A stretch of 64,000 nucleotides of DNA from Candidatus Latescibacterota bacterium (GTDB taxonomy: Bacteria > Latescibacterota > UBA2968 > UBA8231). The DNA is taken from the NCBI GenBank assembly GCA_965221775.1, contig CBDCSU010000004.1, positions 608,001 through 672,000 of the forward strand, read 5' to 3'. Position numbers and translations under genes: made by a program. The notes below the pieces were generated by a model. The model made no database searches. It saw only the letters and a list, made by a program, of their open reading frames with translations, and had not been told where the DNA came from. Positions 1 to 64,000 of this stretch are shown piece by piece; position 1 is the first letter of the stretch; each line of letters starts with the position of its first letter.

Positions 1-1
1 C

Positions 2-373
2 GACGGCCGCCCGGGTCTCCTCTACGGCCGCAAGACCGACACCAACGGTCCGGCGGCGGATCGACTGCGCAGCGCTTTCTCAGCCGCCCTGAAGGCCTGC
101 CGCCGGCTCGAGGAACATCCCGACCTTGCCGGCAGGGCCCGGTTCCGCGGCTCCGAGGCCCTCCTCGTGGTGAACGACCGCCTGCGCGCCCCCAACACCG
201 AGGAGACCTTGGAGACGCTGCGCCCCGAGCTCGACGAGTTTCTCGCCAGGCTCTATCCCGGCGGCCCCGCCCGGGTGCAGCGCGACCCGGACGAGCGCGA
301 GCGCCTGACCCTTCGGATCGAGGCCCGGGATGACCTCCCCGTCGCCTCCCTGCTGGGCCGTCTCGATGCCTGA
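2..373 (+). CDS. Hypothetical protein, 5'-truncated by the window edge
   Basis: Frame is open from position 2 (DGRPGLLYGRK...NDRLRAPNTEETL...GRLDA*) with GC3-biased codons; extends the track ORF 167..373. Confidence 0.7.
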   Translation, partial: DGRPGLLYGRKTDTNGPAADRLRSAFSAALKACRRLEEHPDLAGRARFRGSEALLVVNDRLRAPNTEETLETLRPELDEFLARLYPGGPARVQRDPDERERLTLRIEARDDLPVASLLGRLDA

Positions 374-418
374 GGGCGTCAGCCCCGCCGGGCCTGTTCG
401 ACCGCTCCCCCCATCGAG

Positions 419-447
419 TTGACAGTATTCCCGGGCCTCTCTATATA
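419..447 (+). promoter_or_regulatory. Sigma70-like promoter of the ferredoxin gene
   Basis: TTGACA(419-424)-17 bp-TATATA(442-447), about 60 bp upstream of ATG 507. Confidence 0.6.
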
Positions 448-506
448 GGTCCGGTCGCGCCAGGCGTACCGCCGCGACGAGAGCGGATGACTTGGAGAGA
501 GGATTC

Positions 507-761
507 ATGACCTACATCATCGCCGAACCGTGCATCGACGTGAAGGACAAGGCCTGCGTCGAGGTATGCCCGGTGGACTGCATCCATCCAGTGGACGGCG
601 AGGGGGTTCCGATGCTCTACATCGACCCCGACGAATGCATCGATTGCGGGGCCTGCGAGCCGGAGTGCCCCGTGGAAGCGATCTTTGCCGAAGAGGACCT
701 GCCGGAAGAGTGGAACAAGTACCTTGAGATCAACGCCGCGTATTTCCGGGACCAACAGTAG
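507..761 (+). CDS. fdxA: 7Fe-type ([3Fe-4S]/[4Fe-4S]) ferredoxin
   Basis: MTYIIAEPC...[10 protein letters not shown]...[12 protein letters not shown]; GAGAGGA SD before ATG 507. Confidence 0.93.
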
Positions 762-840
762 GATTCCTCACCGACTCCCACCCAACTTTCCAGCCCCCAA
801 GGGCGGCGGCACCCGACGGTCCGCCGCCCCTTGATCTTCC

Positions 841-1902
841 ATGGCCAGATCCCTCCCAAAAGGTAAGTCCACGCCGAAGCGAGCCTCCACCCGGTCCCGC
901 CGGTCGAAGGCCGGGGCGGGATCGACCCGCTCCCCGGAGACACGGCAGGATCCCGACCTGCTGTGGTTCCTGTACCGGAAGATGGTCGAGATCCGCAAGT
1001 TCGAGGAACACGTCTGGGACGTGTACACACGGGGATGGATGCCGGGCCTCGCCCACCTGTACATCGGCGAGGAGTCCGTCGCCGCCGGCGCCTGCGCCGC
1101 CTTGCGTGAGGACGACTACATCACCTCGACCCACCGGGGGCACGGCCACTGCCTGGCCAAGGGCGCCCGCCTCGACCGGATGATGGCGGAGATCATGGGC
1201 AAGGAGTCCGGCTACTGCCGCGGCAAGGGCGGATCGATGCACATCGCCGATGTCTCCCTGGGGAACCTCGGAGCCAACGGCATCGTCGGCGGCAGCTTCG
1301 GGATCGCCACCGGCGCCGCTCTGTCCTCGAAGCTGCGGGGGGCCGATCAGGTGGCTCTCTGCTTCTTCGGCGACGGCGCGGCGAACCAGGGCATTCTGCT
1401 GGAGACGGCCAACATGGCCGTCATCTGGGACCTGCCGGTGATCTACCTCTGCGAGAACAACCAGTACGGCGAGCACACCCCCTTCGAGACGGTCACCGGC
1501 GTCCGGGAGATCGTGGAGCGCGCCAATGGTCTGGGCATGGAGGGGGTGAGGCTCGACGGCGCGGACGTCCTCGCCGTCCACCAGGCCGTGGCCAAGGCCG
1601 TGGCCAAGGCCCGGGGCGGCGGCGGCCCGACCTTCATCGAGGCCGTCACCTACCGCTTCCGCGGCCACCACGTGGGCGACGCCGCGCCCTACCGCACGAA
1701 GGCGGAGCTCGACTGGTGGATGGAGAACAAGGATCCCATCCATCTCCTCGGCCGGACGATGACCGAGGCCGGCGTGGCCGACTCCGCCCAACTCGACGAG
1801 ATCCAGCAGCAGGTGGAGGAGGAGGTTCTCGCCGCCGTGGAGTTCGCCCGCAACGAGCCCGACCCCGAAGCGTCGCAGGCCTTCGAGGACCTGTACGCCT
1901 GA
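841..1902 (+). CDS. TPP-dependent 2-oxoacid/acetoin dehydrogenase E1 alpha subunit
   Basis: HRGHGH, GKGGSMH, TPP motif GDGA...ENN, TYRFRGH. Confidence 0.92.
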   Translation: MARSLPKGKSTPKRASTRSRRSKAGAGSTRSPETRQDPDLLWFLYRKMVEIRKFEEHVWDVYTRGWMPGLAHLYIGEESVAAGACAALREDDYITSTHRGHGHCLAKGARLDRMMAEIMGKESGYCRGKGGSMHIADVSLGNLGANGIVGGSFGIATGAALSSKLRGADQVALCFFGDGAANQGILLETANMAVIWDLPVIYLCENNQYGEHTPFETVTGVREIVERANGLGMEGVRLDGADVLAVHQAVAKAVAKARGGGGPTFIEAVTYRFRGHHVGDAAPYRTKAELDWWMENKDPIHLLGRTMTEAGVADSAQLDEIQQQVEEEVLAAVEFARNEPDPEASQAFEDLYA

Positions 1903-1909
1903 GGCCCCG

Positions 1910-2896
1910 ATGACACGTGAGATCACCTTCCGCGAGGCCGTGTGCGAGGCCATGGCCGAGGAAATGAGGCTCGATCCGAAGGTCATCCTCATCGGCGAGG
2001 ACGTGGGCCCGTCCGGGGGGATCTTCAAATGCAGCGAAGGGCTCTTCGACGAGTTCGGCCCCGAGAGGGTCATCGACGCCCCCATCTCCGAGGCGGGCTA
2101 CGTCGGTGTCAGCGTCGGGGCGGCCATGACCGGCCTGCGGCCCATCGCCGAGCTGATGTTCGGAGACTTCTCGCTCCTCACCATGGACCAGCTCGTCAAC
2201 CAGGCCGCCAAGATCCGCTACATGACCGGCGGCCAGTGCAAGGTGCCCCTCACCGTGCGCCTCACCATGGGGGCGGGCCGGTCGTCGGCGGCCCAGCACT
2301 CCCAGTCGCTGCACGCCCTGTTCTCCCACATTCCGGGCCTGAAGGTGGTCATCCCCTCCTGTCCCGCCGATGCCAAGGGGCTTCTCAAGTCGGCGATCCG
2401 CGACGACAACCCGGTCCTAGTCTTCGAGGACAAGATGATGTACAACGACAGCGGCCCCGTGCCGGAGGAGGAGTCCACGGTCCCCCTCGGCCGGGCGGAG
2501 ATCCGCAGATCGGGGTCCGACGTCGCCTTGGTGGCCACTTCGAGCATGGTCGCCATCGCCCTCGAGGCGGCCGAGACCCTCGCCGGCGAGGGAGTGCAGG
2601 CCGAGGTCGTCGATCTCCGCAGCCTCTTTCCTCTCGACAAGGATGCTCTCGTCGCCGCGGCCAGGAAGACGGGCTACGTGGTGGTCGTGGACGAGGGCGC
2701 GAGACGCTTCGGCGTTACCGGCGAGCTGGCCTCGACCATTCAGGAGCACGCTTTCGACTGGCTCGACGGCCCCGTGATGAGGGTTGCCGCGGCGGACGTA
2801 CCCGTTCCCTTCAGCCCCGCCCTCGAGATGCCTACGATCCCCGATGCGGCACTCGTCGTGGAGGCCGTGCGCGGCCTGCGGGGTCGGGGCGAGTGA
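1910..2896 (+). CDS. 2-oxoacid/acetoin dehydrogenase E1 beta subunit
   Basis: GEDVG, DAPISE, ELMFGDF, AAQHSQ, DLRSL motifs; follows the alpha subunit by 7 bp. Confidence 0.92.
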   Translation: MTREITFREAVCEAMAEEMRLDPKVILIGEDVGPSGGIFKCSEGLFDEFGPERVIDAPISEAGYVGVSVGAAMTGLRPIAELMFGDFSLLTMDQLVNQAAKIRYMTGGQCKVPLTVRLTMGAGRSSAAQHSQSLHALFSHIPGLKVVIPSCPADAKGLLKSAIRDDNPVLVFEDKMMYNDSGPVPEEESTVPLGRAEIRRSGSDVALVATSSMVAIALEAAETLAGEGVQAEVVDLRSLFPLDKDALVAAARKTGYVVVVDEGARRFGVTGELASTIQEHAFDWLDGPVMRVAAADVPVPFSPALEMPTIPDAALVVEAVRGLRGRGE

Positions 2897-3810
2897 CCCG
2901 CCCTCTCTGCCTCGTCACGGGATCCTCCAGCGGCATCGGCGCCGCCATCGTCCGCCGCTTCGCCGCCCACGGCCACGACGTGGTGGTCCACTACAACTCC
3001 GGACAGGACCGGGCGCTGGCGATCGCCGACGAGATCTCCAGCCGGCATGAGGTCACGGCCCACGTCATCGGCGCCGATCTCTCCCAGAGGGACGAGGCCT
3101 TCCGCCTCGTCGACGAGGCCCGCGAGCGCTTCGGGCGCCTCGACGTGGCGATCAGCAACAGCGGCGTGGCCAACTACGTCCGCGGAGACGACGGCGAGCT
3201 CATCCGGCACCGCTTCCAGGATGGCCCCCCCGAGCATCTCGACCGGGAGATGGCCCGCGTACTCGACCTCAACTTGATGGGCGCCTACCGCTTCGGCCAG
3301 CGCGCCCTCAAGCACATGATCGAGGCCGCCAGGGCCGAGGCCGGCACGGGGCGACCGTCCCACCGAAGCATCCTCTTCATCACCTCCATCTCGGACGTGG
3401 CGCCGGAGGCGACCCGCATCCCCTACGGCGTCAGCAAGGCCGGCCTCAACCACGTCATCCTCGGCGCCGCCTTCGAGGCCGGTCCCCACAACATCACGGT
3501 GAACGCTCTGCGTCCCGGTGTCGTCGACACGCCGCTGACGGCCCGCCCTTCGGGGGTGGAAGATCCGGAAACGGGGCGGGAGTACACGGTGGCGGAGACC
3601 TACGGCCTGATGGCCGAGGGCGGCTCCCAAGCCCTCCCCTGGATCGCCGAGCCCGACGACATCGCGGTGGCCGCCCACGCCTTCACGCAGATCCCCTACA
3701 TGACGGGGCAACTGGTGGCCGTGGACGGCGGCTTCACGCTCGCCAACGGCTTCCCGAACCGGGAGCTGTTTCTCAACGAGGGACTGCGCAGACGCCGCGG
3801 AGGTGACTGA
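2893..3810 (+). CDS. Short-chain dehydrogenase/reductase (SDR)
   Basis: GTG start overlaps the upstream TGA (GTGA); TGSSSGIG, YGVSK, PGVVDT, VDGG motifs. Confidence 0.88.
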   Translation: MTRPLCLVTGSSSGIGAAIVRRFAAHGHDVVVHYNSGQDRALAIADEISSRHEVTAHVIGADLSQRDEAFRLVDEARERFGRLDVAISNSGVANYVRGDDGELIRHRFQDGPPEHLDREMARVLDLNLMGAYRFGQRALKHMIEAARAEAGTGRPSHRSILFITSISDVAPEATRIPYGVSKAGLNHVILGAAFEAGPHNITVNALRPGVVDTPLTARPSGVEDPETGREYTVAETYGLMAEGGSQALPWIAEPDDIAVAAHAFTQIPYMTGQLVAVDGGFTLANGFPNRELFLNEGLRRRRGGD

Positions 3811-3853
3811 GGGGCGTTTGCCGGGGATCCGCCCGGGCGGGCGTTGCCCGGTA

Positions 3854-4606
3854 CTAGTGCTCCTTGATGCTCCCCATGCGGATGTCGATGTCCTCGCGGT
3901 TGGCTACGCGCTCGAGGGCACCGTCGCGGATCCAGGCCATGCGGTCGCAGGCGCTCAGCATCTTGTCGTCGTGGGTCACGGTGATGATGGTGGAGCCCAT
4001 CTCCGCCTGCAGCTTCTTCATGAAATCGATGATCGTCTGGCCGGTGTTGCTGTCGAGGTTGCCCGTCGGCTCGTCGGCGAGGATGATGCGCGGGCTGTTG
4101 ACGAAAGCCCGGGCGATGGCGACACGCTGCTGCTGCCCGCCGCTCAGCTCCGAGGGCAGGTGATGGGCGCGGTCGGCGAGCCCGACGATGTCCAGACACT
4201 CCATGGCCCGCTTCTCGCCGTCGGCGGTGCTCATGCCCGCGAAGATCGTCGGCAGGGCGACGTTCATGAGCGCGCTCATCACCGGCAGCAGGTTGTAGGT
4301 CTGGAAGATGTAGCCCAGCTCGAAGCAGCGGACGGCGGCCAGCTTCTGCGGTGACAGGGACGCCAAGTTGACGCCCTCGATCAGAACCTCCCCCGAGGTG
4401 GGTGTCTGGAGCGCCCCGATCTGGTTGAACAAGGTGCTCTTGCCCGAGCCGGAGGGCCCCATGATGGCGAAGAACTCGTTCTCGTAGACCTTGACCGTGA
4501 GACCGCGCAAGGCGTGGACGTGGGTCGACTCGTCGCGGTTCTTCGCGTTGTAGACCATGGTCACGTCGCGCACATCGACGATGACGGAACCACTGACCTG
4601 CGCCAT
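3854..4606 (-). CDS. ABC transporter ATP-binding protein (LolD/MacB-like)
   Basis: Walker A GPSGSGKS, LSGGQQQR, ILADEPTGNLD, VTHD; ATG 4606 with GGAG SD. Confidence 0.9.
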   Translation of the reverse strand: MAQVSGSVIVDVRDVTMVYNAKNRDESTHVHALRGLTVKVYENEFFAIMGPSGSGKSTLFNQIGALQTPTSGEVLIEGVNLASLSPQKLAAVRCFELGYIFQTYNLLPVMSALMNVALPTIFAGMSTADGEKRAMECLDIVGLADRAHHLPSELSGGQQQRVAIARAFVNSPRIILADEPTGNLDSNTGQTIIDFMKKLQAEMGSTIITVTHDDKMLSACDRMAWIRDGALERVANREDIDIRMGSIKEH

Positions 4607-4776
4607 GGACGGATCTGCTCCTGGCCGGAGCACGGCGGGTTCGGCCTGCGTGAGGGTTTTGGGCGGCGCGGGGGCCGCTTCGCCTCAATGTAGTTACGCC
4701 CCCCGGCGGGGGTCAATCAACCCGACCCACGCCGTGACGGGCGGGTCCGCGCCACCCGGCGCCGCGGATCCGGTCC

Positions 4777-6783
4777 TCACCCCGCCCTTCGGTCCTGGTC
4801 CTGACCTTGTTCCTTCAGACGGGTGATTTCGTCGCGTAGAGCCGCTGCCTTCTCGAATTCCAGTGCCGCGGCGGCCTCGTTCATCTGGCGCTCGAGTTCG
4901 GCCACCATGTCCTCCAAGGCATCCTCCGCTGCCGAATGGTCCCGTGGCCGCTCGGCCGCCGCCTCGGCCTGCTTGACGCTCTCGAGGACCGAGGTGGCCT
5001 GCAGGATGTCGGCCCGGGTCCGCTGGATCGTCTGCGGCGTGATGCCGTGCTCCTTGTTGAAGGCCTGCTGCAACCGGCGCCGACGCTCGGTCTCCTCGGT
5101 CGTCCCCCGCATCGAGTTCGTCATCTTGTCGCCGTAGAGGATGACGAGGCCGGCGGCGTTGCGGGCGGCGCGGCCCACCGTCTGGATCAGGGCCTGCTCG
5201 GAGCGCAGGAACCCCTCCTTGTCGGCGTCGAGAATCGCCACCAGGGAGACCTCGGGCAGGTCGAGGCCCTCGCGCAGGAGGTTGATCCCCACCAGGACGT
5301 CGAACTCCCCCAGGCGCAGGTCGCGAAGGATCCCGACCCGGTCGAGGGTGTCGATCTCGGAGTGGAGGTAGCGCACGCGGAACCCGAGCTGCGCCAGGTA
5401 GTCGGTGAGCTTCTCGGCCATGCGCTTGGTCAGCACCGTGACCAGGACCCGCTCGCCCTTCTCGGCGCGGGCCCTGATCTCGTCCATGAGGTCGTCGACC
5501 TGGTTGCCCAGGGGACGGACCTCGATGACCGGATCGACCAGCCCCGTGGGCCGGATCACCTGCTCCACCACGACTCCGCCGGCGCGCTCGAGCTCGTAGG
5601 AGGCGGGGGTGGCGGAGAGGAAGACCGTCTGCCCCATGTGCTCCTCGAACTCCTCGAAGTACAGGGGCCGGTTGTCGTACGCCGACGGCAGGCGGAAGCC
5701 GTGCTCCACGAGCATATCCTTGCGCGAGCGGTCTCCCCGCCACATGCCCCGCACCTGCGGGATCGTCATGTGCGACTCGTCGACGAAGAGCAGGAAGTCG
5801 TCGGGGAAGTAGTCCATCAGCACCCACGGCGGGGCCCCCGGCTCGCGGTGGTCCATGTAGCGGGAGTAGTTCTCGATCCCCGGGCAGAAGCCGATCTCGC
5901 GGATCATCTCCACGTCGTAGCGGGTGCGTGTCTCCAGACGGTGGGCCTCGACGAGCTTCTCCTGCTCCTGCAGCTCCAGCAGCCGCTGCTCCAGCTCGAG
6001 GAGGATCGCCTCGCAGGCGCGCTCGAGCTTGTCCTCGTCGGTGACGTAGGCCTTGGCGGGATAGAGGGTGACGCCCTGGCGCTCGTCGACCTGGCTCCCC
6101 GTGACCGCGTCGAGAATGGTGATCGCCTCCACCTCGTCTCCGAAGAGCTCGATGTGGACGGCGAGATCCTCGGCGGCGGGAACGACTTCGACCACATCGC
6201 CGCGCACGCGGAAGCAGCCGCGCTTCAACTCGAGATCGTTGCGGCTGTAGTAGATGTCGATCAGGCTGCGGAGCAGATCGTCTCTCTCGATGCGGTCCCC
6301 CACCTTGACCGTGAGCCGCTGGGCCTCGAACTCGCGCGGCGAGCCGATGCCGTAGATGCAGGAGACGGTGGCGACGATGATCGTGTCCCGGCGCTCGAGG
6401 AGGGAGCTCATCGCCTTGAGGCGCAGGCGGTCGATCTCCTCGTTGATGTCGACCTCCTTCTCGATGTAGGTGTCGGTCGCCGGGCGGTAGGCCTCGGGCT
6501 GGTAGTAGTCGTAGTAGCTGACGAAGTACTCCACGGCGTTGTCCGGGAAGTAGCCCCGCAACTCCCCGTAGAGCTGGGCTGCCAGGGTCTTGTTGTGGGA
6601 GATGACGAGGGCCGGCCGGTCGAAGTGGGCGATGACGTTGGCCATGGTGAAGGTCTTGCCGCTGCCCGTCACCCCCAGCAGAGTCTGGCAGGGGGCTCCC
6701 CGCTCGATGCCGTCGACGAGCTCGGCGATGGCCCGCGGTTGGTCTCCCTGCGGCTGGTAGTCGGCGACCAGACGGTATGACAC
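4777..6783 (-). CDS. uvrB: Excinuclease ABC subunit UvrB
   Basis: [28 protein letters not shown] and C-terminal UVR motif FEKAAALRD. Confidence 0.97.
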
Positions 6784-6813
6784 GGACCCAAACTCCTTGT
6801 CCCTCAGATGGAT

Positions 6814-6833
6814 AGCCCCTCCCGGGAGGGGCT
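6814..6833. promoter_or_regulatory. Perfect 20-bp palindrome upstream of uvrB (candidate operator)
   Basis: AGCCCCTCCCGGGAGGGGCT is its own reverse complement; 31 bp upstream of the uvrB start. Confidence 0.4.
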
Positions 6834-7063
6834 GGCCAATCTATGCCGGATCGAGAAACCCTGTCAACGCCCTGCACGTCAAGTCCCGCCCCTTGAGTGT
6901 CATCATGGCATCTTTTCCTGCCTGATATGCAGTCACTCCGACACGGACAGCAAATTGTTGCAGAAGAATGAGATGAATTCCCCGTATGGATGGGTGGTAC
7001 GAATCCTGCTTCCGGGTTCCTGAATCATGGAGTCCACCTCTTTTTGAAACAGGGAGCTGACAG

Positions 7064-8998
7064 ATGGCCAAGGTGATCGGTATCGACCTGGGTACGACCA
7101 ATTCCTGCGTGGCGGTGATGGAGGGGTCGGAGCCCTCGGTGATCGCCAATTCGGAGGGTGGCCGCACCACGCCGTCCATGGTGGCTTTCGCCAAGGACGG
7201 GGAGCGGTTGGTGGGTCAGACCGCCAAGCGCCAGGCGGTGACGAACCCGACGAACACGATCTTCTCGATCAAGCGCTTCATGGGCCGCCGCTTCGAGGAA
7301 GTGGCGCAGGAGATCACCGAGGTGCCCTACGCGGTGAAGAAGGGGGCCCGCGATCAGGCGGTGGTCGAGATCGAGGGGGAGTCGTCGACGCCGCCGGAGA
7401 TCGCGGCCATGGTCCTGCAGAAGATGAAGCAGACCGCCGAGGACTACCTCGGGGAACCGGTGACCCAGGCGGTGATCACCGTGCCGGCGTACTTCAACGA
7501 CGCCCAGCGTCAGGCCACCAAGGACGCTGGCACGATCGCCGGGCTGGAGGTGCTGCGCATCGTCAACGAGCCGACGGCGGCGGCCCTGGCCTACGGGATG
7601 GACAAGGAGACGACTTCGGAGAAGATCGCCGTCTACGACCTGGGAGGAGGCACCTTCGACATCTCGATCCTCGAGCTCGGTGACGGCGTCTTCGAAGTGA
7701 AGTCGACGAACGGGGACACGCACCTTGGGGGCGACGACTTCGACCAGCGGGTGATCGACTGGATGGCGGAGGCCTTCCAGGCGGAGGAGGGCATCGATCT
7801 CCGCCGCGACCCGATGGCCCTGCAACGCCTGAAGGAAGCGGCGGAGAAGGCCAAGTGCGAGCTGTCGTCCTCGGGATCGACGGAGATCCACCTGCCCTTC
7901 ATCACCGCCGACCAGACGGGTCCGAAGCACCTGCAGACGAGCCTCAGCCGGTCGCGGTTCGAGCAACTGGTGGAGAACCTGGTGCGGCGCACCCGCGGCC
8001 CCTGCGAGCAGGCGCTGAAGGACGCGGGTCTTGGTGCCGACCAGATCGACGCCGTGATCCTGGTGGGCGGCTCCACCCGCATGCCGAAGGTCCAGGAACT
8101 GGTGAAGGAGCTCTTCGGCCAGGAGCCCAACCGGGGGGTGAATCCCGACGAGGTCGTGGCCATCGGGGCGGCGATCCAGGCGGGAGTGCTGTCAGGCGAG
8201 GTGGACGACGTCCTTCTCCTCGACGTGACCCCCCTGTCGCTCGGGATCGAGACGATGGGCGGGGTCATGACCAAGCTCATCGAGCGCAACACGACGATCC
8301 CGACCAACAAGAGCCAGATGTTCTCGACGGCGGCCGACAACCAGCCCTCGGTGGAGGTCCACGTCCTTCAGGGCGAGCGGGAGTTCGCCGCCGACAACCG
8401 CACCCTGGGCCGGTTCCACCTGGATGGAATCCCCTCGGCGCCGCGGGGGATGCCGCAGATCGAGGTGAGCTTCGACATCGACGCCAACGGCATTCTCAAC
8501 GTGCAGGCTCGCGACAAGGGCACCAACAAGGAGCAGTCGATCCGCATCGAGTCCTCGAGCGGCCTCGACACCGCGGAGATCGAGCGGATGCAGAAGGAGG
8601 CGGAGGCCAACGCCGAGCAGGACCAGGCGCGCCGGGCGCAGGTGGACAAGCGCAACGAGGCGGACCAGATGGTCTACGCCACCGAGAAGAGCCTGAAGGA
8701 GCACGGCGACAAGCTCGAGGAGGCCGACCGCCAGGCGGTGGAGCAGGCCCTGGGCGAGGCTCGCAAGGCCCTGGAGGGCGACGATCCGGAGGCGGTCGAT
8801 TCGGCGGTGAGCAAACTGCAGCAAGCCTCCCAGAAGCTGGCCGAGGTGGTCTATGCCGAGGCCCAGAAGGGGGAGGAGGCCGCCTCCGGGACGCCCCCTC
8901 CACCCCCGCAGCCCGATGAGGCGGGGCAGCAGGACCAGGGCACGGGAGCCGTCGACGCCGACTTCGAGGTCGTGGACGAGAAGAAGGACAAGGAGTAG
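7064..8998 (+). CDS. dnaK: Molecular chaperone DnaK (Hsp70)
   Basis: [32 protein letters not shown] and C-terminal DADFEVV. Confidence 0.98.
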
Positions 8999-9035
8999 AG
9001 AGCCGACGGAGGGAGCGGAAAGAGGGCGTCCGGGC

Positions 9036-10073
9036 TCAGGCCCCGGGGCGCAGCAACAGCTTGAGCCCCTCCTGACGCTCCATCATCTCGAAACCGCGGC
9101 GCCACTCCGCCAGGTCCAGCTGGTGAGAGATCAGCTTCTCGTTGTCCAGGAGCCCCGAGTCCATGAGCCGGAGGGCCCGCTCCCAGGCGGCCCGCCGCTG
9201 GCCGATGCCGCCGCTCACCCGGAGCTCCTTGTAGGCGATCTTCTCGAAATCGACCTCCACCCGGCGCCCGGGGAGTCCCATGAGTGAGACCTTGCCGCGC
9301 TTGCGCACGGCCTCGAGCGCCAGATCGATGGCCGCCGCGGCGCCGGCGCACTCGATGACGACATCCGCGCCGTAGCCGCCGCTGAGGCCGGCGATGCGGG
9401 CCGCCGCGTCCCCGGCCTCCACGTCGAGGACCTGGTCCACCCCCAACTCCCTCTCGGCGAAGCGCAGACGATGGCGGTCGCGGGAGGTGCCGCAGAGCAC
9501 GACGGACCCCCCTTCGGCGGCCGCCACGAGGGCGCTGAAGAGGCCCACGGGACCAGGGCCGATGACGGCGACCAGGTCCCCCGCCGTGACGCCGGCCTGC
9601 TCGATCACGGAGTGCACGCAGCAGGCCAGCAGCTCGGTCAGGGCGCCCGCCTCGAAGCTCACCCCATCCGGCAGCCGGTGCACCAGCGTGGCGTTGACGC
9701 GGGGGGCGAAGCAGCCGTCGTGGAAGTACCCCATCACGGTCCGTGACGGGCACATGTTGTAGTGGCCGCCGCGGCAATAGTCGCAGCGGCCGCAGATCTC
9801 GATGCTCGGCTCGCCTGTGACCCGGTCGCCGATGGCGATGTCGTCGCCCGCGTCGCTCCCCTTCTCCACCACGATGCCGCTGAACTCGTGGCCCATCACC
9901 ACGGGGGTGCGGATCTTGTAGTTGATGGTGTCGTGATAGATATGCAGGTCGGACCCGCAGATCCCCGCGGCCCTCACCTCGACCTTGACCTGCCGAGGCC
10001 CCGGAGGCGCGTCGGCGACCTCGCGCAACTCGACGAAGCCGGGGCCGCGCTCGTACTTGACGACGGCCTGCAC
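9036..10073 (-). CDS. Zinc-dependent medium-chain alcohol/polyol dehydrogenase
   Basis: ICGSDLH, GHEFSG, structural Zn CxxCxxC...C, GPGPVG. Confidence 0.9.
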   Translation of the reverse strand: MQAVVKYERGPGFVELREVADAPPGPRQVKVEVRAAGICGSDLHIYHDTINYKIRTPVVMGHEFSGIVVEKGSDAGDDIAIGDRVTGEPSIEICGRCDYCRGGHYNMCPSRTVMGYFHDGCFAPRVNATLVHRLPDGVSFEAGALTELLACCVHSVIEQAGVTAGDLVAVIGPGPVGLFSALVAAAEGGSVVLCGTSRDRHRLRFAERELGVDQVLDVEAGDAAARIAGLSGGYGADVVIECAGAAAAIDLALEAVRKRGKVSLMGLPGRRVEVDFEKIAYKELRVSGGIGQRRAAWERALRLMDSGLLDNEKLISHQLDLAEWRRGFEMMERQEGLKLLLRPGA

Positions 10074-10081
10074 TCTCGGGC

Positions 10082-11158
10082 CTAGTCCGCCGCGGAGGCG
10101 GGTTCCCCCGAACTCTCGGCCGCGGGCTCGGCGTCCACGATCAGCTCGATGCGGTCACCCGCCTGGATCTGCCCGGCCCCCGAGAGGGCGGCCACTCTCG
10201 ACACCCTCGTGCCGATGATCTCGCGAACCTCGATCACCGCGATTCGCCGCCCGGGGTCCAGGTCGTTGCGGCCGGCAGCCGGAAAGACGGCGAAACGGTA
10301 TCCCTGGTGGACCCCGTTCTCGCTGCCCATGTTGATGAACATCTCCTCCCCGGACACGGAGAGGACCTCGGGTGTTGCGGAGCCGATGCGGACCCCGGTG
10401 GGCCGCACCAGGGGCACCGACTTCTCCACCAGGTCGCCCATGGCCTCCACCGTGGCCTGGCCGATGGCGGTGCTCCGGAACTCCTCCGATCCGTAGGCCA
10501 TCTCCCCGAGGTTCGCGAACTGGTAGTCCTGCTTCCTCGGCTTGCCCAGGAGATCGAGTCCGAGGCCCCGGTCGATCGTCTCCTGCCGCGAATGGGCCGA
10601 GCCGATGCGGCCGAGGTCGGCGACCCGGACCAGGCGGACCTCCATCTCGGCCACGCCCTTGTAGGACTTGTAGCCGCCGATCAACGGATCGCCCACGTGA
10701 AGGCGCTCCATGTTGTAGTCGAGGAGGGTGCCGAGGACGAGCACTTCGGCCTGCAGGATCCCGCCGACCCGGCGCAGTTCCTCGTCCGTCCAGCGGGGCT
10801 TTCCCCCACCCGCCACGTCCTCCACCGCCGCGAAGGGAACGACATGCCAGGCAGTGACCTTCTCCATCTCGGAGCTGAGCATGCGCGGAACCTCGTGCAC
10901 CAAGTCCCAGACGCCGTCGCGAAAACCGGAGTCGTCCTCGAAGGGCAGCACGGCGATCCAGGGCCGGTAGGCGGCCTCGTCGCCGCCTGCGGAGCGCTGG
11001 ACGAGGTAGGCCTGGAGTTGAGCTCCAGACAGCCGATCCCCGGGTTCCCCGACGTTGCTCCCGCCTGGACCCGGACCGCTCAGGACCTTGGGCAGGCAGC
11101 CGGTCAGGGCCAGGACCACCAGACTCGACAACAGGGGGGCACGGGTCAGCAGCGACAT
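10082..11158 (-). CDS. Lipoprotein with CsgG/TolB-N-like domain and FlgT-C-like C-terminal domain
   Basis: Lipobox LTGC; IAVLPF motif; INMGSENGVHQG motif. Confidence 0.6.
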   Translation of the reverse strand: MSLLTRAPLLSSLVVLALTGCLPKVLSGPGPGGSNVGEPGDRLSGAQLQAYLVQRSAGGDEAAYRPWIAVLPFEDDSGFRDGVWDLVHEVPRMLSSEMEKVTAWHVVPFAAVEDVAGGGKPRWTDEELRRVGGILQAEVLVLGTLLDYNMERLHVGDPLIGGYKSYKGVAEMEVRLVRVADLGRIGSAHSRQETIDRGLGLDLLGKPRKQDYQFANLGEMAYGSEEFRSTAIGQATVEAMGDLVEKSVPLVRPTGVRIGSATPEVLSVSGEEMFINMGSENGVHQGYRFAVFPAAGRNDLDPGRRIAVIEVREIIGTRVSRVAALSGAGQIQAGDRIELIVDAEPAAESSGEPASAAD

Positions 11159-11229
11159 GTGACAAGGGATGGTTCGGCCTGGAGCCGCTGTGCGGGATCC
11201 TCGGACGGACCGGCCGGCGCCGGATGCCG

Positions 11230-11358
11230 TCAGATCAGCTTGCGAAGCCCCTTCATGCCCGTCCGCCGGGCGCGGTTCCTCGCCAGGGCGCCGGGGCCGC
11301 GCGAAGCGGCCGCCAGCAGGCGGAGGAGGGACAGCAGCTTGCAGGGGGCTCGGATCAC
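11230..11358 (-). CDS. Small basic 42-aa protein (not in the ORF track)
   Basis: GTG..TGA, MIRAPCKLLSLLRLLAAASRGPGALARNRARRTGMKGLRKLI; GGAAGG SD; own promoter-like element upstream. Confidence 0.45.
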   Translation of the reverse strand: MIRAPCKLLSLLRLLAAASRGPGALARNRARRTGMKGLRKLI

Positions 11359-11391
11359 AGCGGGCCTTCCGGCTTGGTGTTGATGGTCCTC

Positions 11392-11420
11392 ACGTTACCT
11401 GCCCTGCCCTGCGAGATCAA
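11392..11420 (-). promoter_or_regulatory. Sigma70-like promoter downstream of the tRNA, driving the small ORF and/or the lipoprotein operon
   Basis: TTGATC-17 bp-TAACGT on the minus strand. Confidence 0.45.
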
Positions 11421-11431
11421 GCCGCAATGCC

Positions 11432-11507
11432 TGGAGCCGCCTCGGGGACTCGAACCCCGAACCGCCTGATTACAAATCAGGTGCTCTGCCAATTGAGCTA
11501 AAGCGGC
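11432..11507 (-). tRNA. tRNA-Thr(TGT)
   Basis: GCCGCTTTAGCTCAATTGGCAGAGCACCTGATTTGTAATCAGGCGGTTCGGGGTTCGAGTCCCCGAGGCGGCTCCA; 76 nt cloverleaf, anticodon TGT, TTCGA T-loop, encoded CCA. Confidence 0.97.
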
Positions 11508-11623
11508 TCGATTCACCCTAGCCTGCGCCTCGGACCGATTCCAGTCAAGGTGGTCCCTTGTGGTCGAGGCCCCTTCCGGTCTATCATCGCCGGCCCACCA
11601 TCCACCACCGGGGAGAAGCACGG

Positions 11624-12574
11624 ATGGCTTCCGAGCCCCTCGTCTTTCTGAGAGGTCGACTGCAGCCCGCTTCCGAGGCTCACGTGGCGATCTACGATGC
11701 CGCCGTGGTCCTGGGAGCGACGGTGACCGACCTGGTACGCACCTTCGACCACCAACCCTACCGGTTGGGCGATCACCTCGACCGGTTCTTCCGCAGTTGC
11801 CGATACGCCCGGCTGACACCTCCCATCGACCGCGAGGAGACCGAGTCGGTCTGCCGCGACCTGGTGGCGCACAACGCCGACCTGCTGCCGCCCGGGGGCG
11901 AGCTGGCGCTTGTGCTCTTCCTCTCCCCAGGAGAGCTGGCGGTGTACGCGGGCGGTGCCGCGGGCGGCGAGGAGCCCGCGCCCACCTTCTGCATCCACAC
12001 CTTTCCCCTCCCCTTTCCCATGTGGCGCCACTTCTTCACCGAGGGCGCCCATGTCGTCACCCCGTCGATCCGGCAGGTCCCGGTCCAGTGCGTGGACCCC
12101 AAGATCAAGTGCCGGAGCCGCATGCACTGGTGGCTGGCTGACCAGGAGAGCCGGCAGGTCGATCCCCGGGCCGTCTCCCTCTGTCTCGACCTGGCCGGCA
12201 ACGTCACCGAGACGGGGGGCTCGAACTTCCTGATCTGCCATGGAGAGACCGTCATCAGCCCGAGCCCCTCACAAATCCTGCGCGGGATCAGCATGACCAC
12301 GGTGGCGGATCTCTGCCCCGGCCTCGGACTCGCCTTCGAGGAGCGCGACTTCCAGGTCTACGACGTGATCAACGCCGACGAGGCCTTCCTGGCCACCACG
12401 CCGTACTGCCTGGCACCGGTGACGCGCATCAACAACACCCCCATCGGACAGGGGCGACCGGGGCCCGTCTTCCGCAAGCTGGTCGATGCCTGGAGCGAAT
12501 CGGTGGGTGTGGACATTCTGGAGCAGATCCTGGGGCCGGGAGCGTCGGAACGGGAGAGCAGCTCCGGGCGTTGA
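11624..12574 (+). CDS. PLP-dependent aminotransferase class IV family protein
   Basis: RLGDHLDRF, PLP Lys in PKIKCR, ETGGSN, ILRGIS, ADEAFL. Confidence 0.85.
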   Translation: MASEPLVFLRGRLQPASEAHVAIYDAAVVLGATVTDLVRTFDHQPYRLGDHLDRFFRSCRYARLTPPIDREETESVCRDLVAHNADLLPPGGELALVLFLSPGELAVYAGGAAGGEEPAPTFCIHTFPLPFPMWRHFFTEGAHVVTPSIRQVPVQCVDPKIKCRSRMHWWLADQESRQVDPRAVSLCLDLAGNVTETGGSNFLICHGETVISPSPSQILRGISMTTVADLCPGLGLAFEERDFQVYDVINADEAFLATTPYCLAPVTRINNTPIGQGRPGPVFRKLVDAWSESVGVDILEQILGPGASERESSSGR

Positions 12575-12627
12575 AGACCTCGACCGGGAGCCTTCACGGG
12601 GCCCACGGGATACCCCGGGTCCCGGGA

Positions 12628-12864
12628 TCAGTTTCCCAGTTGGCGGACGGCCGCTCCCATGACCTCGGCGCGGGTGGCGAAGGCGAGCAGTTCTTCGCGC
12701 AGATCTTCGGGCAGGTCCTGAAAGGCGACCTTCTCCGCACCGTCGGGCAAGGACTCCGGCGACGACACCCACTCCTCGCCTTGCCTGCGCCAGGCCACGC
12801 ACGTGGTGGCGCCGGCACCGGTCAGGTAGAAGCGGTCTCCGTGACGGTAGACGCGTGCGGCCAT
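12628..12864 (-). CDS. Hypothetical protein (78 aa)
   Basis: ATG 3 bp after the RidA-like stop; protein-like composition. Confidence 0.6.
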   Translation of the reverse strand: MAARVYRHGDRFYLTGAGATTCVAWRRQGEEWVSSPESLPDGAEKVAFQDLPEDLREELLAFATRAEVMGAAVRQLGN

Positions 12865-12867
12865 CCG

Positions 12868-13461
12868 CTACCGGTGCGGCCCCCGGGCCCGGATGATGCG
12901 CAGGGCGAGGTCGGGATCGATCTGCACGATCATCTCCGGCTCGATGCGCACGTGCCCGGGCAGATCGAAGCCGGCCACGGCCGAGCGGGCGTGCCAGCCC
13001 GAGAGAGAGGCGTCCTCGCCGTCGACGGCGGAATCGGAGATGGGGCCGCCGAAAACATCGTGAAAGATCTTGCTGTATCCATCGACGACCTGGGGAGACT
13101 TGGAGAACGCCCCGCCGCCGGCGGAATTGACCATGCCGATGCACTTGACGCAATACCACACGTCGTTGAGGCTGCCCTCGGGATCGAGGGCCCAGTGCAG
13201 GGTGCGGATGTGATTCTCACCCGCCTCCCGTCCGGCGGCGAAGCCCTCCTCCACGTCCCCGTCGTCATTGGTCACCGCGCCGCGGCCCCCCGCCGTGCCC
13301 GAGGTGAAGACCAGCCCCGAGGGGGTGATGGTGGCCATGCAGATGCGCCTGCCCTTGGGCGGGGGAAGCACCTCGTCCCGGCTCTGAAGATCGATGCCGA
13401 GCCGCTCGATCCGTTCGTACACGTCGAAGTCCCGCCGCCATGCCTGCGGAAGGTCGCTCAT
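12868..13461 (-). CDS. RidA/YjgF-family protein (long subtype)
   Basis: LVFTSG, KCIGMVNS...PQVVDGYS, HARSAVAG with conserved Arg; AAGGAG SD. Confidence 0.7.
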   Translation of the reverse strand: MSDLPQAWRRDFDVYERIERLGIDLQSRDEVLPPPKGRRICMATITPSGLVFTSGTAGGRGAVTNDDGDVEEGFAAGREAGENHIRTLHWALDPEGSLNDVWYCVKCIGMVNSAGGGAFSKSPQVVDGYSKIFHDVFGGPISDSAVDGEDASLSGWHARSAVAGFDLPGHVRIEPEMIVQIDPDLALRIIRARGPHR

Positions 13462-13582
13462 CGTCCGTCTCCTTCTGGTCTGCTGTTTGGGGGGCGCACC
13501 AAGATAGCCCGGCCCGCCCGCGGATCAAGGATCCCGCTCCCGGCCTGATGGGGACTCCCGAAACCACCCGAGGACAGCGCAC

Positions 13583-15310
13583 ATGCCGGTAACCCTGGAC
13601 CTGTCTACCCTCGGGCCCCTGGAAGGGGCGGTGGGCGCAGCCCGCGAGCGGCTTGGCCGGGAGCGCGTCGCCGCGCGAATCCTGGACCGCGACCACACAC
13701 TGTGGGGCCCCCGCCCGGAGGGTATCGTCGATCGCCTGGGATGGATCGACAGCCCTCGAGAGATGGCCGGCCGGCTTCGCCCCGTCGACGACCTGCTGAC
13801 CGGCGCCCTGGGGGATGGCCTGACCGATGCCCTCCTGCTGGGCATGGGCGGATCGAGCCTGGCAGCCGAGGTCTACGGCCGCCTGCTGCCCCTGGCCGGG
13901 GGACGTCTGCGGCTCTCCGTCCTCGACAGCACCGACCCGGCCGCCATCGCCGACGTCGCCGCCGCCATCGATCCCGCCCGGACCCTCTACCTGCCCGCCA
14001 CCAAGTCCGGCGGCACGGTGGAGACACTCTCCCTTCTGAAGCACTGCTACAACCTGACCCTCGCAGCCGTGGGCCCGGGGCGCGCGGGCCGGCACTTCGC
14101 GGCCATCACCGACCCGGGGAGCGGACTGCAGGAACTGGCCGAGTCCCTCCGCTTCCGTCGGCTCTTCCTCAACGATCCGGAGATCGGCGGCCGCTACTCC
14201 TGCCTGTCCTTCTTCGGCCTCGTACCCGCCCGCCTCGCCGGCGCCGACCCCGGCCGTCTGCTCGCCGGCGGCAGGGCCGCTCGGGCGGAGATCGTCGACG
14301 ACGGCGTCGGCCTTCGGCTCGGAGCCGTCCTCGGCGCCGGCGTGGCCGCAGGACGGGACAAGCTCACCCTGATCCCCTCGCCTTCCCTGGAGCCGTTGGG
14401 AGCGTGGATCGAGCAGCTCATCGCCGAGAGCACGGGAAAGGATGGAACGGGCCTTCTCCCCATCGACGGTGAGCCAGTCGGCGAAGCCGGGTCCTACGCC
14501 GGCGACCGCCTCTTCGTCTCCGTGAAGCTGAGATGCGAGGAGGACCCACCGGAAGCGGAGGCCCTGGCCCGAGCGGGGTTCCCCGTGGTCCGGCTGGAAC
14601 TCGGCGAGGCGTATGACGTCGGCGCCGCGATGTACCTCTGGAAAGTGGCGACCATCGTCGCCGCCCACCGGATGGGCGTCAATCCCTTCGACCAGCCGAA
14701 CGTGGAGTCGGCGAAGGTACTGGCGCGGTCCCTTCTCGACGCCTGTCGGACGGAGGGGGCCCTGCCCGCATCGCCGCCGGACCTCGTGGAAGCCGGCGTG
14801 GCCGCCTGCGGCCAGGTCGAGGGCGGACCTCTCTGGTCGGCGATCCGCGACTTCCTTTCCCTGGAGAAGGAGAGTCATCCTCGACCCTACGTGGCCTTCC
14901 AAGCGTACCTGCCTCCGCGTCCACAGGTGGAGGCCGCATTGACGCGGATCCGCCGCCGGATCCGTGAGCGTACGGGGCTGGCCACCACCATCGGCTTCGG
15001 ACCCCGGTTCCTGCACTCGACGGGCCAGCTCCACAAGGGCGACGCGGGACATGGACGGTTCTTGCAGATCACCTGTGAGGACCGGCTCGACCTGCCGATC
15101 CCGGATGCGCCCGGCGAGACCGCATCGACCACGACCTTCGGCATGTTGAAGGCCGCCCAGGCTTCGGGGGACCGGCAAGCCCTGATCGAGGGTGGACGCG
15201 CGGTGCTGCGACTGCATCTCGCGGGCGGTCTGAGCCAAGGTCTGAGGGTAATGGAGAAGGCCTTCGAGAAGGCCCTGGCAGATGTCCCTGGCAACGGAAG
15301 AAGGAGCTAG
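13583..15310 (+). CDS. pgi: Glucose-6-phosphate isomerase (type found in Tal/Pgi fusions)
   Basis: RLGW, GMGGSSL, TKSGGTVET, IGGRYS, EQLIAESTGK, NPFDQPNVESAK, HSTGQLHKG. Confidence 0.88.
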   Translation: MPVTLDLSTLGPLEGAVGAARERLGRERVAARILDRDHTLWGPRPEGIVDRLGWIDSPREMAGRLRPVDDLLTGALGDGLTDALLLGMGGSSLAAEVYGRLLPLAGGRLRLSVLDSTDPAAIADVAAAIDPARTLYLPATKSGGTVETLSLLKHCYNLTLAAVGPGRAGRHFAAITDPGSGLQELAESLRFRRLFLNDPEIGGRYSCLSFFGLVPARLAGADPGRLLAGGRAARAEIVDDGVGLRLGAVLGAGVAAGRDKLTLIPSPSLEPLGAWIEQLIAESTGKDGTGLLPIDGEPVGEAGSYAGDRLFVSVKLRCEEDPPEAEALARAGFPVVRLELGEAYDVGAAMYLWKVATIVAAHRMGVNPFDQPNVESAKVLARSLLDACRTEGALPASPPDLVEAGVAACGQVEGGPLWSAIRDFLSLEKESHPRPYVAFQAYLPPRPQVEAALTRIRRRIRERTGLATTIGFGPRFLHSTGQLHKGDAGHGRFLQITCEDRLDLPIPDAPGETASTTTFGMLKAAQASGDRQALIEGGRAVLRLHLAGGLSQGLRVMEKAFEKALADVPGNGRRS

Positions 15311-15314
15311 TGTT

Positions 15315-16235
15315 GTGCAATTGGGAATGATCGGACTCGGGCGCATGGGCGCCAACATGACGACGCGGCTCCTTCGGGACGGCCATGAACTCGTCGTCCA
15401 CGACCGCGAAGAGCAGGCCGTGACGGACGCGGAAGGGCGAGGCGCAAGAGGCGTGCCGTCGCTGGAGTGCCTGGTGGCGCAACTCGATTCGCCTCGCGCC
15501 GTGTGGGTGATGGTGCCCGCCGGCGAGGCCACGGAGGATGCCGTCGCCCGCCTCGCTGCCGCTCTGGAGACCGGGGACACGGTGATCGACGGAGGCAACA
15601 GCAACTACCGTGACACGATGCGCCGCGGCGAGGCCCTCGGAGAGAAGGGGCTGGCCTACGTCGATGTCGGCACCAGCGGCGGCGTGTGGGGCCTCGATGC
15701 GGGATACAGCTTGATGATCGGGGGACCGGAGTCGGCCGTGAACCGCCTGCGGCCGATCTTCGAGAGCCTGGCTCCGTCGTCAGAGAACGGCTGGGGGAGG
15801 GTTGGTCCGTGCGGCGCCGGCCACTTCGCCAAGATGATCCACAACGGTATCGAGTACGGCATGATGCAGGCCCTGGCCGAGGGCTTCGCGATCATGAAGA
15901 ACAAGACGGAACTCGGTCTCGACTTGCATCAAGTGGCGGAGATCTGGCGCCACGGTTCGGTAGTGCGTTCCTGGCTGCTCGACCTGACGGCGGCGGTCCT
16001 GGAGAAGGATCAGATACTGTCCCACATCGCGCCGTACGTTGCGGATTCCGGTGAGGGCCGATGGGCGGTAGCGGAAGCGGTGGACCTCGGCGTCTCGGCC
16101 CCCGTCCTCACTCACTCTCTCATGGCGCGACTGCGGTCGAGGGACGAGGAATCGTATGCCGACCGGCTGCTGGCGGCGATGCGCAACCAGTTCGGAGGCC
16201 ACGCCATGAAGGCTGCGGAAGAGCCCGCACCGTAG
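15315..16235 (+). CDS. gnd: 6-phosphogluconate dehydrogenase, decarboxylating (short type)
   Basis: GLGRMG, DGGNS, GTSGG, KMIHNGIEY, DSGEGRW, RNQFGGH. Confidence 0.93.
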   Translation: MQLGMIGLGRMGANMTTRLLRDGHELVVHDREEQAVTDAEGRGARGVPSLECLVAQLDSPRAVWVMVPAGEATEDAVARLAAALETGDTVIDGGNSNYRDTMRRGEALGEKGLAYVDVGTSGGVWGLDAGYSLMIGGPESAVNRLRPIFESLAPSSENGWGRVGPCGAGHFAKMIHNGIEYGMMQALAEGFAIMKNKTELGLDLHQVAEIWRHGSVVRSWLLDLTAAVLEKDQILSHIAPYVADSGEGRWAVAEAVDLGVSAPVLTHSLMARLRSRDEESYADRLLAAMRNQFGGHAMKAAEEPAP

Positions 16236-16374
16236 TTCAGGGAGGCAACGCAACACGCCGAAGGCAAGGCTGCAACGGTCCACTTGAGGCAAAAGCGGAT
16301 CTCTTCGTAACTTATGTGTCGACTGGCGCGCTGATTCCACCAACATCAACGCAGTCCCATCCGGAGGAGACTAC

Positions 16375-16818
16375 ATGCCGAATGTTGCCCAAGTACTCAA
16401 GGAGGAGATCAGCCGATTGGCGCGCAAGGAGATCCGCGCCTCCTGCGATCCCCTGCGCAAGCAGGTTCAGAGTTTGAGACGCACGGTGCGTACCCAGCAG
16501 GAGACGATCGACAAACTCGAGAGGTCTCTGTCGAAGATGGTCGATATGACCGCCACCGAGGCGGGCACTTCCCTCTATGCGCCCGCGGAGGAGAAGGAAC
16601 AGCGTTCTCGGGCACGGGTGACACCGGCTTCGATCCGGAGGCATCGGCTTCGCCTCGGGCTCTCGCAGGCCCAGCTTGGTGGGTTGCTGAATGTGAGCAC
16701 CAACACCATCGTCCGGTGGGAGCAAGGCAGCTCGAAACCGCGGGTTCAGCACCGCACCGCCCTGTTGCGTCTTCGCGACCTGGGCGTTCGCGACGTAAAG
16801 CAGATCCTCGAAGAGTAA
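16375..16818 (+). CDS. XRE/Cro-type HTH transcriptional regulator with N-terminal coiled coil
   Basis: MPNVAQVLKEEISRLARKE... then RLGLSQAQLGGLLNVSTNTIVRWEQG; GGAGGA SD; TTGAGG-18-TAACTT at 16284-16313. Confidence 0.85.
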   Translation: MPNVAQVLKEEISRLARKEIRASCDPLRKQVQSLRRTVRTQQETIDKLERSLSKMVDMTATEAGTSLYAPAEEKEQRSRARVTPASIRRHRLRLGLSQAQLGGLLNVSTNTIVRWEQGSSKPRVQHRTALLRLRDLGVRDVKQILEE

Positions 16819-16835
16819 CGACAACCCTCACGACG

Positions 16836-16871
16836 AAGGCCCGCGCCCCTGATCTCGGACGCGGGCCTTTT
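16836..16871 (+). terminator. Intrinsic terminator between convergent genes
   Basis: AAGGCCCGCG...CGCGGGCCTT stem followed by TT. Confidence 0.7.
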
Positions 16872-16894
16872 CAGCGGACCCGCAGGCAACCCCT

Positions 16895-17896
16895 TCAGCC
16901 GCCTGCCTTCTCGTAGAGATCGCGCCCCTCCACAAGGGCCTCGATCTTGCGATCGGCGACGGAGCGCTTCAGCATCCAGAACCCGCAGTCGGGGTTGATG
17001 CAGGCGACGCGCTCCGGGCCGATGACCGCCACCGTCTCATCGATCTGGCGGGCGATCTCCTCGGCACTCTCGACGACATTCGACTTGATGTCGACGACGC
17101 CGAGCCCCAAGCGCACGGAACCGGAAACCCTCTTGAGGGCGGGCAGTTCCCAGTTGCCGCGGTGAGCGAGTTCAAGCAGGACGTGGTCGGCGTGCAGCCC
17201 TTCCAGATAGTCGATCAGGTTCTGCCAGCTCCCCTGCTGGATCGTCTGTCCGCCGTAGTTGCCGAAACAGAGATGCACTGCCGGCGTGGTCCGTACCCGG
17301 TCGAGGATGCGGTTCATCCCTTCCAGGGCCCACTCCCACTCCTCCGAATGACCGGGAAGATTGGCCTCGTCCACCTGAACCACGTCGGCCTCGATGTGGG
17401 CGACCTGCTCGGCGAGCACGTCGGCGATGGCCAGGCACAACTCCTGCCGGCTCCCGTAGTGGCGGTCGAGCAGGGTCTTGCACAGCATGTGCGGTCCCGT
17501 GAGGGTGAACTTGAGGGGGTGCGACGTCAGGCTCCGCGTGAGGGAGTAGTCGCCCGGCAGATCGAGTGACCCCGCACCGATGGCTCCTTCCACGACCGCG
17601 CTCGGACGCCCGCGATAGGCCATTTCCGTCTCGCGGCGGAAGGTCTCCACGTCTTCCCATCCCACATGGCCGCGCACGTTTGCGAGAGGCCGGACGAAGT
17701 ACTCGATCATCCCGTTCGTCTCGGGATGGTTGACGTCGAACCGTCCCAGCTCACCATCGGCGACGATGTCGATGCCGGCGTTCTCCTGGGTCTTCAGTAC
17801 CACCGCCATGGCGTCGGCCAGGGCTTGCTCCGACGGCAGCGCCGCCAGCCAGTCCGGGATCGGATAGCTCCCCACCACCGTCGTCAGGATTCCCAT
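16895..17896 (-). CDS. Core methionine synthase-like protein (MetE C-terminal domain only)
   Basis: TTVVGSYP, ADGE, TGPH, VQVDE, Zn ligands HLC and PDCG. Confidence 0.85.
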   Translation of the reverse strand: MGILTTVVGSYPIPDWLAALPSEQALADAMAVVLKTQENAGIDIVADGELGRFDVNHPETNGMIEYFVRPLANVRGHVGWEDVETFRRETEMAYRGRPSAVVEGAIGAGSLDLPGDYSLTRSLTSHPLKFTLTGPHMLCKTLLDRHYGSRQELCLAIADVLAEQVAHIEADVVQVDEANLPGHSEEWEWALEGMNRILDRVRTTPAVHLCFGNYGGQTIQQGSWQNLIDYLEGLHADHVLLELAHRGNWELPALKRVSGSVRLGLGVVDIKSNVVESAEEIARQIDETVAVIGPERVACINPDCGFWMLKRSVADRKIEALVEGRDLYEKAGG

Positions 17897-17915
17897 TCCG
17901 TGCTCTCCTCTCGGT

Positions 17916-20102
17916 TCATCCGCCCCGGGCGCGCTCGAGCCCTTCGAGAACGATCCCCTTCGTGATCACCTCGGGCAGGACGATCGGCTCGCCAGGGCGC
18001 CCCGCGGGAAAGATGACGTAGAGGGGCACTCCCGAACGTCCGAAGGCGCGCAACATGCGGGTGATCTCGGGGTTCCGGTTTGTCCAGTCCGCCTTCACCA
18101 GGACCACATCCAGCTCCTCGAAGCGGTCCCTCACATCCGGGTCTGACAACACGAGCCGCTCGTTGACCTTGCACGTCCAGCACCACTCGGCGGTGAAGTC
18201 GATGAACAGATGGCGGTCCTGCGTCAGCAACGACTCGAGGCGCTGCACGTCGAACTCCTCCCATCCCTCCGTCTCCAGGGCCGCGCCGCTTGTGGCCGGG
18301 CTCGCGAGAAGAGGGTGGAGGAAGAAGCTGTATCCGCCCAGGGCGATCAGAAGGGAGAAGGCCCACGCGGCCCGTCGGCGGATCGTCGAGGTCCGCAGGT
18401 CGATCCAGGTCCCCACGATCCAGGCCCCCAGGGCCAGGGAGAGAAGGAAGGCGCAGGTCCAGACCACGGCCTCCATCCCCAGTTGCTTGCCCACCACCCA
18501 GAGCAGCCAGAGGACCGTGGCCATGAGCAGGAACCCCATGGCCTGCTTGAAGCGCTCCATCCAGGCGCCTGGGCGAGGCAGAAACCGGATCCACCGAGGC
18601 TGCCAGGCGAGGGCCAGGTAGGGCAGGCAGAGACCGGCGCCGATGGCGGCGAAGACGGCGAAGACCACCGGGGCCGGCTGGCTGAAGGCGAAGCCCAGGG
18701 CGGTCCCCAGAAATGGCGCGGTGCAGGGCGTGGCCAGGACGGTGGCGAGCACGCCGTTGAAGAAGCTGTGACCCAGGCCCTCGCCCTGGGCGGCTGCCCC
18801 CAGAGCGCCGACGCTGCCCGGCAGGCGTACGGTGACGAGGCCGAAGAGGCTCAGGGCCAGAACGAAGACCAGCCCCGTGAGGAAGAGCACGAACCCGGGC
18901 GACTGGAACTGGAATCCCCAGCCGATCTGCTCCCCCCCCGCCTTCAGGGCGGTCACCAGGGCCGCCAGGACCAGGAAGGTCAGCACCACCCCGGCGGAGA
19001 AGGCCAGGCCGAGCTGACGGACGCGGCGGGGTTCCTCTCCTCCCTGGGAGACGAGGGAGAGGGCCTTCAGGGAGATGACCGGCAGCACGCACGGCATCAG
19101 GTTGAGGATCAGCCCCCCGACGATCGCCATCAGCAGGTATCGCCACAGGGACGAGGCGCCGCCGGGCGCGCCGAACTCCGCGTCGAGGAGGTCGATACCG
19201 CTCTCGCGCAGGTCGAACCGGATGGTGCGGAACCGGCCCTCTCCCCCCGCCCCGGGGAAGGCGATGACGCCCGCCAGTTCGCCAGGCAGCGGCTCTCCCG
19301 GGTAGGGCTCGATGCGCAGCTCCGAGCGGGTCCGCTTCGGCCCCTGCTGCACGAGGGCGCCCACATCCAGGCTCGTGTCGCCTCCGGGCAGGGGAAAGAA
19401 GGAAGGAAGCTCGTCCCCCTCGTGAACGGCGGTCACCTCCACCGCCACTCGCAGGGCGCCGCCGTCGGCTTCCACCGTCGGCCGCCAGCTCACGGGGTCG
19501 GCCTCGGACAGGGGCGCCGGCACCCTGGCCCGGTAGCGGTCGAAGAGAGCCGCGTGGGCGGGGGCCGCCTCCCCGGCTTCGAGGTGCAGCGACAGGGTCG
19601 CCCCCCCGGGGATGCAGATCTCCCGGCAGACCAGCCAGCTCACCTCGGCCGTGAACCGCACCGTGTCGGGCAGGACCGCCGGCGTGCGCACGGGAGCCAG
19701 CAGCATCACCTCGTCGGCGTACCCGAAGACGGTCAGGTCCTCCTCCTGGTAGCGGTGCGGCCCCGGCCACCGCAGGGGGGCCACATCGAAGCCCGGCGGG
19801 GTCTGCCAGGCGACCTCGGTGGCCTGGCCGGCGTCCCCGGCCCAGGCCCAGTAGGTGTGCCATCCGGGGTCCTGCTCGAGGAGCACGCCGAGGGTGAAGC
19901 CGCGCCCCGCCTCGACGTTGGTCACGTCGGCGAGCAGCCGGGCGCGGACGGGATCGGGGAACTCGGCCTCGCCCGCCGAGGGACCGAGAGCCGGCAGGAG
20001 CAGCGCGCTCAGGGCCAGGAGCGTGCGCCGCAAGGCTCGACAGGAACCAGCCTGGAACGACAGTCGCACCGTCCCGCGCGGCCCCGAAGTGGAACCCCTC
20101 AT
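17916..20102 (-). CDS. dsbD: Protein-disulfide reductase DsbD-family protein
   Basis: ATG overlaps the aroA stop; N-domain LVCREICIP, TM domain LNLMPCVLP/ATPCTAPF, thioredoxin AEWCWTC. Confidence 0.87.
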   Translation of the reverse strand: MRGSTSGPRGTVRLSFQAGSCRALRRTLLALSALLLPALGPSAGEAEFPDPVRARLLADVTNVEAGRGFTLGVLLEQDPGWHTYWAWAGDAGQATEVAWQTPPGFDVAPLRWPGPHRYQEEDLTVFGYADEVMLLAPVRTPAVLPDTVRFTAEVSWLVCREICIPGGATLSLHLEAGEAAPAHAALFDRYRARVPAPLSEADPVSWRPTVEADGGALRVAVEVTAVHEGDELPSFFPLPGGDTSLDVGALVQQGPKRTRSELRIEPYPGEPLPGELAGVIAFPGAGGEGRFRTIRFDLRESGIDLLDAEFGAPGGASSLWRYLLMAIVGGLILNLMPCVLPVISLKALSLVSQGGEEPRRVRQLGLAFSAGVVLTFLVLAALVTALKAGGEQIGWGFQFQSPGFVLFLTGLVFVLALSLFGLVTVRLPGSVGALGAAAQGEGLGHSFFNGVLATVLATPCTAPFLGTALGFAFSQPAPVVFAVFAAIGAGLCLPYLALAWQPRWIRFLPRPGAWMERFKQAMGFLLMATVLWLLWVVGKQLGMEAVVWTCAFLLSLALGAWIVGTWIDLRTSTIRRRAAWAFSLLIALGGYSFFLHPLLASPATSGAALETEGWEEFDVQRLESLLTQDRHLFIDFTAEWCWTCKVNERLVLSDPDVRDRFEELDVVLVKADWTNRNPEITRMLRAFGRSGVPLYVIFPAGRPGEPIVLPEVITKGIVLEGLERARGG

Positions 20103-21406
20103 CCGGCATCCTCCTCGAGATCGATCCTGGCCCCGAGCCCGATGAGGTCCGGGAAGAACCCGGGGTAGGACTTGCCCACGGTCTGGGCGTCGCGCACGGC
20201 CACGCCTTGGCGGCTGCGCAGTCCCATGATGGCGAGCATCTGCGCCACCCGGTGGTCGTGGTAGGTGCCGGCCTCGTGGCCGCCTTCGTAGCCCTGCGGG
20301 CGGCCGCGCACGACGATCGCCGCCGGCTCCTCGTCGCAGTCGACGCCGAAGCGACGCAACTCGCGCACGGGGACGGATATCCGGTCGCACTCCTTGAGCC
20401 GCAGGTTGCCGATGCCGTGGAACCGGCTCGTGCCCCGGGCGTGGGCGGCCACCGGCAGCATGGCCAGCACGGCATCGGTGGCCTGGTCGCCGTCGAAGTC
20501 GGCCCCGCGCAGCCCGTCGTGGCCCCTCAGGCGGACCCGCCCGCCGTCGTGGGAGATGGCGGCCCCGGCCCGCGCCAGCCAGTCGACGACGGCGCGCTCC
20601 CCCTGGCGGTCCTCGAAGAGGCGCTCCACGGCGATGGAGCCGTTGGTGAGGGCGCCCGCCGCCAGGATCGCCGCCGCCGACGGATAGTCCCCGTTGACGG
20701 AGTACTCGCGCGGCCGGTAGCTCTGCCCGCCGGCGATCCGGAAGCTCAGGAGATCCTCCGCGGCCTGCACCTCGATCCCGGCGCTGCCGAGGACCTCGAG
20801 GGTGGTGCGAACCAGGGGCCTGGAGACGAGCCCGTCGGCGACCTCGATGGCCAGCTCCTGGCCCACCAGGGGCGCCAGGAACAGCAGCGAGCTCAGGAAC
20901 TGGGAACTGCGGGCGCCGCTGACGCGCACGGTGCCGCCGCGCAGGGCGCCTCCCCGAATCGTGGCCGGCAGGCGCCCCCCGGCCGACTCCACGCGGGCCC
21001 CGAGTTGCCCGAGAGCGGCGAACAGCTCGTCGTGGGGCCGCGTCCCCAGGGAGTCGGCGAAGGAGGTCTCGAAACGGACCTCCGGAAGCAGCGCCCCAAC
21101 CCCCATGAGGAGGCGCGAGACGGCGCCGGCGTTGCCCACGTCCAGGACCCCCGGACTGGCGGGACGGGCCCCGAAGCCGCGCACTCGCAGATGACGGCCG
21201 CCGGCGTCCGCCTCCTCGCGGATCGAGGCGCCGAGGAGGCGCAGGCAGCGCACGAGAGCGTCGGCATCCTCCGAGCGGGCGGGATGATGGACGAGGCTCT
21301 CCCCATCGGCCAGGGCCGCCGCCAGCAGGTATCGGGCGGTGTAGTTCTTCGAGGACGGAGGGCTGAGTGTCCCGCTCAGGGACTCCGTGTAGTGGACTCT
21401 CGCCAT
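20099..21406 (-). CDS. aroA: 3-phosphoshikimate 1-carboxyvinyltransferase (EPSP synthase)
   Basis: SSKN, GNAG, SSQFLS, RLKECDR, DHRVA, KSYPGF. Confidence 0.92.
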   Translation of the reverse strand: MARVHYTESLSGTLSPPSSKNYTARYLLAAALADGESLVHHPARSEDADALVRCLRLLGASIREEADAGGRHLRVRGFGARPASPGVLDVGNAGAVSRLLMGVGALLPEVRFETSFADSLGTRPHDELFAALGQLGARVESAGGRLPATIRGGALRGGTVRVSGARSSQFLSSLLFLAPLVGQELAIEVADGLVSRPLVRTTLEVLGSAGIEVQAAEDLLSFRIAGGQSYRPREYSVNGDYPSAAAILAAGALTNGSIAVERLFEDRQGERAVVDWLARAGAAISHDGGRVRLRGHDGLRGADFDGDQATDAVLAMLPVAAHARGTSRFHGIGNLRLKECDRISVPVRELRRFGVDCDEEPAAIVVRGRPQGYEGGHEAGTYHDHRVAQMLAIMGLRSRQGVAVRDAQTVGKSYPGFFPDLIGLGARIDLEEDAG

Positions 21407-21413
21407 CAAGGGA

Positions 21414-22439
21414 TCAGAAGGCTCCCGTCCGCGACTCGTAGCGCGTCGGCTTGCCGAGGCTGGCGCCGCCGATACGAACCCAGTGCGCCATCCACTCGAC
21501 GACCGTGTCGATGGGGGTGCCGGGAGGTCCCAGCCGCTCCCTGAGGGCGGAGCTGTCGCCGAGGAGAGCGGTCTCGCCCTCGTGGCCCACGAACCGCGGC
21601 TCCCGGCGGAGAAGCTCGCCGAAGCGCTGCGCCAGGCGGCGCACGGAGAGCACCTCGGAGCCGGTCAGGTTGAGCGTCGTCGGCGGATTCGTGCACAAGG
21701 GAAGGGAGCGGGCCAGGTAGGCGTTGGCGTCTCCCTGCCAGATCTGGTTCACGTGTCCCATCTCCAGCTCCACCGGCTCCCCGGACCACACCTTCCAGGC
21801 GATGTCGTGGAGGATGCCGTAACGCAGTTCGGTCGCATAGAACAGACGCGCCGTGAACAGACGGGCTCCCGAGGTCCGCGCCGCGTGCTCGGCGAGTCTC
21901 TCCCCGCCGAGGCGGGACTGGGCGTACTCCCCCACCGGACCCGTCGCGTCCGACTCGGCGGCCCCGCGGCCGTCGACGGAGGAGAAGGCGTAGACGTTCC
22001 CCGAACTGACGTAGCAGATCTCGGCATCGCCGTAGCGCTCGACGGCGCGGGCGGGCAGGAGCCCGTTCACCGCCCAGGTCGCGCAGGGATCCCCCTGGGC
22101 ACCGAACTTGAAGCCCGCCAGGAGGAAGACGTGGGCCGCCTCCGGAAGAGAGGCCAGGGAGCCGCCGTCGAGCAGGTCGGCGCGGAGGGTGGTGACGCCG
22201 ATCTCGTCGAGGCGGGCGCGGGCGGCAGGGTCCGAGAAGCGGGCCACGCCGATGACCCGGCGGCCCCCTTCGGCGGCCCCGGCGCGCACCAGGAGCTCCG
22301 CCAGGGAGGGGCCCATCTTGCCTCCCACGCCGAGAAGGACCACGTCGCCGCGGTACTTCGAGACGGCGTCGCGCACGGCGGGCGTGGGCCGGGTCATGAC
22401 CTCGAGCAGCTCTTCCTCGGTCCGGGGCGGATGCGCCAT
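21414..22439 (-). CDS. NAD-dependent epimerase/dehydratase family protein
   Basis: LGVGGKMG, SSGNVY, GEYAQSRLG. Confidence 0.8.
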   Translation of the reverse strand: MAHPPRTEEELLEVMTRPTPAVRDAVSKYRGDVVLLGVGGKMGPSLAELLVRAGAAEGGRRVIGVARFSDPAARARLDEIGVTTLRADLLDGGSLASLPEAAHVFLLAGFKFGAQGDPCATWAVNGLLPARAVERYGDAEICYVSSGNVYAFSSVDGRGAAESDATGPVGEYAQSRLGGERLAEHAARTSGARLFTARLFYATELRYGILHDIAWKVWSGEPVELEMGHVNQIWQGDANAYLARSLPLCTNPPTTLNLTGSEVLSVRRLAQRFGELLRREPRFVGHEGETALLGDSSALRERLGPPGTPIDTVVEWMAHWVRIGGASLGKPTRYESRTGAF

Positions 22440-22522
22440 CCCCTTGCAGCCCTTTGCGTTGTGAGTCTCCTGGGAGGCCTCTATCTTACGGCCCGCCGCC
22501 GATGCGGTCGAGTGACTCCCCC

Positions 22523-24793
22523 ATGTCGGATGCCCAGCGAAAGCCGCCTTCGCGCAAGTCCCTCGATCTCTTCGAGGCCGGCCGGCGCGACGCCCTCGAG
22601 CGCGACCAGCCGCTGGCGGCGCGCCTGCGGCCGCGCACCCTCGACGAGTTCGTCGGCCAGGACCACATCCTGGGTCCCGGCCGCCTCCTGAGGCGCGCCA
22701 TCCAGGCCGATCAGCTATCCTCCCTGATCTTCCATGGCCCGCCGGGGACCGGCAAGACGACGCTGGCCGCGGTCATCGCCAACACGACCAAGTCCCACTT
22801 CATCTCCATCAACGCCGTCCTCTCCGGGGTCGCCGACATCCGCAGCGCCGTGGAGGAGGCCCAGGAGCGGCGCCAGCTCCACGGCCACCGGACGACCTTG
22901 TTCATCGACGAGGTCCACCGCTTCAACAAGGCCCAGCAGGACGCGCTGCTGCCCTGGGTCGAGAACGGCACGGTGGTGCTCATCGGCGCGACGACGGAGA
23001 ACCCCTACTTCTCGGTCAACCGGCCCCTGGTGTCGCGCAGCCGCCTCTTCCAGTTGCGCGAGCTCGAGTCCGGCGACCTCCACCGCATCGCCCGCCAGGC
23101 CCTGCAGGATCCCCGGGGCTACGCCGACCTGCGGGTCGACCTCCACGAGGACGCGGTCGCCCATCTGGTCGATGTCTGCAGCGGCGACGCCCGGGCCCTG
23201 CTCAACGCCCTCGAGCTGGCGGTGGAGACGACGCCCCGGGATGCGGAAGGGGTGGTCCACGTCGACCTGGCCGTGGCCGAAGAGTCGATCCAGCGGCGCG
23301 CCGTCCTCTACGACAAGGAGGGCGACTACCACTTCGACACGATCTCCGCCCTCATCAAGTCCCTGCGCGGGTCCGACCCCGACGCCGCCGTGTACTGGCT
23401 GGCGCGCATGGTCTACGCCGGGGAGGACCCCCACTTCCTGTTCCGGCGCATGCTGATCTTCGCCAGCGAGGACGTGGGCCTGGCCGACCCCGAAGCCCTG
23501 GGGGTGGTCACCGCCGCGGCGGAGGCCTTCGACCGGGTCGGCCTGCCCGAGGGGCGGTTCCATCTCGCCCACGCCGCCCTCTACCTGGCCACGGCGCCGA
23601 AGAGCAACTCCACCTTCGCCTTCTTCGACGCTCTCGCCGCCGTCGAGGCGGAGGGCGACGGAGAGGTGCCGAATCCGCTCAAGGACGCCAGCCGGGACGC
23701 CGAGGGGCTCGGCCACGGGGCCGGTTACCTCTATCCCCACGCCTACCGCGACCACTGGGTGGCGCAGCAGTACCTGCCCGACAGCCTCCATGGACGCCTG
23801 TTCTACCAGCCTTCGGACCAGGGCCGGGAGCGCGACCTCGGGGACCGTGTCCGGCGGCGCCGGGAGCTGCAGCTGGCCGCGGCGGCCGAGGCCGGCACCG
23901 GCGGCGTCGACCCCCTCACCCACTCCCCCGAGGACCGGTCCCGCGACCAGTGGCTGGTGCGCGCCGGCGGCGAGGTGAGCGCCCAGCTCGACCATGTGCG
24001 GCAGCGGCTCTTCGCCTCGGTGAAGCTCGCCCGCCACCACGTCGTCCTCGACCTGGACGCGGCCTCGGGGCTGCTCACCTGGGAGGCCCTGCGCCGCGTC
24101 CCCGAGGGCGGCGTCTGGTCCCTGTGCACGGACCGCACCTCGGCCGTCGCCCTGCGGGAGATGGCCAGCCTTTCCCTCGACGAGCTGACCCGCCCCGTGG
24201 TCCTGGAGGGGCCCGTCACCCGGGCGGCGGAGCTGGTGAGGCTGCAGGACGAGGGCCTGCGCTTCGACGCCGTCCTCGGGCGCAACACCCTCGGCAGCGT
24301 GAGGGGCCGGGAGAAGGCGGCGCGGCGGATCGTGGAGCTCCTCGCTCCGGGAGCCGTCCTCAGCCTCGCGGAGACGGTCCCCCGGCTCGGCCAGCGGCTG
24401 ACGGCCCTGGTGCCGGTGGCCGAGCTGGGCGAGGACCTGGCCGAGCGGCTGCACCGCGCCGAGGAAGAGATCTATCGGGACGAGGACAACCCGCGCGTGG
24501 CCTGGGCACCGGCCGACCTGGAGCCCCTGTGGTCGGAGGCCGGCCTGACCTCGGTGCGGGTCGAGACCGAGGTCCTGACCGCCTCCCGGCGGCTCGGCAG
24601 CCGGGAGCTGGGAAGGTGGTTCAGCCCCGGAGGCGAGAAGCACGGCACCTTCGCCGCCTACCTGCGCCGGCACCTCTGCGAGGACGAGGTCCGCCAGGTG
24701 CGGCGACTCTTCGAGGGCAGGCTGACGAACCGGGAGGTCGACTGGTCGACGACCTACGCCTACGTAAGCGGCCGGGCGGCCGGTGGGGCCTGA
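22523..24793 (+). CDS. rarA: Replication-associated recombination protein RarA/MgsA with C-terminal methyltransferase-like extension
   Basis: PLAARLRP, GPPGTGKT, IDEVHRF, ATTENP, SEDVGLAD, YLYPH; promoter-like TTGTGA-17-TATCTT at 22459-22487; start could be 22502. Confidence 0.88.
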   Translation: MSDAQRKPPSRKSLDLFEAGRRDALERDQPLAARLRPRTLDEFVGQDHILGPGRLLRRAIQADQLSSLIFHGPPGTGKTTLAAVIANTTKSHFISINAVLSGVADIRSAVEEAQERRQLHGHRTTLFIDEVHRFNKAQQDALLPWVENGTVVLIGATTENPYFSVNRPLVSRSRLFQLRELESGDLHRIARQALQDPRGYADLRVDLHEDAVAHLVDVCSGDARALLNALELAVETTPRDAEGVVHVDLAVAEESIQRRAVLYDKEGDYHFDTISALIKSLRGSDPDAAVYWLARMVYAGEDPHFLFRRMLIFASEDVGLADPEALGVVTAAAEAFDRVGLPEGRFHLAHAALYLATAPKSNSTFAFFDALAAVEAEGDGEVPNPLKDASRDAEGLGHGAGYLYPHAYRDHWVAQQYLPDSLHGRLFYQPSDQGRERDLGDRVRRRRELQLAAAAEAGTGGVDPLTHSPEDRSRDQWLVRAGGEVSAQLDHVRQRLFASVKLARHHVVLDLDAASGLLTWEALRRVPEGGVWSLCTDRTSAVALREMASLSLDELTRPVVLEGPVTRAAELVRLQDEGLRFDAVLGRNTLGSVRGREKAARRIVELLAPGAVLSLAETVPRLGQRLTALVPVAELGEDLAERLHRAEEEIYRDEDNPRVAWAPADLEPLWSEAGLTSVRVETEVLTASRRLGSRELGRWFSPGGEKHGTFAAYLRRHLCEDEVRQVRRLFEGRLTNREVDWSTTYAYVSGRAAGGA

Positions 24794-24815
24794 ATCGAGG
24801 CCGGTGGACCCGGCC

Positions 24816-25391
24816 TCAGCCGCCCGCCGGCGCCCGGTCGATGAGGGCACCGGCCGCCTGGCGCAGGCCGTCGAAGCGACGCAGCAGGTCCGCCGGACCG
24901 ACCCCCTGCTGGTCGAAGAACTCCCGGAAGTGATGGGGCAGCACCGGCAGCACCTGCTCCAGCAGTGAATAGAGGAGCGGGGCGGTGCGGGTCCCGGCCA
25001 GCCAGCCCGGACCCTCCGGCAGATAGCGGCCCACGAGCAGCACCAGCACCATCAGCACCTGGACCCCGACGAGCGCTCCCAGGAGGGCGCCGAGGACCCG
25101 GTCGACCACGCCCAGGAGCATGGCGTAGACCACGCTCCTCAGGACCCGGGCCAGGAGGTTGACCGAGAGCGCCACGGCCACGAAGACGACCGTGAAGGCG
25201 GCTGCCAGCCGCAGGACGGGGTGCCCGAAGGAAGGCATCATCGCCGCCGCGGCGCTGTGCAGGTAGAGGCCGCCGAGGAGGCCCAGCGAGACCGCCAGCA
25301 GGGCCGAGACCTGCTGGATCAGGCCCCGGCCGTAGCCGCGCACGGCCAGGGCGATCACCAGGACCGCGGCGATTCCGTCGCACCAGTGCAT
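24816..25391 (-). CDS. cvpA: CvpA (colicin V production) family membrane protein
   Basis: RGYGRGLI and VDRVLGALLG motifs; about 4 hydrophobic segments. Confidence 0.85.
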   Translation of the reverse strand: MHWCDGIAAVLVIALAVRGYGRGLIQQVSALLAVSLGLLGGLYLHSAAAAMMPSFGHPVLRLAAAFTVVFVAVALSVNLLARVLRSVVYAMLLGVVDRVLGALLGALVGVQVLMVLVLLVGRYLPEGPGWLAGTRTAPLLYSLLEQVLPVLPHHFREFFDQQGVGPADLLRRFDGLRQAAGALIDRAPAGG

Positions 25392-25467
25392 CTATATGGA
25401 ACGGCCTCCGGCGGGGGCTGCGTGGGAGGTTGCCACCTTCGGCGGGGGCGCAATAGATTAGCCGCCC

Positions 25468-26736
25468 ATGCCGGTTCACCGCGACAAGGTACGCTGCAAG
25501 GTGCGCCTTCCCCATTCCCCGGGCCCGAAGTCGTGGAGCCGCGGTCTGTTCTGGCTGCTCCCCCTCGCCTTGTGCGCCTGCTCGACGACGGAGGAGCAGG
25601 TGCGGCGGCACATCGAGATCACCGCCGCCAACGAAGTCCACTCCGAGCGCTGGGCCGCGGCCGTGGACGAGCTCGCTGCCATCGGACGCCCCGCCGCGCG
25701 CCAGCTCCTGGCTCTCCTCGACCCCGCCCAGTACCGCGGGGTCGACTACCGCGAGTTCCGCGACGAGATCGAGAACACGCGCACCGCCGCCGCCGTGGTG
25801 CTGGGCCGCATCCGGCACCGGGCGGCCTCGGCCAGCATGCACGCCCGCATCACCACCGCCTACCGCCACAACGAGCGCATCGCCTGCCTCCGGGGGGTCG
25901 GCGACCTGGGCTTCACCGAGGCGGCGGTGAAGGATCTCCGGGCCCAGCTCGCCGATGCCGACCCCGTCATCCGGCTGCTGGCCGCCATCTCCCTGGTCAA
26001 GCTCGGCGAGCTGGCGGCGCGCGACACGATCACCGCCGCCGTCGTCGAAGGCGGCGACGAGCTCGCGGAGATGGCGATCACGGAGCTGGAGGGCGCGAAC
26101 TACCACGGGGTCCCCGTCCTCGTCGATCTCCTTTCGCGGCAGGAGCACCGCCGGGAGCGCCTCGGCCAGGCCCTGGAGAAGGTCCGTGAGCAACTGGTGC
26201 GGCAACTCGAGGCCGACGACCCCGAGGTGCGCCGGGAGTCGGCGGCCGGTCTCGGCGAGATCGCCGATCCCAGGGTCGTCGAAGCCCTGGTGGGCATGCT
26301 CGCCGATCCGAGCAACCTGGTACGCTTCAACGCCGCCGCCTCCCTGGTCCGCCTCGGCGACCGGCGCGGCACCGAGTTCCTCTTCGGCGCCCTGGACGAT
26401 ACCGACGCCGTCCTGCGCCTGAACGCGATCAAGTCCCTGGTCCGCCTGCAGCAGTTGTCCGGACAGGTCGAGGACCGGCTCCTCGAGTGCCTGCGCTCGG
26501 ACAGCGCCCGGCTGCGTTCGGGGGCGGCGCAGATCCTCGGCCGGGCCGAGGTCGCCTCGGCCGTGGAGGACCTGCTCTCGACGGCGGACGACGCCGACCC
26601 CGAGGTGCGCTGCAACGTGGCTATCGCCCTGGGCCACATCGGCGCTCCGTCGAGCCGCGCGACCCTTGAACAGCTCGTGGGCGACCCCGATGAGACCGTC
26701 GCCTACTACGCCGGGTGGGCCCTGGAGCAGTTGTGA
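25468..26736 (+). CDS. HEAT-repeat protein, probable lipoprotein
   Basis: Repeated D-D-P-x-V-R-x-x-A-A-x-x-L-G units; LALCAC lipobox; start may be GTG 25501. Confidence 0.8.
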   Translation: MPVHRDKVRCKVRLPHSPGPKSWSRGLFWLLPLALCACSTTEEQVRRHIEITAANEVHSERWAAAVDELAAIGRPAARQLLALLDPAQYRGVDYREFRDEIENTRTAAAVVLGRIRHRAASASMHARITTAYRHNERIACLRGVGDLGFTEAAVKDLRAQLADADPVIRLLAAISLVKLGELAARDTITAAVVEGGDELAEMAITELEGANYHGVPVLVDLLSRQEHRRERLGQALEKVREQLVRQLEADDPEVRRESAAGLGEIADPRVVEALVGMLADPSNLVRFNAAASLVRLGDRRGTEFLFGALDDTDAVLRLNAIKSLVRLQQLSGQVEDRLLECLRSDSARLRSGAAQILGRAEVASAVEDLLSTADDADPEVRCNVAIALGHIGAPSSRATLEQLVGDPDETVAYYAGWALEQL

Positions 26737-27710
26737 TGGGAGGGCGCTTGCGCAACCTCTTCCTGCTGTCTTCGGCGGCCGCCCTCGTTTTCTCGTCAAC
26801 GGTTCTCGTGGCTCCCCTCGCCGCCTCGGAGACGGCGGAGACGGTGCTCATCCGCCAGATCCTGGAGAAGGACCGCTTCGGACGCCGCCGGGGAGACGCG
26901 GAGGTCGTCACCTACGGGTACGACAAGGACCGCTTCGTCGTCTACGACGGCGCCGGATCGATCGATGTCCGCGCCTGGACCGTCCGCCACTCCTCCCTGG
27001 AGGAGTACCAGGCCTCCCTCGAAGCCGACCTGGCGGCGAACCGGTACGACATCTCCCGCGCCGTCCTGTTCCTCACTGTCTGGAAGAACCGGGCTTTCGC
27101 CGCCACCCTCGACTCCGGCGTGGTCATCGACCGCGCCGGCGACAGCCGCCGCGGCTTCGTGCAACGCGCCATGTGGTCCTTCCTCAAGGAGGACGAGGAG
27201 TGGAAGGCCACCAGCCTCGTCATCGCCGTCGGAGACACGGCCGACGGAGGCGCCGCCGGCCGCGTGGAGGACCAGGAGGTCGCCGCCGCCCTGCAGGAGG
27301 ACGCCCGCAACTGGTCCGAGGGGAGCAAGGGCGACATTCTGAGCGGGGTGCAGGAGGACTTCGTCGGCAACGACTGCTACTACAGCTCGAATCCGGCCTC
27401 CTGGCTGACCGTCTTCGCCGGCCGCGAGGAGTTCGGCAAATGGCTGGAGCAGCGCCTCGAGCACGTCGACTACGACATCGAGCGCACCCTGCTCCACGCC
27501 GTCAGCCGGGGGGACGAAGCCGTGGCCGTCACCCGAGACCGGATCACGGTGACCTACACGGCCGGGGACGCACGCCTGGAGCAGGACCGCACCTCGGCCT
27601 GGCTGCTGACGCGGCGCGGCGGACGCTGGCGGGTCACCTGCGCGTGGTGGAAAGCCAAGTCCTTCGATCCGCCCGGAGCCCCGGAGGGCGCCCCCACCGC
27701 CCAGCGCTGA
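26736..27710 (+). CDS. Secreted protein with two tandem NTF2/SnoaL-like domains
   Basis: ATG overlaps the upstream TGA; signal peptide; internal repeat YDISRAVL/YDIERTLL and W..L....W strands. Confidence 0.65.
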   Translation: MGGRLRNLFLLSSAAALVFSSTVLVAPLAASETAETVLIRQILEKDRFGRRRGDAEVVTYGYDKDRFVVYDGAGSIDVRAWTVRHSSLEEYQASLEADLAANRYDISRAVLFLTVWKNRAFAATLDSGVVIDRAGDSRRGFVQRAMWSFLKEDEEWKATSLVIAVGDTADGGAAGRVEDQEVAAALQEDARNWSEGSKGDILSGVQEDFVGNDCYYSSNPASWLTVFAGREEFGKWLEQRLEHVDYDIERTLLHAVSRGDEAVAVTRDRITVTYTAGDARLEQDRTSAWLLTRRGGRWRVTCAWWKAKSFDPPGAPEGAPTAQR

Positions 27711-27745
27711 CCCGCCTTTCCCGGACCTACGCTACCCGGGAACCC

Positions 27746-28990
27746 GTGTCCCACGGCCTCCACAACTACGAGAACACCAACCGCCTCTTCGACAAGGGCG
27801 CCGACGCCGTCGGCCTCGACGAGGACCTCCGCCTGCTGCTGAAGACGCCCTTCCGCGAGGTGATGGTCGAGGTGCCCGTGCGCATGTCGAGCGGCCGGAT
27901 CGAGGTCTTCCTGGGGTATCGGGTGCAGCACAGTGGCGCCCGCGGGCCGATGAAGGGCGGCCTGCGCTACCACCCCGAGGTCGACCTCGACGAGGTCCGC
28001 TCCCTGGCCTCGCTGATGACCTGGAAGACGGCCCTCCTGGACCTGCCCTTCGGCGGCGCCAAGGGCGGGATCACCTGCGATCCCCTGCAGATGACCGAGG
28101 ACGAGCTCGAACGCATGACGCGCCGGTTCACCTCGCGTATCGGGCTCGCCTGGGGATTGCACCGGGACATCCCGGCGCCGGACCTGAACACCGACCAACG
28201 CGTGATGGCCTGGATCATGGACGAGTACAGCCAGCGCCACGGCTATACCCCCGGGATCGTCACCGGGAAGCCCCTGGCCCTCGGCGGCTCCCCCGGCCGG
28301 GAAGCGGCCACCGGGCGCGGCGTCAGCATCGTCACCCGCGAAGCGGCCCGGGACTTCGGGATCGAGGTGAAGGGCGCGCGGGTGGCGATTCAGGGATTCG
28401 GCCAGGTCGGCTCCCATGCCGCCCGGGTCCTTCACCAGATGGGGGCCCGCATCGTCGCCGTGAGCGACCTCGGGGGAGGCCTCTTCGCCAGCGACGGCCT
28501 CCCCTTCCCCGACCTCTTCGAACACGCCCGCGAGCACCGCACGATCCAGGGACTCGGGACCGGTGAGAGGATCTCCAACGCCGACCTGCTCACCCTCGAC
28601 TGCGACATCCTGATCCCCGCCGCCCTCGGCGGCGCCATCACCGAGGAGAATGCGCGCCAGGTCGGGGCCTCGATGGTCGTGGAGGCGGCCAACTCGCCGG
28701 TGACGACCAGCGCCGACGCCATCCTCGAAGAGCGGGGCATCGGGGTGGTGCCCGACATCCTGGCCAACGCCGGAGGAGTCACCGTTTCCTACTTCGAGTG
28801 GGTCCAGAACATCCAGGCCCTGACCTGGGAGGAGGAGGACGTCAACGCCCGGCTCGAGGGCATGATGATTCGCGCCTACCGGAGCGTGGTGGAACGCATG
28901 CGGTCCCGCCGCATCCCGATGCGCACCGCCGCCTTCGCCCTGGCCATCGAGCGCGTGGCCGAGACCGAAACCCTGCGGGGCGGATTCTAA
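27746..28990 (+). CDS. gdhA: Glutamate dehydrogenase (Glu/Leu/Phe/Val family)
   Basis: RGPMKGGLRY, GGAKGG, DIPAPD, ATGRG, QGFGQVG, ANAGGVTVSYFEW. Confidence 0.9.
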   Translation: MSHGLHNYENTNRLFDKGADAVGLDEDLRLLLKTPFREVMVEVPVRMSSGRIEVFLGYRVQHSGARGPMKGGLRYHPEVDLDEVRSLASLMTWKTALLDLPFGGAKGGITCDPLQMTEDELERMTRRFTSRIGLAWGLHRDIPAPDLNTDQRVMAWIMDEYSQRHGYTPGIVTGKPLALGGSPGREAATGRGVSIVTREAARDFGIEVKGARVAIQGFGQVGSHAARVLHQMGARIVAVSDLGGGLFASDGLPFPDLFEHAREHRTIQGLGTGERISNADLLTLDCDILIPAALGGAITEENARQVGASMVVEAANSPVTTSADAILEERGIGVVPDILANAGGVTVSYFEWVQNIQALTWEEEDVNARLEGMMIRAYRSVVERMRSRRIPMRTAAFALAIERVAETETLRGGF

Positions 28991-29009
28991 ACCGGAAGGG
29001 CTGCAGACC

Positions 29010-30899
29010 GTGGAAAAACTCGCTTGGCTCGCGGTGTTCACACTCGGATACTGGACGTACTGCATCTACTGGGGGGTGCGCGGGGCCCGCCAGGCCCGCA
29101 CCGCGAGCGACTACTTCATCGCCGGGCGGACCATCGGCCTGTGGGTCTTCGTCCTCGCCGCCACGGCCACCTCGTTCTCGGGCTGGACCTTCGTAGGCCA
29201 TCCGGGGACGATATTCAACGTCGGCCTGCCCTACGCCTTCGCCTCCTTCTACGCCATCACCATTCCCTTCACCGGGGTGTTGTTCCTCAAGCGACAGTGG
29301 CTGCTGGGGAGGAGGTACGGATACATCACCCCCGGCGAGATGTTCTCCGACTACTACCGCACCGACTGGATGCGGGTGCTCACGGTGCTCGTGGCCATGG
29401 TCTTCTCCGTTCCCTATCTCGGCATCCAGCTGCGCGCCTCGGGCCTGCTGTTCTCGCGCCTGGTGGAGGGCACGCCCCTGCAGCAGACCTTCCTCGGCTC
29501 CATCGAGGGAGGAGCGATCCTGCTGTCGGTGGTCGTCTTCCTGTACGTCGCCTCGGGCGGCCTGCGGTCGGTGGCCTACGTCGACTGCGCCCAGTGCATC
29601 CTGCTGGCCCTGGGCATCATCGTCCTCGGCTTCGTCGCCCTCGACCTGGTGGGGGGATGGGCCGCCTTCAAGGAGGGGCTCGCAGGGCTCGCCCGGCTCA
29701 AGCCGGACATGGTGGCGATCCCTTCCCGGCCGGAATCGACCTCCTTCCTCGAACGGGCCGGCACCTTGTTCTGGGGCGCCTCCGGCGGTCCCTGGACGGC
29801 GATGATGATCCTGACCTACATGTTCGCGCTCATGGGCATCCAGTCGTCTCCCGCCTTCAGCATGTGGGCCTTCTCCAACAAGGACCCCCGGCCCTTCCCC
29901 TGGCAGCAGGTGGTGGCCTCGTCCCTGGCGATCGGAGGCATCATGTTCTTCTGCACCGCCTTCCAGGGTCTCAGCGGCTCCATCCTGTTTCACGAAATCC
30001 TGCCGGACACGGAGAAGCTCGGCCTGCCCACCAGCGAGGCGGGCAAGCCGCTGACCGACTACCTCGTGCCGTACCTGATCGGCTCCCTGGAGCGGGCGGC
30101 GCCGTGGCTGGTGGGCCTGCTCTGCGTCTGCGCCCTGGCGGCGATGCAGTCCACGGGCGCCGCCTACATGTCGACGGCCAGCGGCATCGTCACCCGCGAC
30201 CTCTACCGCCACTTCTTCTCGCGCGAGGTCAGCCACCGTGTGCAGGTCCTGATCGGCCGCCTCACGGTCTTCGTCATCGTCGCCCTGGCCCTCCTGGTGG
30301 GCCTGGCCTCCGGAGACCTGCTGGTGCTCCTCGGCGGGGCCGCCGTCTCCTACGGGTTCCAGATGTGGCCCGCCCTCCTCGGCATCTGCTACATCCGCTG
30401 GTTCACCCCCAAGGGAGTCTCCTGGGGACTGGCCGCCGGGATCGCCGCCGTCACCGTGACCTACGTCACCCAACTGGGCGGGCTCGTCGGCATCGGCCGC
30501 TACCCGCTCACCATCCACAGCGCCGGATGGGGCATCCTCTGCAACCTCGGCGTCTGCATCCTCGTCAGCGCCCTCACCCAGAACTCGAGGGAGTCCGGGC
30601 ACCGCGCCGGTTACCACGACTTCCTCGAGGAGCACACCGCCCTGCCCCCCGAGCGGCAGCGCTGGAAGAAGCCGGTGTGGATCCTCACGGTGGTCTGGTT
30701 CCTGTGCGCCATCGGGCCCTTCGCCGTCCTCGGCAACGAGGCCGACCCGTCGCGCTGGATCATGGGGATCCCCACTTTGTGGATCTGGCAGATCGCGTGG
30801 TGGATCATCGGCGTGGGGATGATGTACCTCCTCGCCTTCAAGCTGGAGATGTCCACCGTGCCGCGGTCCGAAGTGAAGGCGCTGGCCGCATCCGACTGA
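29010..30899 (+). CDS. Sodium:solute symporter family transporter
   Basis: DYFIAGR, SGWTFVGHPG, GGLRSVAY, LAAMQST; many TM helices. Confidence 0.88.
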   Translation: MEKLAWLAVFTLGYWTYCIYWGVRGARQARTASDYFIAGRTIGLWVFVLAATATSFSGWTFVGHPGTIFNVGLPYAFASFYAITIPFTGVLFLKRQWLLGRRYGYITPGEMFSDYYRTDWMRVLTVLVAMVFSVPYLGIQLRASGLLFSRLVEGTPLQQTFLGSIEGGAILLSVVVFLYVASGGLRSVAYVDCAQCILLALGIIVLGFVALDLVGGWAAFKEGLAGLARLKPDMVAIPSRPESTSFLERAGTLFWGASGGPWTAMMILTYMFALMGIQSSPAFSMWAFSNKDPRPFPWQQVVASSLAIGGIMFFCTAFQGLSGSILFHEILPDTEKLGLPTSEAGKPLTDYLVPYLIGSLERAAPWLVGLLCVCALAAMQSTGAAYMSTASGIVTRDLYRHFFSREVSHRVQVLIGRLTVFVIVALALLVGLASGDLLVLLGGAAVSYGFQMWPALLGICYIRWFTPKGVSWGLAAGIAAVTVTYVTQLGGLVGIGRYPLTIHSAGWGILCNLGVCILVSALTQNSRESGHRAGYHDFLEEHTALPPERQRWKKPVWILTVVWFLCAIGPFAVLGNEADPSRWIMGIPTLWIWQIAWWIIGVGMMYLLAFKLEMSTVPRSEVKALAASD

Positions 30900-32587
30900 C
30901 CCGCGCACCCCTCCTGCTGCGGCTGGCCGCCGCCCTCGCCCTGAGCGCGTCCGTCAGCGCCTGGCTGCTGCCGGGGTACGGGGCGCACGGGGGATGGAGC
31001 CTGTTCCCGCCCCTGTGCGCCATCTCCGTGGCCATCGTCACGGGGCGCCTGGTCCTCGGCCTGGGATCCGCCCTCTTCGGGGCCGCCCTCCTCACCACCC
31101 CCATCGACGGCTGGAGCGCCCTCTGGCAGGTCCCGGCGACGGTAGCCGCCGATTTCGTCTGGAGCCCACTGAGCGACTCCTTCCAGCTCTTCATCCTGGC
31201 CTTCACCGTCTCCCTCATCGGCATGGTCCGCGTCGTCGCCGTAGCCGGCGGCACCCGCGGCATCGCCGAGAGCCTGGCCCGCCGGGCCCGGGGCCGGTCG
31301 ACGGCGCGGCTGGCGACCTGGCTCCTGGGCCTGGCCATCTTCTTCGACGACTACGCCAACACCCTGGTGGTGGGGACCACCATGCGCCCGGTCTGCGACC
31401 GCCTGCGGATCTCCCGGGAGAAGCTCGCCTACCTCGTCGACTCCACGGCGGCCCCGGTGGCGGGCCTCGCCGTGATCAGCACCTGGATCGGCTACGAGGT
31501 CGGTCTGCTGCAGGACGCCATGGACGGCCTGGGCACGGGGGTCTCCGGGTACGAGCTGTTCTTCCACGCCCTGACGAGCCGGTTCTACTGCTGGCTCGCC
31601 ATCCTCTTCGTGGGCGCCACCGTTCTGCTGCGCCGCGACGCCGGTCCCATGCTGGCCGCCGAGCGGCGGGCGGCCACCCGCGGAGAGGTGCTCCGGCCGG
31701 GGTCCGTGCCCCTCACCGGGGCCGGAGCGGAACGGAACCTCGAGCCGCCGGAAGGGATCACCCCCGACTGGCGGCTGGCGGCGGCGCCGGTCCTGGTCGT
31801 GGTGATCGGGGTGATCCTCGGCATGCAGTGGGACACCTGGGAGCATCCCGAGGTGCGCGGCGTTCGCGCGGAGGGGATCCTTGGCGCCGCCTACTGGACC
31901 GCCGTGCTCTCCAACGCCGCCGGCGCCAAGGTGATGTTTCTCGCCGCCGTCGCCGGGTCGGTCACCGCCTTCCTCCTGGCCGTGACCCGCCGCCGGAGCG
32001 ACCGCTCCCGGGCGATCCCTGCCCGGGCGGCGCTGCGGGCCTGGATCGGCGGCGTCACCGGGTTCCACCGGGCCCTGGTGATCCTGGTCCTCGCCTGGGC
32101 CATCAAGGAAGCCTGCTCCGCGGTGGACACCAGCGGCTACCTCCTGGCCGCCCTCGGGGACTCCATGCCGGCGGAGCTGCTGCCCGTGCTCGTCTTCCTG
32201 CTGGCGGCGGCCGTCGCCTTCTCCATCGGCACGTCGTGGACGACGATGGCGATCCTGCTGCCCACCACCCTGCCCCTGGCCCACGCCCTCGGCGGCCTGC
32301 CGACGACGGTCCTCGTGGCCGCCGCGGTCCTCGACGGCGCCATCTTCGGGGACCACTGCTCACCGATCAGCGACACCACGGTGCTGTCCAGCGTCGCCGC
32401 CGGGTGCGACCACCTCGATCACGTGAAGACCCAGGTCCCCTATGCCGTCGGCATCATGTCGGTGGCCGCCCTCTTCGGCTACGTGGGCACGGCCGCCGCC
32501 TATCCGGCCTGGGTCGGCCTGGGGCTGGGAATCGTGGTCTCGTGGGGGGGGCTGTGGCTGCTGGGCGAGGACCCGGACGCCCCTTGA
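30896..32587 (+). CDS. NhaC-family (Na+/H+ antiporter / amino-acid transporter) membrane protein; probable CTG start
   Basis: WSLFPPL, FFDDYAN, SREKLAYLVDSTAAP, GTSWTTM, FGDHCSPISDTT, HVKTQ. Confidence 0.85.
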   Translation: MTRAPLLLRLAAALALSASVSAWLLPGYGAHGGWSLFPPLCAISVAIVTGRLVLGLGSALFGAALLTTPIDGWSALWQVPATVAADFVWSPLSDSFQLFILAFTVSLIGMVRVVAVAGGTRGIAESLARRARGRSTARLATWLLGLAIFFDDYANTLVVGTTMRPVCDRLRISREKLAYLVDSTAAPVAGLAVISTWIGYEVGLLQDAMDGLGTGVSGYELFFHALTSRFYCWLAILFVGATVLLRRDAGPMLAAERRAATRGEVLRPGSVPLTGAGAERNLEPPEGITPDWRLAAAPVLVVVIGVILGMQWDTWEHPEVRGVRAEGILGAAYWTAVLSNAAGAKVMFLAAVAGSVTAFLLAVTRRRSDRSRAIPARAALRAWIGGVTGFHRALVILVLAWAIKEACSAVDTSGYLLAALGDSMPAELLPVLVFLLAAAVAFSIGTSWTTMAILLPTTLPLAHALGGLPTTVLVAAAVLDGAIFGDHCSPISDTTVLSSVAAGCDHLDHVKTQVPYAVGIMSVAALFGYVGTAAAYPAWVGLGLGIVVSWGGLWLLGEDPDAP

Positions 32588-32591
32588 GGGG

Positions 32592-33110
32592 CTACCAGGA
32601 AGCCGTGGTGCGGTCCACGATCTCCTCGACGATCATGGCCATGGCCGCCTCGACGGCGGGGTCCCGCCCGTCCTCGTCGGGCAGGGCCGCGTCGTAGGTC
32701 CCCCAGCCCACGAGAGATTCGATCTCGAGCAGCTCGCCCCCGTCGGAGGTGCGCTCGAGCAGGGCGCCGCCGAAGAGGCGGAAGCGGTACTGCTCCGTCA
32801 CCTCCGCGGCCGTGTGGATGAGGGGCTGGTCCTCGAGCCGGTCGAGACGCAGCAGGAGCACGGCGTCGGCCGACCCCTCGTCGACCACCCGCAGGCGTCC
32901 GTCCTCGATGAAGGCCTCGGTGAGGTGGTCCGTCAGCCTTTGGGCGATGTCGACCTCGGGGGTCCCGTTCTCCGCCGCGGGGATGGCCACGCTGCGGATG
33001 CCGCCGACGAGGCCGCCGCTCGTGGAGTAGTGGGAGCAGGCGCCGAGGAGCAGAGCGAGGACGAAGAGGATGCGCCGCGGGGCCGGCGATCCCGCCTCAG
33101 CCGGATGCAT
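32592..33110 (-). CDS. lptE: LPS assembly lipoprotein LptE family
   Basis: Lipobox LGAC followed by Y; IRSVAIP..EN, LT..L...F, C-terminal IVDRTTASW; start overlaps the upstream gene. Confidence 0.7.
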   Translation of the reverse strand: MHPAEAGSPAPRRILFVLALLLGACSHYSTSGGLVGGIRSVAIPAAENGTPEVDIAQRLTDHLTEAFIEDGRLRVVDEGSADAVLLLRLDRLEDQPLIHTAAEVTEQYRFRLFGGALLERTSDGGELLEIESLVGWGTYDAALPDEDGRDPAVEAAMAMIVEEIVDRTTASW

Positions 33111-33120
33111 CCGGCTGAGG
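33095..33120. repeat. Perfect 26-bp palindrome covering a stop codon and the lptE start codon
   Basis: CCTCAGCCGGATGCATCCGGCTGAGG equals its reverse complement. Confidence 0.9.
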
Positions 33121-33666
33121 GCCATCCGGTCCGGAGGGATCCGGCTCCTCCGCCGCCGGACCGCCGTCGGCCGGTCCGGTCGATTCGTAGGTCTCGGAGG
33201 GCAGGTCGGGAACCACCTTCGAAGGGGCGGCCTCCATCTCGGCGATCCCCTCGAGGGAGATGGCGCGCGCCGTGTCGCCCACGCTGATGGGCTGGGCCTG
33301 GGGCCGCCCCGACAGATCGGAGGACCGCACCGCCAGGCCTTCGCGCTCGCTGCCGTGACTCCCGTAGAGACCGAAGGAGTGGCGCACCATCATGGCGCTC
33401 AGGGTGGCAGTGGCCGCGGGGGCTCCCTCGGCGAGGGGAGACCGGGCGGTGGCCATCCGTTCCTGCACATGGGTGACGGCCACCCGCCCCTTCACCGATT
33501 CCCAGCGTCCGAGACTCTCTCCGGAGTCGGGGTCCCGGATGTCGTCGTGCTCGGCGACGACGGCGAACAACATGCCCTCGTGGACCCCGTCGCGGGCGCC
33601 GACGTTCAGCACCAGGGTCGTATCGTCGACGATGGCGGCCACCTTGCCGGTGATCGGCTCGCTCAT
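33097..33666 (-). CDS. Hypothetical protein with FlgT-C-like beta domain
   Basis: LVLNVGARDGVHEGMLF, IRDPDSGESLG. Confidence 0.65.
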   Translation of the reverse strand: MSEPITGKVAAIVDDTTLVLNVGARDGVHEGMLFAVVAEHDDIRDPDSGESLGRWESVKGRVAVTHVQERMATARSPLAEGAPAATATLSAMMVRHSFGLYGSHGSEREGLAVRSSDLSGRPQAQPISVGDTARAISLEGIAEMEAAPSKVVPDLPSETYESTGPADGGPAAEEPDPSGPDGPQPDASG

Positions 33667-33762
33667 CTCAGCCTCTCCTGACTCTCGGGTACTGTTGAAG
33701 TCGCTGCCGTGGAAGATAGGGGTCCCGCGGCTCGGCGGCAGGCGGGCGGAAAGCGCCGGGGG

Positions 33763-34788
33763 TCAGTCCGGGAGCAGGGCGATCGATCCCATGGGCTGGT
33801 CGCCGGGCCTCCAGTCGACGAGGAAGTCCTGCGGGTCCCGGTAGCCGTTCAGCCCGCCGCGGCTGCGGACCTGGTAGCGCACGGCGTAGTGGAGGTGAGG
33901 CCCGGTGGAACGGCCGGTGCTGCCCATCGTCCCCAGCGTGTCCCCCCGCGCGACTCGCTGGCCCTTGCTGACGAGGATCTTGTGCAGGTGCCCGTACTCG
34001 GTGCGAAGCAGCCCCGGGCGCGAGGTCGCCGTCCCGTCCTCGGCGATCACCAGCGGGTCGTGGTTGACCACGACCACCTTGCCGAGGAACCGGTCGGCGT
34101 AGGCATAGGCCACCTCGCCGGCGGCGGTGGCGACGATGGGCAGGCCCCGGGGGCCCGCCAGATCGATGCCGAGGTGCTTCGACTTCAGTCCGGTGAAGGG
34201 GTCCTTCCGATCCCCGAAGCCGGAGGAGACCCGCACGCGGCGGACATCGGCCACCGGCCAGATCGTCGGTACGTAGCGGAGGTTCTCCTTGTTGGCCTCG
34301 AAGGCCTCGATCAGGCTCTGGGAGCTGGTCAGCTGGTAAAGGGCTTCCCGCTGAAGCTCCCGGATGCGCCGGGACAGATTGTCAACCCGCTCCACCGCCG
34401 GCCGGGCGGTGGAGTAGCGGGGCAGATCGTCCGGCAGCTGCCGCCCGCCGACGCCGGGGGCCTGGTCACCGGCGCCGACGGAGCCGACGGCCGGATCGTC
34501 GAGCCCTCTTTGGCCCGCCAGCTTGCCGACGACCGCCTCGAGCCGGCCCAGGTCGCGGCGGGCGGAATCAAGCCTGGCCTCGAGGAGGACGTTGTCGCCG
34601 TGGAGGCCGGCCAGGCCCGCCTCCGAACCGGCGCGAGTGTGGAACTGGAAGGCGTAGTAGGCGAAGAGGCCGGCCAGCAGTGAGAGGGTGATGCCGCCGC
34701 TCCAGAGGAGACGGGTGGAGAGCCCGAATTCGCGGACCCTGCCGTCGTTCTGGGGGATGACGATGAAGTTGATTCGTTTGCCGCGCAT
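33763..34788 (-). CDS. M23 family metallopeptidase
   Basis: N-terminal TM and coiled coil; PTIWP, HLGID (HxxxD), GSTGRSTGPHLHY. Confidence 0.9.
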   Translation of the reverse strand: MRGKRINFIVIPQNDGRVREFGLSTRLLWSGGITLSLLAGLFAYYAFQFHTRAGSEAGLAGLHGDNVLLEARLDSARRDLGRLEAVVGKLAGQRGLDDPAVGSVGAGDQAPGVGGRQLPDDLPRYSTARPAVERVDNLSRRIRELQREALYQLTSSQSLIEAFEANKENLRYVPTIWPVADVRRVRVSSGFGDRKDPFTGLKSKHLGIDLAGPRGLPIVATAAGEVAYAYADRFLGKVVVVNHDPLVIAEDGTATSRPGLLRTEYGHLHKILVSKGQRVARGDTLGTMGSTGRSTGPHLHYAVRYQVRSRGGLNGYRDPQDFLVDWRPGDQPMGSIALLPD

Positions 34789-34963
34789 GCTGGTCCGTCG
34801 GGGGAGGAGGCGGATCAGACGGGAAAAATAGGTCGAACCCCCCGGATCGCCAACTGCCGCCGATGGTTGCGACCTCTCCGCGCGATTCGTAACTTCATTC
34901 GTTTACGTACTTGCCCTTCAGAAGCGCTCATCGGCCTCCCCCCTTCCGCTCCGGAGTACCTTG

Positions 34964-36877
34964 ATGATCCACGGCCCCCGCCGTATCGCCGCTCTGGTGC
35001 TGCTCGCGGCCTCGGCGGCCGCAGGGGAGGCGGCCCCCCGGCCGACGATCCAGGACGAGCTGAAGAACTCCTTCTTCCCCATCGTTCGCTACATCAACTC
35101 CTACTACATGTACGAGATCTCCCCCGACACGCTGATGCAGGCCGGGCTGAGGGGGACTTTCCAGGCCCTCGATCCGTCCTCCGACTACTCCATCAGCGGC
35201 CCCGAGGAGGACTGGCAGAGGAACTTCTCCACCTTCGAGCGCGCCGTCCGCGTCGTCGACAGGAAGGCGTTCTACACCGTGGGTGCCGACACCCTGATCC
35301 GCTACGGGATCGCCGGCATGATGTCCGTCCTCGATCCGGACACGGTGTTCATGGAGAAGCAGAGCCTCGACAACTTCCACATCAACACCCGCGGCGAATA
35401 CGGCGGCCTGGGGTTCCGCATCCAGGTCGTCTACCCCGACAGCGCCATCGCCGTGTGGGCGCTGCTGCACGAGGACACCCCGGCGGCGCGGGCGGGGGTG
35501 AAGTCGGGCGACCTGATCCTGGCCATCGACGGCGAGTCGACGCGGTCGATGAACGCCAGCGAGGCCGCCACCCTGATGCGCGGCACCGTCGACACCGACG
35601 TGACCCTGACCCTGAGCCGGGCGGGGGTGGAGGAGCCTTTCGACATCACCGTCACCCGCGAGGTGGTGCACATCAACTCCGTGCCCTCCCACGTGCTGTT
35701 CCCCGACTCCACGGGCTACATCAAGCTCACCGGCTTTCAGCACAAGTCCAGCCAGGAGGTGCGCGCCTCCCTGGCCGATCTCCTCGACCGGGGCATGAAG
35801 CGGCTGATCTTCGACCTCCGCGGCAACGGCGGCGGCTACCTGACCGAGGCCGTGCAGGTGGCGGACCTGTTCCTGCCGCGCGGCCGTCTCGTTGTCTACA
35901 CCGCCGGCCGCGCCTTCGAGGACACGACGCGCTACATCACCACCGAGGAGCCCATGTTCGGCGAAGGGCCGCTGGTCATCCTCGTCGACGGCGCCTCGGC
36001 GAGCGCCTCCGAGATCGTCTCCGGGGCGGTCCAGGACTGGGACCGGGGACTCGTCCTCGGGACCCCGACGGTCGGCAAGGGCTCGGTTCAGCAGACCGTC
36101 AGCATCGGCGAGCGCGCCGAGCTCAAGCTCACCATGGCCGCCTATTTCATCCCCAGCGGCCGCTCCATCGACAAGCGGATGCGCAAGGACTCCACCCTCG
36201 TGGCCATGGCCGACCAGGAGTACCGCACCCGAACCCTCGGCCGCCAGGTGCGCGGAGCCGGCGGCATCACCCCCGACATCGACATGGAGCGCCGGCGTTC
36301 CTCGCGGCTCTACTCCCAGCTCTCCGGCTGGGGCCGGAGGGGCACGGCGTTCTTCAACAACAGCCGGTTCTTCCGTTTCTCCCGGCAGTACCCCGCCCGC
36401 CACCCGGACCTCTCCCCCGACTTCGTCGCCGACGAGGGCACCCTGCAGGCCTTCCGCGACTTCGTCGAGGCCGACGGCTTCGAGTACACGAGCGCCCTGG
36501 AGACCAGGCTCGACGAGCTTCGGGAGGAGGTGGACGGCGAGGGAGACCGGGCCAGGGAGGCGATGGACGGCTCGCTGAAGCAGGTGGAGGGCGAGATCGA
36601 CCAGATCGAGGAATTCCACTGGAGGGACAACGCCGAACTGCTCACCTGGAAGCTGACCTTCGACATCCGCGAGAAGGCGTTCGGGATCGAGCAGGCCTAC
36701 GCCTACGACGTCACCGTCGACCCGCAGATCCAGCGCGCCCGGGAGATCCTCGGATCCGAGGCCGAGTACCAGGCCTGGTTCGAGAGGCCCGAGATCGGCG
36801 GCGTGCCGGCCATCGCGGCGGCCACCGACACCGGGTCCGTCGAGGCCGACGGACTGGTGCGGCTCGGCGGAGACTGA
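34964..36877 (+). CDS. S41 family C-terminal processing peptidase (CtpA-like) with PDZ domain
   Basis: YGGLG, DLRGNGGG, SASASEIVSG, GKGSVQ, GITPD; promoter-like TTGCGA-17-TAACTT at 34867-34895. Confidence 0.9.
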   Translation: MIHGPRRIAALVLLAASAAAGEAAPRPTIQDELKNSFFPIVRYINSYYMYEISPDTLMQAGLRGTFQALDPSSDYSISGPEEDWQRNFSTFERAVRVVDRKAFYTVGADTLIRYGIAGMMSVLDPDTVFMEKQSLDNFHINTRGEYGGLGFRIQVVYPDSAIAVWALLHEDTPAARAGVKSGDLILAIDGESTRSMNASEAATLMRGTVDTDVTLTLSRAGVEEPFDITVTREVVHINSVPSHVLFPDSTGYIKLTGFQHKSSQEVRASLADLLDRGMKRLIFDLRGNGGGYLTEAVQVADLFLPRGRLVVYTAGRAFEDTTRYITTEEPMFGEGPLVILVDGASASASEIVSGAVQDWDRGLVLGTPTVGKGSVQQTVSIGERAELKLTMAAYFIPSGRSIDKRMRKDSTLVAMADQEYRTRTLGRQVRGAGGITPDIDMERRRSSRLYSQLSGWGRRGTAFFNNSRFFRFSRQYPARHPDLSPDFVADEGTLQAFRDFVEADGFEYTSALETRLDELREEVDGEGDRAREAMDGSLKQVEGEIDQIEEFHWRDNAELLTWKLTFDIREKAFGIEQAYAYDVTVDPQIQRAREILGSEAEYQAWFERPEIGGVPAIAAATDTGSVEADGLVRLGGD

Positions 36878-36882
36878 GGGGC

Positions 36883-37797
36883 ATGGCCGAATCCGGCAGC
36901 CGGCGCCGCCTGCCGGCCTGGTTGAAGGCGAAGGCGCCCGGCAGCCCCGGCTACCTGAGGCTGAAGCGCCTGGTCAAGGGGCTGGACCTGAACACCGTCT
37001 GCGAGAGCGCTCACTGCCCCAACATCGGCGAGTGCTGGTCCGCCGGCACCGCCACCTTCATGATCCTCGGAGACGTGTGCACCCGCAGTTGCGGCTTCTG
37101 CGCGATCAGGACCGGGCGCCCCACCCACGTGGACCACGAGGAGCCCGAACGCGTGGCCGAGGCGATTGCGCGGCTGCACCTGCGCCACGCCGTCATCACC
37201 TCCGTCAACCGGGACGAGCTGCCCGACGGCGGCGCCTCGATCTTCGCCCGCACCATCCGCGCCGTTCACGAGCGCTGCCCCGGGACCTCGGTGGAGGTGC
37301 TGATCCCCGACTTCCAGGGCAACTGGGACGCCCTCGCCGAGGTCCTCGACGCCGGGCCGGAGATCCTCAACCACAACCTCGAGACCGTACCGCGGCTCTA
37401 CCGCCGCATGCGGCCCCAGGCGCGCTACGAGCGCTCGCTGGAGCTCCTCGACCGGGCCCGGTCCCTCGGGCCGGCGCCGACCAAGTCGGGCATGATGCTG
37501 GGCGCCGGCGAGACCCGAGGGGAGGTGGACCTGTCGATCCGCGACCTGGCCGCCGTCGGCTGCGGCATCCTGACCCTCGGCCAGTACCTGTCCCCTTCGG
37601 AGCAGCACGTGCCGGTGGACCGCTTCGTCCCGCCCGAGGAGTTCGATGCCCTCGGAGAGTTCGCCCGGGCCCTCGGCTTCGGCCACGTCGAGTCGGGACC
37701 GCTGGTGCGCAGTTCCTATCACGCCGAGCGCCAGGCAGGCGACCTGGCGGCTGTCGGCGGAAGCTCTCCCATGGAGATTGCCAGAGGAGGTCCATGA
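36883..37797 (+). CDS. lipA: Lipoyl synthase
   Basis: CESAHCPNIGEC, CTRSCGFC, HNLETV, TLGQYL, PLVRSSY. Confidence 0.96.
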   Translation: MAESGSRRRLPAWLKAKAPGSPGYLRLKRLVKGLDLNTVCESAHCPNIGECWSAGTATFMILGDVCTRSCGFCAIRTGRPTHVDHEEPERVAEAIARLHLRHAVITSVNRDELPDGGASIFARTIRAVHERCPGTSVEVLIPDFQGNWDALAEVLDAGPEILNHNLETVPRLYRRMRPQARYERSLELLDRARSLGPAPTKSGMMLGAGETRGEVDLSIRDLAAVGCGILTLGQYLSPSEQHVPVDRFVPPEEFDALGEFARALGFGHVESGPLVRSSYHAERQAGDLAAVGGSSPMEIARGGP

Positions 37798-38801
37798 CCC
37801 TCGACGAGAAGTCCCTGGCGGGCTACCTCAAGCGAAAGAAGCTGACCGGCGAGGGCGAGGGCGTACTCGATGTGCGCCAGGTCGGCGACGGACTGAAGAA
37901 CCTGGTCTACGTCGTGGTCACCACCGAGCAGCGGCTGGTGGTCAAGCAGGCCCACTGGCGGGTGCAGGTGAAGCAGCGCTGGTGGACGGACCGCAAGCGG
38001 CTCTTTGCCGAGAAGTGCTGCATCGAGACCCTGGCCAACATCCTGCCCCCCCAGGTGCTCCCCGAGGTTCGGCTGGAGGACCGGACCAACTTCGTTCTGG
38101 TGACCACCGCTCCGCCCCGCGACGCCACGGCCTGGGCCGACGAGCTGGACATGGGCCGCATCGATCTGCAGGTCGCCTCCCAGGTCGGGGAGCTGCTGGC
38201 GGCGGTGCACAACCAGACCTCCGAGATGGGCGATCTGGAGACGCTCTTCAAGGAGACCAAGCCCTTCGAGCAGCTGCGGGTGGAACCCCTCTATGGGCGT
38301 GTGGCCGCCGCCTTCCCCGAGATCCGGACGGCGGTCACGGCGCAGGCCCGGGCCCTGATGGAGAGCGGCCGCTGTCTGGTTCTCGGAGACCTGCGGCCGC
38401 GCAACATCCTCATCGACAACGGCGAGCTGTACCTGGTCGACTTTGCCACCGCCCACTTCGGGCAGCCATCCTTCGACCTCGGCTTCTACGCCGGCGACAT
38501 GTGTCTGAAGGCGATGCTCAACCACCCGCAGAAAGCCGCCTACCTCGAGGCGATCAACGTGTTCTGGGGAGCCTACACCCGCACCGCCGAGTACGAGGGA
38601 GCGGCGGAGGTGGGCAAGTCCGCGGTGCGGGACTTCGGCTGCCTGCTCCTGGCCCTGGTCTGCGGCCGGATGCCCGTGTACGAGGGCGACGAAGCCTTCC
38701 GCGACCTCACCTTCCGCATCTCGCAGAACCTCCTGTCCACCGAGGCGGAGAAGATCGAGGACATCACCGAGTCCATCAATCGAACTCTGATCGATGGATG
38801 A
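37794..38801 (+). CDS. Aminoglycoside-phosphotransferase/methylthioribose-kinase-like protein
   Basis: ATGA overlap with lipA; GDGLKNLVY, VKQA, GDLRPRNI, VDF, FDLG. Confidence 0.7.
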   Translation: MTLDEKSLAGYLKRKKLTGEGEGVLDVRQVGDGLKNLVYVVVTTEQRLVVKQAHWRVQVKQRWWTDRKRLFAEKCCIETLANILPPQVLPEVRLEDRTNFVLVTTAPPRDATAWADELDMGRIDLQVASQVGELLAAVHNQTSEMGDLETLFKETKPFEQLRVEPLYGRVAAAFPEIRTAVTAQARALMESGRCLVLGDLRPRNILIDNGELYLVDFATAHFGQPSFDLGFYAGDMCLKAMLNHPQKAAYLEAINVFWGAYTRTAEYEGAAEVGKSAVRDFGCLLLALVCGRMPVYEGDEAFRDLTFRISQNLLSTEAEKIEDITESINRTLIDG

Positions 38802-40339
38802 GGCGCGCCCCCGCCGCCATCCTGCTCGCCCTCTCGGCGTGCGCCCCCGGCCCCGCCTCCGACCCCGGTGACCCGCGGGCCGGTGTGCCGCCGCCGGCGC
38901 GCGAGTTCCGCGCCGTCTGGGTGGCCACGGTCGACAACATCGACTGGCCCTCGCGGCCCGGGCTCACGTCCGGACGCCAACGGCTCGAGGCGCGGGAGAT
39001 CCTGGACCGGAGCCGCGACCTCGGGCTCAACGCCGTCGTCCTCCAGATCCGCCCTCACTGCGACGCCCTCTACGCCTCTCCCCTGGAGCCTTGGTCCTAC
39101 TACCTGAGCGGCCGTCCGGGAGAGCCGCCGGAGCCGCCGTACGACCCCCTGGAGTTCTGGGTGGAAGAGGCCCACGCCCGCGGCCTCGAGCTGCACGCCT
39201 GGCTCAACCCCTACCGCGCCGACCATCCCGCCAACCGGGAAGGCCTGGCGCCGGAGTCGATCGCCAGCCGCCGCCCCGACCTCGTGCGCACCCTCGGCGA
39301 CAGCGGCTACCTGTGGCTCGACCCCGGCTCCGAGGAGGTGCGGGAAGCGACCCTGTCCGTGTTCCTCGACGTGGCCGGACGCTACGACGTGGACGGCGTG
39401 CACCTGGACGACTACTTCTACCCCTACCCTTCTTACAGCGGCGGCGCCGACTTCCCCGACGAGCCCACCTGGCAGGCCTACCTCGAGGATGGCGGCGACC
39501 TCGAGAGGGCGGACTGGCGGCGGCAGAACGTCGACCGCTTCGTCGAGAGCCTCTACACCCGCCTGCGGGACCTGCCGCGGCCGGTGAAGCTCGGCATCAG
39601 CCCCTTCGGGGTCTGGCGCCCGGGGCACCCGCCCTCGATCCGGGCCGGGATCGACCAGTACGGCACGCTGTTCGCCGACCCCCGGCGGTGGCTGCACGAG
39701 GGCTGGCTCGACTACTGCGCCCCCCAGCTCTACTGGCCGATCTCCAAGGTGCCCCAGAGCTTCCCGGTCCTGCTCGCCTGGTGGACCCGAAACAACCCTC
39801 ACGGACGGCACGTGTGGCCGGGGCTGTTCACCTCCTCCGTGGCCGCCCGGGGGTGGGCGTCCCGGGAGATCGTCGACCAGATCATGGTGACCCGCGGCCT
39901 GCTGGACCCCCGCCCGGGGCACATCCACTTCAGCGCCCGCGCCGTTCTCGACTCCGGCCGCGTCGGCGCCCGGGGGGACCGGCTCAACGCGGCCCTGGCC
40001 AAGGGGCCGTACCGCGGACCGGCGCTGGCCCCGGCCACCCCCTGGCTGGACGACGAGCCTCCCGAGGCTCCGGCCGTGAAGGCCCGCCTCGGCGACGGCG
40101 AGTTGCTGCTGGACTGGTCCCGGCCGGAGGGCGAGGCTCCTTTCCTCTACGTGGTCTACACCAGGGCTTGGGAGACCGGATGGCGCCACCGCATCGTTCC
40201 CGCGGCGCGGACGGAGCTGCTGCTGCCCCACGGAGAAGCCGGGGAGAGAGGCGCGGTGGAGTCGGTGGCGGTCACCTCCGTGGACCGCATGGGCAACGAG
40301 AGCGAGGTGCGCGTCCATACCCTCGAGAGCCTGCTCTGA
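38798..40339 (+). CDS. Glycoside hydrolase-like 10 (YddW/DigH-like) lipoprotein
   Basis: Lipobox LSAC; EFRAVWVATVDNIDWP, HAWLNPYR, HLDDYFYPY, PQLYW. Confidence 0.88.
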   Translation: MRRAPAAILLALSACAPGPASDPGDPRAGVPPPAREFRAVWVATVDNIDWPSRPGLTSGRQRLEAREILDRSRDLGLNAVVLQIRPHCDALYASPLEPWSYYLSGRPGEPPEPPYDPLEFWVEEAHARGLELHAWLNPYRADHPANREGLAPESIASRRPDLVRTLGDSGYLWLDPGSEEVREATLSVFLDVAGRYDVDGVHLDDYFYPYPSYSGGADFPDEPTWQAYLEDGGDLERADWRRQNVDRFVESLYTRLRDLPRPVKLGISPFGVWRPGHPPSIRAGIDQYGTLFADPRRWLHEGWLDYCAPQLYWPISKVPQSFPVLLAWWTRNNPHGRHVWPGLFTSSVAARGWASREIVDQIMVTRGLLDPRPGHIHFSARAVLDSGRVGARGDRLNAALAKGPYRGPALAPATPWLDDEPPEAPAVKARLGDGELLLDWSRPEGEAPFLYVVYTRAWETGWRHRIVPAARTELLLPHGEAGERGAVESVAVTSVDRMGNESEVRVHTLESLL

Positions 40340-40389
40340 GACCGCCGCCGTTGCCCCCGTCCGAGGCATCGGGCATATTTGCTGGATTC

Positions 40390-41046
40390 ATGCCAGTCAT
40401 CGCCGACATCGGAACGCGGATCGAGCTGGTGCCCATGGACGGGCACTTCCACGACATCACGGTGGCCCTGTACCGCCAGTCCACGGCGGCGGGCCCCGCC
40501 TTTCTGGTGCACAGCTACAGCGCTCTCGACGGAGCCGAGGAGCGCCTCGAGGAGATCGGCTCCCTCATGACGATCCTGGGCGGCCTGCAGCCGTCGTTGG
40601 AGGCTCCCGGCCTGCTGGCCTTTCCCTGCGGAGAGGAGCACGGCCTGGCCGTGCGCCGTCTCTTCCTCGAGGCGTGCAAGATCGGCTCCCTCGACGATGC
40701 GGCCCCTCTTCCCCTGTCCACGGTGGACCGCAAGTCGGGCCTGACCATCGTCGTCGAGCCCCTGGGAGAGGGCCAGTACCGGGTGGAGGCGTTGGGAGAG
40801 GCCGACGAGTCCGACCGCTCCCGCCGCGTCCGGGTGATCGTCAACGGCCTCATGAAGCTGGGTGAGATGCGGCCCGTGGAAGGCGCCGGCGACTGCGTCG
40901 GCTTCGACTGCCGCCACTCCCACGACGAGCTCGTGGGGCTGCTCCTGGTGCGCGCGCCGAACGTGCGCGCCATCGTCCGCGAACAGCAGGCTCTGGCCGC
41001 CCGCGGCGTGCTGGCGGCGCCGAGCCAGCAGGGGAACGAGTCATGA
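40390..41046 (+). CDS. Uncharacterised protein with two FxCxxxH repeats; first gene of the corrinoid operon
   Basis: ATG 40390, stop overlaps the next ATG (ATGA); FPCGEEH and FDCRHSH. Confidence 0.75.
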   Translation: MPVIADIGTRIELVPMDGHFHDITVALYRQSTAAGPAFLVHSYSALDGAEERLEEIGSLMTILGGLQPSLEAPGLLAFPCGEEHGLAVRRLFLEACKIGSLDDAAPLPLSTVDRKSGLTIVVEPLGEGQYRVEALGEADESDRSRRVRVIVNGLMKLGEMRPVEGAGDCVGFDCRHSHDELVGLLLVRAPNVRAIVREQQALAARGVLAAPSQQGNES

Positions 41047-42068
41047 TCTCCATGAACGGCAGGCAACGGGTCCTCGCCGCCCTGCAGCGGCAGCCGGTGG
41101 ACCGTACGCCGGTCTGCAATCCCACCTCGGTGGCCACGGTGGAGCTGATGGACCTGGTGGACGCCCCCTTCCCCGCCGCCAACCGCGAGCCCGAGCTGAT
41201 GGCCCGGCTGGCGGCCACGGGGTACACCGAGCTCGGCTTCGACAGCATCATGCCCGTGTTCTCCATCATCCAGGAGTCCTCCGCCCTGGGCTGCAAGATC
41301 CAGTGGGAGCAGAAGGACAACTGGCCCACGGTGAAGATGCGCGAGCCGATCTGGACCTCCGTCGACGACATCGAGATCACTCCCGGCCTGCTCACCCACC
41401 CGGACACGAAGTGCGTCCTCGACGCCCTCACCATCCTCTGCCGGGAGTACGGCGACGAGGCCGCCATCATCGGCAAGACCATGGGGCCCTGGTCCCTCGC
41501 CTACCACTGCCTCGGCGTCGAGCCCTTCCTGCTCATGTCCCTCGACGACCCTGACGAGACGAAGAAGATCCTCGACATCCTCAAGGAGGTCACCGTCGAT
41601 TTCGGCATCGCCCAGGTCGAGGCCGGCGCCGACGCCCTGACCCTCCCCGACCACGCCACCGGCGACCTGGTGAGCGGCTCCTACTACGAGCGCTACCTGC
41701 GCGACCTGCACATCGAGTTCGCCGAGCGCATCCCCTGCCCCATCATCCTGCACATCTGCGGCCGCACCGTGGACCGCATGGAGTTCATCGCCCAGACCGG
41801 CATGGCCGCCTTCCACTACGACTCCAAGAACAAGCCCGGGGAGTCGAGGGAGATCGTCGGCGAGCGCATCAGCCTCGTGGGCAACATCAACAACCCCGAG
41901 ACGCTGTTCTCCAAGGAGCCGGAGGATGTGGCCGCCGAGGTGGTGAAGAACCTGGAGGCGGGCGTGCAACTCGTCGGACCGGAGTGCGCCATCCCTCTGC
42001 AGACCTCCATCGAGAACCTGCGCGCCATCCCGTCAGCGGTGCAGGAATGGCATGCGCTGAACAACTGA
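41043..42068 (+). CDS. MtaA/CmuA-family methylcobamide methyltransferase (URO-D fold)
   Basis: VDRTPV, GPWSLA, AGAD, Zn ligands ILHICG and GPECAIP, GNIN. Confidence 0.87.
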   Translation: MISMNGRQRVLAALQRQPVDRTPVCNPTSVATVELMDLVDAPFPAANREPELMARLAATGYTELGFDSIMPVFSIIQESSALGCKIQWEQKDNWPTVKMREPIWTSVDDIEITPGLLTHPDTKCVLDALTILCREYGDEAAIIGKTMGPWSLAYHCLGVEPFLLMSLDDPDETKKILDILKEVTVDFGIAQVEAGADALTLPDHATGDLVSGSYYERYLRDLHIEFAERIPCPIILHICGRTVDRMEFIAQTGMAAFHYDSKNKPGESREIVGERISLVGNINNPETLFSKEPEDVAAEVVKNLEAGVQLVGPECAIPLQTSIENLRAIPSAVQEWHALNN

Positions 42069-42192
42069 CGATGCCTGGATCCCGCGACAGCCAACAGTGC
42101 AGATGGCGCGCCATCCCCGAGGCCGTGCGCCAGTGGCACGGGCAGGCGAACTGAGTGCCCGAGCTCTCGGACATCCACAACGAGACCCTCCG
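42021..42192 (+). repeat. Diverged tandem duplication (period 86 bp) of the methyltransferase/corrinoid gene junction, containing mini-ORF 42071-42154
   Basis: RAIPSAVQEWHALNN* + MPGSRD versus RAIPEAVRQWHGQAN* + MPELSD. Confidence 0.8.
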
Positions 42193-42904
42193 CTTCGAGA
42201 TCGAGGAGTACCTCGAGAGGCCGGAGGAGATCGAGCGCTTCGTGGGGATCTTCTCCGCGGCGCGGCCGATCAACCAGGACATGGCGGCGGCCCTGATCGA
42301 GGGCGACCATCACACCGTCGACGCCCTCGCCGCCCAGGCCCTGGAGGAGGGCCTCGAGGCGCTGGAGGTGATGGACGACGGACTGATCGCCGGCATGGGC
42401 ATCGTGGGGGTCAAGTTCCGGGAGAACTTCATCTTCGTGCCCGAGGTCCTCGCCTGCGCGCGCGCCATGAAAGCGGGCATGGCCCACATCGAGCCGATCC
42501 TGTCGGCCTCGGGCGCCGAGAAGGCGGGCACGGTGGTGATGGGGACGGTGAAGGGCGACCTCCACGACATCGGCAAGAACCTGTGCATCATGATGCTCAA
42601 CGGCGCCGGCTTCGACGTCATCGACCTCGGCGTCGACACCTCGGAGGACGAGTTCATCGACGCGGTGGAGGAGTCGGGGGCGCGGGTCATGGGGATGTCG
42701 GCCCTGCTGACGACGACCATGCCCAACATGGGCAAGACGATCGAGGCCTTCATCGACGCCGACCTGCGCGACGACGTGCAGATCATGGTGGGCGGGGCGC
42801 CCGTGACCCAGGAGTTCGCCGAGGACATGGGCGCCGACGGCTACGGCAAGGACGCCCTGGCCTGCGTGGAGCTGGCCAAGCAGCTGGCTCGGAACGGAAG
42901 CTGA
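42155..42904 (+). CDS. Stand-alone corrinoid (B12-binding) methyltransferase protein, cap + Rossmann domains
   Basis: GMGIVG..F...IFVPEVL, GTVKGDLHDIGKNL, MSALLTTT, MVGGAP. Confidence 0.93.
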   Translation: MPELSDIHNETLRFEIEEYLERPEEIERFVGIFSAARPINQDMAAALIEGDHHTVDALAAQALEEGLEALEVMDDGLIAGMGIVGVKFRENFIFVPEVLACARAMKAGMAHIEPILSASGAEKAGTVVMGTVKGDLHDIGKNLCIMMLNGAGFDVIDLGVDTSEDEFIDAVEESGARVMGMSALLTTTMPNMGKTIEAFIDADLRDDVQIMVGGAPVTQEFAEDMGADGYGKDALACVELAKQLARNGS

Positions 42905-43239
42905 TGGCGGGGATCCGGCCCGAAGAGGTGAAGAAGCGCTTCGACCGCCTCACCGAGATCTTCGGCGGCATCGTCGAGCACGCCGACCTCCAGGCTTCGC
43001 TGCGGTGCCCGTACCGCGACCGGCACGACCTGTGCACGGCCAAGTTCCACTGCAAGAACCAGACCCCCGCCGGGGACGCCGCCGACGGCGACCTGTCGTG
43101 CTCCCACGACGGCCGCTTCGACTACCGCAGCGCCTGGGAATCCGACCCGCGCACCGGCGAGCGCGCCCGCCGCCGCATCGAGACCATCCGCGAGCGCGCC
43201 GCCGAAGACCGCCAGGGGCGCCGCGGCCCCCGGCGCTGA
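42904..43239 (+). CDS. Small 4-Cys hypothetical protein (111 aa)
   Basis: ATG overlaps the upstream TGA; RCPY..C.....C...C pattern; codon usage typical of the window. Confidence 0.72.
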   Translation: MAGIRPEEVKKRFDRLTEIFGGIVEHADLQASLRCPYRDRHDLCTAKFHCKNQTPAGDAADGDLSCSHDGRFDYRSAWESDPRTGERARRRIETIRERAAEDRQGRRGPRR

Positions 43240-43256
43240 CGGCCGGCCCCCCGGCC

Positions 43257-44915
43257 ATGGCCGTCGTCCGCGCCCCCGGCCTCGAGCCTCGGAGGCTGAC
43301 CCCGGGGCGCACCCTCTTCGACTACGCCGACGACCTGCGGCTGCGGGTCCCCACCTCGTGCCTGCGCAACGGCTACTGCCACGAGTGCGTGGTCGAGGTC
43401 CACTCGGGCATGGAGGCCCTGCGCCCCCGCTCGGAGGCGGAACGGTTCCTGCGCGACCCCTACCGCCTCGCCTGTCAGGCCCTCGTCGTCGAGGATCTCG
43501 ACGTCGACTTCGAGCCCCTCCGGCGGTCGCCGCAGATCCTCTCCGGCACCCGCCCCCGCCGCATCGAGCTTGACCCCGTGGTCGGCCGCCGCGGCGACGA
43601 GGTCCTCTACGACGGCGAGCCCGTCGACCGCTACCGGGGGCACCTCTACGGCCTGGCCATCGATCTCGGGACGACGACGGTCGCCATGGACCTCGTCGAC
43701 CTGGAGACGGGCGACTCGGTCTGCGTCACCTCCTTCGAGAACCCCCAGCGCTTCGGCGGCTCCGACGTGATGCACCGCATCACCTACGACGGCGGCCCCC
43801 ACCACGGCGAGCTGCAGAAGGCGGTGGCCACCGCCCTCAACCACCACATCGCCGGCATGTGCGACCGCCTCGGCTTCGTCCGCCAGGAGATCTACGAGAT
43901 CACCCTCGCCGGCAACCCGACCATGCGCGACCTGCTCTTCCGGCTGGACGTGCAGCCCATCGGCACCCGCCCCTACAAGTCGACGGTGGAGCGCGCCTTC
44001 CTCGACGGCGAACGGTCGACCACCGCCTGGGTGGAGAAGTCGCGGCGCCTGGGCATCCGCGCCAACATCCACACCCGCGTCTACGGCCTGCCGCTGATCG
44101 CCAGCCACGTGGGCGCCGACACCGCCGCCGCTCTCGTAGCCTGCGACCTGCTGAGCGCCGAGGGCGACGGGGTGAGCCTCCTCGTCGACGTGGGCACCAA
44201 CACCGAGGTGGTCATCGCCGGACGGGGGCGGATGGTGGCCGCCTCCTCGCCGGCGGGGCCGGCCTTCGAAGGCGGCCTCGTGGGCTGCGGCATGCCCGGC
44301 TACGAGGGCGCCATCGAGTCGGTGCGCATCGACGACCACGGGGCCTTCGTCTGCTCCACCATCGGCGGCGCCGAGCCCCTGGGCCTCTGCGGCTCCGGCC
44401 TGGTGGACCTGCTCGCCGAGCTGCGGCGCACCAACCGCATGTCGGAGAAGGGCGTCCTCGGAGACGGCCGGCAGCGCAACCCGCGGGTGATGGTGGCGCC
44501 GGAGCAGGGCCTCGCCTTCTCCGCCGAGGACGCCAGCCACCTGGCCCAGGCGAAAGCGGCCAACTACTGCGGCCAGTATCTTCTGCTGCGCGAGTTCGGC
44601 ATCGATCCGGCCGACGTGTCGCGGCTCTACCTGGCCGGGGGCTTCGCCAACTACGTCGACGCCGCCAATGCGGTGGCCATCGGCTTCCTGGCGCCGGTGC
44701 CGGCGGAGCGCGTCGTCAAGGTCGGCAACGCCGCCCTCCAGGGCGCCCGCGAGGTGCTGCTCAGCCGCGGCCGGCGCCAGCGGCTGGAGGCGGCGGTGGC
44801 CGGCATCGAGCATGTGGAGCTGGAGACGGTGCCCGAGTTCTTCGACGCCTTCGTCGACGGCTGCATGTTCCGGCCCATGCCCTCCCGCGTCCTCAACCGA
44901 CAGGATCCCCGTTGA
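43257..44915 (+). CDS. ATP-dependent reductive activator of corrinoid proteins (RACo/RamA-like; [2Fe-2S] + ASKHA ATPase)
   Basis: Cx5Cx2C...RLACQ, IDLGTTT, NPQRFGGSDV, DVGTNTE, AGPAFEG, GLCGSG, LAGGF. Confidence 0.9.
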   Translation: MAVVRAPGLEPRRLTPGRTLFDYADDLRLRVPTSCLRNGYCHECVVEVHSGMEALRPRSEAERFLRDPYRLACQALVVEDLDVDFEPLRRSPQILSGTRPRRIELDPVVGRRGDEVLYDGEPVDRYRGHLYGLAIDLGTTTVAMDLVDLETGDSVCVTSFENPQRFGGSDVMHRITYDGGPHHGELQKAVATALNHHIAGMCDRLGFVRQEIYEITLAGNPTMRDLLFRLDVQPIGTRPYKSTVERAFLDGERSTTAWVEKSRRLGIRANIHTRVYGLPLIASHVGADTAAALVACDLLSAEGDGVSLLVDVGTNTEVVIAGRGRMVAASSPAGPAFEGGLVGCGMPGYEGAIESVRIDDHGAFVCSTIGGAEPLGLCGSGLVDLLAELRRTNRMSEKGVLGDGRQRNPRVMVAPEQGLAFSAEDASHLAQAKAANYCGQYLLLREFGIDPADVSRLYLAGGFANYVDAANAVAIGFLAPVPAERVVKVGNAALQGAREVLLSRGRRQRLEAAVAGIEHVELETVPEFFDAFVDGCMFRPMPSRVLNRQDPR

Positions 44916-45922
44916 AGAGCTTCCGCCAACGACTGGACGACCCGGAGCCCGTCCTCTTCGACGGCGGCTTCGGCACCCAGCTCTTCGCCCGCGGGGTGGA
45001 GCTGCCCAACAGCGCCCTGGCCAACGCCCACCACCCCGAGGCCGTCGTCGACGTCCACCGGGCCTACATCGCCGCCGGCTCGGAGATGATCGAGACGAAC
45101 ACCTTCGTCGCCTCAGCCCTGCACCTGGAGATGGCCGATGCCGGCGACCTCACCGCCGGCGAGCTGGCCAGGCTCGCAGCCGCCCACGCCCGGCGGGCGG
45201 TGGAGGAGAGCGGAGACCCGGTCTACGTGGCCGGCTGCCTGGGGCCCTCTCCCGGGGCGATCGAGGCCGACGCCGGAGACACCGACTTCGGCATCGCCGA
45301 CGACAAGGTCCGCGCCGCCCACCAGGAGGTGGCCGAGGGCCTGGCTTCCGCCGGCGTCGACCTGTTCCTGGTGGAGACCATGTTCTCGGCCCGCGAGGCG
45401 GCCATCGCCGTCGACGTGGCCCGGGGCTTCGGTCTGCCCTTGGCCGTCTGTCTGACCTACAAGTACACCCGGGACCGGCGGACGAAGCAGGTCGTCTACC
45501 GCACCGACTGGGGCCATTCCCCCGCCGACGCCGTCGAGATCCTCGGCTCCGGGGAGCACTCCGGCGGTGACGACCTGCTGCCCTCGATCGACCTCTTCGG
45601 CCTCAACTGCGGCGCCGAGTCCCGGCGCGAGGAGCACTCCGGCATGGCCTACGCCATCGAGGGCACGAGACAGACCGCCGCGGCCCTCGCCGCGCGCGGC
45701 CTGAACGGCCTCCGCCTGGCCGCCTACCCGAACGCGGGTCTGCCGAAGCTGGACCGCGAGACCCGCCAGACCTACTACCTGCAGGGTCCGGATGTGATGA
45801 TCGCGAGCCTCGACGCGCTGCAACAGGCGGGCGCCTGGCTCATCGGCGGCTGCTGCGGCACCACCCCCGACCACATCCGCGCCTTCCGCGACGGCCTCGA
45901 CGCCGGCGCCGACGATGGCTGA
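44912..45922 (+). CDS. Stand-alone homocysteine S-methyltransferase domain protein
   Basis: TTG start overlapping TGA; DGGFGT, ETNTF, VETM, GLNCG, YPNAGLP, GGCCGTTP. Confidence 0.9.
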   Translation: MKSFRQRLDDPEPVLFDGGFGTQLFARGVELPNSALANAHHPEAVVDVHRAYIAAGSEMIETNTFVASALHLEMADAGDLTAGELARLAAAHARRAVEESGDPVYVAGCLGPSPGAIEADAGDTDFGIADDKVRAAHQEVAEGLASAGVDLFLVETMFSAREAAIAVDVARGFGLPLAVCLTYKYTRDRRTKQVVYRTDWGHSPADAVEILGSGEHSGGDDLLPSIDLFGLNCGAESRREEHSGMAYAIEGTRQTAAALAARGLNGLRLAAYPNAGLPKLDRETRQTYYLQGPDVMIASLDALQQAGAWLIGGCCGTTPDHIRAFRDGLDAGADDG

Positions 45923-46184
45923 GTACCAGGTCCTCTACTGGCGGGACATCCCCGCCCAGGTCCGCGTCTTCGGCGGCCGGCGGCCCCTCTCCCGGCCCCT
46001 GCCCGACCGCTTCCAGCAGGCGATCGACCGCGTCGCCATGCGCGACGGTCTCGCCGGCACCGACGACTACCTGGCCCAGTGGCAGTGGACCGAGAAGCGC
46101 ACCGGCGACGGCGAGCCGGAGGAGTTGCTCGGCCGCCTCATCGAGGAGCTGGCAGCCGAGTACGACGCCGCCAACCCCGGCTGA
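45915..46184 (+). CDS. 'Virulence factor' family small protein (YWRDIP motif)
   Basis: YWRDIPAQV...RFQQAIDRVAM...YLAQW. Confidence 0.8.
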   Translation: MAEYQVLYWRDIPAQVRVFGGRRPLSRPLPDRFQQAIDRVAMRDGLAGTDDYLAQWQWTEKRTGDGEPEELLGRLIEELAAEYDAANPG

Positions 46185-46187
46185 GCC

Positions 46188-48134
46188 GTGGCCTCCACCT
46201 ACCCCAAGAGCTACGAGACGATCGTCGTCGGCGGCGGCCACGCCGGCACCGAGGCGGCCCTGGCGGCGGCGCGCATGGGCGCCGAGACGCTGCTGGTGAC
46301 GATGAACCTCGACACCATCGGCCAGATGTCGTGCAACCCCGCCATCGGCGGCATCGGCAAGGGCCACATGGTCAAGGAGATCGACGCCCTCGGCGGCCAG
46401 ATGGGCGTCAACACCGACCTCGCCGGCATCCAGTTCCGGCGCCTCAACACGCGCCGGGGCCCGGCGGTGCGCGCCACCCGCGCCCAGTGCGACAAGAAGG
46501 CCTACCAGCTCGAGCTGAAATACGCCTGCGAGGCCCAGCCCCGCCTCGACGTACGCCAGGGCATGATGGAGAGCCTGCGGGTGGAGGACGGCGCCATGCG
46601 CGGCATCGGCGTCAAGGGGGGGATCGTCTACTCCGGGCGCACCGTCATCCTGACGACGGGGACCTTCCTGCGCGGCAAGATCCACGTGGGCGACTTCCGG
46701 TACGCCGCCGGCCGCGCCGGCGAGGGCTCGGCCGACCGCGCCGCCGAGGGGCTCGCGGGTCTGGGGTTCCGGATCGGCCGCCTGAAGACGGGCACGCCGC
46801 CGCGCGTCAACGGCAGGACCATCGACTTCTCCGCCCTGGAGCCGCAGCCGGGGGACGAGCCGCCGCCCACCTTCTCCTGCCGCACCGAGGGCCCCGTCCT
46901 GCGCCAGATCCCCTGCTGGATCACGTACACCCACGCCGGGACCCACCAGCTGATCCGCGACAATCTCGAGCGCTCGGCGATGTACTCGGGCCGCATCGAG
47001 GGGGTCGGTCCGCGTTACTGCCCTTCCATCGAGGACAAGGTGGTGCGCTTCGCCGACCGCGACCGGCACCAGATCTTCGTCGAGCCCGAGGGCCTGCGCA
47101 CTCACGAGCACTACATCAACGGCCTCTCCATGAGCCTGCCCGAGGAGGTGCAGCTGCCCGTCCTGCGCTCCCTGCCCGGCCTCGAGCGGGCCGAGATGAT
47201 GCGCCCCGCCTACGCCGTCGAGTACGACTACGCGGAGCCCACCCAGCTCTACCCCACCCTGGAGACCAAGCGGGTGCGGGGGCTGTTCTTCGCCGGGCAG
47301 ATCAACGGCACCACCGGCTACGAGGAGGCCGGCGCCCAGGGGCTGATGGCGGGGATCAACGCCGTCCTCAAGTCCCGCGGCGAGGACGGCTTCGTCCTCG
47401 ACCGTTCCCAGGCGTACATCGGCGTGCTCATCGACGACCTGGTGACCAAGGGGACGACGGAGCCCTACCGCATCTTCACGTCGCGGGCGGAGTACCGCCT
47501 GCTGCTGCGCGAGGACAACGCCGACGAACGCCTCACGGAGCACGGCCGCCGCTTCGGCATCGTCGACGACGAGAGCTGGCGGAAGTACGAGATCAAGCGC
47601 GACAGCATCGCCGCCGAGATGGAGCGCCTGGAGTCGCAGCGCCTGCCCCTGGGGGAGGGCCTCGACGAGCTGCTGCGGCAGCGGCAGACGGCGCCGGTGC
47701 GCCAGCCTCCCCTGCTGCGCGACCTGCTGCGGCGGCCGGAGCTGCGCTATGCCGACATCGCCGCCCTGGCGCCCCCCCGGCGGCCGCTGACGCCGGAGGC
47801 GGGGGAGTGCGTGGAGGCGCGGGTCAAGTACGCGGGCTACGTCGACCGTCAGGCCGAGGAGGTGGAGCGGCTGCGGCGCATGGAGACGCTGCGCATCCCG
47901 GAGGACTTCGACTACGACGAGGAGGCGCGCCAGCTCTCCTCGGAGGCGCGCCAGAAGCTCGGGCGCGTGCGGCCCCGCTCCCTGGGGCAGGCGTCGCGCA
48001 TCTCGGGCGTCTCCCCCGCCGACGTGTCGTCGCTGATGGTGCTCCTCAAGGCGCGGCGGGGGCGGCGGGCGGCGGCGGCTCCGGCCTCTTCACCTTCCGA
48101 ACCCGCGAGTCCTCGGTCAGCAGCCAGCGGTTGA
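46188..48134 (+). CDS. mnmG: tRNA uridine-5-carboxymethylaminomethyl modification enzyme MnmG (GidA)
   Basis: [51 protein letters not shown]. Confidence 0.97.
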
Positions 48135-49200
48135 TGGCGCCGTCGCCGTGCAGGTCGGCGGCCTCCTCGACCCAGGCCTCGTACCCGTGCTCCGCCGCCG
48201 CGATCCCCGGCGGCCAGTGGAAGCCGTCCATCGTCCGGGGCGCGAGTCCGAGGCTCTCGGGCACGGCGGCATAGGCCAGCCCCTTGCGGGCGCGGACCCG
48301 CTGCCGCCAGTAGATCTCCCGCAGCAGGCGGATCGCCGCGTCCTCGGGCGGCAGCTCGAAGTCGCCGCCGGCGGCCCCGGGGCCGACCACCTCGTGGGCG
48401 AAACGCACGTAGCCCCACTGCTCCGGGAAGTGCATGTTGATCAGGCCCTGGGGCGACCACACCCAGTTGTCCTCGCGCTCGCCGGGGACCTTCACGTAGC
48501 CCTGCCCGTCCTCGGCGGCCACGACCCGCCACTGCACGCGGGAGAAGTTGATCCGCCAGATGTGGCCGTCCTCGGGGGGCACGGCGGTGCGGCTGGGACG
48601 GCGCAGCCCCTCCCAGGGGAAGGCGATCTCCACCGACCAGCCCTCGTCCTCGTCGCCGGGGTCGTTGATCGTGCCGTAGACCCGGACCCCCGTGCGCAGG
48701 CCGGGAATGTCCCAGGCGTGGACCGGGGGCCCGCCGTCGCGGTAGGGCCGCACCAGCAGCAGGTCCCACTCGGTGCCGAAGGCGTTGACCTCGTACTCGT
48801 AGTAGTTGTGGGTGTCCCAGTCGGGGTCGACGAAGACCTCGAAGTCGTTGTCGTGGAAGATGACGGCGTCGCGCTGGGTGAGGGTGGCCCAGACATGGGG
48901 CTCCTCGAGGAAGGCGGCGACGTAGAAGTGCTCGTCGTCCCACAGCATCCTGGCCCGGGTCTGCAGCCGCGGCGCCGCCTTGAGGTCGCCCTCGATGTCG
49001 ACGAAGAGCTGCGTCCAGGGGGCGTGCTGCCAGGAGGGCTCGTCGAGGGAGCCGTCGACGACGACCGCCCCGGAGGCGCGGAAGGCGGTATAGCGCCGCG
49101 GCTCGATACCCGCCAGGTGCTCCGGGTCCCACGGCGCCCCGAGGGCCGCCGCAGCCACGGCCGGAGCGATCAGCAGAGCGCGAAAACCACCGATGGCCAC
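48046..49200 (-). CDS. Carbohydrate-binding family 9-like secreted protein
   Basis: [49 protein letters not shown]. Confidence 0.8.
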
Positions 49201-49342
49201 CTCGTCTATCTCCAGTCTGCGCCGTCACTTGGCCCCGATCTTCACTTGCGGGGAACGGGCGCCGCCCCCTATACTACGCGTTTTCGCCTACCCCCCTCAA
49301 CGAAGGCGCCCACGCGTCTCACGCCACCCCAGGGCAGACCGC

Positions 49343-49990
49343 GTGCAGTTGATCCTCCTCGGGGCCCCCGGCTCCGGCAAGGGCACCCAGGCCCGCCGGC
49401 TGGAGCAAGCCTACGGGGTCGTCCACATCTCCACCGGCGACATGCTGCGCGACGCCGTGGCCGAGGGCACCGAGCTCGGCGGCCTGATCGAGGACCGCCT
49501 GCGGCGCGGCCACCTGGTCCCCGATGCCCACGTCCTGGCGCTGGTGGCGGCACGTCTCGGCCGGGGCGACCTGCACCGCGGCTTCGCCATCGACGGCTAT
49601 CCCCGCACGCGGCGGCAGGTGGACGACTTCGAGAAGCTGATGCAGGGCCTCGGACTCGGCACCGACGCCGCTCTGAACATCGCCGTGCCCGACGAGATCG
49701 TCGTCGAGCGCCTCTCCAGCCGCCGCATCGACCCCGAGACCGGCCGCGTCTACAACCTCGCCCTCGAGGCCCAGCCGCCGCCCGAGATCGCCGGCCGCCT
49801 GGCCCGCCGCAACGACGACCGCCCCGAGATCATCCGCCAGCGCCTCGCCACCTACCACGCCGAGACCCGGCCCGTCATCGAGCACTACCGGCGCACCGGG
49901 CAGCTCATCGAGGTCGAAGGCGCCCGCCCCCCCTCCGAGGTCTTCGGCGACATCCGCCAGGGGCTGGAGGCGGCCGTGCAGAGCCGCTGA
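49343..49990 (+). CDS. adk: Adenylate kinase
   Basis: GAPGSGKGT, STGDMLR, DGYPRT, RNDD; promoter-like TTGCGG-18-TATACT at 49246-49275. Confidence 0.93.
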   Translation: MQLILLGAPGSGKGTQARRLEQAYGVVHISTGDMLRDAVAEGTELGGLIEDRLRRGHLVPDAHVLALVAARLGRGDLHRGFAIDGYPRTRRQVDDFEKLMQGLGLGTDAALNIAVPDEIVVERLSSRRIDPETGRVYNLALEAQPPPEIAGRLARRNDDRPEIIRQRLATYHAETRPVIEHYRRTGQLIEVEGARPPSEVFGDIRQGLEAAVQSR

Positions 49991-49992
49991 TC

Positions 49993-50325
49993 TTGTCCGG
50001 CACCGACCGCATCTCCCTCTACAAGAGCGGCCTGGCCAAGTACGCCGGCCAGGACTTCGCCGGCGCCCGGGCCGACTTCGAGCAGGCCCTCCGGCTCGAC
50101 CCGGAGTTCGCCGACGTCCACCACTCCCTGGCCCACGTCCTCGAGAAGCTGGGAGACCTGGACGGCGCCCTGGCCAGCGCCCTGCGGGCGGTGGAGCTGT
50201 CCCCGGACGAGGTTCTGGCCCACACGTCGCTCTCCATCATCTACATGCGCAAGGGCATGATCCCGGAAGCCGAAGCCGAGAAGGCCCTGGCCGACGAGCT
50301 GCAGCGCCGCCAGGACGGGGCCTGA
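49993..50325 (+). CDS. Tetratricopeptide repeat protein
   Basis: TTG start 2 bp after adk; A...F..AL..DP and A.....AV.L.P TPR patterns. Confidence 0.8.
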   Translation: MSGTDRISLYKSGLAKYAGQDFAGARADFEQALRLDPEFADVHHSLAHVLEKLGDLDGALASALRAVELSPDEVLAHTSLSIIYMRKGMIPEAEAEKALADELQRRQDGA

Positions 50326-50347
50326 GCCTCCTCCTCCCCGCGCTGCC

Positions 50348-51454
50348 ATGGCCACGGCCGCCGGCCCGAAGGCCCCCGCCCCAGCCGCCGCACCCGAGCC
50401 AGAGCCCGCCTTCCACATCGGCCCCTACCCCCTGCGCCCCCTGCGTCCGGGCATGCCGGTGCTGGCCCTGGCGCCGCTGGCCGGCGTCGGCAACTGGGTC
50501 TTTCGGCTGATCTGCGCCCGTCTCGGGGCGCGCCTGGTGGGCGTGGAGTTCATCAACTGCCGCATCGTGCACCAGTCCGGCATCCGCGTGCAGCGCCTCC
50601 TCGACTTCTCCGACGCCGACGTGTACCGGCGCACGGGGATCAGCCTGCTGGCGGCGCAGATCTACGGCAACGACATCGGCCTCATGGCCGACGGCGCCCG
50701 CCAGCTGGAGCGGCGCGGCGCCCAGGTGGTGGACATCAACTTCGGCTGCTCGGTGCCGCAGATCGTGCGCAAGGGCAGCTGCGCCGCCTTCCTGCGCGAC
50801 CTGCCCCGGTTCTACGAGGCGGTGGCGGCCACGGTGGAGGCGGTGAGCGTGCCGGTCATGGTCAAGACCCGCATCGGCTGGGACGACGACACCATCAACG
50901 TCGTCGAGATCGTCCGCCAGGCCCAGGCCGCCGGGGCCCGGGCGATCGCCATCCACGCCCGCACGGTGATGCAGAAGTACGACGGCCAGGCCCGCTGGGA
51001 GTGGCTGGGGCGCGCATGCGAGGAGGCCGAGGTGCCCGTTTTCGGCAACGGCGACGTGCGCAGCTACGAGGACGCCCTGGCCATGGTCGAGCGCACCGGC
51101 TGCGACGCGGTCATGATCGGCCGGGCGGCGATGGCCAACCCGTGGATCTTCTCGGCCCGGCGCGGCGCCAACCTGGCGGAGCGGATCGAGCTGGCCGCCG
51201 ACCAGGTGCGCTGGATGGCGCAGTACAAGGGCGAGCACGTGGGCGTCAAGGAGACGAGAAAGCACCTCGCCCTCTACTTCCGCGACCTGCACCGGGACTC
51301 CCCCGAGCGCCTGCGCCTGCTGACCACCGAGTCCCTCGGCGAGCTGCTGGACTTCCTGGAGAGCTGGAGCCAGGCCCTCGACGGGGACCCGGAGCGGGAC
51401 CTCGCCCTCAGCGCCTCCGAGGCGAACCGCCTGGCCTGGAGCGGCACCGGATGA
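50348..51454 (+). CDS. tRNA-dihydrouridine synthase family protein
   Basis: LAPLAG, QIYG, DINFGC, VKTRIGW, IHART, NGDV, MIGR. Confidence 0.88.
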   Translation: MATAAGPKAPAPAAAPEPEPAFHIGPYPLRPLRPGMPVLALAPLAGVGNWVFRLICARLGARLVGVEFINCRIVHQSGIRVQRLLDFSDADVYRRTGISLLAAQIYGNDIGLMADGARQLERRGAQVVDINFGCSVPQIVRKGSCAAFLRDLPRFYEAVAATVEAVSVPVMVKTRIGWDDDTINVVEIVRQAQAAGARAIAIHARTVMQKYDGQARWEWLGRACEEAEVPVFGNGDVRSYEDALAMVERTGCDAVMIGRAAMANPWIFSARRGANLAERIELAADQVRWMAQYKGEHVGVKETRKHLALYFRDLHRDSPERLRLLTTESLGELLDFLESWSQALDGDPERDLALSASEANRLAWSGTG

Positions 51455-51500
51455 GGCCGGAGGCAGCAACACCCCCACCGAACCAAGGAGAGAGCAGACC

Positions 51501-52400
51501 ATGACCGACAAGCTGGCACGCGGGATCCTGCCCGCCCTGTGCACCGCCTTCGACGACGACGGCGCCCACCCCGACGACGACCGCCAGCGGGTCCTGCTGC
51601 GCGCCCTCCTCGAGGCCGGCTCGCAGGGCTTCTTCGTATGCGGCGGCACCGGCGAGGGCCGCGCCATGTCGGTGCCGGAACGCAGGCAGGTGGCCGAGGT
51701 GGTGGCCGCCGAGGTCGCCGGCCAGGTGCCCCTGATCCTGCAGGTCGGCGCCTGTCCCACGGCGGACGCCGTCGAGCTGGCCCGCCACGCGGCCGGGGTG
51801 CCGGGCATCGACGCCGTCGCCTCGGTGGCGCCCGTGGACCGCCCGAACGACCTCGCCGCCGCCGAGGAGCACTACGCCGCCATCGGCGCCGCCACCGACC
51901 TGCCCTTCTACGTCTACTGGCTGGCCCGCGAAGCCGACCAGGCGGCCACGGCGGACCGCTTCCTGGAGGCCATGGAGCGGGTGCCCCGTTTCGCCGGGAT
52001 CAAGTTCACCGACTACAACCTCTTCCTCTTCGGCCAGCTCATCGAGCTCACCGGGGGGCGCATCAACGCCATCAGCGGCCCCGACGAGATGTGCCTGCCC
52101 GCCATGTGCATGGGCGCCGACGCGGCGATCGGCACGACCTACAACGTCATGCCGCGGATCTTCCTGGAGATGCGCCGCGCCTTCGACGCCGGCGACCTCG
52201 ACACCGCCCGCCGCTGCCAGCGCCACGCCAACCGGGTCATCCGCATCCTCATGGGAGCCGAGGTCATGGCGGCGGTGAAGGCGGTCCTCGGATGGCGGGG
52301 CACGTCCGCGGGCCCGCCCCGGGTGGTGGATCCCCTCGACGCGGAAGGAGAGGCGCGGCTGCGGCGGCAGCTGGAGGCGCTGGACTTCGAGGTGGCTTGA
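51501..52400 (+). CDS. DapA/NanA-family class I aldolase (N-acetylneuraminate lyase-like)
   Basis: GGTGE, catalytic Tyr in FYVY, Schiff-base Lys in GIKFT, GPDE, IGTTYN. Confidence 0.85.
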   Translation: MTDKLARGILPALCTAFDDDGAHPDDDRQRVLLRALLEAGSQGFFVCGGTGEGRAMSVPERRQVAEVVAAEVAGQVPLILQVGACPTADAVELARHAAGVPGIDAVASVAPVDRPNDLAAAEEHYAAIGAATDLPFYVYWLAREADQAATADRFLEAMERVPRFAGIKFTDYNLFLFGQLIELTGGRINAISGPDEMCLPAMCMGADAAIGTTYNVMPRIFLEMRRAFDAGDLDTARRCQRHANRVIRILMGAEVMAAVKAVLGWRGTSAGPPRVVDPLDAEGEARLRRQLEALDFEVA

Positions 52401-52432
52401 GGGTTCTGGGGCCCGGTGCCTGAAGCCCCGGG

Positions 52433-53518
52433 CTACCGGCGGCGCTCGCGAGCCGGCCGTCTTCGCCGCGGAGGGCCGCCGTCTCCCAGCTCTCCCCGGC
52501 GCCAGGCGGCGATGTAGGCGGCGCAGTGCTCGTCCCGGCCCATCAGTACGTCATCGGCCAGCCGGTAGGGGCGCGAGCCGCGGTCGAGGGCGAAGACCTT
52601 GTCGGGGCGGCTGGTCACCGGATCGATGATGCCGCTGTCGGCGCCGGCCTCGACTGCCAGGACCATGAAGACGTCGTTGATCCACTTGCGGCTCGGGATG
52701 CCGAAGGAGACGTTGCTCATCCCCCCGGTGATGTGAATCTCGGGGCCGTACTTGTGGCGCAGAGCGGCGATCGCCTCGAAGCTGTGCCGTCCGAAGCGGC
52801 CGTCCACCGAGATCGGGAAGATCAGCGGGTCGATGTAGATGTCGCCGGCGGCGATCCCCTTCTCGAAGGCGGCGTCGACCATGCGGGAGGCATTGGCGAT
52901 GCGCTCTTCGGCGCTCTCGGGCATCCCGGACTCGCCGGCGGCGGTGACGATGACGTGGGCGTCGTGCTCGACGGCCAGATCGAGGGCATCGAGGCGTTCG
53001 AGTGAGGCCGAGTTGAGCATCGGCCGCCCCTTCGACCCGTCCCACGCCCGCAGGCCGACGGAGATCGTCTCCGCATTGGAGGAATCGACGGAGACCGGGA
53101 TGTCGGTCAGGCCCTGCACCGTCGTCACGAGCCAGGCCATGGCCTGCTTCTGCTCCTCGAGCTTCAGCGAGATCTCATCGACGTTGAGATCGAGGAAGTC
53201 GGCGCCCGCCTGTTCCTGGCGCTGAACCATCCGTCTCAGGTAATGCATGCCCTCGGCGGCGGACTCCCGGTCGCCGCCCATCGCCGCCTGCACGGCGATC
53301 TTGACGTGCTTGACGCGGCCTTCCTCGAAGTCCTGGGTGCCCTCCACCGCTTCCGGAATGACCAGCTGGCGCCCCTCGCCGTCGACCGAGCGGTAGCGCA
53401 CCGCCTGGCGGCCGTCGGCGGTGGTCGTGACGAGCTTGCCGCGGCGCATCACCACCCGCGTGGTGTGGATGTTCTCGCCGATGATGACGAAATCGAGATC
53501 GGGGTTCTTCAGCTTCAT
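52433..53518 (-). CDS. Pterin-binding methyltetrahydrofolate:corrinoid methyltransferase (AcsE / MetH folate domain-like)
   Basis: IIGENI, DFLDLN, SVDSS, LNS, YIDPL, GGMSNVSFG; ATG 53518. Confidence 0.85.
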   Translation of the reverse strand: MKLKNPDLDFVIIGENIHTTRVVMRRGKLVTTTADGRQAVRYRSVDGEGRQLVIPEAVEGTQDFEEGRVKHVKIAVQAAMGGDRESAAEGMHYLRRMVQRQEQAGADFLDLNVDEISLKLEEQKQAMAWLVTTVQGLTDIPVSVDSSNAETISVGLRAWDGSKGRPMLNSASLERLDALDLAVEHDAHVIVTAAGESGMPESAEERIANASRMVDAAFEKGIAAGDIYIDPLIFPISVDGRFGRHSFEAIAALRHKYGPEIHITGGMSNVSFGIPSRKWINDVFMVLAVEAGADSGIIDPVTSRPDKVFALDRGSRPYRLADDVLMGRDEHCAAYIAAWRRGELGDGGPPRRRRPARERRR

Positions 53519-53665
53519 GGCAGGTGCTCTCTCCCAGCCTGTCGAATCTAAGCTGGAAACCACCTGCGCGCCTGCCGATGGCTGGCCCTGGAGGCCTGCA
53601 GCGCGTGCTGGAGCAGCAGGTGACCGGAGCCCCGAGGCGCAGGCGCCATGGGCGCCAACCTGCTG

Positions 53666-54712
53666 TCACCCCACCCGGTAGCGCTCCACCACCTCCAGGT
53701 CCAGCTTCACCCCCAGGCCGGGCCCGCCGGGCACCGTGAAGTGGCCCTCGGCCAGCTCCAGGCTGCCGCCGAGGACGTCCGCCTCGCGCACGAAGGGCAG
53801 CTCGTCGCAGGGCAGGGTGGCGTTGGGGATCGTCGCCTGCACGTGCACCGAGTAGGCGGCGAGCACGCCGAGACAGACGCCGCCCATCTGCACCCACACG
53901 GGAACGTTGCCGGCGGCGGCCACGGCGGCGGCGGCCCTCACCTCCCGGGCCCGCCCGCCGAGGGTGAGGTAGTCGACGCACTCGGCCTTGAGAGCCGCCA
54001 GCACGTCGGCGCCGCGGCAGGGGCGGCGGCCCTGGGGCACGCCGATGTGCATGGCCACGGGGATGTGGGTCTTCTTCCGCAGCAGGCGCCAGGAATCGAG
54101 GTTCTCCTTGGGGATGGGGTCCTCGAAGTTGGCCACCGTGCCGAAGGGCTCCAGCTCCGCCGCGAGACGGGCGGCCGTGTGCACGTGGCCGAAGCTTGTG
54201 TTGGGGTCGACGCCGACGGTGTACCCGGGACCCGCCGCCGCCTTCATGAGGCGGACGGTCTCGACGATGTTGTGAGTCCTCGCCTTGAGCTTGTGGTTGG
54301 TGAACCCCAGGCGGCGGCCAGCCTCGGCCTCGGCGGCGGTATCGGCGGCCGGCATGGCCGAGGACCAGTAGGAGACCGGCACCCGGTCCCGCACCCGGGG
54401 GCCGAAGAACCGCCACACGGGCCAACCGAGGGCCTGGCCCTGCAGGTCGAGGAAGGCGCACTCGAAGAGATCCTCCTGGGTGAAGGGGTCCACGGCCAGG
54501 GGGTCCTGCCCGACGAAGGCGGCGGCCTGCGCCTCCAGGCGGGCGCGGGCCTCCTGCGACAGGGTGTAGACCGCTGACTCGCCGATCCCCTCCAGGCCCT
54601 CGTCGGTGCGCACCCGGCAGAGCGTGATGTCGTAGATCTTCGGGTTGAGCCGGGCGATCGCCGCGATGGGCGGGATCTCCACGTGGTACAGGTCGACGCC
54701 GGTCACTCTCAT
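53666..54712 (-). CDS. Enolase superfamily (mandelate racemase/muconate lactonising-like) enzyme
   Basis: TDEGLEGIGE, KLK, VDPN, FEDP, PGLGV. Confidence 0.87.
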   Translation of the reverse strand: MRVTGVDLYHVEIPPIAAIARLNPKIYDITLCRVRTDEGLEGIGESAVYTLSQEARARLEAQAAAFVGQDPLAVDPFTQEDLFECAFLDLQGQALGWPVWRFFGPRVRDRVPVSYWSSAMPAADTAAEAEAGRRLGFTNHKLKARTHNIVETVRLMKAAAGPGYTVGVDPNTSFGHVHTAARLAAELEPFGTVANFEDPIPKENLDSWRLLRKKTHIPVAMHIGVPQGRRPCRGADVLAALKAECVDYLTLGGRAREVRAAAAVAAAGNVPVWVQMGGVCLGVLAAYSVHVQATIPNATLPCDELPFVREADVLGGSLELAEGHFTVPGGPGLGVKLDLEVVERYRVG

Positions 54713-54833
54713 CCGCTTGCCCTCCTGCCGGCCAAGTTACCGCCTCTCCTTGCGTGCCGCGAGACGCCGGGCTTGAATCAGCCTCCCTCGCCGGCCCGCC
54801 GACGGCGCCGGCCGAATCCCGGGAAGCCCGCCC

Positions 54834-56039
54834 ATGTCCCTGCGCGTCGGCGTCGTCGGCTGCGGCGCCTTCTCCCCCGGCTTCATCATCCTCTTCAAGG
54901 CCCATCCCCTCGTGGAGTCGGTGGTCCTCTGCGACCTCGACGCCGACAAGCTCGCCGCCGCCGCCGAACGCCACGGCATCGCCGACACCCGCTCCAGCCT
55001 GGAGGAGCTGTGCGCCGACGCCAGCGTCGACGCGGTGGCCCTCTTCACCCAGAACTGGCTCCACGGCCCCCAGGCGGCGGCCGCCCTGCGCGCCGGCAAG
55101 CACGTGTACAGCGCCGTGCCCACGGGGATCACCGCCGAGGAGGTGACCGATCTCGTCGACGCCGCCGCCGGCACGGACCGCCTCTACATGCTCGGCGAGA
55201 CCAGCTACTACTACCCGGGCGTGATCTACTGCCGCGGGCGCTTCCGGGCCGGCGACTTCGGGCGCCCGGTCCACGCCGAGGCCGAGTACCTCCACGACTT
55301 CAGCCACGGCCTCTACGCGGTGATGGAGTCGCGCGGAGGCCGCGACTGGAAGCGCTTCGCCGGCGGCCCCCCCATGCAGTACCCCACCCACTCCACGAGC
55401 CAGATCCTCTCGGTCACCGGGGCGCGCATGACCCACGTCTCCGGCCACGGGTTCGTCGACGACCACGAGGACGGCCTGTTCCGCGCCGGCTCGAACCAGT
55501 GGGCCAACGAGTTCAGCAACGAGACCGCCTTCTTCCGGCTCTCCGACGGCAGCGCCTGCCGCATCGCCGAGATGCGCCGCGTCGGCCACCCGGGGGGCGT
55601 GCGCATGTCCCTCTACGGCACCGCCGGCAGCTACGAGCAGCACGTCTCCGGCGTCCGCTGGCTCACCGCCCGGCGCGCCGAGACCGAGTCCCTCGAAGAC
55701 CTGCTCACCGGCACGGGGGTCCCCGGGCCGCGGCCCGGAGACGGCCTCTTCGAGGCGGTGGCGCCGGTGCACCCGGTGCAGCGCCTGCCGCGGCAGTTCC
55801 TGGGCCTGCCCAACGGCCACCGAGGCTCGCACCAGTTCCTGGTGGACGACTTCGTGCGCGCCGCCGTGGACGGGGTGCTGCCGCCCAACAACGCCTGGGC
55901 GGCGGCGCGCTACATGCTGCCCGGCCTGGTGGCCCACGAGTCCGCCCGCCGCGGCGGCGAGCTGCTGGAGATCCCGGATCTCGGCGATCCGCCTTCGACG
56001 CCGGTGGAGTACGACGAGCCGGTCGCCGGGGGCGCCTGA
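54834..56039 (+). CDS. Gfo/Idh/MocA family oxidoreductase
   Basis: GVVGCG, GKHVYSAVP, YPTH, HRGSH. Confidence 0.85.
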   Translation: MSLRVGVVGCGAFSPGFIILFKAHPLVESVVLCDLDADKLAAAAERHGIADTRSSLEELCADASVDAVALFTQNWLHGPQAAAALRAGKHVYSAVPTGITAEEVTDLVDAAAGTDRLYMLGETSYYYPGVIYCRGRFRAGDFGRPVHAEAEYLHDFSHGLYAVMESRGGRDWKRFAGGPPMQYPTHSTSQILSVTGARMTHVSGHGFVDDHEDGLFRAGSNQWANEFSNETAFFRLSDGSACRIAEMRRVGHPGGVRMSLYGTAGSYEQHVSGVRWLTARRAETESLEDLLTGTGVPGPRPGDGLFEAVAPVHPVQRLPRQFLGLPNGHRGSHQFLVDDFVRAAVDGVLPPNNAWAAARYMLPGLVAHESARRGGELLEIPDLGDPPSTPVEYDEPVAGGA

Positions 56040-57277
56040 TGGACCCCACCCTCAACCGCACCCGCTCCGCGCCGGGCCGGCTGGAGCTGAGCGTCGGCCC
56101 CGGCGGCGACCTGGAGGGCCGCGGCGACAAGGTGCTGCAGGCCGGCGCCGACTACCTGGCGCGCCTCGGCGGCGGGACCCTGCGCGTCCTGCCCGCCACC
56201 TACCGCATGACCAACGCCCTCTACCTGCATCCGGGGCTGACCCTGCGCGGCGCCGGCGAGGCCACGGTCCTGCGCAAGACGGCGAGCGGCTCCACGCCGC
56301 TGGTCCGGGACTCCGACTGGTACGAGAACCGGGTCACGGTGGAGGACCCCTCCCCCTTCCGGCCCGGGTGCGGCATCATGCTGCGCTCGTACGCCGACGG
56401 GGGCGGCCTGCGCGAGGTGGTGCGCGACACCGTGGTCGACGTGGACGGGTCCGAGCTGACCCTCTCCCGGCGGCTGCTGAAGAACTTCTGGCTCGAGCAC
56501 CGGGCCACGGCGGCCACCCTCTTCCCGCTGGTCACCGCCGAGGAGGGCGTCTGCGACGTCACCGTGGAGGAACTGGTCCTCGACGGCAACCTCGACGAGA
56601 ACGAGGAGATCAACGGCAACTACGCAGGGGCCGTCTTCATCCAGCAGTGCCACCGCTGGAGCTTCCGCGGCGTCACCGCCCGCGGCTATCACGGCGACGG
56701 CTTCAGCTTCCAGGTCTGCGACGACGTGAGCTTCGAGGACTGCCGCTCCCTGGACAACGCCAGCCTCGGCTTCCACCCGGGCTCGGGATCGCAGCGCCCC
56801 CTCTTCCGCCGCTGCGAGGCCCGCGGCAACGCCCAGGGGATCTTCTTCTGCTGGGGGGTCACCGACGGCCGGGTCGAGGACTGCACCTGCGTCGGCAACC
56901 GCGACTACGGCATCAGCATCGGCCACCGCGACACCGACAACCGGCTCACGGGTACCCTCTTCGAGGGCAACCACCGCGTCGGTCTGCTCTTCCGCGAGGC
57001 CGACTCCGGGTACCGCGGCGGCCACCGCAACGTGGTGGAGGGCTGCCGGTTCGTCGACAATGGCTTCGCCGACGAGGGGGTGGCCGTGGACATCCGCGGC
57101 GACACCCGCGGAACGGAGATCCGCGACTGCCACTTCGAGGCGGGCGCCGCGGGACGGCAGCGCGTCGGCATCCGCATCGGCGACGAAGCGCTGGGCACCC
57201 GCCTCTCGGGGAACGCCTTCGAGGGGCTGGTCGAGGACGTGGCCGGAGGCGCGGCGGAGACCGGGCCGGGCGGCTGA
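56039..57277 (+). CDS. Right-handed parallel beta-helix repeat protein (pectate-lyase-like fold)
   Basis: ATG overlaps the upstream TGA; LQAGAD..GGGTL, LDGN, repeated V..C...N...GI/F units. Confidence 0.78.
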   Translation: MDPTLNRTRSAPGRLELSVGPGGDLEGRGDKVLQAGADYLARLGGGTLRVLPATYRMTNALYLHPGLTLRGAGEATVLRKTASGSTPLVRDSDWYENRVTVEDPSPFRPGCGIMLRSYADGGGLREVVRDTVVDVDGSELTLSRRLLKNFWLEHRATAATLFPLVTAEEGVCDVTVEELVLDGNLDENEEINGNYAGAVFIQQCHRWSFRGVTARGYHGDGFSFQVCDDVSFEDCRSLDNASLGFHPGSGSQRPLFRRCEARGNAQGIFFCWGVTDGRVEDCTCVGNRDYGISIGHRDTDNRLTGTLFEGNHRVGLLFREADSGYRGGHRNVVEGCRFVDNGFADEGVAVDIRGDTRGTEIRDCHFEAGAAGRQRVGIRIGDEALGTRLSGNAFEGLVEDVAGGAAETGPGG

Positions 57278-57280
57278 CCG

Positions 57281-58696
57281 GTGGACCGCTTCCTCCTCGT
57301 CGACTTCGGCACGACGAGCACCAAGTCGGCCCTCCTGCAGCTCGACGGCGGACGCTTCGAGCACCTGCGCCGGCACCCGGCCCTGCCCGCCCTCCCCGGG
57401 CCGGCGGGCCGTCACGAGGTCCCGCTGGCCGCCATCCGCGAGCGCTTCCACGACCTGTGCGCCGACGCCTGGGCCGCCTCGGGGAGCGGCTTCGACGGAA
57501 TCGTCCTGTGCAGCGAGATGCACGGCTTCGCCCTGCTGGACCCCCGGACCCGCGAGCCCCTCACCCAGTACGTCTCCTGGCTCGACGGACGCTCCCTGGA
57601 GAGGGTGGACGGGCGCAGCTCCTTCGACTTGGTGGCCGCCCACCTCGGGGACGGTTTCCGTCGCCTCTCCGGCATGCGGCCTCGGTCCGGGTTCCCGCTG
57701 ATCAACCTCGTCCACTGCGGGCGCACCATGGACCTGCCGGCCGAGGTGGAGATCGTCTCCCTGCCCGGCTGGCTCTGCCGCGCCGAGGATGGAGGCCCGC
57801 CGCCCGAGCACCCCACCATCCTGGCGGGCATGGCCCTCTACGACGTGTCCCGCAAGGAGGTCGCACCGGACCTGCTGGAGACGGCGCGGGAGCTGGGCGG
57901 CGTGTCGCCGATCCCGGGGGAGCCCTGCTCCGAGGAGACCGCCGCCGGATACTGGGCCGGGCCCCGGGGTCCCGTGCCGGTCTACGCCGGCGTCGGCGAC
58001 CACCAGTGCTCGGTGCTGGGCGCCGGCGTCGTCGAGGGGACCACGGCCTCCGTCAACCTCGGCACCGGCAGCCAGGTCGCCGTCCCGCGGGCCCCGCGGG
58101 ACCAGGCCTTCGAGCACCGTCCTTACTTCGACGGGCTGGACCTGACCGCGGTCACCCACATCCCGGCAGGCCGCGCCCTCGGCGAGTTCGTCGGCTTCCT
58201 GCAGCAGATCTCCGAGCGCACCCCGGCGGCCGCCGGCGGGCCTCCGCGGCCGGACTGGTGGGCGGAGCTGGCCGCCCTCGGCCCCCCGGAGGTGGACGCC
58301 GCCACCCTGGAGGTGGACCTGGCCGTCTTCGAGGGAGCCCGCGGGTTCCGGTCGGGGGGCGGCATCGGCGGCCTGCTGGAGGGCGGCCTGACCCCGGGGA
58401 ACTACCTCGCCTCGGTGCTGCGCGCCTTCGTGACCCAGTACGCCGAGGTCCTCGACGAGCTGGACCCCGGCCGCCGCCTGGAGAGGGTGGCCCTCGGCGG
58501 GGGAATCGCCCGCAACCTGCCGCACCTGGCCGAGCTGCTGGCCCGCGCCTCGGGGCGGACCGTGCGCGGGGCCTGCGCCCTCGACGAGTCCCTCCTCGGC
58601 CTGCGGGCCCTCGCCCTGCGCTGCGCCGGACGGGCGTCCACGGCCGCGGAGGCTTGGCGCCTCCACGGGCGAGCGTGCGAGATCGTCGATGGGTGA
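57281..58696 (+). CDS. FGGY-family carbohydrate kinase (sedoheptulokinase-like)
   Basis: VDFGTTSTK, EMHG, SWLD, GDHQ, NLGTGSQ, GGG. Confidence 0.8.
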   Translation: MDRFLLVDFGTTSTKSALLQLDGGRFEHLRRHPALPALPGPAGRHEVPLAAIRERFHDLCADAWAASGSGFDGIVLCSEMHGFALLDPRTREPLTQYVSWLDGRSLERVDGRSSFDLVAAHLGDGFRRLSGMRPRSGFPLINLVHCGRTMDLPAEVEIVSLPGWLCRAEDGGPPPEHPTILAGMALYDVSRKEVAPDLLETARELGGVSPIPGEPCSEETAAGYWAGPRGPVPVYAGVGDHQCSVLGAGVVEGTTASVNLGTGSQVAVPRAPRDQAFEHRPYFDGLDLTAVTHIPAGRALGEFVGFLQQISERTPAAAGGPPRPDWWAELAALGPPEVDAATLEVDLAVFEGARGFRSGGGIGGLLEGGLTPGNYLASVLRAFVTQYAEVLDELDPGRRLERVALGGGIARNLPHLAELLARASGRTVRGACALDESLLGLRALALRCAGRASTAAEAWRLHGRACEIVDG

Positions 58697-58732
58697 GGTG
58701 GGCAGGACCCGGCGGGAGGAGAGAGGGGGTCC

Positions 58733-59107
58733 ATGCCTCTGATCGAGGTGGAGGTCGTCGCCGACGACGAGCTGAGCCCGACCCTGGCCCCGAGGCTGGC
58801 CGAAGCCGCCGGCGCTGCGCTGGACGCACCCGCGGGGCAGACGTGGGTGCGCCTGCGCCGGTTGACGACCGCGTCCTACGCCGAGAGCGGCGGGGGCCCG
58901 CCCCCCGGCCTGCGGCCGGTGTTCGTCCAGGTCCTGCAGGCCCGGCTGCCCGACGAGGCGACCCTGGCTCGACAGGCGGCTTCCCTGAGCGCGGCGATTG
59001 CCGAGGTCTGCGGGCGCCCCGCCGACCATGTGCACGTGGTGTTCTGCCCCGCGGGGGAGGGCCGCATCGCCTTCGGCGGCCGGCTCCTGCGCGGGGAGGG
59101 ACAGTAA
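58733..59107 (+). CDS. Tautomerase superfamily protein (two beta-alpha-beta units)
   Basis: Met-Pro N-terminus (catalytic Pro1), TWVRL, VHVVF...IAFGG; GGAGGA SD. Confidence 0.75.
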   Translation: MPLIEVEVVADDELSPTLAPRLAEAAGAALDAPAGQTWVRLRRLTTASYAESGGGPPPGLRPVFVQVLQARLPDEATLARQAASLSAAIAEVCGRPADHVHVVFCPAGEGRIAFGGRLLRGEGQ

Positions 59108-59235
59108 CCCTCGCTGGCGGCCCCCCCGGGTCCGGGCCGGTCAGACCTCCTCCGGGCCCGGGAGTTGTCAAGGCCCGGCCCCATGTGCTTAGCTGACTCC
59201 CGACTCGGACCCCACGCGAACCGGAGGAGCAACCG

Positions 59236-60459
59236 ATGAAGATCACGGATATCGAGGTCATCCCCGTCGCCATGCCCCTGGCCGCCCGCTACGACGACGC
59301 CGCCGGCCGGGTGCGCATGGGGGGCATCGACGACCACGTCGTCGTCAAGATCCACACCGACAACGGCCTGACCGGGTACGGCGACTACGAGGACGTGCCC
59401 CGCATCGACGAGTCGGTGATCCAGTCCCTCATCGGGCGCAGCCCTTTCGACTACATCAACAACGATCTCAACCTCGCCCTCGGCATGGCCCTCTACGACG
59501 TGATGGGCAAGTACCTCGAGGTGCCGGCGTACAAGCTCATGGGCCAGAAGCTGCGCGACGCCGTGCCCTGCGCCGCCTGGACGCGGCCCTGTTCCCCCGA
59601 GGTCTTCGCCGGCGAGGTCCGGCGCTCGGCGGAGCAGGGCTACCGCGTCTTCAAGATGCACTCCAACGCCCGTTACGACGTGATCGAGCAGACCCGGGCC
59701 GCCGCCGACGCGGTGCCGGCGGGCTTCAAGCTGCACTGGGACTTCAACCACAACCGCAGCCCGGGGGTGGTGCTGCCCATCCTCGCCGAGATGGAACGGG
59801 ACCACTCCCACATCGTCGGCTTCGTCGAGGACCCCCTCCCCTGGCAGGACGTCGACGGTTGGGCGAGACTGCGCGCCAAGTCGAAGATCCCCCTGATCAT
59901 GCACGTGCCCCAGCTCGGCGGCATCCAGGAGGTCATGGCCGGGGCCGCCGACATCTACATGACCGGCGGCGCCATCGGCCGCACCCTGCGCGCCGGCTTC
60001 GCCTACGCCCAGGCCAACGTGCAGACCCTGATCCAGCAGTCCGGGGGGGCGCTGATGAAGGCCCTCACCCTGCACCAGGCGGCGGTGCTGCCCACGGCGA
60101 CGGCCCACGTCATCACCCTGGACGACCAGTACGAGCGCGACATCGCCACACCGGTGGCCGTGGACGAAGGCTTCTCCCGCGTCCCCGAGGCGCCGGGACT
60201 CGGCCTGGAGGTGGACGACGACGCCATCGCCGAGTTCGCCCGCGGCGAGCGCCTGGGGCGGGTGGAGTACATCGGCGTCCTGACCCTGCCCGGCGGCAAG
60301 CGGCTGTACACGAAGGGATCGCCGGGCGTGCAGCAACTCACCGGCTTCGAGGAGGGCGCCCTGCCCGGCATCGGCTTCGAGTACTGGGAGGACGACGGCA
60401 GCGAGGAGTACCGCAAGGCCCGCGCCCGTCTCGACGCCGAGGGGACCTACATGGTCTGA
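59236..60459 (+). CDS. Enolase superfamily enzyme (second copy)
   Basis: MKITDIE, TDNGLTGYG, ALYDVMGK, KMH, WDFN, VEDP, PGLGLEVD. Confidence 0.87.
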   Translation: MKITDIEVIPVAMPLAARYDDAAGRVRMGGIDDHVVVKIHTDNGLTGYGDYEDVPRIDESVIQSLIGRSPFDYINNDLNLALGMALYDVMGKYLEVPAYKLMGQKLRDAVPCAAWTRPCSPEVFAGEVRRSAEQGYRVFKMHSNARYDVIEQTRAAADAVPAGFKLHWDFNHNRSPGVVLPILAEMERDHSHIVGFVEDPLPWQDVDGWARLRAKSKIPLIMHVPQLGGIQEVMAGAADIYMTGGAIGRTLRAGFAYAQANVQTLIQQSGGALMKALTLHQAAVLPTATAHVITLDDQYERDIATPVAVDEGFSRVPEAPGLGLEVDDDAIAEFARGERLGRVEYIGVLTLPGGKRLYTKGSPGVQQLTGFEEGALPGIGFEYWEDDGSEEYRKARARLDAEGTYMV

Positions 60460-60474
60460 GGAGAAGGCGGGTTG

Positions 60475-60600
60475 GTCAGCGGCGCCGGGCCTGGCGCCGA
60501 CGCCCGGGAGGACCGTCAGCGGCGGTGAGCCAGGCCCGCACCGGCTCGAGGCCTCCCGCCGGAGGCCCGGGCCACCGTCAGCGGCGGTGGGTCAGCCAGG
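60475..60600. repeat. Degenerate direct repeats of the dehydrogenase 3' end
   Basis: ACCGTCAGCGGCGGTG exact at 60512-60527 and 60574-60589; GTCAGCGGCG again at 60475. Confidence 0.75.
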
Positions 60601-61573
60601 CCTTCACCCGCCGGTGGTCGAGGACCTCCGGCCGCAGCACGTCCTCCGGCTCGCGGCCGTGGATGACATCGGTCACCTGCTCGAAGGTCCGGGTGTCCAG
60701 CCGCTGCACCGACTCGACGGTGATGCCGCCGTTGTGGTTGGTGCAGATGATGCGCGGGTGGTCCTTGTGCACGGCGCGGGTGTCGTTCACCGGGTCGTCG
60801 ACGACGTAGTAGGTCAGGCACCCCTCCTCCACCGCGCGCAGGGCGTCGTCGTCGCATACGAGGTTGCCCCGCGACGGGTTGATCAGCGACGCGTGGGGCC
60901 GCATCGCCTTCAGCTGCTCGTAGTGGACGAGGGTGTCGTCCCCGGAGACGTGGAGGCTGACGGTGTCGCTCTCCTCGAAGAGGCGCATGGGATCGTCCAC
61001 GGCCTCGGCGCCGTGGCGGGCGGCGACGTCGGCGATGTCGGGGCGCACGTCGTGGACCAGGAGGCGGCCCGAGTCGCCCAGGAGGGGCTTTGCGCGCAGG
61101 GCCACCTCCTGGCCGATGCGGCCGAAGCCGTAGAGGCCGAGGGTGGAGCCCCGGGCCTCGTACGTGGGGATGATGGTGAAGTCGCCGGCGTGGGACATGC
61201 GGTTGAGGGTGTAGGTCCGCTTCAGCGTCGCCATCCACTGGGCGATGGTGTACTCGGCGACGGTGTCCATGTGCACGGGGGTGATCGTCACCGGCACGCC
61301 CAACTCGGTGGCCACCTCGATCTGGACCTTGTCGTAGCCGACCCCCCAGCGGGCGACGAGGCGCAGGTCGGCGCCGCGCTCGTAGAACTCGCGGTGCACG
61401 AGGTTGGAGTTGGCGATGACGGCGACGACGCCGCCGGCCATGTCGCCGGTGAGCTCGGAGTCGTACTCGACGAGTTCGGCGATCTCCCCCAGCTTCGCCA
61501 GGCCGGCGCGCCTGTGATCGGAGGCGAAGGCCTCGTTGCGGAAGATCGTCGCCAGCAGGACCTTCGGTTTCAT
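60578..61573 (-). CDS. D-isomer-specific 2-hydroxyacid dehydrogenase family protein
   Basis: RWGVGYD, VAEY, GFGRIG, SLHV, INPSRG, TNHNGG; ATG 61573 with AAGGAG SD. Confidence 0.87.
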   Translation of the reverse strand: MKPKVLLATIFRNEAFASDHRRAGLAKLGEIAELVEYDSELTGDMAGGVVAVIANSNLVHREFYERGADLRLVARWGVGYDKVQIEVATELGVPVTITPVHMDTVAEYTIAQWMATLKRTYTLNRMSHAGDFTIIPTYEARGSTLGLYGFGRIGQEVALRAKPLLGDSGRLLVHDVRPDIADVAARHGAEAVDDPMRLFEESDTVSLHVSGDDTLVHYEQLKAMRPHASLINPSRGNLVCDDDALRAVEEGCLTYYVVDDPVNDTRAVHKDHPRIICTNHNGGITVESVQRLDTRTFEQVTDVIHGREPEDVLRPEVLDHRRVKAWLTHRR

Positions 61574-61661
61574 GCTCTCTCCTTTTCGCGCCGATAGTAT
61601 AGGGAGCCCTCCCGAAGGCGGCTTGTGAGTCTCAGCCGGCCTTCGCACCTTTGCCGGACCG

Positions 61662-62828
61662 ATGAGCCTCTATACCCACCTCCTGCGTCCCCTCCTCTTC
61701 CGCTTCGACGCCGAGAGCGCCCACGAGGCGGCCCTGGCCGCGGCTTCCGCCGCCGGCGCCCGCGCCCCCGGCCGGGCCGTCCTGCGGTCGATCTACGGCT
61801 TCGCGGACGACAGGCTGGCCACCGAGGTCGCCGGCCTGCGGTTCCCGAACCCCCTGGGGCTGGCAGCCGGCTTCGACAAGAACGGCCGCGCCGCGCAGGC
61901 CCTCTCCTGCCTGGGGCTGGGGCACCTGGAGATCGGCTCGGTCTCTGCCCGTCCGTCGCGCGGCAACCCCCGCCCGCGCCTCTTCCGCCTGCCCGCCGAC
62001 GAGGCGATCGTCGTCAACTACGGAGTCCCCAACGACGGCGCCGACACCGTCGCCCGCCGCCTCTCCGCACGGCCCGTGCCCGTGCCCCTGGGGGTGAACC
62101 TCGTGGAGACGAACACCGGCCGCCCGGCGCCGCCCGACCACGTCATCGCCGAGCTCGTCGAGGCCGCCGGCGTCTTCGCCGGGTGCGCCGACTACCTCAC
62201 CCTCAACCTCAACTGTCCGAACACCACCGGCGGCGCCAGCCCCTTCGACGACCCCGCGGCCGTGGCCGCCCTGCTGGCGCAACTGGCCGCCGTCGACGGC
62301 CTGCCGCCGGTCTTCCTCAAGCTCACGGCGCGCACCGACCCGCCCTTCATCGAGGCCCTCCTCGAGGCCGTCGACCCCTTCCCCCGGGTGGCCGGCTTCG
62401 TCTTCAACCTGCCGCCGGGCAAGGAGTACGCCCTGCGCACGCCGGCCGCCGTGGTCGACCCCCTTCCCGGGACCCTGTGCGGCCCCCCCGCCCGGGGCCT
62501 GCTCGACGACGCGGTCCGGGCCTGGTACGGCCGCATCGACCGCCGCCGGCACCGCATCATCGGCTCGGGGGGCATCGCCTCGGCGGAGGACGCCTGGCGC
62601 AAGATCCGCCTCGGCGCCTCGCTGCTGCAGCTCTACACGGGGCTGGTCTACCACGGCCCCGGCCTGGTGCGGCGCATCAACCGCGGCCTGGTGCGGCTGC
62701 TGGAGGCCGACGGCCTCTCCCACGTGAGCGAGGCCGTGGGGCTGGACAGCGCTTCGGCCGGGGGACGCCGGGACTCGCCCTCCGGAGAGCCGAGGTCCAC
62801 GCGCCGCCTCGCTCCGGCCCGCCCATGA
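61662..62828 (+). CDS. pyrD: Quinone-dependent dihydroorotate dehydrogenase (class 2)
   Basis: NPLGLAAGFDKN, GNPRPRLFRL, NLNCPNT, GGI, GASLLQLYTGLVY.GP. Confidence 0.88.
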   Translation: MSLYTHLLRPLLFRFDAESAHEAALAAASAAGARAPGRAVLRSIYGFADDRLATEVAGLRFPNPLGLAAGFDKNGRAAQALSCLGLGHLEIGSVSARPSRGNPRPRLFRLPADEAIVVNYGVPNDGADTVARRLSARPVPVPLGVNLVETNTGRPAPPDHVIAELVEAAGVFAGCADYLTLNLNCPNTTGGASPFDDPAAVAALLAQLAAVDGLPPVFLKLTARTDPPFIEALLEAVDPFPRVAGFVFNLPPGKEYALRTPAAVVDPLPGTLCGPPARGLLDDAVRAWYGRIDRRRHRIIGSGGIASAEDAWRKIRLGASLLQLYTGLVYHGPGLVRRINRGLVRLLEADGLSHVSEAVGLDSASAGGRRDSPSGEPRSTRRLAPARP

Positions 62829-63085
62829 CCCCTGCCCGACCCGTCCCGCGCCTCGAGGCCGCGCCCGACCTGGCCAGCGGCCGGGCTGCGACCTCGGCCG
62901 AAGGGTGGTCCGTGCACGGCGCCGGCCCGGCCCGCCGATGACCGCCGCCCGCCACGCTCCGGGCCTGGAGGCCGCTCCCGGCATGGCCGGCCGCCAGCCC
63001 ACGGTCCCGGGGCCGTCCAGCCCATGACGGCTGCCCGCCCCGCCCTGCGCCTAAAGGCCGCCGCCGACCTGGCCGGCCGCGAGCG
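62790..63085 (+). repeat. Three diverged copies of the pyrD/phyH junction forming ATGA-coupled mini-ORFs 62825-62941 and 62938-63027
   Basis: MTPARPVPRLEAAPDLASGR / MTAARHAPGLEAAPGMAGRQ / MTAARPALRLKAAADLAGRE. Confidence 0.85.
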
Positions 63086-63833
63086 CGCCGTGCGCGAGCA
63101 GGGGTTCGCCTACCTGCCGGCGCTGCTCGACGCCGGCCGGATCGCCGCCCTGCGCGAGGCCATGGACCGCGCCGAGCCGCTGGCCGAGAGCTTCGACCGG
63201 GTGGAGGAACCGCCCGGGCATCCCTTCTACCACAAGATCATCAACAACGCCTTCAACCGGGACCTCCTCTTCCTCTCCTGCCTGGACTTCCCGGGGGTGA
63301 TCGAGCTGGCCGAGGCCCTCCACGGGGAGGACTGCCACGTCATCGGCATGACCGCCTGGCTCACCGGTCCCGGCCGCCCGGACCAGGGCCTGCACGCCGA
63401 CTGGCAGCCCCTGACCCTGCCCGAGGACGTCATGGACGATCCCCGCGTGCAGATCCCCGTCTTCATCACCACCGCCCACTTCTACCTCGACGACGTGACC
63501 GAGGAGCTGGGGCCGACGGTCTTCGTGCCGGGCAGCCACCGCGCCGGCCGGCCGCCCGATGGCGACCATGGCTGGCGCGGGACGGGCGAGCACAGCCTGC
63601 TGTGCGGCGCCGGCGACGTGGTCGTCTTCCGCTCCGAGGTCTGGCACCGGGGCACGGCCAACCGCGGCGACCGCGTCCGCTACCTGCTGCAGGTGCACTA
63701 CGCCCAGCGCATGATCACCCAGAAATACCCTCCCTACCTCAACCGCTTCCGCTTCGACCCCGCCATTCTCGAGCAGGCCACCCCCCGCCAGCGCCGGCTG
63801 ATGGGCGACCACCGCCCGAGCAACTACGACTGA
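63024..63833 (+). CDS. Phytanoyl-CoA dioxygenase (PhyH) family Fe(II)/2-oxoglutarate enzyme
   Basis: GF, HAD (HxD), YLDD, GPT..VPGSH, GDV, WHRG..N..R. Confidence 0.88.
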   Translation: MTAARPALRLKAAADLAGRERAVREQGFAYLPALLDAGRIAALREAMDRAEPLAESFDRVEEPPGHPFYHKIINNAFNRDLLFLSCLDFPGVIELAEALHGEDCHVIGMTAWLTGPGRPDQGLHADWQPLTLPEDVMDDPRVQIPVFITTAHFYLDDVTEELGPTVFVPGSHRAGRPPDGDHGWRGTGEHSLLCGAGDVVVFRSEVWHRGTANRGDRVRYLLQVHYAQRMITQKYPPYLNRFRFDPAILEQATPRQRRLMGDHRPSNYD

Positions 63834-63849
63834 ATCGACGGAGCTCTCC

Positions 63850-64000
63850 ATGCATTCCTCCACCCTCCGCGGCACCGACTTCGCCCTCACCCTCGAGGGG
63901 GCCCCCGTGTCCCACGCCGAGTTCTTCGAGGGCTTCGTGCGCACCCGGCGCCTCGGCGTGGTCTGCCCCTCTCCGCTCGACGGGCTCGGCGCCGCGGCCC
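63850..64000 (+). CDS. Hypothetical protein, 3'-truncated by the window edge
   Basis: GGAG SD, ATG 63850, MHSSTLRGTDFALTLEG..., frame open to the end. Confidence 0.6.
   Translation, partial: MHSSTLRGTDFALTLEGAPVSHAEFFEGFVRTRRLGVVCPSPLDGLGAAA

Follow-up and report, generated by a model that had tools for sequence, protein, structure and literature searches.

A conserved operon of Candidatus Latescibacterota with a predicted split methionine synthase and an MtaA-family enzyme that probably takes methyl groups from a sulfur compound

Corrinoid-dependent methyltransferase systems beyond MetH have long been ascribed to anaerobes. In Methanosarcina, the MtaA-like zinc protein MtsA transfers the methyl group of dimethylsulfide-type thioethers to a corrinoid protein, and CmuA is a fusion protein with its own corrinoid domain. 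In 2025, work on MtgBCDE described aerobic marine bacteria in which glycine betaine demethylation and methionine synthesis run on one B12 carrier, and a corrinoid protein common to methionine synthesis and a demethylase was shown genetically in Ruegeria pomeroyi (PMC12478193). MtpA, an MtaA homologue, is a donor-side enzyme for methylmercaptopropionate, and thermodynamics disfavours the transfer of a methyl group from a thioether to Co(I) (10.1101/548461). A role in methyl-sulfur or methyl-selenium metabolism has been proposed for the type 1 mlp clusters, and a His-Cys-Cys site is the mark of the S/Se methyltransferases of the URO-D superfamily, the cysteines being replaced by carboxylates in the O-demethylases (PMC10418091). 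The halide enzyme CdmB of this superfamily is zinc-free (PMC13222342).

The window, i.e. the whole stretch of 64,000 nucleotides that was analysed, encodes seven co-oriented genes on the + strand (40390-46184), designated A to G. A GC3 frame plot, start-codon inspection and a motif check confirmed all the genes and motifs that had been named in a preliminary description of this DNA. Four junctions overlap (A/B by 4 nt, C/D by 1 nt, E/F by 4 nt and F/G by 8 nt), and gaps of 86 nt and 17 nt separate B from C and D from E, respectively. A GHL10 glycosyl-hydrolase-like gene precedes A and MnmG is the next gene after G. The matching pterin-binding gene (P), placed about 6 kb away in the preliminary description, does lie on the opposite strand, 6.2 kb from the end of G. 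An oxygen-dependent PhyH gene said to sit beside the cluster is indeed encoded in the window (63024-63833), but at 16.8 kb from G it is not adjacent; the genome itself fits an aerobe, since a COX1 gene is present. The bacterium that carries the cluster is sponge-associated.

Gene C (42155..42904, +) encodes a free corrinoid carrier protein, composed of B12-binding_2 (PF02607) and B12-binding (PF02310), i.e. a cap and a Rossmann B12-binding domain, with the DxHxxG motif (DLHDIG at residue 135) and an N-terminal extension that is kept in relatives from residue 1. Its closest solved chain is 1y80 (1.4e-58), MetH domains matching at about 1e-27. Gene E (43257..44915, +) codes for a RACo/RamA-type activase with the three domains of the RACo/RACE proteins, namely an N-terminal [2Fe-2S] ferredoxin, a middle domain and an ASKHA ATPase (Fer2, RACo_middle and RACo_C_ter). 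Its Fer2 part carries Cys 35, 41, 44 and 73 of the [2Fe-2S] type, and the protein does not reach the cut-offs of the NCBIfam models of AcsV and RamA; it is predicted to be the ATP-dependent reductive activator of C. The 111-aa protein D (42904..43239, +) matched no family model in Pfam or NCBIfam and was modelled by AF2 with a pLDDT of only 68.8; its cysteines 35, 44, 50 and 66 are invariant in 28 sequences. Because D reads through into E in 17 of the 33 loci that cover both genes (among the best 80 of 249 metagenome loci), D is a split-off N-terminal domain of the activase. It is probably a metal or Fe-S module, and would carry a metal centre. Of the two proteins earlier designated as unknown metal-ligand proteins, A and D, only A therefore keeps the label 'unknown'.

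On the methionine and folate side, gene F (44912..45922, +) encodes a free homocysteine S-methyltransferase domain (PF02574, S-methyl_trans, 5.4e-53) with GLNC at residue 230 and GGCC at residue 312, which matches PRK08645, PRK07534 and metH below their cut-offs. Among the fetched phylum genomes, F is the gene found most constantly beside E, and it is predicted to be the methionine-forming output. The product of P (52433..53518, -) matches PF00809 (2.9e-24), its closest solved chains being 4o0q (7.7e-33), MeTr/AcsE (1.9e-27) and MetH domains (about 1e-18), and is predicted to be a free methyl-tetrahydrofolate:corrinoid methyltransferase. P and a FolP-like gene (255 bits) are the only two Pterin_bind genes of the genome; P adjoins the cluster in 12 of the 18 fetched phylum genomes and is detached in the window's genome. 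The 89-aa protein G (45915..46184, +), with YWRDIP at residue 8, belongs to PF13769 (7.6e-22; 77.9 bits for a gathering cut-off of 25). No paper mentioning this accession and no solved relative were found, and nothing found here supports the Pfam name 'Virulence factor'. Just two homologues longer than G were found, one fused to Pterin_bind (P0151) and one to DUF1638 (P0152), and G adjoins F or P in other loci; it is proposed to assist either the folate side or the reactivation side.

In the window's genome, which is 96.8% complete, tblastn searches with C, E, A, D, G and P each returned a single copy, C being the sole corrinoid protein detected with itself as query, and the only further match of B is a 30%-identity fragment (E 0.001). 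The single copies of C, E, B and P support the earlier view of one corrinoid carrier used by several methyltransferases. The MetH reactivation domain (PF02965), already reported as absent from the window, had no match even genome-wide, and neither PF06253 (MTTB) nor DUF1638 (PF07796) was found in the genome. The cluster has no MTHFR of its own, the only one of the genome being fused in a YitJ-like gene. Three short MetE-like genes are also encoded, so that the cluster need not be the sole methionine route here.

Gene B (41043..42068, +) encodes an MtaA/CmuA-family zinc methyltransferase of the URO-D superfamily (PF01208, 1.4e-63). It scores above the cut-offs of TIGR01463 (MtaA/CmuA; 250.4 bits for 235.4) and NF004889 (262.5 for 244) but below those of the MtaA equivalog NF040654 (235.1 for 400) and of MtbA NF041608 (196 for 600), and is therefore filed as neither MtaA nor MtbA. 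Its top-scoring models are CoM-methyltransferase models and its best solved relative is MtaA 4ay7 (6.3e-52), with whose LHICG and GC its ligands His237-x-Cys239...Cys315 align. The ligands are invariant in 28 orthologues, for a mean column identity of 86%; among the best 80 of 249 metagenome loci, the median identity is 80% for B, versus 52% for A. The invariant His-Cys-Cys zinc site points to a methyl-sulfur or methyl-selenium compound as the putative substrate, and methylmercaptopropionate, methanethiol and dimethylsulfide are candidates with precedent, by analogy with described enzymes. The preliminary description had listed several possible donors. Methyl compounds of the sulfide type fit the zinc site, while methyl halides and methoxy-aromatics are disfavoured by it, CdmB being zinc-free, and betaine is disfavoured as the genome is without an MttB enzyme.

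Gene A (40390..41046, +) encodes a protein of 218 aa with no described family, as no Pfam or NCBIfam model matched it in a profile search. It consists of an alpha/beta domain duplicated in tandem and a C-terminal tail, which is conserved. Its AF2 model (mean pLDDT 93.3) had no match at E<=1e-3 in a Foldseek search against the PDB, and the best VIA match (Z 6.9, rmsd 3.4 over 94 residues) is at background level. Homologues at E<=1e-3 amount to 219 cluster representatives among 1.84 billion. The motif FxCxxxH occurs twice (FPCGEEH at residue 78 and FDCRHSH at residue 172), and Cys80, His84, Cys174 and His178 are each at least 90% conserved in 33 sequences; as the homologues P0033, P0131 and P0134 of the same alignment are without this set, it may be structural.

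The operon is real and strongly conserved. The order A-B-C-D-E is kept in each of the 18 phylum genomes retrieved around a close A and, as far as contigs reach, in five of five close genome records, and B follows A in 60 of the 62 metagenome loci whose sequence runs on for at least 700 nt beyond A (best 80 of 249). Flanking synteny (LipA, APH, S41 peptidase, MnmG) is common among these best 80 of 249 loci, and many of them are therefore kin of the window's genome and not independent. The gene set does co-occur in other genomes, as these neighbourhood counts bear out; a failure to do so had been named beforehand as grounds for abandoning the proposal. A is present in 125 of 168 phylum genomes and a B orthologue with 67% identity or more in 124 of 168, all of them A-positive; nearly every genome of the window's class has both, each in a single copy. 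A is a near-constant partner of B and presumably binds it. Their adjacency is not obligatory, since in one genome (G010) unrelated genes surround a B of 68% identity and the A-like gene is about 700 kb off, and A lies 12 kb from B in another (G037). A divergent GntR+FCD regulator precedes A in 28 of 56 metagenome loci and in 13 of 18 phylum genomes, and PurU is encoded near the cluster in 9 of 44 metagenome loci (both metagenome counts from the best 80 of 249).

Strong MetH matches were found in 63 of the 168 phylum genomes, and cross-tabulation of the lists showed that 54 of these also have A. As 54 of the 125 A genomes thus carry full-length MetH, the module is not a mere MetH substitute. 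The folate branch, for its part, tracks MetH loss: MTHFR(+DUF5981) and P lie inside the cluster in nine of nine fetched genomes that lack MetH, while among the nine fetched genomes that bear it three have both and five have only A-F (with or without G); F directly follows E in five of these nine. The five genomes with a minimal cluster are single-contig, 95-100% complete and carry A-F. In these five, no stand-alone P was found, the only match being inside a frame of MetH length (968-1247 aa), nor any MTTB (PF06253) or MtrH. B and F are therefore the only methyltransferases recognisable for C in these genomes, and B, possibly with A, is probably on the methyl-donor side, which indirectly supports the methyl-input role first suggested for the MtaA-like enzyme.

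The model that we favour, with moderate confidence, is the following. C would be one corrinoid carrier common to the three methyltransferases B, F and P, and D and E would form a two-piece ATP-dependent reductive activase that keeps C active. F would transfer the methyl group of methyl-Co(III)-C to homocysteine, yielding methionine, and P would exchange methyl groups between C and tetrahydrofolate, so that C, D/E, F and P, perhaps with G, would constitute a methionine synthase of separate proteins without an AdoMet reactivation domain. B and its partner A would link a methylated sulfur (or selenium) compound to C, B acting most likely on the donor side (CH3-S-R + Co(I)-C -> CH3-Co(III)-C + HS-R), and the net reaction would be CH3-S-R + homocysteine -> methionine, or would lead to methyl-THF where P is present. 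The cluster thus probably takes methyl groups from a sulfur compound; we infer the common use of C by these proteins, the direction of B and the S/Se nature of its substrate.

The high conservation of B and the near-universal, single-copy occurrence of A and B in the class count against the donor role, since they suggest a housekeeping enzyme rather than a catabolic one that is specific for an input substrate. Such conservation would fit one fixed cellular acceptor, as it would if B were on the acceptor side, with methyl groups passing from methyl-THF through P, C and B to a thiol, sulfide, selenide or metalloid, and with the cluster making or detoxifying an S/Se compound beside methionine. 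The best-known members of the family, MtaA and MtbA, are methyl-corrinoid:thiol methyltransferases (NCBIfam names; 4ay7), the related Mlp2 used methylcobalamin to methylate selenide in vitro (PMC10418091) and this direction is thermodynamically easy (10.1101/548461). However, the five complete A-F genomes offer no free pterin-binding, MTTB or MtrH protein to load C, and methionine, via reverse F, would be the sole methyl source remaining to them; PurU and MTHFR neighbours also suit methyl oxidation more than methyl export. An acceptor role is therefore considered unlikely. Less likely still is a split methionine synthase only, in which A and B would be auxiliaries, for example in the trapping of reduced Co(I) by methylation, in zinc handling or in assembly. 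The absence of PF02965 from the genome, the single-copy components, the near-universal A and B in the class, the high conservation of B and the constancy of F beside E would agree with it, but RACo-type activases do without a methyl donor, and 54 of the 125 A genomes keep A-F even though they have full-length MetH, reactivation domain included. In addition, Phaeobacter and Ruegeria have a working split MetH that involves no MtaA-like protein (PMC5764234, PMC12478193). Finally, it is highly improbable that B (with or without A) works like the Cmu, Cdm, O-demethylase and Mtg systems as the input for a non-sulfur donor, whether methanol, a methyl halide, a quaternary amine or a methoxylated sugar or aromatic: the URO-D superfamily does hold O-demethylases, CmuA and CdmB (PMC10418091, PMC13222342), and MTHFR and PurU neighbours resemble the cmu gene set, but the invariant His-Cys-Cys site is typical of S/Se enzymes and has carboxylates in place of Cys in O-demethylases (PMC10418091), CdmB is zinc-free (PMC13222342), B scores highest against CoM-methyltransferase models, and quaternary amines need MttB-family enzymes, none of which was found in the genome.

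Under the donor-side model, A and B may further form an undescribed two-subunit methylthioether (or methylselenide):corrinoid methyltransferase, which would supply methionine, and methyl-THF for energy, in several aerobic, uncultured bacterial lineages, A being a new metalloprotein fold and a specificity or gating subunit. This extension is put forward tentatively and we regard it as rather doubtful; if true, it would represent a B12-dependent, folate-independent methyl-salvage route in which methionine is made straight from a methylated sulfur compound. The module would account for methionine synthesis in genomes annotated without MetH. If its input is a methylated sulfur compound, it could be an unrecognised sink for such compounds, and it would place a new need for B12 on sponge, soil and deep-sea communities. 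The proteins A, D and G, which are small and have conserved metal-ligand or tail motifs, are clean targets for biochemistry.

Among the described systems, the locus resembles MtgBCDE and the split MetH of Ruegeria pomeroyi and Phaeobacter inhibens (PMC12478193, PMC5764234) in its separate corrinoid, pterin-binding and homocysteine proteins, a likeness at the level of components. It also shares with MtgBCDE a Fer2 and RACo/DUF4445-type activase in place of an AdoMet reactivation domain, one corrinoid protein (here predicted) for both methionine synthesis and a methyl-donor enzyme, a nearby MTHFR paralogue, aerobic hosts and the frequent absence of canonical MetH. Indeed, the split methionine synthase core of MtgCDE is found here as free C, F and P domains and a RACo-type activase that replaces PF02965. 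The input differs, being MtgB (MttB superfamily, glycine betaine) there and an MtaA-family zinc protein with A here, PF06253 having no match in this genome or in five related complete genomes. Unlike in Phaeobacter, where DUF1638 is needed, this domain was not found in the present genome, and D and G are present instead. With MtpA of Methanosarcina (10.1101/548461), the likeness is at the level of the family: B belongs to the same family of MtaA-like zinc proteins, and the transfer of a methyl group from a thioether to a corrinoid protein is the role proposed for it. MtsA and MtpA are archaeal, work under strictly anaerobic conditions and supply coenzyme M and methanogenesis; no A-like partner is described for them, and they are not known to have a homocysteine or folate output.

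The type 1 mlp clusters (Kountz and Balskus, PMC10418091) likewise combine His-Cys-Cys MtaA-like proteins, a corrinoid protein and a RACE/RACo activase in non-methanogens. They encode two or three different Mlps (at least two MtaA-like proteins, Mlp2 and Mlp3), lack any methyltransferase for folate or homocysteine and are confined to obligate anaerobes, whereas the present cluster has a single URO-D-type, MtaA-like gene together with A, F and P, and its genome encodes COX1. CmuABC and CdmBCA (PMC13222342) are similar in their URO-D-superfamily input, corrinoid carrier, pterin-type methyltransferase and nearby folate C1 oxidation genes, but CdmB has a hydrophobic halide channel and is zinc-free (PMC13222342), in contrast to the invariant thiolate-type zinc site of B and the homocysteine output of its cluster. 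The initial statement that this gene combination is not a characterised system thus holds in part: a literature search found no paper on the A-B pair, while the principle of a shared carrier has already been published for MtgBCDE with an MttB-type input (PMC12478193). What is new here is D as a detached activase domain and the fusions of G. The locus would represent a second input branch on the same type of hub, in which a methanogen-type thiol/selenol enzyme is joined by the uncharacterised partner A. Nearly all genomes of one bacterial class have this branch, which is kept even beside canonical MetH.

Seven co-oriented genes, here called A to G, are encoded on the + strand at positions 40390-46184 of the window. 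The span claimed in the preliminary description was matched exactly by gene finding from third-position G+C and start-codon context, the former being used because the G+C content of the window is about 70%. The cluster encodes (i) a protein without family, A (40390-41046), (ii) an MtaA/CmuA family protein, B (41043-42068), matching URO-D (1.4e-63, Pfam) and TIGR01463 MtaA/CmuA (250.4 bits for a cut-off of 235.4, NCBIfam), (iii) a corrinoid protein, C (42155-42904), with B12-binding_2 and B12-binding domains, (iv) a second protein without family, D (42904-43239), (v) a RACo-type activase, E (43257-44915), with Fer2, RACo_middle and RACo_C_ter domains, (vi) a homocysteine S-methyltransferase, F (44912-45922; S-methyl_trans, 5.4e-53), and (vii) a PF13769 protein, G (45915-46184; 7.6e-22). 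These families come from Pfam and NCBIfam, in neither of which A or D has a match. Neighbouring genes overlap by 1-8 nt at four junctions and are separated by 86 and 17 nt at the other two. All the sequence motifs named earlier are present in the cluster genes, and the pterin-binding gene said to be detached from them, P, lies at 52433-53518 on the - strand. The PhyH-family dioxygenase (63024-63833, + strand; 2.9e-18), previously placed beside the cluster, is in the window but 16.8 kb off. The flanks, a GHL10-like gene 5' of A and MnmG 3' of G, are unrelated. Between the GHL10-like gene and A, which are 50 nt apart, a small hairpin with a T-rich tail (40359-40374, + strand) might terminate the upstream transcript, although the region is not enriched in terminator-like sites beyond chance (scan of 38500-48500: 4 such sites for 1.7 +/- 1.5 expected, and 0 promoter-like sites). 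Elsewhere in the window, two coding frames well supported by third-position G+C, at 10082-11158 (- strand, 358 aa) and 26748-27710 (+ strand, 320 aa), have no Pfam family at E<=1e-4.

The window (G000:C4:608001-672000) belongs to an assembly of 5.36 Mb in 6 contigs, 96.8% complete and 7.75% contaminated, in which a COX1 gene is present. Its nearest public records are MAGs labelled Candidatus Latescibacterota or Gemmatimonadaceae, and at least half of the sampled words of the stretch are present in fifteen DNA runs, most of which carry the label sponge metagenome. The lack of a SAM-dependent MetH reactivation domain, first noticed in the window, extends to the whole of this 96.8% complete genome, in which MttB, DUF1638 and the precorrin-8X methylmutase CbiC also had no match. 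Judged by the single marker CbiC, this B12-dependent hub may have to be run on corrinoids supplied by the environment. A, C, D, E, G and P are single-copy by tblastn, and the sole further match of B is a fragment of 30% identity (E 0.001). Only two pterin-binding genes are encoded, a FolP-like one and P, together with four homocysteine-methyltransferase domains. The sole MTHFR domain of the genome is located outside the window, in a 652-aa YitJ-like fusion with one of these homocysteine S-methyltransferase domains (G000:C4:788967-790787); the cluster-type MTHFR+DUF5981 gene common among relatives is absent. From this content, the cluster is the only MetH-like B12 machinery of the genome. It need not be its only predicted methionine route, since three MetE-like genes, all short, are also encoded. 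One of them, in the window (16895-17896, - strand), codes for a 333-aa protein consisting of the MetE catalytic domain alone (PF01717, 1.4e-25), a possible 'core-MetE'; enzymes of that type may use methyl-corrinoids and not methyl-folate, according to papers cited in PMC12478193.

The gene set co-occurs in other genomes, as expected of the operon proposed in the preliminary description: the seven-gene order is kept, as far as contigs reach, in 5/5 close genome records (B identity 84-96%), and the set recurs in metagenome and phylum loci. A profile scan of metagenome contigs with a 9-row alignment confirmed 249 relatives of A, of which the best 80 were kept. Among these best 80 of 249, 62 loci extend 700 nt or more beyond the 3' end of A; B is the next gene in 60 of these (exceptions: L033 and L087), and C, D and E come after it wherever the contig permits. 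Many of these loci continue with an MTHFR of about 530 aa fused to DUF5981, then P, F and G; others carry F-G immediately upstream of A. Median identities to the proteins of the window, again for the best 80 of 249, are 52% (A), 80% (B), 77% (C), 46% (D), 63% (E), 60% (P), 59% (F) and 62% (G). Flanking LipA, APH-kinase, S41-peptidase and MnmG genes are common to many of the 80 loci, which are also the closest of the 249; they are largely kin of the genome under study and not independent lineages.

Across 168 genomes of the phylum, in which A, the B orthologue and MetH were cross-tabulated, A is present in 125 and a B orthologue (at least 67% identity) in 124, all of them A-positive; in the sole genome with A only, A sits at a contig end. 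In the class of the window, A is near-universal and single-copy (families f1, 67/75; f2, 3/3; f3, 22/22; f4, 30/31). Fifteen genomes, all without A, carry only a paralogue of B (43-47% identity), which represents another MtaA-like clade (L129-L131); at L131, the gene adjoins those of a xylose-isomerase-like TIM barrel and a DUF6786 protein, and a corrinoid protein is missing from the vicinity. At L125 and L126, in genomes G010 and G037, distant relatives of A (30-35% identity to it) are encoded away from B, among unrelated neighbours (e.g. gluconolactonase, glyoxalase, gamma-glutamyltranspeptidase, FNR-like reductase) that give no functional clue; G010 also encodes an isolated B of 68% identity, C, D and E being absent from the 20 kb examined. 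Strong MetH matches were found in 63/168 genomes, with frames mostly of 1030-1350 aa where the gene is whole on its contig. MetH is present in 54 and absent in 71 of the 125 A-bearing genomes, and present in 9 and absent in 34 of the 43 others. Many genomes therefore keep the module beside a canonical MetH, and it is thus more than a MetH substitute.

Loci around a close A gene were compared in 18 genomes of the phylum, 9 MetH-less and 9 MetH-bearing. All nine MetH-less genomes have the order A-B-C-D-E-MTHFR-P, mostly followed by F and G. Among the MetH-bearing ones, the folate branch (MTHFR and P) is found in 3/9, one genome, congeneric with that of the window, has a detached P on the opposite strand, as seen here, and 5/9 have only A-B-C-D-E-F, with or without G. 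These five genomes are single-contig and 95-100% complete, and encode neither MttB nor MtrH; their sole P-like sequence is the pterin domain in a MetH-length frame (968-1247 aa), so that B and F are the only recognisable methyltransferases for the corrinoid protein. Since the reaction of F makes methionine and only B and F are available, B (with A) would most simply be the methyl-loading enzyme, as judged from the gene content of five related, non-independent genomes.

The best solved relative of B is the methylcobalamin:CoM methyltransferase MtaA (4ay7, 6.3e-52). The zinc ligands His-x-Cys and Cys of B (H237, C239, C315) align with those of 4ay7 and are invariant in 28 orthologues, whose mean column identity is 86%. 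B falls below the NCBIfam equivalog cut-offs of MtaA and MtbA and was therefore not filed as a CoM methyltransferase. According to Kountz and Balskus (PMC10418091), His-Cys-Cys marks the S- or Se-methyltransferases of the superfamily, and carboxylates take the place of Cys in O-demethylases; the chloromethane enzyme CdmB is described as zinc-free in PMC13222342. Moreover, the MtaA homologue MtpA is reported to be a donor-side enzyme specific for methylmercaptopropionate and mercaptopropionate, and Co(I) methylation of this type to be thermodynamically uphill (10.1101/548461). Together, the zinc-site rule, the zinc-free CdmB and the MtpA precedent favour a methylated sulfur or selenium compound as the best-supported predicted substrate class of B, and disfavour halides, methoxy compounds and betaines. 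Complex prediction for B with A (scores 0.01, 0.89 and 0.03) speaks neither for nor against binding.

Concerning the two proteins described earlier as unknown metal-ligand proteins, A still has no family, whereas D is now assigned to the activase, because it forms an in-frame N-terminal extension of E in 17/33 loci. With four invariant Cys, D is probably a further metal or Fe-S module of this enzyme. Its AF2 model (pLDDT 68.8, about 50-67 in the Cys region) is too poor for a fold search, and its ESM Atlas matches are unnamed clusters only, commonest in Pseudomonadota, Latescibacterota and Chloroflexota. The A family numbers 219 cluster representatives out of 1.84 billion (E<=1e-3); its members conserve C80, H84, C174, H178 and an RGVLxAPSxQ tail at the C-terminus, although the Cys/His set is missing from a few homologues. 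The AlphaFold model of A (pLDDT 93.3) has two similar alpha/beta halves with one CxxxH each; Foldseek gave no PDB match at E<=1e-3 and the ESM Atlas no usable one. With VIA-align, the best of 48,161 chains reached a Z of 6.9, no higher than the stated background, the top candidates being urea carboxylase/KipI-like, HIT-like and ACT-like half-domains. In three fragmentary metagenome proteins, each found singly, part of an A sequence is joined to the beginning of a URO-D domain (P0054), to a recombinase piece (P0085) or to a glutamine synthetase piece (P0149); all three were taken as artefacts of gene calling or assembly. Only two longer homologues of G were found, one carrying a fused pterin-binding domain and the other DUF1638, which places G on the folate or reactivation side; for the split MetH of Phaeobacter, Price et al. 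(PMC5764234) connected DUF1638 with the reactivation of B12. No paper naming PF13769 and no solved structure of relatives were found, nor any basis for its Pfam name, 'Virulence factor'.

Among solved chains, C matches 1y80 at 1.4e-58 and MetH domains at about 1e-27, and P matches 4o0q at 7.7e-33, MeTr at 1.9e-27 and MetH domains at about 1e-18. By similarity, C is thus nearer to free corrinoid proteins, and P to free methyl-THF:corrinoid methyltransferases, than either is to MetH domains, in agreement with the conclusion of Mausz et al. for MtgC. A divergent GntR+FCD regulator is encoded upstream of A in 28/56 metagenome loci and 13/18 phylum genomes and is missing in the window and in 5/5 loci of its own genus; PurU is nearby in 9/44 metagenome loci. 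Regulator and PurU would fit a metabolite-controlled methyl harvesting with an outlet for folate oxidation. Near-identical contigs (0-6 differences) of two RNA libraries from one study (X16 and X17) cover pieces of A, B, the B-C junction, C, the D-E junction and E. Since such contigs neither show strand nor exclude DNA carry-over, they are no more than consistent with expression, and stretches lacking cover carry no weight.

In summary, the cluster is a real, conserved system. Its predicted core is a methionine synthase in separate parts, reactivated by a RACo-type enzyme and centred on a free corrinoid protein. What is new is the near-constant pairing of the MtaA-like protein with A, which probably forms an input branch for methyl groups from sulfur or selenium compounds. 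The whole reading, direction included, of a split methionine synthase fed with methyl-S/Se groups by B (with A) is one towards which we lean, though modestly. No paper was found on the A-B pair or the whole gene set; the supplementary tables of PMC12478193 and PMC10418091 may list such clusters. A core of MtaA-like protein, corrinoid protein and activase is also found in type 1 mlp clusters (PMC10418091), which differ in that they have several Mlps, lack folate and homocysteine enzymes and are confined to obligately anaerobic hosts. Of the described systems, the nearest is the MtgBCDE hub, also presented as a MetH in three parts with a RamA-like activase (PMC12478193 and PMC5764234), whose architecture and shared-carrier logic are the same; its input enzyme is of the MttB type, whereas here it would be of the MtaA type together with A, and in place of DUF1638, which is absent here, the present cluster has D and G.
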